Source: Chthoniobacteraceae bacterium
GTDB lineage: Bacteria > Verrucomicrobiota > Verrucomicrobiia > Chthoniobacterales > Chthoniobacteraceae
Reading direction: 5' to 3'
Assembly (NCBI GenBank): GCA_031409335.1
Contig: JANNWY010000079.1
Location: 1-32,580, forward strand
DNA length: 32,580 nucleotides
Shown here piece by piece: positions 1 to 32,580 of the stretch (the first letter of the stretch is position 1; each line of letters opens with the position of its first letter). Below the pieces are notes generated by a model. It was not told the DNA's origin. It did no database searches and was given only the letters and a program-made list of their open reading frames with translations. The position numbers and the translations under genes are program-made.

Positions 1-2
1 TC

Positions 3-632
3 GAGCGGCGGCGCAGCTACGAGCCTGCGTGCTCCGGCGTCGTGCTCTACCTCGGCCTCAGCAAACGCTACGAGCACCTCGCGCATCACGACTTCGTCTT
101 CAGCCGCGACCCGCACGAGGAGTTCGATTTCATCTACAAAAAAGGCGAGCCCGCGCCCGACCCGACGTGCTACCTCGCCGCGACCACCTGCACCGAACCC
201 GGCACCGCGCCCGCTGGCGGCGAAGCGCTCTACGTCCTCGTCCACGCGCCCTATCTGCGCCCGCATCACGATTGGAAAAAGATGCTGCCAGGGTATCGCC
301 GGGTGATTTTGGAAAAGCTCAAGAGCACCGGAAAAATGCCCGACCTCGAAGAGCGCATCGTCTTTGAGCGCACGCTCACGCCGCAGGATATTCACGACCG
401 TTACCACGTCCTCGACGGCGCGATTTACGGACTCGCCAGCCACGGCAAATTTCTCGGTGCCTTCAAGCCCGGCAATCGCAGCCCCGACCTGCGCGGCCTC
501 TATCTCGCGGGCGGTGCCGCGCATCCCGGCCCCGGCATGCCGATGGTGCTCATGTCTGGCTGGATCGCCGCCGACACGCTCGACCGCGACGCTCCTGCCG
601 CGCAGCCGCGCGAACTGGAATTGGCGGGATGA
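3..632 (+). CDS. Phytoene desaturase family (CrtI/CrtN/CrtP-like) carotenoid oxidoreductase, 5'-truncated by the window edge
   Basis: Frame is open from position 3 (ERRRSYEPACSGVVLYLG...). C-terminal signature LYLAGGAAHPGPGMPMVLMSG, plus DPTCYL and TPQDI...GAIYG segments typical of CrtI-family desaturases. Stop overlaps the next start (ATGA 629-632). Confidence 0.88.
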   Translation, partial: ERRRSYEPACSGVVLYLGLSKRYEHLAHHDFVFSRDPHEEFDFIYKKGEPAPDPTCYLAATTCTEPGTAPAGGEALYVLVHAPYLRPHHDWKKMLPGYRRVILEKLKSTGKMPDLEERIVFERTLTPQDIHDRYHVLDGAIYGLASHGKFLGAFKPGNRSPDLRGLYLAGGAAHPGPGMPMVLMSGWIAADTLDRDAPAAQPRELELAG

Positions 633-1441
633 AAACCGCGCAGCGGGCGAAAGCAGGCGCGGACCAGCCTCACGTCTCGGAGCGCGTGATGAAGGTCTTC
701 TCCGCTTACACCCGCGGCTACGTGCGCAAGCGTTTCCACGCATTTCGCATCTTGAAAAGCGGACAGCCGCCGCGCGATCTCGCGCGCCCGCTCGTCATTT
801 ATCTCAATCACGCCGCGTGGTGGGATCCCCTCGTCTGCCTGCTTTTGTCGCGCGAGTTTTTGCAAAGCCGCACGCACTTCGCGCCGATCGACGCCGCGAT
901 GCTCGAGCGTTACGCATTCTTCAAACACCTCGGCTTTTTCCCGGTCGAGCAGCAGAGCACCCGCGGCGCGCTGCATTTTCTCCGCACGACCCGCGCGCTT
1001 CTTGCGTCTTCGCAGAATGCCGTGTGGCTCACGCCGCAAGGCCGCTTCATGGATGTGCGCGAGCGCCCGCTCCGGCTGCAGGATGGGCTCGGGGCCATGG
1101 CCGTGCGCGAACCGGGCGCCGCATTCATCCCGCTCGCCATCGAATACGCATTCTGGACCGAGCCGCGCCCGGAAATCCTCGTCACCTTCGGCGAACCCAT
1201 CGTCCCGTCGAGCGAGCCGGCCCGTCCCGCCGCCGACTGGACGCGCACCTTCACCGAAGCTCTCGAATCCACGCAGGATGAACTCGCTGCGCGTTCCTGC
1301 CGACGCGACCCCGCCGAGTGGCTCACGCTCAATCGCGGCAAATCCGGCGTGAGCGGCTGCTACGATGCCTGGCGCTGGCTGCGGGCGCGGATGCGTGGTG
1401 AAAAATTCGTGCCGGAACACCGCGCGGAAACGCCGGGATGA
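629..1441 (+). CDS. PlsC/lysophospholipid-type acyltransferase, probably a carotenoid glycoside acyltransferase (CruD-like role)
   Basis: HX4D motif NHAAWWD, WLTPQG block and IPLAIEY; translationally coupled between the desaturase and a GT2. Confidence 0.82.
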   Translation: MKTAQRAKAGADQPHVSERVMKVFSAYTRGYVRKRFHAFRILKSGQPPRDLARPLVIYLNHAAWWDPLVCLLLSREFLQSRTHFAPIDAAMLERYAFFKHLGFFPVEQQSTRGALHFLRTTRALLASSQNAVWLTPQGRFMDVRERPLRLQDGLGAMAVREPGAAFIPLAIEYAFWTEPRPEILVTFGEPIVPSSEPARPAADWTRTFTEALESTQDELAARSCRRDPAEWLTLNRGKSGVSGCYDAWRWLRARMRGEKFVPEHRAETPG

Positions 1442-2547
1442 TCTTCTGGATTACCATCGCGAGCTGCCTGCTCGCCGTCATTCCAGCCGCGCTCTTTCTC
1501 CGCAATCTGCCGCTCTACGCGCCGCTGCCACGGCCCGATTCGACCCGTGCGCGCTGCTCCGTGCTCATCCCCGCGCGCAACGAGGAAACCAATATTGGCG
1601 CGGCGCTTCGCTCGGTTTTGAAGAGCGAGAATATCGAATTGGAAGTCATCGTGCTCGACGACGGCTCGACCGATCGCACTGCCGAGATGGTCCGCTCTTT
1701 CGCCGACCCGCGCGTGCGCCTCGAAACCGCGCAGCCCTTGCCAGCCGACTGGTGCGGAAAAAACTTCGCCTGCCAGCAGCTCGCCGCCCTCGCGCGTCAT
1801 CCGCTGCTCATTTTCATGGACGCCGACGTGCGCATCTCGCAGCCCGACTCGCTCGCGCGTCTCGCGGAGTTTGTGGAGCAAAGCGGTGCCGCGCTCGTCA
1901 GCGGCGTGCCATTTGAAGAGACGCGCGGGCTGATGGAAAAGCTCATCATTCCGCTCATCCATTTCGTCCTGCTCGGCTTCCTGCCGCTGGAGCGAATGCG
2001 CAAATCCACCGACCCGCGTTTCGCCGCCGCGTGCGGACAAATCCTCGCCGTCCGCCGCGAAGCCTACCAAAGCACCGGCGGCCATTCCGCCATCGCCAAC
2101 CGCATCCACGATGCCGTCGCGCTCACTCGCAACTTCCGTGCGCACGGCCTCACCACCGATCTCTTCGACGCCACCGACACCTTCCGCTGCCGCATGTATC
2201 AGCGCGCCGCGGATGTCTGGCACGGCTTCGCGAAAAACGCCCACGAAGGCCTCGGCACCCCGCGACTCATCGTGCCGGCGACGGTCCTGCTCTTCGGCGG
2301 CCAAGTCCTCCCGTTCATCCTGCTCGCGGTTGCGCCATCATCGCTCGCGATCATCGCCGCTGCCGCCGCCTACCTTCCGCGCCTCGTCGCCGTCGCGCGT
2401 TTTCACCAGTCGCTCATCGGCGCGCTGCTCCATCCCATCGGCGTCTGCGCGCTCATCGCGATCCAGTGGTTCGCATTTTTCCGCTCGCTCCGGAAACGGC
2501 CCGCAGTATGGAAAGGCCGCGCGTACGCGCCGATCGCCTCGACATGA
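1438..2547 (+). CDS. Family 2 glycosyltransferase, carotenoid glycosyltransferase (CrtQ/CruC-like)
   Basis: SVLIPARNEE, VLDDGSTD, WCGKNFAC, FMDADV (DxD), CRMY motif; N- and C-terminal hydrophobic segments; operon context. Confidence 0.88.
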   Translation: MIFWITIASCLLAVIPAALFLRNLPLYAPLPRPDSTRARCSVLIPARNEETNIGAALRSVLKSENIELEVIVLDDGSTDRTAEMVRSFADPRVRLETAQPLPADWCGKNFACQQLAALARHPLLIFMDADVRISQPDSLARLAEFVEQSGAALVSGVPFEETRGLMEKLIIPLIHFVLLGFLPLERMRKSTDPRFAAACGQILAVRREAYQSTGGHSAIANRIHDAVALTRNFRAHGLTTDLFDATDTFRCRMYQRAADVWHGFAKNAHEGLGTPRLIVPATVLLFGGQVLPFILLAVAPSSLAIIAAAAAYLPRLVAVARFHQSLIGALLHPIGVCALIAIQWFAFFRSLRKRPAVWKGRAYAPIAST

Positions 2548-3038
2548 AATTCCTGTTCCCCCTCATTGCCCTCCACACCGCCGCACTCGCCGGGCCGGTC
2601 GAAAAACTCGCCGACTTCGAACTCTCCGATCAGGACTCCAAAACGCGCGCCTACAAATTTCCAAAAGCAAAAGTCACCGTGATGACCGTCGCCGACCACA
2701 AAGGCTCCGACCAACTCGCCCCGTGGATTCAGCGCATCTACGACCGCTACGAAAAGCGCATCGACATCGACGGCGTCGCCGATGTCTCGATGATCCCAAA
2801 GCCTTTCCACAACATATTCCGCGAGGCATTCCGCAAAAAGCTCACGCGCTCGGTCCTGCTCGATTGGGGCGGCTCGGTGGTGAAGCAATTTGCCTACGAA
2901 AAAGGCGTCGCCAACATTTACGTCATCGACCGCGGCGGACGGATTGTGAATCACGTCAGCGGCCCTGTGAACGACGCTGCGATCCGCGAACTCGCGACCA
3001 AGATCGACTCGGCTCACGCGGGCAATCCGCGCAATTGA
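2544..3038 (+). CDS. Secreted thioredoxin/redoxin-like fold protein without cysteines (YtfJ/AhpC-TSA-like), 164 aa
   Basis: ATG at 2544 overlaps the GT2 stop (ATGA). Signal-peptide-like MKFLFPLIALHTAALA, then DFELSDQD, VLLDWGG and IYVIDRGGRI motifs typical of redoxin folds. The ORF-track start at 2031 is a spurious extension. Confidence 0.65.
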   Translation: MKFLFPLIALHTAALAGPVEKLADFELSDQDSKTRAYKFPKAKVTVMTVADHKGSDQLAPWIQRIYDRYEKRIDIDGVADVSMIPKPFHNIFREAFRKKLTRSVLLDWGGSVVKQFAYEKGVANIYVIDRGGRIVNHVSGPVNDAAIRELATKIDSAHAGNPRN

Positions 3039-3053
3039 ACCCGCCTCCAAGAA

Positions 3054-4694
3054 ATGAAATTGCGGCTCCCGCTGTGCTTCGCCGTTGCCCTCGCCACATT
3101 TTCGCCACCGCTCCATCCACGACCGCCGCTCATCGTCACCGGCTGGGATTCGCCGGATGCGGCGCAGTTTCGCAAGCACGTTGGCGAGTTTGAAAAGTGG
3201 GGTGTTTTCGACGGCACGAACATCAAGCCGACGCGGCGTTTGAGCGGCGGAGAAAAGGCGGACGCTCAGAATGCCTTTTCGCGAGAGCCTTGGAAGTGGG
3301 AGGAATTTGCGGAAGCGCTGACAGACTTGCGCGCTGCCAAGGTAACCACCTGCCGGGAAACATTTCTCATTGTCTATTCGAATCCAGGCGATGTGGATTG
3401 GTTCGACGACGCGGGCTGGCTGGAGATCGTGAATCACTGGCGGCTGCTCGCGCGGCTCGCCAAGCAGGGCGGATTGCGCGGCCTGCTGTTTGACGCGGAG
3501 CCTTACACGAAACCGCATTCGCAATTCCGATTTAGTTCCCAGCCTGGGCGCGCGGAACACACCTTCGCCCAATATCGAATCAAGGCCCGCGAGCGGGGAC
3601 GGCAAATCATGCGGGCCGTCGGGGAGGAGTTTCCCGATGCGACGATCTTCGCATATCGCCTGTTTTCCGATCTGCTGCCCTTGCTCGATTCGGGGAATTT
3701 GGCGCGAGCATTGGAGCCCGATGTCTATGGACTCCTGCCCGCCTTCGTCGATGGCTGGCTCGATGCGCCGCCGCCCGGCCTGTCGATCGTGGAAGGCACC
3801 GAGGACATTGGCTACCGCGCCAACTCCCCCGCGGAGTACAACGCGGCATTCACACGGCAAAGGCTGCGGCTGCCGGAATTTCTCGCGCCGGAAAATCGGG
3901 AAAAATTTTCCCGGCGGCTGCGGATTGGCCAAAGCCTGTATCTCGACGCGCACGTCAATCCACCCGGAAATCCGTGGCACATCGACCGCACTGGCTCGTC
4001 CCCCGCCGGAAGGCTTGCCGCGAATCTCGCGTCCGCGTTTGCGGCCAGCGATGGCATCGTGTGGCTCTACGGCGAGCAGGCGCGCTGGTGGCCGGGTGGC
4101 GATGAGAAAGCCAAGTCATGGCCGGAAAAACTTCCCGGGGCGATTGATGCCATCCGCCGTGCAAAGGATTCGAAGGCTTTTGCCAGCTACTTCTTTTCGT
4201 CGAAGAAGCAGCGCCTAAATTTGCTGAGTCACGGGGATTTTACCGATGCGAAAGCGGACACGAATCTGCCGGACGGCTGGTTTGCATGGCAGGATGACGA
4301 TTCGCATGGAAAGATCACCTGTGCCGAAGGACGGCTAGCGATCAGTGGAGCGCGCGAAGCTATCGTCGGTTTCAATGTGACGACAAAACCCGGCACCATT
4401 CTGGGTGCCCGTGTGCGACTGAAGTCGATGGGTGCAGGTCACGGATCAATTTTAATCCGGTGGAGGGCTGACGATGGAAAATGGATGACGGCCACCCTCG
4501 ACTCGCGGTTTTACGCCAGCACGCCAGCGGATGCAGATGGCTGGAGCGAAATCACCGGAGTATTTGAAGTTCCTCTAAATGCCAAGCAGGCGGTATTCAT
4601 GGCTGCGGCAAATTCTCAAACCGGTTTTCAGGATCGGTGCGAATTCGATGACGCTGAGTTGGTAGAAATTCCGGAGGAATCGGGTTTGCACTGA
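3054..4694 (+). CDS. Hypothetical secreted protein; probable glycoside-hydrolase-like barrel plus C-terminal carbohydrate-binding-like jelly roll
   Basis: 546-aa ORF with a signal-peptide-like N-terminus, GLRGLLFDAEPY motif, and a C-terminal NLLSHGDF...W...FDDAEL pattern typical of CBM4/9-like modules. Function is inferred only. Confidence 0.55.
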   Translation: MKLRLPLCFAVALATFSPPLHPRPPLIVTGWDSPDAAQFRKHVGEFEKWGVFDGTNIKPTRRLSGGEKADAQNAFSREPWKWEEFAEALTDLRAAKVTTCRETFLIVYSNPGDVDWFDDAGWLEIVNHWRLLARLAKQGGLRGLLFDAEPYTKPHSQFRFSSQPGRAEHTFAQYRIKARERGRQIMRAVGEEFPDATIFAYRLFSDLLPLLDSGNLARALEPDVYGLLPAFVDGWLDAPPPGLSIVEGTEDIGYRANSPAEYNAAFTRQRLRLPEFLAPENREKFSRRLRIGQSLYLDAHVNPPGNPWHIDRTGSSPAGRLAANLASAFAASDGIVWLYGEQARWWPGGDEKAKSWPEKLPGAIDAIRRAKDSKAFASYFFSSKKQRLNLLSHGDFTDAKADTNLPDGWFAWQDDDSHGKITCAEGRLAISGAREAIVGFNVTTKPGTILGARVRLKSMGAGHGSILIRWRADDGKWMTATLDSRFYASTPADADGWSEITGVFEVPLNAKQAVFMAAANSQTGFQDRCEFDDAELVEIPEESGLH

Positions 4695-4777
4695 CCGATT
4701 CCCTTAAATCTACCTCAAACAACATTGAACGGCACTTTCGCCCTGCCTCAAACGCCAACTTTTCTTGGATCGCAACA

Positions 4778-4933
4778 TTACCCCGTGCCTTGAGGGTTTG
4801 CTTTTACTTCACGCTTCTCCTCCTCTTGCCGCTTCAATTCCTCTTGCGCAAAATCGTGAGCCCCCAAAAGACCTTTTCCGACAAGAGCCGTCACCATCAA
4901 CCCCAGAATGAATACCGAAATCGCGTATTCCAT
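4778..4933 (-). CDS. Small single-pass membrane protein, 51 aa (below the ORF-track cut-off)
   Basis: Translated by hand: MEYAISVFILGLMVTALVGKGLLGAHDFAQEELKRQEEEKREVKANPQGTG*. ATG lies 3 nt after the stop of the upstream small gene; one hydrophobic helix followed by a charged tail. Confidence 0.6.
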   Translation of the reverse strand: MEYAISVFILGLMVTALVGKGLLGAHDFAQEELKRQEEEKREVKANPQGTG

Positions 4934-4936
4934 GGG

Positions 4937-5131
4937 TTAATCACGTTTCCGTGTCGAAATGCCGTTGGCGAGAATGACTACTCGCACTCCAACCCAAAAG
5001 CTAAGAATGCTTGGAACCCAAATGCCTACGAATAGGCCATACTCGTGACTGAAAAAAAACCAGAGCGAAACGCTCGCTACAAAGCTAACAAAGGCTCCGA
5101 TCAGGAATGGGTAGTCGATCTTGTGAAACAT
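4937..5131 (-). CDS. Small two-helix membrane protein, 64 aa, with a GLFVGIWVP motif
   Basis: MFHKIDYPFLIGAFVSFVASVSLWFFFSHEYGLFVGIWVPSILSFW...; the motif is shared with the protein at 8939-9154. Confidence 0.7.
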   Translation of the reverse strand: MFHKIDYPFLIGAFVSFVASVSLWFFFSHEYGLFVGIWVPSILSFWVGVRVVILANGISTRKRD

Positions 5132-5157
5132 GGCAGGGAAATGAAAATCACACACCT

Positions 5158-5192
5158 AAAGCGGGGCTGGCGCAACTAAGCGCCAGCCCCGC
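5158..5192 (-). terminator. Intrinsic terminator-like hairpin downstream of the fasciclin gene
   Basis: Perfect 13-bp stem GCGGGGCTGGCGC (5161-5173) / GCGCCAGCCCCGC (5180-5192) with a 6-nt loop, followed by only TTT on the minus strand, so probably leaky. Confidence 0.7.
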
Positions 5193-5204
5193 ACAAAAGG
5201 TTTG

Positions 5205-5687
5205 TTATGGGATGAGGACGGTGTCGATGACGTGGATCACGCCATTGCTGGCAGCGATGTCAGTCTTGACTACGTTCGCTGCGCCGATAGTGACCTTGCC
5301 GCCGTCCACTTTGATTGCGGCTTCCTTGCCGTTCACTGTCTTGGCGCTCATGGTCTTCACATCCGCAGCCATGACCTTGCCGGCCACGACGTGATAGGTC
5401 AGGATGCCTGCGAGCTTCGCCTTGTTCTCAGGCTTGAGCAGGTCCTCCACCGTGCCCGCTGGAAGCTTCTTGAACGCATCATCGGTCGGCGCGAAGACCG
5501 TGAACGGTCCTTTGCCGTTGAGGGTATCGACCAGCCCGGCCGCTTTGACCGCGGCGACGAGGGTGTTGAACTGTCCGGCACCGGCGGCTACGCCGACAAT
5601 GGTTTTTTCCTCGGCAGCAGAGAGGTTGTTGGTGATGAGGGTGAGGGCCGCGGCAACGGCTGTGACGATTAAGGATGATTTCTTCAT
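5205..5687 (-). CDS. Secreted fasciclin (FAS1) domain protein, MPB70/Nex18-like
   Basis: Signal peptide; [37 protein letters not shown] and [14 protein letters not shown] are classic FAS1 motifs. Confidence 0.95.
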
Positions 5688-5749
5688 AGGAGTTTTAGTT
5701 TTGAGTTATCTGTTTTTCGCAGGGCGGTTATTCGCTACTGCATGAGGGC

Positions 5750-5776
5750 TAACGCGCCACGGTGCAAAGTGGCTGC
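5750..5776 (-). promoter_or_regulatory. Putative ECF sigma promoter GCAGCC-N16-CGTTA upstream of the fasciclin gene
   Basis: Minus strand: GCAGCC (5776-5771), 16-nt spacer, CGTTA (5754-5750), about 60 nt before the ATG. Same spacing as the sites at 7457-7483 and 7545-7571. Confidence 0.55.
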
Positions 5777-5794
5777 GGAATTAGTTTTCGATAT

Positions 5795-7435
5795 TCACTC
5801 AGCCTGCGCATCCGCTTTGCGCCGACGGGCGTTTGCGAGGGGTTTCTTCACCGCCACTCCGCAGTCGGCGCGAGTCAGCATGGCTTGCGCCTGAATAGCA
5901 GCCTTCTCATCGTCCCGGAGTCGCTTGAGATTGCGCACTTGCATGACGATGCGCGGGTTTTTCGCGAGCACAGCCTCGTGGCGCAGCAGGAAGTCCCAGT
6001 AAAGCGTGGTGAAGGGACAGGCGCGCGGGCCGGTGCGTTCGGCGGGATCGAAGCGGCAACCCGTGCAGTAGTTCGACATGCGCTGGATGTATTTGCCGCT
6101 GGCGATGTAGGGCTTTGAGGCCATCACGCCACCATCGGCGTATTGCGACATGCCGAGGGTGTTGGGTAGCTCCACCCATTCCACGGCATCGACATAGACG
6201 GAAAGATACCAGGCATGGATCTCGCGCGGGCGGACGCCGACTAGCAGTGAGAAGAGTCCGGTGACCATGAGCCGCTGGATGTGGTGCGCGTAGCCATGGT
6301 CGAGCGTCTGGCGGAGCGCGTGGCGCAGGCAGTTCATCTCGGTCTCGCCGGTCCAGTAGAACGGTGGCAGCGGCTGGTCGGCAGCGAGCGTGTTGCGCTC
6401 GAGATAGCCAGGCATGAAGCGCCAGTAGATGCCGCGCACGAATTCCCGCCAACCGAGGATTTGCCGGATGAAACCTTCCACGCTTGCGATCGGCGCGCGC
6501 TTTTTGCGCCATGCGCTCTCGGCGGCGGCGAGGACTTCGCGTGGATCGAGCAGCTTGAGATTCAGCGCAGCGCTGAGGCGTGAGTGGTACAGCCACGGTT
6601 CGCCTGACCACATCGCATCTTCCCAGCGTCCGAAGTCGGGGAGCCGGTGCGCGATGAAATCGTCGAGCGCCTCGCGTGCCTCGGCGGCGGTCACGGGCCA
6701 GTCGAAGTGATCCAATTCACCCGGGTGCTTGGCGAAACGCGCGGATACCATCGTCAGCACCTCGCGTGTGGTCTTGTCCGGCAGGAAGCGGCGCGGCGCG
6801 GGAAGCAAGCCGGGGCCGTCTTTGCCGAAGGATTCACGATTCTCATGATCGAAGTTCCACTCGCCGCCAGCGGGCTTGCCGTCATCCATGAGCACACCCG
6901 TCTTCTGCCGCATCTCGCGGTAGAAAAATTCCATGCGCAATTGCTTGCGGCCATCTGCGTGCGCGGCGAACTCCACGGCGTCGCAGAGAAAATGGCGATC
7001 GGTGCGGATCTCCAGCGGCACCCCGGCGGCACTGGCAGCCGCCATCAGTTCCTCGCGCACGCTCCACTCACCGGGCTCGACGACGATGAGCTTCGCGGGA
7101 CGACTTTGCGCGATGGTCCACGCGAGCTGAAGGGCAAAGGTCTCCCCGGGATTTCCTTTGTCCGGCAGTCCGCTCCAGTCCGCATTTTTGTCGGTGAGCG
7201 CGCGGTAAAAAACGCGCCATCCGCGTTTGCACAACGCGTCCCGAAAGTGGCGCATCGCCGCGAGAAAGATGGCAATGCGCGGCTTTGAAACCCAGACTTT
7301 TTCCGATTCGTGGGCGACCTCGGCCATCCAGATGGCATCCTGCTTCGGATCGAAACCATCGAAGGCTGCCGAGTGCTCATCCAGTTGGTCGCCAAGGATG
7401 AGGATGAGATTTTGCAGAGGCGCGCCGGGTTTCAT
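5795..7435 (-). CDS. FeS-cluster bacterial cryptochrome/photolyase (FeS-BCP; prokaryotic (6-4) photolyase/CryB class)
   Basis: LILILGDQL N-terminus, RMEFFYR, EGFIRQILGWRE, HHIQRLMV, DAVEWVELPN, KPY and cysteines (MNC...NYCTGC...ACPF) matching the 4Fe-4S ligand pattern. Start set at ATG 7435 (MKPGAP...). Confidence 0.93.
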   Translation of the reverse strand: MKPGAPLQNLILILGDQLDEHSAAFDGFDPKQDAIWMAEVAHESEKVWVSKPRIAIFLAAMRHFRDALCKRGWRVFYRALTDKNADWSGLPDKGNPGETFALQLAWTIAQSRPAKLIVVEPGEWSVREELMAAASAAGVPLEIRTDRHFLCDAVEFAAHADGRKQLRMEFFYREMRQKTGVLMDDGKPAGGEWNFDHENRESFGKDGPGLLPAPRRFLPDKTTREVLTMVSARFAKHPGELDHFDWPVTAAEAREALDDFIAHRLPDFGRWEDAMWSGEPWLYHSRLSAALNLKLLDPREVLAAAESAWRKKRAPIASVEGFIRQILGWREFVRGIYWRFMPGYLERNTLAADQPLPPFYWTGETEMNCLRHALRQTLDHGYAHHIQRLMVTGLFSLLVGVRPREIHAWYLSVYVDAVEWVELPNTLGMSQYADGGVMASKPYIASGKYIQRMSNYCTGCRFDPAERTGPRACPFTTLYWDFLLRHEAVLAKNPRIVMQVRNLKRLRDDEKAAIQAQAMLTRADCGVAVKKPLANARRRKADAQAE

Positions 7436-7456
7436 AGGGTCCGAATCATGGCGGCG

Positions 7457-7483
7457 ATACGATCGCCAGGCCGTTCCGGCTGT
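7457..7483 (-). promoter_or_regulatory. Putative ECF sigma promoter ACAGCC-N16-CGTAT upstream of the FeS photolyase
   Basis: Minus strand: ACAGCC (7483-7478), 16-nt spacer, CGTAT (7461-7457), about 22 nt before the ATG at 7435. Confidence 0.55.
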
Positions 7484-7544
7484 GTTCTCTCCGATGTCTC
7501 TCGACGGCACGGCGAGCTGCCTCAAAATAAATTAGTTCCCGATA

Positions 7545-7571
7545 GTATCCAAACGCGCGACGACGGCGTAA
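7545..7571 (+). promoter_or_regulatory. Putative ECF sigma promoter GTATCC-N16-CGTAA upstream of the anti-sigma/PAS gene
   Basis: GTATCC (7545-7550), 16-nt spacer, CGTAA (7567-7571), with an AT-rich tract upstream (7524-7537); about 48 nt before the ATG at 7619. Confidence 0.55.
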
Positions 7572-7618
7572 ATGAATCTATAACCTCGACCAACCACAAT
7601 TTGATCCACTCTCAAACC

Positions 7619-8188
7619 ATGAACGAATTCCTGCAAGACCAAGCCGCTCTTTACGCTGCGGGCACAATGACGATTGAAGAGCGCGAGCAGTTTGAACTCG
7701 TTGTGGAGTGCCACTGCGAACTCCGCTCTTTTGTCAGTGGACTTGTCGAGGTCGGCTCGGCGGTGATGTTGGCCAACCCACCAAGCGTTGGTGTGGCGCC
7801 TTCGCCGGGTTTGAAGGCGCGACTCTTGGGCGCGATCGCTGGTCGCCCGCAGCATTCCCGTGCGGGCGTGGTGATGTGCGGGCCCGACCGTCTTGTCCAG
7901 TGGGTCAATCCAGCTTTCAGCGAAATGTGCGGATATACGATCGACGAACTGCGCGGAAAGAGTCTTGGTCCGATCCTGCAAGGAGCGAAGACCGATCGCG
8001 AGACGGCTGAGCGGATGCGCCTCGCAGTGCATGAATATCGCCCGTGCCGCGAGACGATTCTCAACTATCACAAGAACGGCGCGCCTTACTGGGTCGAAGT
8101 TGCGATCACGCCGATCCGTGATGACGCGGGTGAGCTGCTCTGGTTTGTCGCGCAGGAACGCGAACTCACCGACCGTGTCGCCGCTTAG
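7619..8188 (+). CDS. Soluble fusion of an RskA-like anti-sigma domain and a LOV-like PAS domain, 189 aa
   Basis: N-terminus QAALYAAGTMTIEEREQFE...APSPGLKARLLGAI resembles anti-sigma-K N-terminal domains. C-terminus VNPAFSEMCGY...GKSLGPILQGAKTD...ILNYHKNGAPYW...TPIRDDAG is a PAS/PAC domain of the LOV-like type. No TM helix. ATG 7619 preferred over the ORF-track start at 7310. Confidence 0.8.
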   Translation: MNEFLQDQAALYAAGTMTIEEREQFELVVECHCELRSFVSGLVEVGSAVMLANPPSVGVAPSPGLKARLLGAIAGRPQHSRAGVVMCGPDRLVQWVNPAFSEMCGYTIDELRGKSLGPILQGAKTDRETAERMRLAVHEYRPCRETILNYHKNGAPYWVEVAITPIRDDAGELLWFVAQERELTDRVAA

Positions 8189-8216
8189 GTAAGCGCTCGA
8201 ACGCCGGTGGCCGACG

Positions 8217-8795
8217 CTACATGTCGGGATTCAGTAGGTCTCTAAGGCGGAGCATCCCACGACGAATCCGTGCTTTGATCGTCCCAAGCGGCTCCTTCAG
8301 CCGTTCGGAAATTTCGGTCTGGGTGAGGGAGGAAAAGAACGCGAGTTCGATCGCTTCGCGCTGGTCTTTCGAGAGCTTTTGAATCGCCTCGCGGACCATC
8401 TTGCTCGTCTCGCCAGACGCCAGCGCATCGAATGAACTGCGGTCGTCGAATTGCTCGAACGTCTCGGACTCGCGCTGCACGTCGTCTTGCAATCGGCTCC
8501 GGCGCTGCGTGGAGCGCAGCCGGTCGATCGCCTTGTTTCGCGTGAGCGTGACCGCCCAGGTCATTGGCTTGCCGCGCGCCGGATCGTAGAGCGGTGCCTT
8601 TTCCCAAATCTGAACGAAGACATCCTGGAGCACATCCTCCGCGGCTTCCTGATTGTTCAGCACGCGATAAGCGGTGGAAAACAACACGCCCGAAAACCGA
8701 TCGTAAAGCTCCTCAAATCCGACCCGGTCGCCTTGCGCGACGCGGCGCAAAAGCGCGATCTCAGCTACCAGTTGTTGTTCAGGATCGAGTTCCAT
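8217..8795 (-). CDS. ECF RNA polymerase sigma factor, SigK-like, 192 aa
   Basis: Region 2: GDRVGFEELYDR, AEDVLQDVFVQIW, YDPARG, RNKAIDRLR. Region 4: LTQTEISERLKEPLGTIKARIRRGM. Start at ATG 8795. Confidence 0.93.
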   Translation of the reverse strand: MELDPEQQLVAEIALLRRVAQGDRVGFEELYDRFSGVLFSTAYRVLNNQEAAEDVLQDVFVQIWEKAPLYDPARGKPMTWAVTLTRNKAIDRLRSTQRRSRLQDDVQRESETFEQFDDRSSFDALASGETSKMVREAIQKLSKDQREAIELAFFSSLTQTEISERLKEPLGTIKARIRRGMLRLRDLLNPDM

Positions 8796-8938
8796 GGACC
8801 GGCAGCTTGATGGAGCCCGCGCGCGCCGACAACAAAAACCGCGACACAAAAACCGCATTGTCGGCGTCCACGCGGCCAACTATGGACGAAGGCAACATCG
8901 ACGTTCTCTCACCCAAACTCACCAAACCACCGCGCCAC

Positions 8939-9154
8939 ATGAAACCCGCCCAACTCAAACAACTCAGCAATCTCTGCTTCATCCTCGGCTTTGCCTCCAT
9001 CCTCGGCTCCATCGCCATCTGGTTTCTGACTGGTGGACAGGCCCCCGACACCCAGGCTCACGCCGAGCGTTTCGGCATCTTCGTCGGACTGTGGGCGCCG
9101 ACCTTTTTCATCCTCTCGAATCGCTTCGACCGCTACGCGGAAAAGGCGGTCTGA
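8939..9154 (+). CDS. Small two-helix membrane protein, 71 aa, with an ERFGIFVGLWAP motif
   Basis: MKPAQLKQLSNLCFILGFASILGSIAIWF...HAERFGIFVGLWAPTFFILS; host-like codon usage; first gene of a plus-strand run. Confidence 0.75.
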   Translation: MKPAQLKQLSNLCFILGFASILGSIAIWFLTGGQAPDTQAHAERFGIFVGLWAPTFFILSNRFDRYAEKAV

Positions 9155-9165
9155 GCGCGCGGGAC

Positions 9166-10401
9166 GTGACTCTTCCTCCGCTCGCCCGCCACGAGGCGTT
9201 GGCCGCATGGCAGGCTTTTCTGTCGCGCGTGACGGGATACGCGGCGCGGCGAAATCATGTCGCGGTGGGGCATCGCGATGTCTCGCGGCTGAGCGCGGCG
9301 CTGCGTCATCGGTTGCTCACCGAGGACGAGGTCATCCGCGACACGCTGGAGCATCATAGTTTTAGCTCCGCGGCAAAGTGGCTGCAGGAAGTCTGCTGGC
9401 GGCGCTACTGGAAAGGCTGGCTGGAGCTGCGTCCGCAGGTCTGGACGAGCTGGCGGCAGCGCGTGCGCGAGTTGCGCGAGACTTTGCCGGCGGAGCTTTT
9501 GGCAAAGACGGACGCCGTGGCTGCGGGCGCGAGTGGCGTCGCCTGCATGGACGCCTTCGCGCGCGAACTGATCGACACCGGCTACCTCCACAATCACGCG
9601 CGGATGTGGTGGGCGAGTTTCTGGATTCACGCGGAGCGCCTGCCGTGGGAACTCGGCGCCGACTTTTTCTTTCGCCACCTGCTTGATGCCGATCCCGCCA
9701 GCAACACGCTCTCGTGGCGCTGGGTGGCCGGCTTGCAAACGCCCGGCAAGACTTACCTCGTGCGCCGATCGAATCTCGAAAAATATGCGCCCGAATATCT
9801 GCTGCGGCATGAGCGTGGCAGTGATCGCATCGCCGATGGCGCAGTCGCGCCATGCCCGCAGCAAGAGCGGGCCGACACTTCCAAACTAGTCCCGCGCGCC
9901 CATCCCACCACCCTGCCTGCGATCTCCGCGCGGGCAGGCCTGTGGCTGCACGCGGATGATCTCGCGCCGGAGATCGGCCCGCTCGCGGCGTTCACTCCCA
10001 CCGCCGTGGCCGCCTTCACCAGCGAACGAATCTATCGGCAGCACTACGCCCTGAGCGCCGCTCGCATCGCCGCCCTGCGCACGGTGCTCGGCGATGGCAT
10101 CGCCCGTGCCGCTGCGCACTATCGCTGTCCAGCCGCGCTGCTGGATGCCGACGACACCGCGACCAGCCTCACCGAATGGGCGCGCTCGCAGCACCTCGCG
10201 GAAGTCGTCGCCTTCGCGCCCGCCGTCGGTCCGATCCATGATCTCATCCCGCGGCTTTCCCAACATCTCGACCAATCGAGCATCCGTCTCACCCTCATCC
10301 AGCGCCCGTCCGATGCGCTCGCATTTTCCCTCGCCGGCGGTGGGTTCTTTCCCTTCTGGGAAAAGATGAGCCGTCACCTGCGCCCGCTCGTCGTCGCATG
10401 A
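9166..10401 (+). CDS. DNA photolyase family protein with N-terminal FAD-binding domain (inverted domain order, NewPHL-like)
   Basis: Begins directly with the helical catalytic domain (YAARRN, VSRLSAALRH, QEVCWRRYW, TGYLHNHARMW, LLDADPASNTLSWRWVAG); an alpha/beta-type region follows C-terminally. Likely GTG start at 9166. Confidence 0.82.
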   Translation: MTLPPLARHEALAAWQAFLSRVTGYAARRNHVAVGHRDVSRLSAALRHRLLTEDEVIRDTLEHHSFSSAAKWLQEVCWRRYWKGWLELRPQVWTSWRQRVRELRETLPAELLAKTDAVAAGASGVACMDAFARELIDTGYLHNHARMWWASFWIHAERLPWELGADFFFRHLLDADPASNTLSWRWVAGLQTPGKTYLVRRSNLEKYAPEYLLRHERGSDRIADGAVAPCPQQERADTSKLVPRAHPTTLPAISARAGLWLHADDLAPEIGPLAAFTPTAVAAFTSERIYRQHYALSAARIAALRTVLGDGIARAAAHYRCPAALLDADDTATSLTEWARSQHLAEVVAFAPAVGPIHDLIPRLSQHLDQSSIRLTLIQRPSDALAFSLAGGGFFPFWEKMSRHLRPLVVA

Positions 10402-10652
10402 AAGCAGCGCTCTCGCCGGATCAGATTTCCCACCTCATCCGGCTCGCGTGGGAAGATCGCACCAGCTTCGAGGAGATCGAAGAGCGCACCGGTCTGGTCG
10501 AAAGCCAGGTCATCGCCGTGATGCGCCGCGAGCTGAAACCCGCGAGCTTTCGCCTCTGGCGGAAAAGGGTCAGCGGTCGCATCACAAAACATCGCGCGCT
10601 GCTGGAGCGCAGCCTCAAAAGATCGCAGACCCGCGACGCGGAAAATGAGTAA
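10398..10652 (+). CDS. TIGR03643/DUF2805-like small protein
   Basis: AWEDRTSFEEIE...VIAVMRRELKPASFRLWRKRVSGRITKH matches the family as I recall it; ATGA-coupled to the photolyase. Confidence 0.85.
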   Translation: MKAALSPDQISHLIRLAWEDRTSFEEIEERTGLVESQVIAVMRRELKPASFRLWRKRVSGRITKHRALLERSLKRSQTRDAENE

Positions 10653-10655
10653 CCT

Positions 10656-10778
10656 GCATTTCTCACACCCAGAAAGGAACAGCCCACCTTCCTCTGCTCT
10701 TCCTCTTAATCTTCCTCCTTGCTGACAGAGGAAGATTAAGCGGAAGAGGAAGAGGAAGAGGAACAGGAACATTGCGGG
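10656..10778. repeat. Dispersed palindromic repeat, copy 1 (pyrimidine arm / purine arm)
   Basis: Starts GCATTTCTCACACCCAGA; 21-bp inverted repeat 10697-10717 / 10728-10748 with one mismatch; related copy at 21428-21561. Confidence 0.7.
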
Positions 10779-10823
10779 GCGCAAAAGGAACCGGCATGAT
10801 CTGTGGGCCGCGACCGCATTGAC

Positions 10824-13800
10824 ATGAGTGAAAACAAGAATCTTCCGGTGGAGACGCCAGCCCGAAGTGAACCGTCCGGGGAGCCGCCTTTGGTCGTGTT
10901 CGGTGAAACGCGGACGGTGCTCGAGGCGATCCTTTTTACCGACATCGAAGGATCGGTGCGCCTCGAACAGGAGATCGGGACGAAGGCGTATGCGGAGGTG
11001 CTGCGGCGGCACGGCGAACTCTTTTATGAAGCACTGAGCCGGGCGGTGACGGGCAACGTCGAGAAGCACACGGGCGATGGTTTTATGGCGCGTTTTGGCA
11101 GTCCGAGCGATGCGGTGACCGTGGCGCTGCATTTCCAGTGGCTGCTGCGGCGCGAGTCGTGGGGGAGGCCACGGCCGTTGCGGGTGCGGATCGGCATTCA
11201 TCAGGGCGAGTTTATGCTGATCACTTCGCAGTATGAGATGCCGAGCGCGGTGGGGGCACCGGTGAATTTGGCCGCGCGTGTGCAATCGCTCGGGCAGGGC
11301 GGCCAGGTGCTGTTGACTCGTGGAGTGTTCGACAATGCGCGCCAGTTCGTGCGGGCGATCCCAAATGTGCCCGCTGCCGAACAGGCCGAACTCGGCTGGC
11401 AGGCGCACGGCCCGTATCTGTTGAAAGGCATCGAGGGGCCGGTGGAGATTTTTGAAGTCGGCGAGCGCGGCTTTGCCCCGTTTGAGCCACCGCCGAGCGA
11501 TGCTTCCGCGAAGCGCTCCGTCTCCGCGGAGGAGGAGGCAGCGCTGGGCTGGCGACCCGCGAAGTCGATGGAAGTGCCGAAGCGGCCCGGCTGGTTCTTG
11601 CAGCAGAAAGTGGGGGAAGGCGGCTTCGGTGAAGTGTGGCTGGCGGAGAATCGGCAAACGTCGGAACGGCGGGTCTTCAAGTTTTGCTTCGATGTGGTGC
11701 GGCTGCGCTCGTTCAAGCGCGAGCTGCTGCTCTTTCGCTTGATCCGCGAGGCGCTCGGGCCGCGGCGCGATATCGTCACGCTTTACGAAGTGCAGATCGA
11801 TACGCCGCCGTTTTTTTTGGAAAGCGAATACTGCTCGGGCGGCACGCTGGCGCAGTGGTTCCAGGCATCCTCGGCAAATGGCGGCGTTCCAGTTTCCGCG
11901 CGGCTGGAAATCATCGCCCGCATCGCGCGGGCGCTCGCCGCGGCGCATTCCGTCGGCATCATCCACAAGGATGTGAAGCCCTCGAATATCTTCATCGAGG
12001 AACTCGGCGGCGGCGTGGTGCGACCGCGCCTCGCGGACTTTGGCATCGGCGTGCTGATCGATCGCGCGACGGCAGCGCATCATCATCTGACGATGACCGG
12101 AGGCCTGACGGTCGCCGCGGAACCAAGCCGCACCGGCACGCGGATGTACAGCGCGCCAGAATACATGGTCGATCGGCCACCGTCGATTCAGGGCGATATC
12201 TATTCGCTGGGCGTGTTGCTATTCCAAATACTGGTGGGCGACTTCGAGCGCCCGCTCGGCCCCGGCTGGCGGCGTGATATCGGCGATCCGCTGCTGGTGG
12301 AGGACATCGCGATGTGCGTGGATGTCGAGCCGCAGCGGCGCTTCAGCAGTGCGCTGCAAGTGGCGGAGCAACTCGAGACGCTGGAGCAGCGGCGGACGGC
12401 GGTGCAGGCGGAGGAGGAAGCGGCGCGACGCGAGGAAGCGCAGCGCTGCCAGCTTGAGACATTTCGCAAACGGGTGCGGCTGGGTGTCATCGGCAGCATC
12501 GTCGCGCTGACGCTGATCGGTGCCCTGAGCGCGCTCGTGCTCGTGCTGGATCGCTCGCGAAAAGACGCGCTGAAGAACGAAGCCGCGCTGAAGGTCCAGC
12601 GTGAAATCGCCGAAGATCGCGCCTACGTGGCCGACATGCAGACGGCGACGGATGACATGGCACAGCGGCGCGGCGAGATGACGCGGGAAATCATCGAGCG
12701 ATACCGGCCAAAACCGGGAGAGCGCGATCGGCGCGGTTGGGAATGGTTTTTTGTCGATTCAGTCCTGAACACGCCGGGCCTCGCGAAAAAGGTTTCCACT
12801 TCACCCCTGCGCGCAATGGCGGTGAGCGTGGATGAAAAGCATGTCGCCGTGGGCGGCGACGATGGCGAGGTTTCCATCTGGTCCTCCGAAACGCTCGAAA
12901 GGATGGCCGTCTGGCGGCCGTCGAACGATGCAGTGCGCGCGCTCGCCTGGCAAAGCGCGGGCGCGCTTGCGATCGGCCTCGCGAGTGGCGAAGTCTCGGT
13001 GGTTGCCACTCCGCTCACGCCGACGGAGACCCAGCGCTGGCAGGCGCATCGCGGCGCGGTGAATGCGCTCGACTGGCATCCCCGGCTGGGGCAGCTCGCG
13101 AGCGGCGGCGCGGACGGGCGGATTGCCTTTTGGAGTCCGACCGGCGAGCCCTTGCGCGAGGCGCGCAAGGAAGCGCCCGTGCAGGCGGTGGCGTGGCAGC
13201 CGGACGGCAGCGAACTCGCGGCGCTTTACGGGCAGCCGCTGCATCTCGTGGTCGCGAGCCCGGAGCAAATCGAGCACGGCCAGGCGACGCCGTTAAATGT
13301 GGACGATTCGCCGCTCGTGTGGCGGCCCGGTGGAAAAGAGGTGGCTATCGCTTCGCGGGACTTGCCGATGCGCTCATGGGATCCGCGCGCGGGCGGCGAC
13401 TCGTTTTCGCTGCCGGGCTTTTTCAGCGCAGGAGGCACCGCTTACGCCTGGTCGCCAAACGGCAGTGGGATCGCAGTCGGAAGTGTGGACGGAAAAATAG
13501 TGCTCGTCGATGTGCGCCTCCTCGCCGAACCGCGGATCGCCCTTTACGGACACAAAGGACCCGTCGCCGGCCTCCGGTGGCTCGGCAAACCGGGCGAACG
13601 GCTCGTCTCGATCGGCCAGGATGGAACGCTGCGCGTGTGGACCGACCTGTGGCAGGCTCCGCAAATCACGCAGGTCAATTCCCCCGAAACGATCGCCGAC
13701 GCGCAATGGCACCCAGGCGAAAACAAGCTGGCGCTTTTGATCGCCGGCGACGAGGTGCGGATCGCGCGCGGCGACTCGGGGGAGACGGAGCAGACGTGGG

Positions 13801-15653
13801 TGATGCCGCCGCCGCACAGCCCGCGCACGCCTTATCGCGGCGGTCGGATCGCGTGGAGCCCGGATGGAAAATGGCTCGTCGCGATCAGCCCGGGCCGGCC
13901 ACTCGCGGTGTGGAATGCGGGCGATGGCAGTGTGCGAATCCCCCCAGCGACGGGCGATGAACGCGAGGTGCAATGGATGGCCGACAGCCGGCGCTTGCTC
14001 GTGCGCGGAGCGGCGGGCTGGTCGTGGTGCGCGGTGGATGGCGGAAAAAGCGCCGCCATTCCCGAAACGGAAAACGTGCTCTGGATGGCGGGCGTGGAAG
14101 GCGAACAGATCGGCATGGTGACGCGCACTGGCCGGGAATTGCGGTTCGTGAAAAGGAACCTCGCTGGCGGAGCGCCCGCCCTCGATGTCGCGCTTCCCGC
14201 CGAGCTGGGGATCGTGCGTTGTGGCGTAATGAATCCCACCCGCTCGCTGCTGGCGCTCGGCGGCGAGACGGGCACCGTCGCGTGGGTTGATACGCGCACC
14301 GGCGCGGCGTCGAGGCCGGCGATCACCCACGGTGGCGCAGTCCACGCGCTCGGGTGGCACCCGGACGGCTCGCGACTCGCGAGTACCGGTGCCGATGCGC
14401 TGTGCCGCATTTTCAATATCGCGCAGACCGCGCAGACGTGGGTGATCGCGCACAAGTTGCAGAGCAGCGTGGTGGCCACCGGGTGGAGCGCCGATGGGCG
14501 GCAGCTCCTGCTGGCCTCGTCGGATCCCAGTCGGAGGCTCGTCAAGCTCTACGACGCATCACTTTCGATGGACCTCGCGCAAGGCGTGGCACCGAAACCG
14601 GCGGCGGCGGCATCGGGAAAAATCGCGGTGGCCTGCGCGACGATTGCGCGCGAGTCGGACGACGATGCGGGCTGGCTGGCGCTCGCGCGGGAGATTCGCA
14701 AAGCGCCGGATGGCGGCGCGCAGGCCGGCAAGGATTTACTTTTGGCGGCGATGGAACTCGGAGCGCAGGGCCGTTTCAGCATGGATCGCGAGCCACCCTC
14801 GCAAACTGCCGCGCAAAGCTGGGAGGGCGTGCCGCTGCCGATGGCGGTGCAAGTGGCGCAAGCCTGCGTGCTGCGCCGCTGGGAGGAAGTCGTGCAACTT
14901 TGCCGGGAGTCGCGGGAAACGTGGTTCCTGCTCGCGCGGGCGGAAGCGCTGTTGCGGCTCGATCGTCGCGACGAAGCCGAGGCCGCGAACCTCGCCGCGT
15001 GGCACGCACTGCGCCGCCAGCAGGGGACAGCGGGTGATGTTTTTTCGCCGAGTGCAAATGCGCCGGGGGAAAGTGTGAACCTCGGCCCGTGGGCGAACAT
15101 CAAGCTCAACGAGAATTGGTGCGGCGGTGAAAACAATCATCTCGCGTCGCTGCCCGCGCTCGTGCCGCAGCCGGACGGGATCGACTTTCGTTGCGGCGAT
15201 TTCCTGCAGCTCGCCAGCAAAGGCTTCCGCGTGAGCGGCGGCCACATGCTCCCGCGCAGCACGGGCTGGATGCCCTTTGCGCGGCCCGCCCGCCGCGTGG
15301 CCGCCATGGTCGCCTCATGCCAGGTGAATCCGCAGGAACATCTGGACAACATCGTGATCGGCAGCCTCTTCCTGCTCCGCAGCGGTGGCCGCGGCGCGGT
15401 GCGCATCCCGCTCGCGTACGGGCGCAATATTTGGGATTGGTGGTCGCCCGCAGTCGGTTGGGTGACCGATGCGACGCCGGAGGTCGTGGCGTGGCGGGGC
15501 ATGAATGAGCACGCCGAAAAAAAGCAAAAATCACTGGCGCTCTTTCGCATCCCATGGGGCGAGCAGGATGGCCAGCCAGTCGTCGCCGCGTCCATCGTTT
15601 CCCACCTGCGCGCACCGGCACCGATGCTCATGGCGCTTTCTTTTGAGGAATAG
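10824..15653 (+). CDS. Class III nucleotidyl cyclase + Ser/Thr protein kinase + TM helix + WD40 repeats + C-terminal domain (about 1609 aa)
   Basis: Cyclase: ILFTDIEGS, KHTGDGFM, RVRIGIHQG, VNLAARV. Kinase: GEGGFGEVW, VFK, HKDVKPSN, DFG, GTRMYSAPE, DIYSLG. TM: LGVIGSIVALTLIGALSALVLVL. Multiple H...V..L.W.PDG WD40 repeats. Confidence 0.9.
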   Translation: MSENKNLPVETPARSEPSGEPPLVVFGETRTVLEAILFTDIEGSVRLEQEIGTKAYAEVLRRHGELFYEALSRAVTGNVEKHTGDGFMARFGSPSDAVTVALHFQWLLRRESWGRPRPLRVRIGIHQGEFMLITSQYEMPSAVGAPVNLAARVQSLGQGGQVLLTRGVFDNARQFVRAIPNVPAAEQAELGWQAHGPYLLKGIEGPVEIFEVGERGFAPFEPPPSDASAKRSVSAEEEAALGWRPAKSMEVPKRPGWFLQQKVGEGGFGEVWLAENRQTSERRVFKFCFDVVRLRSFKRELLLFRLIREALGPRRDIVTLYEVQIDTPPFFLESEYCSGGTLAQWFQASSANGGVPVSARLEIIARIARALAAAHSVGIIHKDVKPSNIFIEELGGGVVRPRLADFGIGVLIDRATAAHHHLTMTGGLTVAAEPSRTGTRMYSAPEYMVDRPPSIQGDIYSLGVLLFQILVGDFERPLGPGWRRDIGDPLLVEDIAMCVDVEPQRRFSSALQVAEQLETLEQRRTAVQAEEEAARREEAQRCQLETFRKRVRLGVIGSIVALTLIGALSALVLVLDRSRKDALKNEAALKVQREIAEDRAYVADMQTATDDMAQRRGEMTREIIERYRPKPGERDRRGWEWFFVDSVLNTPGLAKKVSTSPLRAMAVSVDEKHVAVGGDDGEVSIWSSETLERMAVWRPSNDAVRALAWQSAGALAIGLASGEVSVVATPLTPTETQRWQAHRGAVNALDWHPRLGQLASGGADGRIAFWSPTGEPLREARKEAPVQAVAWQPDGSELAALYGQPLHLVVASPEQIEHGQATPLNVDDSPLVWRPGGKEVAIASRDLPMRSWDPRAGGDSFSLPGFFSAGGTAYAWSPNGSGIAVGSVDGKIVLVDVRLLAEPRIALYGHKGPVAGLRWLGKPGERLVSIGQDGTLRVWTDLWQAPQITQVNSPETIADAQWHPGENKLALLIAGDEVRIARGDSGETEQTWVMPPPHSPRTPYRGGRIAWSPDGKWLVAISPGRPLAVWNAGDGSVRIPPATGDEREVQWMADSRRLLVRGAAGWSWCAVDGGKSAAIPETENVLWMAGVEGEQIGMVTRTGRELRFVKRNLAGGAPALDVALPAELGIVRCGVMNPTRSLLALGGETGTVAWVDTRTGAASRPAITHGGAVHALGWHPDGSRLASTGADALCRIFNIAQTAQTWVIAHKLQSSVVATGWSADGRQLLLASSDPSRRLVKLYDASLSMDLAQGVAPKPAAAASGKIAVACATIARESDDDAGWLALAREIRKAPDGGAQAGKDLLLAAMELGAQGRFSMDREPPSQTAAQSWEGVPLPMAVQVAQACVLRRWEEVVQLCRESRETWFLLARAEALLRLDRRDEAEAANLAAWHALRRQQGTAGDVFSPSANAPGESVNLGPWANIKLNENWCGGENNHLASLPALVPQPDGIDFRCGDFLQLASKGFRVSGGHMLPRSTGWMPFARPARRVAAMVASCQVNPQEHLDNIVIGSLFLLRSGGRGAVRIPLAYGRNIWDWWSPAVGWVTDATPEVVAWRGMNEHAEKKQKSLALFRIPWGEQDGQPVVAASIVSHLRAPAPMLMALSFEE

Positions 15654-15673
15654 CGGCGGCCGCGAGCCGGCAG

Positions 15674-16480
15674 CTACATTTCCATGGTGTTGAAAAGCAT
15701 GAGCTGGGTGTCGTGCAGAAAGGCGGACGCAAACACGCCGAATAAAAAGCGGGACTTGTAATCGACGGCCAGGCCGCTTGCCGCATGCACCACGGCCGCC
15801 TCCGCGTAGTCCAGATAGCAGACCAGATTTTCACGCACGAGCGGGAGCGCGATCTCCCCGCGCGGCCACTCGAATTTTCGCACCGGCCAGTCGAGCACCA
15901 CGCGGTTAAAAGCGCCTTGCTCGCGGAGAAACCCACTTTGCCGCACCGGCTCCTCCTCCACCGCGCGCCAGCGCGCGAGGAGTTCGCCAAAACGGGAAGC
16001 CTGCACCGCGAGGGTGCCGCTGTTGTATCCCTCGCGGGTCATCTCCCGCAGTTCCTCGGGAGTGAGATATGCGCCCCAGCAAAAATCCTGAATCCTGGAA
16101 CCCACTTCCGGGAAAACCGCGAGATCCCACTCGCCTTCGAGCAAGTGGTCGATGTTGCGCAGCACCACGGAATCGCAGTCGATGAACATCACTTTTTCAT
16201 AAGCCGCCGTGTCGATCTGATCGGCGATCTCGTGCTTGAAGGATTGCGCGAGGTGAACGAAGCCGTGGTCCTTCGGCAGCTTGCGGGGCATTTTCAACTG
16301 CACCTCCCGCACCCCGGCGCGCGCCACCATGAAGAGCGGATAGGGCGTCGTGTGAAAGACCAGGATATCGCCCGAGAACCGCGTCCGCAGCAGCGAGGAC
16401 ACGAGCATCTTCGCCAGATTGCGGTGCCCGGTTTCGCCCGGACGATCGAGCGCGATGGTGTAAACGAGATTTTTACGCAT
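15674..16480 (-). CDS. GT-A fold nucleotide-sugar transferase (GT8-like), paralogue B
   Basis: KVMFIDCDSVV (DxD), YNSG, REQGAFN, VVH motifs; clear similarity to the upstream gene. Confidence 0.7.
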   Translation of the reverse strand: MRKNLVYTIALDRPGETGHRNLAKMLVSSLLRTRFSGDILVFHTTPYPLFMVARAGVREVQLKMPRKLPKDHGFVHLAQSFKHEIADQIDTAAYEKVMFIDCDSVVLRNIDHLLEGEWDLAVFPEVGSRIQDFCWGAYLTPEELREMTREGYNSGTLAVQASRFGELLARWRAVEEEPVRQSGFLREQGAFNRVVLDWPVRKFEWPRGEIALPLVRENLVCYLDYAEAAVVHAASGLAVDYKSRFLFGVFASAFLHDTQLMLFNTMEM

Positions 16481-16485
16481 CGCCT

Positions 16486-17283
16486 TCAGGTATCGAAGAT
16501 GTGGAGCAGCAGCGCCTGCCGGTCGTAGAAAAACGTGGACATGTAAGCGCCGAACATGAAGCGCAGCTTTTCATCGAAAGTCCGCGCGCCCGCGAGATGC
16601 AGCACCGCCGCGCGCGCGTAATCCTGCGCGCGCGGATCGTGAACCAGCGGAAACGCCACCTCCTCGCGCGTGAAGGGACGCACGCGCAGCTTCGTATCGA
16701 GCACCAGCCGCGTGAGCGCCGCCTGATCCGCGAAATGTTTCTTCCGCGGCGACGGTCCGAAATTGATCCGCTCCCACGCCGCCATCACCTCCGCAAAAAG
16801 CGCGGCGCGCACCGCGAGCAAGCCGCCATTGATCCCCGGCATCTTGAGCGTGCGCGCTTCGGCTTCGGAGATAAAGCAGTTGAAATGGCCCATGCCCGCC
16901 GAGGTGCCGGGCTCTTCATAGACGCGCAAATCCCAGTCCCCGTCCAGCAGCGCATCGATGTTCCGCTGCGCGAGACAGTCGGCATCGAGGAACAGCACTT
17001 TGTCGTAGCCAGCGACATCGAGCTGCTCGCGCACGCGAAACTTCCACGCCTGCGCGTAATCCCAAAAATGGAGATCCCCCGCCTTGCCCGCGTCGATGCA
17101 CACCTCGCGCACGCCGACGCGCGGCACCATAAAGAGCGGCTCGGCCACATTTTTGAAAACCACGATGTCGCCATCGAAACGCGTCCGCAGCAGCGAGAGA
17201 ACGAGGAATTTTGTCATCGTCCAATGACCGAGCGCGCCGGGCGGATGATCGAGCGCGAGCGTGTAGGCGAGATGGCGTGGCAT
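16486..17283 (-). CDS. GT-A fold nucleotide-sugar transferase (GT8-like), paralogue A
   Basis: KVLFLDADCL (DxD), INGG, ADQAALT, VLHLAG motifs. Confidence 0.72.
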   Translation of the reverse strand: MPRHLAYTLALDHPPGALGHWTMTKFLVLSLLRTRFDGDIVVFKNVAEPLFMVPRVGVREVCIDAGKAGDLHFWDYAQAWKFRVREQLDVAGYDKVLFLDADCLAQRNIDALLDGDWDLRVYEEPGTSAGMGHFNCFISEAEARTLKMPGINGGLLAVRAALFAEVMAAWERINFGPSPRKKHFADQAALTRLVLDTKLRVRPFTREEVAFPLVHDPRAQDYARAAVLHLAGARTFDEKLRFMFGAYMSTFFYDRQALLLHIFDT

Positions 17284-17419
17284 GGGAAACTGATCGCGGG
17301 CTAACGAACCGACTTCTCATTGCACATGAAAAAGGCGCGTGGGAATGCAAAAATTGAGTTGGCCACCGACCCGCGTCCCGCCAAGCTCATCCCAACCAAG
17401 CCAAAGGAGGAAAGCCGCC

Positions 17420-17629
17420 ATGCCCACCATGCCCGAACCCACTCCCGACCATCGTCGGGCCGACTTGCAACACGTGTCCGACCGCCACGCCAAATCCCGA
17501 CCGAACACCGCCTACAAAGGAAGCAGTGTTAGCGATGGCGGCGGTGGCCTGAGTTTGGTGAAGCTCGTGTGGATTCTGGTTGTCGCGATCGTGGTGTGGC
17601 AGCTCGTCAAGTTCCTGATGCAGCGGTGA
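17420..17629 (+). CDS. Small hypothetical protein with a C-terminal membrane anchor, 69 aa
   Basis: Strong Shine-Dalgarno AAGGAGG (17404-17410) before ATG 17420; hydrophobic tail LVWILVVAIVVWQLVKFLM. Confidence 0.6.
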   Translation: MPTMPEPTPDHRRADLQHVSDRHAKSRPNTAYKGSSVSDGGGGLSLVKLVWILVVAIVVWQLVKFLMQR

Positions 17630-17646
17630 AGCGGGTGGGCCGTCCG

Positions 17647-19086
17647 GTGAAATCCGCCGCGCTACTTTTCGCGGTGCTGGTGGCCGTCGCGGCGCGCGCG
17701 GCGGAGTTGCCGAATATCGTCATCGTCCTCGCCGACGACATGGGCTGGGGCGATCCGCGCTGCTACAATCCGCAGTCGAAAATCCCCACGCCAAACATCG
17801 ACGCGCTCGCCGCGCAGGGGATGCGATTCACGGATGCGCACACGCCTTCCTCCGTCTGCACGCCGACGCGCTACGGGCTGCTCACCGGGCGTTATGCGTG
17901 GCGCAGTTCCCTGAAAAAAGGCGTGCTCGACGGCTACAGTCCCGCGCTCATCGAGCCGGGCCGCGCCACGCTCGCTTCGCTTTTGAAAACGCAAGGCTAC
18001 GAGACTGCCGCGATCGGCAAATGGCATCTCGGCTTCGGCGATGCGAAGAAAACCGACTACGCGCAACCGCTGAAACCCGGTCCGAATTCCTGCGGCTTCG
18101 ACTACTTCTTCGGCATCCCCGCATCGCTCGACATGGATCCGTATGTCTTTGTCGAAAACGAATACGTCGTCACTGCGCCCACCTCCAAAGTCGCGCCCGG
18201 CAAACACCAGCGCGAGGGTGGCAATGGCTATTGGCGCGGAGGCGAGATGGCCCCGGATTTCCGGCACGTCGATGTGTTGGGAAAACTCGCCGCGAAGGCC
18301 GGACAATTCATCGCGCGGCAGACGCCTGGGAAGCCGTTCTTCCTCTACGTCCCGCTCACCGCGCCGCACACCCCGTGGCTGCCGACGCCCGCATTCCGCG
18401 GCGTCACGCCGATCGGCGACTACGGCGATTTCGCTGCGCAGACCGACGCCGTGCTCGGCGGAATCCTGCGCGCGATCGAGGCTGCCGGCGCGACCCACGA
18501 GACGCTCATCATTTTCACCAGCGACAACGGTGCGAACTGGCCCCCCGCCGATATCGAGCGCAGTGGCCATCGTGCGAATGCGAATTGGCGCGGGCAAAAG
18601 GCGGACATCTGGGAAGCCGGCCATCGCGTGCCATTCATCGTCCGCTGGCCGGGCAAAGTCCGCCCCGGCACGACGAGCGCCGAGGTGATCTGCCTCACCG
18701 ATATTTTCTCCACGCTCGCCGCCATCACCGGCGCGGTCATTCCCGCCGACGCCGCCGGGGACAGCGAAGATTTTCTCCACGTCCTGCTCGGCGAACCGCG
18801 GGAAAAGCCCGTGCGCGAATCCATCGTGCATCACTCGGTCGATGGCACCTTCGCGATCCGCGAAGGCTCATGGAAACTGTGTCTGGGCCTGGGTTCACAC
18901 GGATTCAGCATTCCGAAAACGATCGCCGCCAGCGCGGGAGAAGCCGCGGGCCAGCTCTACAATCTCGCCGAAGATCCCGCGGAAACGGAAAATCTCTGGC
19001 TGGCAAAGCCCGACGTCGTCGCGCGCCTCACCGCGCTGCTGCGCCAGCAGCAGGACAGCGGCACGAGCCATCCGGCCGCGCGCTGA
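17647..19086 (+). CDS. Cys-type arylsulfatase family (S1) sulfatase, secreted
   Basis: PNIVIVLADDMG, CTPTRYGLLTGR (CxPxR), GKWHLG, FTSDNG, LYNLAEDPAE. Start is GTG at 17647, or 17626 where it would overlap the upstream stop. Confidence 0.95.
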   Translation: MKSAALLFAVLVAVAARAAELPNIVIVLADDMGWGDPRCYNPQSKIPTPNIDALAAQGMRFTDAHTPSSVCTPTRYGLLTGRYAWRSSLKKGVLDGYSPALIEPGRATLASLLKTQGYETAAIGKWHLGFGDAKKTDYAQPLKPGPNSCGFDYFFGIPASLDMDPYVFVENEYVVTAPTSKVAPGKHQREGGNGYWRGGEMAPDFRHVDVLGKLAAKAGQFIARQTPGKPFFLYVPLTAPHTPWLPTPAFRGVTPIGDYGDFAAQTDAVLGGILRAIEAAGATHETLIIFTSDNGANWPPADIERSGHRANANWRGQKADIWEAGHRVPFIVRWPGKVRPGTTSAEVICLTDIFSTLAAITGAVIPADAAGDSEDFLHVLLGEPREKPVRESIVHHSVDGTFAIREGSWKLCLGLGSHGFSIPKTIAASAGEAAGQLYNLAEDPAETENLWLAKPDVVARLTALLRQQQDSGTSHPAAR

Positions 19087-19169
19087 TGCGGTCGGCTGCG
19101 ATGGTGAACCGGTGCGCGTAAGGAAGAAACGATTGCGCCACGAACGCGGCGACGCCTAGACTTCGCGCC

Positions 19170-20204
19170 ATGCTTCAAACCGCCGCTGCTCCCGGCAGGC
19201 GCACCAATCCTACCGAGTTCTCCGATCGCTTTCGCCAGGCGTACCGCTGGATGTTGCTCGCGCGGCTGGCCGAGGAGCGCATCGCAAATCTCTATCGTGG
19301 CGGAAAAATCACCGGCGGCGTTTTTCTCGGAAAAGGTCAGGAAGCGCTGAGCGCAGCGGCAGGAATGGCGCTGCGTGAGGGCGATATTTTTGCACCGCTG
19401 ATTCGCGATCAGGCGGGGCGGTTTGCCTTCGGCGAAAGCCTGCTCGATTTCACCCGCACCTACCTCGGCTCCCGGCTCGGGCCGATGCGTGGACGCGATG
19501 GGAATATCCACCGCGGCCGCCCGGCGAAGGGCCAGTATGCGATGTTCAGCCATCTCGGCGCGATGATCCCCGCGGTCGCGGGTGCGCTGATGGCGCGGCG
19601 TTTTCGCGGCGAGACGGGCGTGGTCGGGCTCACCTGCATCGGCGATGGCGGCACTTCCACCGGCGCGTTTCACGAAGGGGTGAATCTCGCCGCCGTCGAG
19701 CGGTTGCCGTTGGTGATCGTCGTCGCGAATAATCAATACGCCTACTCGACACCGAACGAGCGCCAGTTTGCCTGCGCCGATCTCGCGGAAAAAGCCGCGG
19801 GCTACGGCATCGACGGCCACAGCGTCGATGGCACCGATCTGGCCGCGTGCCTCGCAGTTTTAGGCGAAGCAGTCGCGCGCGCGAGAAACGGAGGCGGCCC
19901 GCAGCTCGTCGTCGGCGCACTGCTCCGCCTCGTCGGCCACGGCGAACACGACGACGGCCAATACGTCGATCCCGCGCTGCGCGCCGCGCCCCTCGGCCAG
20001 GACTGCCTCGCCGTCGCCGAACAGCACCTGCTCGATGCCGGCTGGGCCGACGCCGTGACCCTCGCGCAGTGGCGCGACGAAACCACGCGCCAGATCGAGG
20101 AAGCCGTCGAGACCACCCTCCGCGAACCCCTTCCCGATCCGAACACCGAGACCTGGTGCGCCCTCGCCACGCCTCACTTGCGCGACGGATTTTTGCCGGA
20201 ATGA
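19170..20204 (+). CDS. 2-oxoacid dehydrogenase E1 alpha subunit (TPP-dependent)
   Basis: GQEA, TPP-binding GDGGTSTGAFHEGVN...NNQY, RLVGHGEHD. Substrate (pyruvate, branched-chain or acetoin) cannot be assigned. Confidence 0.92.
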   Translation: MLQTAAAPGRRTNPTEFSDRFRQAYRWMLLARLAEERIANLYRGGKITGGVFLGKGQEALSAAAGMALREGDIFAPLIRDQAGRFAFGESLLDFTRTYLGSRLGPMRGRDGNIHRGRPAKGQYAMFSHLGAMIPAVAGALMARRFRGETGVVGLTCIGDGGTSTGAFHEGVNLAAVERLPLVIVVANNQYAYSTPNERQFACADLAEKAAGYGIDGHSVDGTDLAACLAVLGEAVARARNGGGPQLVVGALLRLVGHGEHDDGQYVDPALRAAPLGQDCLAVAEQHLLDAGWADAVTLAQWRDETTRQIEEAVETTLREPLPDPNTETWCALATPHLRDGFLPE

Positions 20205-21163
20205 TTACCTACCTGGAAGCCATCCGCGCCGCCCAGGAGCGCGCGCTCACCGACGATCCGCGCGTCTATATTTACGGCCAGGATGTCGGCGGCTTCGGCG
20301 GCGCGTTCAAAGCCACCAAAGGACTCGCCAAACAATTCCCCGGTCGCGTGCTCGACGCGCCGATCAGCGAGGACGCCATCATCGGCTCCGCCATCGGTGC
20401 CGCGATCGAAGGCATGCGGCCGATCGTGGAAATGCAATTCGCTGACTTCTCGGCGGTCGGCTTCAACCAAATCGTCAACCACGCCGCGACGCTCAACTGG
20501 CGCACGAACGTTCCGTGCCCCATCACCGTCCGGCTCCCGAGCGGCGGCACTGCCGGCGGCGGACCGTTCCACAGCCAGAGCATGGAGGCGCTCTACGCCC
20601 ACTACCCCGGCCTCATCGTCATGACGCCCGCGACGGTCGAGGACGCCTACTCGATGCTGCTCGAAGCCGTCGCCATCGACGACCCCGTCGTCTTCTGCGA
20701 GCACAAGTATCTCTACTACCATCTCAAAGCCGAAGCACTCCCCACCGAGGCCATGCCCACGGGAAAAGCGCGCGTCGCCCGCGCCGGCCGCGACGCCACC
20801 ATCGTCACCTACAGCGCCATGCTCCACGAAGCGCTGGCCTGCGCCGCCGAGCTGGCCGGAGAGGGTTGGGAAATCGAAGTCATCGACCTAAGAAGTATCA
20901 AACCCCTCGATACCGACACCGTCTTAGCCAGCGTAGCTAGAACTGGCCGTCTCCTAGCGGTAGGTGAAGCCTTCCCGTGGGGCGGAGTCACCGCCGAAGT
21001 CATCGCGCGAGTCGCGAGTGAAGGCTTCGACTTACTTGATGCCGCACCCATCCGACTTAATGCGAAAGATACACCGGTGCCTTACCACCCGAACCTTTGG
21101 GGAACTCACAGACCCACCGCACAAACCATTACTGTAGCAGTGCGAGGACTTTTGCGTCAATGA
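20201..21163 (+). CDS. 2-oxoacid dehydrogenase E1 beta subunit
   Basis: MITYLEAI, GQDVG, DAPISE, EMQFADF, HSQS, EVIDLRSIKPLD; ATGA-coupled to E1 alpha. Confidence 0.93.
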   Translation: MITYLEAIRAAQERALTDDPRVYIYGQDVGGFGGAFKATKGLAKQFPGRVLDAPISEDAIIGSAIGAAIEGMRPIVEMQFADFSAVGFNQIVNHAATLNWRTNVPCPITVRLPSGGTAGGGPFHSQSMEALYAHYPGLIVMTPATVEDAYSMLLEAVAIDDPVVFCEHKYLYYHLKAEALPTEAMPTGKARVARAGRDATIVTYSAMLHEALACAAELAGEGWEIEVIDLRSIKPLDTDTVLASVARTGRLLAVGEAFPWGGVTAEVIARVASEGFDLLDAAPIRLNAKDTPVPYHPNLWGTHRPTAQTITVAVRGLLRQ

Positions 21164-21427
21164 GTGACGAACAGAAACGCCCAACGGTTGTTTTGAGGAT
21201 TGCACCACCCGCTTTTTCCCACTGCCATTCGTTTCAACTCTGCCCGCTTGCAGTACGGTTACGAAGCATGGAGATGCACGGCATGTTAAGCCTGGACGCA
21301 TTCAACTCGGTCCGTGCATGAGTGACTTGAGATTTCCAAAGATTGCGATTTGCCGACGTTCGGACTACCACTTCGAGGTTCGAAATTTACCGTGCCCTAT
21401 TTATCCAGAGGGAGTTAGAATTCACCC

Positions 21428-21561
21428 GCATTTCTCACACCCAGACAGGAAAAGACCACAACCTGTTGTCTTCCTTTCCCTTTTTCTGTTAAACTTACTC
21501 CTTGCGTGACAGAGGAAGATCGAGCGGAAGAGGAAGAGCGGAGGGCTGTGAGAATTGCGGG
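21428..21561. repeat. Dispersed repeat, copy 2 (diverged)
   Basis: Shares GCATTTCTCACACCCAGA, CTCCTTGC(G)TGACAGAGGAAGAT..AGCGGAAGAGGAAGAG and ATTGCGGG with 10656-10778, in the same orientation. Confidence 0.7.
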
Positions 21562-21569
21562 CAAGGGCT

Positions 21570-21801
21570 TGTTTGAAAACGCGATCTTCCGAAAGCCTGA
21601 AAGGCTGGGACAACACAGCCCAGGGCAACGCCCTGGGTTTGTTGTCCCCATGCCAAAAGCCCTGAAAGGGCGGGACATCCCGCGTTCATTGGCTGTCGCG
21701 CCCTTTCAGGGCTTGCCTGCGCTATTTGCGAGAACCTAGGGCGTTGCCCTAGGCTGTGTTATCCCAGCCTTTCAGGCTTGCAGAGGGGCAGTTTACAAAC
21801 A
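21570..21801. mobile_element. Nested-palindrome REP/MITE-like element
   Basis: 47-bp inverted repeat 21593-21639 / 21733-21779 (3 mismatches), inner perfect 16-bp inverted repeat 21657-21672 / 21699-21714, and outer ends TGTTTGAAAAC / GTTTACAAACA. Confidence 0.65.
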
Positions 21802-21848
21802 CGGGCTAGGTATTGGGCATCTCTCACTCCTTACTTGTTTCCGCAAGA

Positions 21849-22085
21849 ATGCCTCGCATCCCCATCATCATGCCGGGGCTCGGCGAATCCATCGCCGAAG
21901 CCACCGTCGTGAGCATTTCCTTTCAGGTCGGCGACGCCATCGAGAGCGATCAGGACGTGCTCGCAGTCGAGACGAACAAAGAACGGTAGGCGTCAACGTG
22001 CCGTGCCGTGGAAGCATCGCGGTATGGCTCGTGGAAGTGCGGCAGAGCTATCCCGTCGGCGCGCTGTGGGAGCTATCTACCGGCG
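21849..22085 (+). pseudogene. Dihydrolipoamide acyltransferase (E2) remnant: frameshifted lipoyl domain only
   Basis: MPRIPIIMPGLGESIAEATV...VETNK followed by an in-frame TAG at 21987-21989. The domain continues in another frame (TVGVNVPCRGSI...SYPVGA), and similarity ends near the stop of the convergent gene at 22091. Confidence 0.8.
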
Positions 22086-22090
22086 CGGGA

Positions 22091-25000
22091 TCACCGGTCA
22101 GCGAGGCTGTGAATGGTGCCGTGGATGGAGCGGTCGATGGCAGTGCCGTCTGGCGCGCGGAGTTTGACGAGGAGTTCGTAGCAATCGGTCGGCGCGAGAT
22201 CGGGGATGGTGAGCGTGATGATGCTCGGGCCACCGCCCAGACGCGCGGCGGTGATGGTCTGCGCGTGTTCGTCGTGGTGTTTCGAGCCGTAGCTTTTCGT
22301 GCGTTTGAGCGACCACACTTTCATCGCGAAGGCATCAGGCGTGACGCTGTTGGGATCGAGCGGCTCGCTGAATGTCACGGTGAGCGTGCCCTTCGCCGCG
22401 TGGATGGCGAGCGGGACGTGCGCGGGGTTTTCGCCGCGGCGGATGCGATGGAATCCACCGGGCGCGGTCGCGTTTCCGGCCCATGCAAACATGCCGCAGG
22501 TGTAGAGCGCGCCGTCCGCGGCGAAGCGTCCGCGCATGATGCCGGTGGTGAACGCGGGCATCGGTAGTTCGCACACCGCGCCCTGCCATTGGCCGCCGGC
22601 TTGTTCATTTGGAATAATGAATGCGCGACCTGTGCCGTAGCTGAGATTCAGCAGCGCGCCACCGAGGGTGCCCCACGCGCCTTTGGGAACGGTGACCAGT
22701 TCAGCCGGGCTGCGATCTTTGTCATTTGTCACCCACACCATCGGCTGCGCCATCGCGGAATCGGCGGTGTCCGTGACGTCCGTGTAGCCAAACATATTTC
22801 CGTAAAAACCGCCGACCTTCACGCGGTTGATGCGGTTCTTCGGTGTCCAGAAGCCTTCCTGATCGGTGACGAAAAATGTGCCGTCCTCGTTGAGGCACAC
22901 CCCATTCGCCGCGCGAAAGCCCGTCGCCAAAATGTCCGTGCGCGTGCCATCCGCACTGATGCGCAGGAGCGTGCCATGATGCGGGATGACGCTGTCGAGT
23001 GCGTGGCGGCCCGACTTGGCGTAGTAGAAATTTCCCGCGTCATCCGTCTGCAAACCCATCGCAAATTCGTGGAAGTGCTCGGTCACTTGATGGTCGTCAT
23101 TGAAGCACTCGATGAAGTCCGTCTCGCCGTCGCCATTCAAGTCGCGCAGTCGCGCAAGTTGATCGCGGCAGGTGATGAAAAGTTCGTCGCCGCGAAACTT
23201 CACGCCGAGCGGCTGGAAGAGTCCGGTGGCGATGCGCCGCCACGTGAGCGGCGACGGCGCGGGCACCATGAGCCCGTCCACGCGCCACACATCGCCGTTC
23301 CACATCGCGACCACCGCGGATTTGCCATCCGGCGTGAAATCGAAGCCGCCGGGCCGCATCCAGCTCTGCCATGGATTTTCAATCGGGAGCGGAAAGGTGT
23401 CCGTGATGAATGCGCCGTCTGCCTTGCCCGCTTCGGATGTCGTGGTGATTTCCTGGATCCACTGCCGCGGCCCGCCGCGCGTGAGCGGTTCGAGATCGAG
23501 CGGCGTGGTGAAGGTCTTTGCCAGTGCATCGAGCGACGCCGCATCCGCGCGGGAAATGAACAAGCGGGTCTTCGCGTCACCGGGCAGCGTTGCGACCCAA
23601 AAGCCGCCATCCTTTTTAACACTCCCGTCGCCGGTCAGCGCCACGCTCAGCGAGTCCGGCGCGACGCGCAGCAGCAGCGGCTTTTTTTCCGGGGCGACAT
23701 TGAGCGTTCTCGTGAAAACGGGCGTCGTGCCGTAGTCGAGCCAGCCGGGCGATTCGAGCACGCGCGTGCCGCCGATGCGCGCGGCGATGACTGCGCGTGC
23801 GCCGTGCATGTACATTCCCTCGAACCGCGCCCAAGCGCGCGGCAGCGGGCCGTAGCGTTTGCCGTCTTTGCCGAGCACGCGCTTGTCGTCGTCCCATTTT
23901 CCCTCTGGCGACGCCCAGCCAGGGCCAGTCGGATTGATGAAATGCCGCTCGCCCGTGAGGCTCGTGTGCGTGCCGTGGCTGCCGTCAAATGCGATGCCTT
24001 TCCAGTCCGCGAAATCGCCCGTCGTCGCCGTCGCCACGCGCATCGTGTCGTGGTCGTAAATCATCCACGCGCGACCTTTGCTCACGCCGCCGGGGCCGTC
24101 GTCGAGCCGCACGGCGATTCCCTTTTGCGCGATGTTTCCCGGCGCGATTTCATAAGTCCAAAACAACGCCGGGCCGAAATCCATGAGGCGGTAAGGCGGC
24201 AGCGAGCGGTCTTCTTTTTCCGCCTCCGCGCGCACGAGCGCTTTCGGCAGCGATGCCAAATACGCGGGCGTGATTTCCGTGAACTGTGTCTTGTTGTGCG
24301 GACGCAGGAACGTCTCGCGGATGTATTGAATCACCGCGTATTTCTGCGCCGTCGTGTATTGCGGTTGTGGCACCATTTGCCCGAAGCCCTTCGTCATCGT
24401 GGCAAACATCGAGAACGGGTCCGCGCCGTTTTTGAACGGCCCTTCCGCGAAGCGCAGCGCCGTCGGCAGCGAGCCCGGCTGCTCCTTCGTCCCGTGGCAG
24501 ACGACGCACAGCGTTTTGTAAATCTCCGCGCCCTCCGCGAGCGTCTTGTCATTCCAGCCGCCCAGGATTTCCGCGTGGTCGCTGCGCTCCAAAGCCTGCA
24601 TCCATGCCGCGCGCACGGTCACGCCCGCCGCTGGCTCGATGCTCGGACGCACGCCGCCGCTCGTCGGCGTGTGGGTTAAATCCGGCGTGTTCGCACCCGC
24701 ACCACCGGCTTTGAAAAGCAGCGCGATCTCCGCATCCGGCAGCGCCCGCGACCACACGCGCACGCCCGCGATTTTGCCTTTTGAAAAATCCCCCGCGAAG
24801 TCCGGCGTGGCGCGTCCGACTTTGAAAACGTGTCCCGCGACATCCGCCGTCGCGTGCGCCGTCTTCTCCGCGACGACCTTCCCATCGAGCCACAAGCGCG
24901 CCACGCCGCCGCGCAGCGTGAGCACCGCCGTGTGCGTCTTGCCGTCGTCCACTTTCCCCCCGCCCGTCATCGTGCCGAGCCAGCCGATGTCGTACACCAG

Positions 25001-25504
25001 CCGCCCGTCGCGGATGAAAAGCGCTTTCGCACCCGCCGCCCATTTGCCGGTCGGCGCGCATTTGGAAATCAACGTCCCATCGTCGCCCGTCTCGAACTTT
25101 GCCTCAGCCGTGAAGTCCGCGCCGAGATCGAGTTCGGCGTCGGGAAAATTCTGCGCTCCGCTCGCCGAAAGCCCCGCAATTTCCTCCGGCCCGCGCACGA
25201 GTTTTCCGCCCGACCACACCCGCAAAACCGGCGCACCCTTCGCCGGATGCTCGACCGCGACATCATGCTCCGCGCCCTTCGCCAGCGGCACGACGACCTC
25301 TTTCCCCAGCCGCAACGCTCCGCCCGTCGGCGCGGAAAACTCGACGTGCAGCCGGTAGTTCAGCGGCAGCTCCGCGGCATCCAGCGGCACGGCATCGCGC
25401 GGCAGCGCGGCGTCGAGCGATGAGATGAATGGGAGTAAGAGGACGAATGTGGTGGTGAGTTTGCGGAGGGTCGCGGAGGTCATAGTTTGGTTTGTTGCGC
25501 TCAT
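22091..25504 (-). CDS. Large secreted protein: LamG-like domain + c-type cytochrome + DUF6797-like domain + beta-propeller
   Basis: Signal-like N-terminus; DGKTHTAV...LWLDG...VWSRAL (LamG); CVVCH heme motif at 24494-24508; MDFGPAL...KGIAVRL; GLFQPLG, TDQEGFWTP propeller blades. Start ATG 25504 (ATGA overlap) or 25483. Confidence 0.8.
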   Translation of the reverse strand: MSATNQTMTSATLRKLTTTFVLLLPFISSLDAALPRDAVPLDAAELPLNYRLHVEFSAPTGGALRLGKEVVVPLAKGAEHDVAVEHPAKGAPVLRVWSGGKLVRGPEEIAGLSASGAQNFPDAELDLGADFTAEAKFETGDDGTLISKCAPTGKWAAGAKALFIRDGRLVYDIGWLGTMTGGGKVDDGKTHTAVLTLRGGVARLWLDGKVVAEKTAHATADVAGHVFKVGRATPDFAGDFSKGKIAGVRVWSRALPDAEIALLFKAGGAGANTPDLTHTPTSGGVRPSIEPAAGVTVRAAWMQALERSDHAEILGGWNDKTLAEGAEIYKTLCVVCHGTKEQPGSLPTALRFAEGPFKNGADPFSMFATMTKGFGQMVPQPQYTTAQKYAVIQYIRETFLRPHNKTQFTEITPAYLASLPKALVRAEAEKEDRSLPPYRLMDFGPALFWTYEIAPGNIAQKGIAVRLDDGPGGVSKGRAWMIYDHDTMRVATATTGDFADWKGIAFDGSHGTHTSLTGERHFINPTGPGWASPEGKWDDDKRVLGKDGKRYGPLPRAWARFEGMYMHGARAVIAARIGGTRVLESPGWLDYGTTPVFTRTLNVAPEKKPLLLRVAPDSLSVALTGDGSVKKDGGFWVATLPGDAKTRLFISRADAASLDALAKTFTTPLDLEPLTRGGPRQWIQEITTTSEAGKADGAFITDTFPLPIENPWQSWMRPGGFDFTPDGKSAVVAMWNGDVWRVDGLMVPAPSPLTWRRIATGLFQPLGVKFRGDELFITCRDQLARLRDLNGDGETDFIECFNDDHQVTEHFHEFAMGLQTDDAGNFYYAKSGRHALDSVIPHHGTLLRISADGTRTDILATGFRAANGVCLNEDGTFFVTDQEGFWTPKNRINRVKVGGFYGNMFGYTDVTDTADSAMAQPMVWVTNDKDRSPAELVTVPKGAWGTLGGALLNLSYGTGRAFIIPNEQAGGQWQGAVCELPMPAFTTGIMRGRFAADGALYTCGMFAWAGNATAPGGFHRIRRGENPAHVPLAIHAAKGTLTVTFSEPLDPNSVTPDAFAMKVWSLKRTKSYGSKHHDEHAQTITAARLGGGPSIITLTIPDLAPTDCYELLVKLRAPDGTAIDRSIHGTIHSLADR

Positions 25505-28377
25505 CGCGCCAGCATGGGTTCGAGCCACACGCCCCAGTCGGCGCTTTTGCCGTCGCCCGCGTCGTTCATTTTCAAGACGAGCTGTTTCACGCCATCCAGC
25601 TGCACGTCGAAGGCGGCGGTCTTGCCGTCCTTGAAGGTGCTCGATTGCCACAGCACTTTGCCGTCGCCCTCGATGACGGCCTGCACGCTGCCATCGGAGC
25701 CATCGGCGATGCCCGCCAAGCCAGTGAGCGTTTTCCAGGCGCCGTCGAGCTGCCACTCGTGCGTGGCGACGGCGTGCGCGTAGAAGCCGTGGACGTAGAG
25801 TTTCCCACCGGCGATGAGCAAGCCGCCCGGCTCCGGCAGGCGGTCGCGGACGGGTGCGCAGTAGCCGGTTGCCTCGCGCGCTGCCTTGAGATCGGAAAGG
25901 GGCACGCTTTTCGTGGCCGGTGGCACGTTGGCGGGGGCGATGAGCTTCGGAACGAGCGTGGCGATGAGCCGCTGCGCGATCTGTTTCATCCGCGCATCGC
26001 CGGAGACGGCGGGCGCGGCGAGAAGCTTGCTCGCGGAGTCCGCGTTTTTGGCATTCACCGCCTCGATCATCGGCGCGAAGATCAGCTTCGTCCGCACTGT
26101 GGTGAGGTCGGCGGTACCGTCTTTCGCCACGAGATACGGATAGCGAAACGGCGTGTCCGAGAGGTTGCCCGAGGGCACGCCGTTCGCCTGCAAATAGGTG
26201 ATGCGCAGCTCGCCCGCATTGCCGGCTTTCAGCGCCTGGCAGTCGATCGAGAAACGCCCTTCCGCATCCGGGACGGCGGTGGCGGTGGTGGCGTCGTAGT
26301 CGCCGCCGCCCTCGGGGTCCATGTAGGCGACCACGCCATAGACCGGCGGCTCGGCGACGGCGCGACCGGAGAAGACGAAACCTTTCCCGCTGGGCTCAAT
26401 GCGGATGTCCGCGGGCTTCACCGTAGGCTTATCGCTCATGCCTTTCACGGAGCCGGAAAACATCGGATGGCCCGCAAGGCGGAAGGCTTCGCCGAGGGTG
26501 AGAAAAGTCCCGCGGCCATCGTTGCGGCGATCTTCGCCGTAGGTGCGATTGCCGGAACCCATGAGCGCGGTGCCAAATGCCGCGCTCTCGTCGGGCCGCG
26601 CCTTGCAATGCGGCAGACTCAGCGCGTGGCCGACTTCATGCGCGATGCCGCCGATAAAAATGGAGTTGTAGCGCCCGATCGAAATCTTGCCGTATTGGCC
26701 GTCTTGGACTTGCCCTCCGCCATCGGCCAGCGAGTCGAGATTTAGAATCGGCGAGTCCACCTGCCACGCGGTGCCGTTCGTGATCGAGCCGCCGGCGTAG
26801 TACGGACTGTTCTGGCTGATGACGCGCTTCTCCGCGTCCCAGTTCGACATATTGCAGAAGATCACGACGGTCTCTTTCGCCGGATCGAGGCCGGCTTCGC
26901 GCAGCGTGGTGATGCACTCGCCCCGGATGTCGTTGCCACTTTTCACGTCGTAGTGCGCGTACGGATTTTTGCCGCGGACGAGGTGAATGCGCACGAGCCC
27001 ATCCGCCGCCGGATCGAGCCGGAGACTGCGCGGACCAAAGCCGACGCGCTCCATTTCCCGCGCGTAAAAACTCTGGATGTCAGTGAGAATTTTCGAGAGC
27101 CGCTCGCGATACAGCGGCGCTGGCTCGCGGTCGGCGGGCGTCCAGTAAACGATGTGCAGCTTGCGCTCCGCGCGCTCGGGAGCCTTTGCCTGCCAGCCAT
27201 CGAGGATCGCGCGGGCCGCCGCCACTTTCGCGCGCTCGGGATCGCTCGCGCTCGCCTCATCGCTCCGCGCCTGCGCTTTCGCGCGGATCGCAGCCTTCGC
27301 TTTCGCCAGCCGCTCGGGCCACACGAAGGTCGGCGCTTTCGCCGGATCGTAGCCGGCCATGTGATCGCTCAGGCGCGTCGCGGGTTTGGTATATTTGAGC
27401 ACCGTGTCGCCGAAGACCTCGCGGCACATCGCCGCGAGTCCGGGATCGTACTCCAGCAGCAGCGCGCGGGTGTTCACATGGTTGTGGTCGTGGTCGTTCA
27501 CGCGGTTGTCGTCGAACCACGACTGCACGCCCTCGGCGAAATATTCGTGATGATTCACGCTCGCGTACTTGCCTTTCCAAAGTCCGGCTTTCATCGCGCG
27601 CTCGTAGGTTTCCTTGAGCCGCGCATCGAAGGTCGGGTCCACATTCACCATGCCGCGCAGATGGATGCAGTGCGCGAATTCGTGAATCAGAATGCACTCT
27701 GTGGAATACGGATCGCCGGGGTAGCCGAGGATATTTTCCTCGGCGCTCGTGCAAAAGGGATCGGTCTCGCTCCCGCCGGTGCCGCGCGCGCGGGCATCCC
27801 AAAAAGTCTTCGCATCCAGCCCGCCCATGCTCGTGATCTTCTTCTCACCGAGATGCACAAACTCGGGCAAATCCGTGGTGAACTCATCGTGCGCCATGAG
27901 GCACATCCGCGCCCCGCTTTTGATGAGCGCCGCGCGCACATCCGGGCGCTGCTCCAGCATCCGGTTCACGAGAAACGCCGCTTCCTTGAGCGCGTACGGA
28001 TTCACCTTCGCGGAGGCCACGATCGGGAATCCCCCGGCGCTCACCGCCTGCGTGTAAAAAGCCGGCACGCCCGCCTTGCTCGGCGGATCGAAGCGCACGC
28101 CCTGCACCTGCACCTCGCTCGTCACCGTGAACTCCGTGCGATCCTCGCGCCCCACGAGTGCAAAGCGATGGCCCAGCGTGGTCGTGATGGTCGTGTCCTT
28201 GCCGGGCGCGACGGAGCCGTTCGCCACGCGCTCCGCGTCACTCTTCAGCCAGAAAACATCGAGCGTCTGCTTGCTGCCGTTGAGGATTTGCAAGACGGGC
28301 CGCGCCTCTTGCGCCGACAAAGAAAGCGCCGCGCACAGGAACGCGGCGATGAAACGAAAACGGGGGAGTTGGATCAT
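25501..28377 (-). CDS. Secreted protein with two zinc-metallopeptidase-like domains and a C-terminal NPCBM/NEW2 domain
   Basis: HEFAH (27670-27684) with downstream EYFAEG; HEVGHALSLPH (26608-26640) with ALMG Met-turn; C-terminal GFYAHA...DAGDGKSADWGVWLEP. Start ATG 28377 or 28398. Confidence 0.8.
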   Translation of the reverse strand: MIQLPRFRFIAAFLCAALSLSAQEARPVLQILNGSKQTLDVFWLKSDAERVANGSVAPGKDTTITTTLGHRFALVGREDRTEFTVTSEVQVQGVRFDPPSKAGVPAFYTQAVSAGGFPIVASAKVNPYALKEAAFLVNRMLEQRPDVRAALIKSGARMCLMAHDEFTTDLPEFVHLGEKKITSMGGLDAKTFWDARARGTGGSETDPFCTSAEENILGYPGDPYSTECILIHEFAHCIHLRGMVNVDPTFDARLKETYERAMKAGLWKGKYASVNHHEYFAEGVQSWFDDNRVNDHDHNHVNTRALLLEYDPGLAAMCREVFGDTVLKYTKPATRLSDHMAGYDPAKAPTFVWPERLAKAKAAIRAKAQARSDEASASDPERAKVAAARAILDGWQAKAPERAERKLHIVYWTPADREPAPLYRERLSKILTDIQSFYAREMERVGFGPRSLRLDPAADGLVRIHLVRGKNPYAHYDVKSGNDIRGECITTLREAGLDPAKETVVIFCNMSNWDAEKRVISQNSPYYAGGSITNGTAWQVDSPILNLDSLADGGGQVQDGQYGKISIGRYNSIFIGGIAHEVGHALSLPHCKARPDESAAFGTALMGSGNRTYGEDRRNDGRGTFLTLGEAFRLAGHPMFSGSVKGMSDKPTVKPADIRIEPSGKGFVFSGRAVAEPPVYGVVAYMDPEGGGDYDATTATAVPDAEGRFSIDCQALKAGNAGELRITYLQANGVPSGNLSDTPFRYPYLVAKDGTADLTTVRTKLIFAPMIEAVNAKNADSASKLLAAPAVSGDARMKQIAQRLIATLVPKLIAPANVPPATKSVPLSDLKAAREATGYCAPVRDRLPEPGGLLIAGGKLYVHGFYAHAVATHEWQLDGAWKTLTGLAGIADGSDGSVQAVIEGDGKVLWQSSTFKDGKTAAFDVQLDGVKQLVLKMNDAGDGKSADWGVWLEPMLAR

Positions 28378-28552
28378 GCGAATGGGTGTTGGGCTCATTG
28401 TTCTACGATGGCTGCGGGTTCTCCGAGCGCATCCATCTTCAGCGAAATGCCAAGGCCCGGTGTGCTGATTTTCAAATTCATCACGTCCATCGCGAGGTCC
28501 GCTTTTTTACGCGGCGGAAGTGCGACGCGCCAGGCAAGGATGCGGGTGTTTT

Positions 28553-29767
28553 TCATAAGGCATTATCCTTGCCCACAGCCTCGGACAATTCGCCGAGAAA
28601 ATGCGGGAGCGCGGACTCCACGCGATTCCAGTTTGGAATCAGCGGCGTGCCCGGCGGGTTTTGCAGGAATGCTTTTGCCGCGGCGCGAATGCTGTGTGCG
28701 AACGTATTCACCGCCACCTCTTCATCGTGCCGCGCGTAGGTCAGTCCATTGATCAGCGAATCGGCGTCGTAGTGCCGCAGGGTTTCCTCCGCCTTGCGTT
28801 CGTAGGCGCTCAGCAGCGTGTCGAAAAGCCCCGCGTCGAGCTTGATGCCTTCGGATGCCATTACCCGAAAAATCGTCTGGCTCACATCCACCGCCATCCG
28901 ATGCAGACCCTTCGTCGAATCGCGGACGGAAAGATCCTGATGCTTGTGATCGTAGCGCTCGGAAAGCTCGGACTGGCAGATCGCGCGGGCCGCGGTGTTG
29001 CGGAAAATTTCAGCCAGCATTCCCACTTCGAGTCCCCAGTCCGATGGCATCCGCACGCGGCGCGCGAGATCGAGATCAAGGCAGATCTCGCCGGAAAGCG
29101 GGTAGCGAAAGGTATCGAGAAACACGAGGAACGGCAGCGGGCCGAGGATGCTTTCGAGCGATCGGATGAACGGCGTGAAAAGCAATCGCATGACGCGCCC
29201 ATTCAGCCGCGTCGTGTAGCGCGCGCTGTAGCCCTTGCACACATCGAAGCCGAGCGTGGGATGCGCCACCGGGTAGCACAGCCGCGCGGGCAGCTCGCGG
29301 CTGTAGGTGATGATGTCGCAATCGTGTGATGCGACGAGCCGCGCGCGTCCGCCCGCCAGCACGTAGCCGAGGCAAATCCACACGTTACGACCCTTGCCGG
29401 GCGCGCCGGAGTGGATGTCGGCCTGGTCCAGCTTTCGATACAGCGCCTTCATGCGCGGGCCATCGTTCCAGAGCAGCACCGGCTGTTGCGGCATCGCCGC
29501 GAAAGTTTCACGCGCCTTGAGCCAGTCACTTTTACGTTTTGCGCCGTCGATCCCGATCACGATCTGCTGGAAATAACGCACCTGGGAAAGTTCGCGCACG
29601 ATGCCATTCAGCGCGTGGCTGCCGAGTTCATCGACATGGCAGGGCAGCACCAGCGCGATGGGCCGCTCGCGCGAAAATTCCTCGAGCTCGCGCTCCAGCC
29701 GCGCGACATCGGTCGGGCCGAGCCGGTGCAGGGTGGCGATGGCGCCGCTTTGGAAAAAATCGGCCAT
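28553..29767 (-). CDS. gpgS: Glucosyl-3-phosphoglycerate synthase-like GT-A glycosyltransferase
   Basis: MADFFQSGAIATLH N-terminus, GKGRNVW, HDCD, KGYSARY, GRVMRLLFTP, YPLSGE, DWGLEVG, YDHKHQ. Confidence 0.78.
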   Translation of the reverse strand: MADFFQSGAIATLHRLGPTDVARLERELEEFSRERPIALVLPCHVDELGSHALNGIVRELSQVRYFQQIVIGIDGAKRKSDWLKARETFAAMPQQPVLLWNDGPRMKALYRKLDQADIHSGAPGKGRNVWICLGYVLAGGRARLVASHDCDIITYSRELPARLCYPVAHPTLGFDVCKGYSARYTTRLNGRVMRLLFTPFIRSLESILGPLPFLVFLDTFRYPLSGEICLDLDLARRVRMPSDWGLEVGMLAEIFRNTAARAICQSELSERYDHKHQDLSVRDSTKGLHRMAVDVSQTIFRVMASEGIKLDAGLFDTLLSAYERKAEETLRHYDADSLINGLTYARHDEEVAVNTFAHSIRAAAKAFLQNPPGTPLIPNWNRVESALPHFLGELSEAVGKDNAL

Positions 29768-29898
29768 GCGTCAGTTTGGGATTGGAAACGGGTCGGGCGT
29801 CATCGCTCGGAAATCGCGGCGGACAAGCGGTGTATCGGCAGTGGGTCGCGGGTGTCCAGAGTTGTATCCGCGCCAGGCGGGGGAAACACTGCGCCGTT

Positions 29899-31455
29899 CT
29901 GAAACTCATCGTCGTTCACTATCACTTCCGGCCCGGCGGCGTGCGGCGCGTCATCGAACTGGCGACCCCGCACATTCTGCGTGCATCGGGTGATGGTGAA
30001 AACACGGTGACGCTCGTCGGCGGCGAGGCGCGTGATGCGGAGTGGAACGCGGCGTTTCGCAAATGCGCGGCCCCGGCGCGCGTCGAGTGCGTGATCGATC
30101 CGGCGCTCAACTATGTGTCTGGCCAAACGATTTCGCCGCGCGCGATTGCCGCGCGTATTTGCGCGGTGCTCGAACCCATCATCCCCTCTGGCGTGCCGAA
30201 CGACTGCATCGTTTGGGCGCACAATTTGAGCCTCGCCCGGAATGTCCCGCTGGCGCGTGAAGTGGTCCGCGTGTGCGTGGCGCGCGGCGTGCCGCTGGTG
30301 CTGCATCATCACGACTGGTGGTTCGAGAATCGCTGGGCGCGCTGGCCGGAGATGCGCCGTTGCGGAGTGCGCACGCTTCGCGAAGCGGCGCGCGTCACCT
30401 TTCCCACCGCTCGGAATATCCACCACGCCGCGATCAATCGCGCCAACGTGGCGAGCCTCCGCCGTCATCTCGACCGCCGCGCCGCCTGGCTGCCAAATCC
30501 CGCGGAGCGCATCGCGCCGCCCCCGGCGCAGCGCGTTCGCACGGCCCGCAAGTGGCTTCAGCACAGGATTCGCGACGACGCGCCGGTGTGGCTGCTGCCG
30601 TGCCGTTTGCTCCGCCGGAAGAACGTCGCCGAGGCGCTGCTGCTCACGCGCTGGCTGCGACCGGACGCGTGGCTGGTGACGACCGGCGGCATCAGTTCCG
30701 ACGACGAGCAGGACTACGGCACGGCGCTCGCCCGCGCCGCGCATCATCACGGCTGGCGGCTGCGCCTTGGAGTTTTGGAAAAAAGCGATGCGCGCAATCC
30801 ATCCATCGCCGACCTGCTCGCCACCAGCGAAGCCGTGCTGCTCACCTCCATCGTCGAGGGCTTCGGCCTGCCTTACGTCGAAGCCGCCGCCGCGCGACGC
30901 CCGCTCATCTGCCGCGCGCTGCCAAACGTCGCGCCCGACCTGCGCCACCTCGGCTTCCGCTTTCCCCAAAGCTACGCCGACATCCTCATCCACCCCGGCC
31001 TCATCGACTGGTCGCGCGAATCCGCGCGACAGGCCGCACACTTTTCCCGCTGGAACTCCGGCCTGCCCCGCTCGGTGCAAAAATGGGTCGGCGCTCCCGC
31101 CGCGCAAGCCGCTCCGCACGCAATCGCCTTCAGCCGGCTCACGCTGAGCGCACAGTTCGAAATCCTCGCGCAACCGCCCGAGCACACCTGGAATCTCTGC
31201 GCGCCATTCAACCCATTTTTGATCGCCTGGCAAAAACGCGCCGCCACTGGCACGCTCGGGATTTCCGCCTGGCCGCGCCGCGCCATCGCATCCCTCGGCG
31301 GCGCTGCGTATGCGCAAAGTTTCGCGCGTCTCGTGCGACAAAAACCCGCGACCGGCCCCGGCGACGCGCGCGCCATCGCCGCGCAAGCGCACTTCCTCCG
31401 CGAACGGCTTGCCGCGCCGCATCTCTTCCCGCTCCTCTGGTCGCGATCCACGTGA
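29899..31455 (+). CDS. GT-B (family 4-like) glycosyltransferase; start uncertain
   Basis: KLIVVHYHFRPGGVRRVIE, WAHNLSLARN, LHHHDW, RRKNV, TSIVEGFGLPYVE (EX7E motif). No ATG near the fold start; candidates are CTG 29899 or GTG 29830. Confidence 0.78.
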   Translation: MKLIVVHYHFRPGGVRRVIELATPHILRASGDGENTVTLVGGEARDAEWNAAFRKCAAPARVECVIDPALNYVSGQTISPRAIAARICAVLEPIIPSGVPNDCIVWAHNLSLARNVPLAREVVRVCVARGVPLVLHHHDWWFENRWARWPEMRRCGVRTLREAARVTFPTARNIHHAAINRANVASLRRHLDRRAAWLPNPAERIAPPPAQRVRTARKWLQHRIRDDAPVWLLPCRLLRRKNVAEALLLTRWLRPDAWLVTTGGISSDDEQDYGTALARAAHHHGWRLRLGVLEKSDARNPSIADLLATSEAVLLTSIVEGFGLPYVEAAAARRPLICRALPNVAPDLRHLGFRFPQSYADILIHPGLIDWSRESARQAAHFSRWNSGLPRSVQKWVGAPAAQAAPHAIAFSRLTLSAQFEILAQPPEHTWNLCAPFNPFLIAWQKRAATGTLGISAWPRRAIASLGGAAYAQSFARLVRQKPATGPGDARAIAAQAHFLRERLAAPHLFPLLWSRST

Positions 31456-31484
31456 AGTCCCAAATTCAGCGCCGGTCTTTTCGA

Positions 31485-31961
31485 TTAAGCCTCCCCGCGC
31501 AAATGCCGCAATGCCTCGCGGACCGCGGGTAGCAGCAGCGGCAGGCATTCGCCGATCGCGCGGGGATTGCCGGGAAGGTTCACGATCAGCGAGCGGCCCC
31601 GCGTTCCCGCAGTCGCGCGGGAGAGAATCGCCGTCGGGACTTTCGCGAAGGATTGCACGCGCATGATTTCGCCAAAGCCGGGCAGCTCGCGTTCGAGCAC
31701 GGCGCGCGTCGCTTCGGGAGTGACATCGCGCGCCGCCGGGCCGGTGCCGCCGGTGGTGATGACGAGTTCGCATTCCGCTTCATCGCAAAGTCTGCGCAGC
31801 GTCGCCTCGATCTGCGCGCGCTCGTCGGGAATGATGACGCGCTCCCACTCCAGCGGCTCCGCGCAAAGCTCCGAAAACACGCGCTCGATTTCGGGTCCGC
31901 TGCGATCTTCATACACGCCCGCGCTCGCGCGGTCGCTGAGGGTCACGCGCCCGATCTTCAC
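31485..31961 (-). CDS. mogA: Molybdopterin adenylyltransferase
   Basis: TLSDRASAGVYEDRSG, TTGGTGPAARDVTPEAT, PTAILSR, NLPG; GTG start overlaps the moaC stop (GTGA). Confidence 0.93.
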   Translation of the reverse strand: MKIGRVTLSDRASAGVYEDRSGPEIERVFSELCAEPLEWERVIIPDERAQIEATLRRLCDEAECELVITTGGTGPAARDVTPEATRAVLERELPGFGEIMRVQSFAKVPTAILSRATAGTRGRSLIVNLPGNPRAIGECLPLLLPAVREALRHLRGEA

Positions 31962-32410
31962 GTCTTCACCTTTTTCGTCACGCGGATGCCGTCGATGACC
32001 ATGCCTTTGTCGATCGCCTTGCACATATCGTAAATCGTCAGCGCCGCGACGCTCACCGCGGTGAGCGCCTCCATCTCCACGCCGGTCTTCGACGTGGTGC
32101 GCGCCTCGGCGACAATGCGCACTGCGGTGGACTCGATCTCGAAAACGATCTCCACCGCATCGAGCGGAAGCGAATGGCACAGCGGGATCAGCGCATCGGT
32201 GCGTTTCGCTGCTTGAATGCCGGCGATTTTCGCGACCGTGAGCACGTCGCCTTTTGGCAGAGCCTGCTCGCGCAATGCCGTGATCGTCGCCGGCAGGCAG
32301 CGCACGAAACCTTCCGCACTCGCGGCGCGCCGCTGATCGGGCTTGTGGCCGACATCGACCATGCGCGCGGTGCCGTCGGCATCGAGATGGGAAAAAGTGG
32401 GAACGCTCAT
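31958..32410 (-). CDS. moaC: Cyclic pyranopterin monophosphate synthase
   Basis: SHLD..G.ARMVDV, KGDVL, AGIQAAK, LIPLCH, TGVEMEAL, YDMCKA. Confidence 0.96.
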   Translation of the reverse strand: MSVPTFSHLDADGTARMVDVGHKPDQRRAASAEGFVRCLPATITALREQALPKGDVLTVAKIAGIQAAKRTDALIPLCHSLPLDAVEIVFEIESTAVRIVAEARTTSKTGVEMEALTAVSVAALTIYDMCKAIDKGMVIDGIRVTKKVKT

Positions 32411-32580
32411 GGCGGCGAAGATGGCAGCGCGATCACGCGAGGTCGAGCGGGGTTCGTGCATCGTGGCGGGCCGTTGCAGCGGCAAGCCGGGAAGGTGGGG
32501 GGCCCAAAACCCCCCGCGGGTCCCCCTCCCCGCAGGGGCGGCCAGCCACGGCGCGGTATACGCCGCATTGAGCCCATCGC

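Follow-up and report, generated by a model that had tools for sequence, protein, structure and literature searches.

The window, a stretch of 32,580 nucleotides from the 7.9 Mb, 98% complete genome of a Chthoniobacteraceae bacterium, encodes a 189-amino-acid protein in which an anti-sigma domain is joined to a PAS domain, and, convergent with it, an ECF sigma factor (Table 1). The open reading frame and motifs quoted in the first-pass annotation are recovered on translation from ATG to TAG, and the reported spacing of the two stop codons is likewise correct, the intergenic gap being 28 nt (8189-8216). As also described there, the pair lies between two photolyase genes, of which the left is of CryB/PhrB type and the right carries an N-terminal FAD_binding_7 domain; the latter gene is parted from the sigma gene by the gene for a 71-aa membrane protein. 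With its FAD domain at the N-terminus, the right-hand photolyase has an inverted topology and is probably NewPHL-like (for this photolyase class, see PMC7736829). Those homologues of the fusion that carry names belong to Chthoniobacterales and other Verrucomicrobiota.

Table 1. Genes, domains and predicted promoters around the anti-sigma-PAS fusion gene (positions in the window)
Feature	Position	Strand	Remark
Small membrane protein gene without family	4937..5155	-	neighbour in 13/77 loci
Fasciclin (MPT70-like) gene, probable regulon member	5205..5687	-	
Probable fasciclin promoter, GCAGCC-N16-CGTT	5751..5776	-	relaxed motif
CryB/PhrB-type FeS photolyase (DPRP), probable regulon member	5795..7435	-	CryB/PhrB E 3e-152
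Probable weaker promoter of FeS photolyase gene, degenerate -35, N16, CGTA	7458..7483	-	
Predicted ECF promoter of anti-sigma gene, GTATCC-N16-CGTA	7545..7570	+	motif and ECF18 consensus
Anti-sigma-PAS fusion gene, 189 aa	7619..8188 (ATG 7619 to TAG 8188)	+	
Class I anti-sigma domain, residues ~1-76, four helices, without HxxxCxxC	7619..7846	+	
PAS domain of LOV fold without photoactive Cys	7856..8170	+	
Cys104 codon (MCG motif), invariant in fusion family	7928..7930	+	
C-terminal VAA, candidate ClpXP degron just past last PAS strand	8177..8185	+	
SigK-like ECF sigma gene, 192 aa	8217..8795 (ATG 8795, stop 8217)	-	convergent with fusion
71-aa membrane protein gene	8939..9154	+	neighbour in 10/77 loci
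Photolyase with N-terminal FAD_binding_7 domain, start codon uncertain	9133..10401	+	
DUF2805 / TIGR03643 gene	10398..10652	+	

Profile and Pfam searches had been proposed as a check on both halves of the fusion. In Pfam, the C-terminal half is recognised as PAS_9 (E 7.7e-16), whereas the N-terminal half has no match, which is why the family is labelled only 'PAS domain protein' in databases. The N-terminal half is instead matched by the NCBIfam anti-sigma model NF052375 (E 1.7e-4, below the whole-protein cut-off of that model), and a profile built from 48 N-domains has RslA (3HUG_B) as its sole credible match in the PDB (E 0.0019). Four helices are predicted (residues 3-14, 19-31, 33-52 and 65-73), and the first ten rows of a Foldseek search with this domain are all class I anti-sigma domains (RskA, ChrR, RsiW, RslA and MucA), with RskA in the top row at a probability of 0.98 but with E-values of 0.17 or weaker. 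Against 1.84 billion representatives, the N-domain profile found 424 proteins at E 0.001 or better; among the best 150 of these, 117 were scanned for families (33 short fragments were excluded), and the C-terminal partners were PAS in 32, a TM helix plus RskA_C in 34 and the ChrR cupin (Cupin_7) in 3, with no informative C-terminal family in 48.

The zinc motif HxxxCxxC is absent from all 119 close relatives of the fusion. A zinc switch via C31/H32/C33 was considered and rejected, Cys31 being present in only 4/120 proteins of a family that lacks the zinc motif. The Pfam scan found no RskA_C domain in the fusion, and its best 19-residue hydropathy is 1.23, versus 1.71 for the RskA-type protein of the same genome, which upholds the earlier statement that there is no TM helix; values above 1.6 occur in 17 of 119 fusion relatives versus 16 of 20 RskA-type proteins. 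The RskA-type character first assigned to the N-terminus is confirmed: this half is a class I anti-sigma domain that lacks zinc and belongs to the RskA lineage. An anti-sigma role of the 189-aa protein, taken alone, is highly probable.

The convergent gene encodes sigma regions 2 and 4 (Pfam Sigma70_r2 and r4_2). The closest solved relative of its product is M. tuberculosis SigK (4NQW, E 5.5e-28), in accordance with the SigK-like label it had been given, and the next is R. sphaeroides SigE (E 2.2e-21); the best NCBIfam scores, to PRK12519 and SigK, are both below cut-off. There is no cysteine in this sigma factor, and the same genome encodes three close paralogues of it. The predicted sigma/anti-sigma complex, another check that had been proposed, scored 0.89 versus 0.28 for the best of three controls, a result that may reflect likeness to the solved SigK-RskA and SigE-ChrR complexes. 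Among reference pairs, 116 of 157 solved complexes but 2 of 215 mismatched ones attain the mark used for this score; these counts are only roughly valid here, given our own alignments, FMN included outside the calibration and ligands left unscored. The runs share at least 89% of contacts, with a partner pLDDT of 91. In the model, helix 1 lies on sigma4 and residues 36-81 lie against the rest of the sigma factor, in agreement with the published geometry of class I pairs, in which helix 1 is on sigma4 and helix 4 on sigma2 (PMC7406223); linker residues 76-81 contact the sigma factor, and the confident interface contains no PAS residue beyond 81. As modelled, and possibly through likeness to SigK-RskA, the N-domain would bind the convergent sigma factor.

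At E 0.001, 673 proteins match the fusion, and 77 genome loci, 74 of them full-length, were compared; counts over these kin loci are not independent, and none is a statistical test. ECF linkage of the homologues, on which the first-pass annotation made its reading depend, is found in the majority: in genome loci with at least 400 nt downstream (n=69), a convergent sigma gene is present in 56, within 200 nt in 47, and a sigma gene lies nearby in 42 of 66 evaluable metagenome loci, leaving 13/69 and 24/66 without one. Across the order (151 genomes), the close fusions and the close sigma factors, taken at E 1e-83 and E 1e-94 or better respectively, are confined to one and the same set of nine genomes and are adjacent in eight. 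The wider sigma clade is present in 79 of the 151, and near-full-length fusion matches, found with a diverse profile, occur in 31 (counting only rows that begin by model position 16, two of which were taken uninspected), all within the 79.

Promoter prediction used a strict motif, G[TCA][AG]TC[CT]-N16-CGTA (short form GYATCC-N16-CGTA), sought within 110 nt upstream and derived from the 74 genome loci themselves. It precedes 65/74 fusion genes (one locus with too little upstream DNA was excluded) and, in held-out metagenome loci, 62/75; spacers of 12-15 and 17-20 gave 0-1 matches, and shuffles 0.085. The motif agrees with the ECF18 promoter consensus (TGCATCTT, CGTA; PMC7826278 supplement), the ECF18/19 type having ATC at -35 and CGTA/CG at -10 (PMC7826278). 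Among sigK-rskA operons outside this genome, four of five also have the motif upstream; the operon within it shows no strict motif, and distant fusion members are often without it (0/4 in the Opitutae-like loci L071-74). A back-to-back motif on the minus strand occurs upstream of the fusion in 11/66. None of 55 sigma genes is preceded by the strict motif. From these sequence patterns, the convergent sigma factor, or else one of its three close paralogues, would use GYATCC-N16-CGTA, and a promoter on the anti-sigma gene but not on the sigma gene is most simply read as negative feedback without sigma autoregulation.

Beyond the fusion gene itself, 11 of 19 fasciclin genes have a relaxed motif in front of them, against a control mean of 0.7, and each of the 13 FeS-photolyase genes carries a CGTA placed 24-30 nt ahead of its start, the -35 element being degenerate. 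The strict motif was not found before lipocalin (0/13), CFA synthase (0/6), amine oxidase (0/6), SOUL (0/6) and FAD7 photolyase (0/6) genes, so that their link to the regulon is by proximity only; several of these neighbours sit inside operons. Genome-wide, the strict motif at spacer 16 is not enriched (13 matches, versus 2-21 at other spacers), and therefore no regulon is claimed from the motif alone. One genome-wide match lies before a second fasciclin-containing gene (contig C30) and is noted as a lead only.

Neighbour clusters were counted in 86 loci (74 genome loci and 12 wider regions), with open reading frames called by our own heuristic. The most frequent are fasciclin (20), SDR (15), lipocalin (13), DoxX (13), DPRP (12) and Lon (10), followed by fatty-acid desaturase (7), CFA synthase (6), flavin amine oxidase (6), SOUL (6), FAD7 photolyase (6) and DUF1365 (5), and more rarely by AhpC (4), CrtI-like (4) and Dps (3). 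The linkage to photolyases emphasised in the first-pass annotation holds at this locus but is a minority feature of the family (DPRP in 14/77 and FAD_binding_7 in 10/77 loci); taken more widely, the neighbours suggest a link with photo-oxidative stress at large. We take RSP1091-1087, RSP1409 and RSP2143 of R. sphaeroides to correspond to amine oxidase, DUF1365, fasciclin and photolyase. Together with the CFA synthase homologue RSP2144, these genes belong to the sigmaE regulon of that organism (PMC3546557), and the neighbours of the fusion resemble this sigmaE-ChrR singlet-oxygen regulon. DUF1365 was not found in the 98% complete genome, and the furan-fatty-acid relay proposed for ChrR (PMC6852236) can therefore not be assumed here.

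The PAS domain superposes on CagFbFP with an rmsd of 0.9 A over 105 columns (37% identity), and in a wide structure search LOV domains scored Z 18.3 versus 18.2 and 17.8 for flavin-free EAG/ERG PAS domains. At the photoactive LOV position (residue 116), none of 186 full-length fusions has a cysteine (Leu in 142, Pro in 42), and the helix bearing this site has a one-residue insertion relative to LOV. Other LOV residues are retained (Q121 in 182, R134 in 174 and N149 in all 186 fusions) or replaced: the second flavin Asn by Val (V159) in 174, Gly by Ala (A178) in 183 and the signalling Gln by Glu (E180) in 183. Natural Cys-less LOV domains (LOV*, Yee 2015) were defined by all nine other conserved LOV residues (PMC4682037), of which the fusion PAS keeps four, on alignments mapped by eye, and natural LOVs that lack the Gln rarely carry a charged residue in its place (PMC9098866). 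The conserved Trp in the F-alpha helix of FAD-PAS domains (NifL/Aer/MmoS; PMC10468136) has no counterpart in the fusion helix, residues 127-138. A canonical LOV photoreceptor is rejected, the photoactive Cys, second flavin Asn and signalling Gln all being replaced; of the LOV-like character proposed earlier, the fold stands and the flavin/cysteine motif does not, and light sensing by a LOV photocycle is not supported. Judged by its residues, the PAS domain is LOV-shaped but not a LOV. The replacements are largely common to PAS domains of long signalling proteins of the same phylum, and thus mark an uncharacterised PAS subfamily.

A different cysteine distinguishes the fusions from these relatives. 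Cys104 is present in 186/186 fusions (a redundant set) versus 0/17 related kinase-type long-protein PAS domains, in 21 of 22 diverse fusions versus 0 of 13 long-protein PAS domains, and in all 11 short or truncated PAS proteins; in the related PAS domains of long signalling proteins, the position is Thr/Ser. Its counterparts are presumably PYP Thr50 and LOV2 Thr438, which border the ligand cavity; a literature search on the equivalent LOV2 residue returned nothing. A C104-C143 pair was rejected as the sensor: C143 is present in 175/186 loci but varies in distant members (12/22), and it is also present in 4/17 long proteins. When longer fusions were sought with the PAS region, the 13 proteins retrieved were unrelated kinases, cyclases and phosphatases, which is weak evidence.

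The fusion has no output helix behind the PAS domain and ends in VAA, nine residues after E180. An AA end is found in 112 of 119 close relatives and in 110 of 186 loci; after dereplication it is found in 30/73 at 70% and 12/43 at 60% (terminal Ala in 26/43), and it is weaker among distant members (4/13 at 50% dereplication, 6/21 library representatives). Against a background of 57 AA ends in 2665 genome ORFs (2%; 302 end in A), the enrichment exceeds ten-fold even after dereplication, and none of 33 RskA-type proteins ends in AA. After cleavage, RseA and RsdA carry VAA as their ClpX degron (10.1101/491043), and ClpX is encoded in this genome; an ARAGORN run for the tmRNA tag of this genome gave no output. 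The position of the tag, at the natural end of a soluble RskA descendant and directly behind the sensor, suggests that the PAS domain may gate access to it.

Combining these features, we propose a chain, with a probability of roughly 0.55, in which a PAS domain sensing a photo-oxidative or redox cue gates removal of the anti-sigma protein by ClpXP and so frees the sigma factor. At rest, the N-domain would hold sigma regions 2 and 4, as modelled. The PAS domain would be the sensor of the switch, because the switches of both relatives are missing: the sigma factor lacks the SigK-type disulfide cysteines and the anti-sigma domain lacks zinc. A photo-oxidative or redox cue is the best inference for what it senses; of the earlier proposal that a sensor fused directly to the anti-sigma releases the sigma factor on a light, flavin-redox or O2 signal, the fusion stands, and light via a LOV photocycle is not supported. 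A cytoplasmic signal would be received in the PAS pocket, with Cys104 or a small-molecule ligand as the probable mediator, and would most likely expose the VAA tag to ClpXP, with destruction of the anti-sigma protein; such destruction is favoured because of the conservation of the tag and by analogy to the RseA/RsdA tags and to ChrR turnover. The freed sigma factor would then act on GYATCC-N16-CGTW promoters of the fasciclin gene, probably the FeS photolyase gene, and the anti-sigma gene itself; with the anti-sigma gene induced and the sigma gene not, the response would shut itself off. Functionally, the best reading is that of a ChrR analogue with a PAS domain in place of the cupin, a single protein that may turn on genes for DNA repair and for the response to light and oxidative stress.

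The same PAS domain might instead be a direct photoreceptor, binding flavin or another chromophore and freeing the sigma factor in the light by photoreduction or a Cys104 adduct. Its closest solved structures are indeed LOV domains (Z 18, with the identity and rmsd given above), Q121, R134 and N149 are retained, a Gln-to-Glu variant of CagFbFP (6YWI) is among the solved flavin-protein entries, and photoreduction can suffice for signalling by LOV proteins that lack the Cys (PMC4682037); the locus is flanked by two photolyases, and LitS proteins are ECF18/19 sigma factors that control light responses (PMC7826278 supplement). However, flavin-free EAG/ERG domains score as well, fewer than half of the Cys-less-LOV residues (4/9) remain, one flavin-binding Asn, the Gly and the Gln are replaced by Val, Ala and Glu, and a charge at the Gln position is rare in natural Gln-less LOVs (PMC9098866), so that we regard a photoreceptor as unlikely. 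An elaborated form, a one-protein light switch in which a LOV-derived PAS, through non-canonical photochemistry with a relocated Cys104 and a reshaped pocket, exposes its ClpXP tag in the light and by its own destruction frees the sigma factor, would seem to us a similarly doubtful proposition.

Release might also occur without proteolysis, if a PAS ligand, a thiol change or dimerisation pulled helix 4 off sigma2 and the AA tail merely kept free anti-sigma unstable. The PAS domain follows helix 4 after a short linker that touches the sigma factor in the model (residues 76-81), the AA tail is not universal, and truncated relatives retain helices 3-4 and the PAS domain; yet the confident interface stops at residue 81, the AA tail remains enriched over ten-fold on dereplication, and ChrR release occurs by turnover (PMC6852236), which makes purely allosteric release rather improbable. 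Lastly, the fusion could be only a feedback damper: an additional anti-sigma, induced by the sigma factor and unstable at all times, would set the rate of shut-off, a membrane RskA would do the sensing, and the PAS domain would be structural or read a general metabolite. The fusion gene is under a predicted sigma-type promoter, many fusions are orphans, and in 5/5 orphan-fusion genomes checked the best sigma gene lies beside a gene for a membrane RskA-type protein. A damper is nevertheless very unlikely, given a PAS domain conserved like the sigma factor, an invariant Cys that is absent from kinase-borne relatives, and a dedicated sigma clade with no RskA neighbour in the loci examined.

Set against known systems, the pair resembles SigK-RskA (M. 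tuberculosis, ECF19; RskA-type pairs belong to ECF18/19), which supplies the best solved relative of the sigma factor and the best fold match of the N-domain and with which it shares a zinc-free class I domain, a fasciclin neighbour, an ATC/CGTA-type promoter and a ClpX-type tag, there at the end of the cytoplasmic form (10.1101/491043). Unlike RskA, the fusion lacks a TM helix and an extracytoplasmic RskA_C, having a PAS domain instead, and its tag is the natural C-terminus, whereas the RskA-type tag is exposed by intramembrane cleavage; unlike SigK, its sigma partner lacks the two sigma4 redox-disulfide cysteines, and the genes are convergent, with a promoter on the anti-sigma gene only. Like SigE-ChrR (R. 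sphaeroides, ECF11) and the cupin-fused ECF19s19, it is a soluble anti-sigma with a C-terminal accessory domain, in a photo-oxidative neighbourhood (photolyase, CFA synthase homologue, fasciclin), and release by turnover is a feature of ChrR (PMC6852236); it differs from ChrR in having a PAS domain rather than a zinc cupin, in lacking the zinc motif (0/119) and an operon, and in a genome where DUF1365 was not found. With LOV and Cys-less LOV* proteins (CagFbFP, BAT-LOV*) it shares the PAS fold and part of the flavin-site residues, but not the photoactive Cys, and it has a one-residue insertion, replaced Asn/Gly/Gln and a different invariant Cys; its PAS domain is C-terminal and without output helix, unlike those of LOV photoreceptors. 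In contrast to the LovK/PhyR/NepR and YtvA routes, the fusion would act on the sigma factor directly, with no kinase or STAS cascade. The soluble ZAS-MDMPI anti-sigmas of ECF19s7/s18 are another soluble fusion of the same lineage, although with another accessory domain, a zinc motif and a STAS partner (PMC7826278 supplement). We regard the system as a real, conserved form of class I anti-sigma control, ChrR-like in working, yet neither ChrR, RskA nor a LOV receptor.

Soluble ECF19 anti-sigmas have been described with cupin or MDMPI domains (PMC7826278), and an anti-sigma-PAS fusion is not among the ECF18/ECF19 variants in the part of that paper's supplement that was searched, where PAS occurs twice, both times in kinase contexts; the full tables may hold the architecture. 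The whole word 'PAS' is absent from the main text of PMC7406223 and PMC8103513, and 'sigma' from PMC10468136. No description of the fusion was found in the literature searched, which covers few subscription papers, and within that scope the first-pass statement that no characterised example is known holds. Beyond that annotation, the present analysis adds a predicted sigma-type promoter for the anti-sigma gene, Cys104 as an invariant residue, and VAA as a candidate tag at the C-terminus.

If true, the proposed chain would make PAS a third sensory partner of one anti-sigma lineage, beside RskA_C and the ChrR cupin, and two genes would make up the whole circuit, for which a promoter is predicted, a cysteine is a candidate for sensing, and the protease tag is part of the protein. 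Even for ChrR, the breakdown of a soluble anti-sigma under photo-oxidative stress lacks a settled mechanism (PMC6852236); here, a candidate destruction tag is visible in the sequence. For Verrucomicrobiota, which abound in fresh water and soil, the chain would also be a first model of how defence against light and oxidants is regulated. Were the system light-gated, it would be a compact orthogonal optogenetic switch; the light-switch reading would further imply a natural light-gated degron on an anti-sigma and a first handle on a large uncharacterised PAS subfamily, kinases included.

As to origin, fusion of an RskA-type anti-sigma domain with a PAS domain may at first have yielded an additional, soluble anti-sigma that worked in trans, with one fusion lineage later gaining its own sigma copy. 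In a 26-row tree, a single clade (98/94, the bootstrap being rough) unites the sigma factors of convergent pairs with two unpaired paralogues from this genome, and this clade sits among RskA-paired sigma factors. Sigma and anti-sigma distances correlate at 0.66 over 53 pairs, a value not used as evidence of co-evolution because kin share it. Mean distances are 0.24 for the PAS domain, 0.25 for the sigma factor and 0.45 for the N-domain. In a 400-genome sample of the phylum, full-length fusion matches were found in eight other genomes.

Several sigma factors may be held by the one fusion protein, a soluble class I anti-sigma domain joined to a PAS domain. The genome encodes two further close paralogues of the SigK-like ECF sigma factor on other contigs (C99 and C279; see table). 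Flanking the C99 paralogue are the 71-aa membrane protein gene also found in the window and a duplicated activator fragment. Upstream of the sigma gene in the window, approximately 35–40 nt 5′ of its start, a TTGTCG element (about 8810–8840) was read by eye as conserved at many loci; this is possibly a housekeeping −35 box.

Sigma paralogues on other contigs, and large proteins encoded in the window
Feature	Location	Strand	Match (%)	Adjoining anti-sigma gene
Close sigma paralogue	C99 7054–7629		84	None
Close sigma paralogue	C279 39517–40128		75	None
1616-aa protein: adenylate/guanylate cyclase, Ser/Thr kinase, and WD40 domains	Window 10803–15653	+
1221-aa laminin-G/cytochrome c/DUF6797/SGL protein	Window 22091–25756	−
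965-aa metallopeptidase-like protein with NPCBM domain	Window 25501–28398	−

Among homologous loci, divergent anti-sigma–PAS genes occur as tandem pairs in three genomes (L213, L214, L215), with an additional helix-like linker. Short forms (L093, L097, L099, L232) seemingly lack anti-sigma helices 1–2 and retain the PAS domain and its cysteine; these are possible decoys or anti-anti-sigma factors, and the ECF18/19-type promoter motif is present at L097 and L232. The cysteine is also present in stand-alone PAS/coiled-coil proteins (L087, L089, L096), for which the gene neighbours were uninformative. A Lon protease gene lies 1.5–3 kb past the sigma gene at seven loci, which constitute one related group (L032, L041, L043, L044, L054, L055, L056).

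The FeS photolyase gene contains, at its 3′ end, a consensus-like promoter motif (5808–5833, + strand) that stands back to back with the probable promoter of the fasciclin gene (5776–5751, − strand); the former would be a relic or an antisense promoter. At L052, the same back-to-back motif pair is predicted to drive a 116-aa gene. On contig C30 of the same genome, a gene with CIA30-like and fasciclin parts (5945–7332) has a near-consensus motif upstream, and is a candidate regulon member. For the 965-aa metallopeptidase-like protein, the Pfam match to ATLF is weak and under the cut-off (E 0.03).
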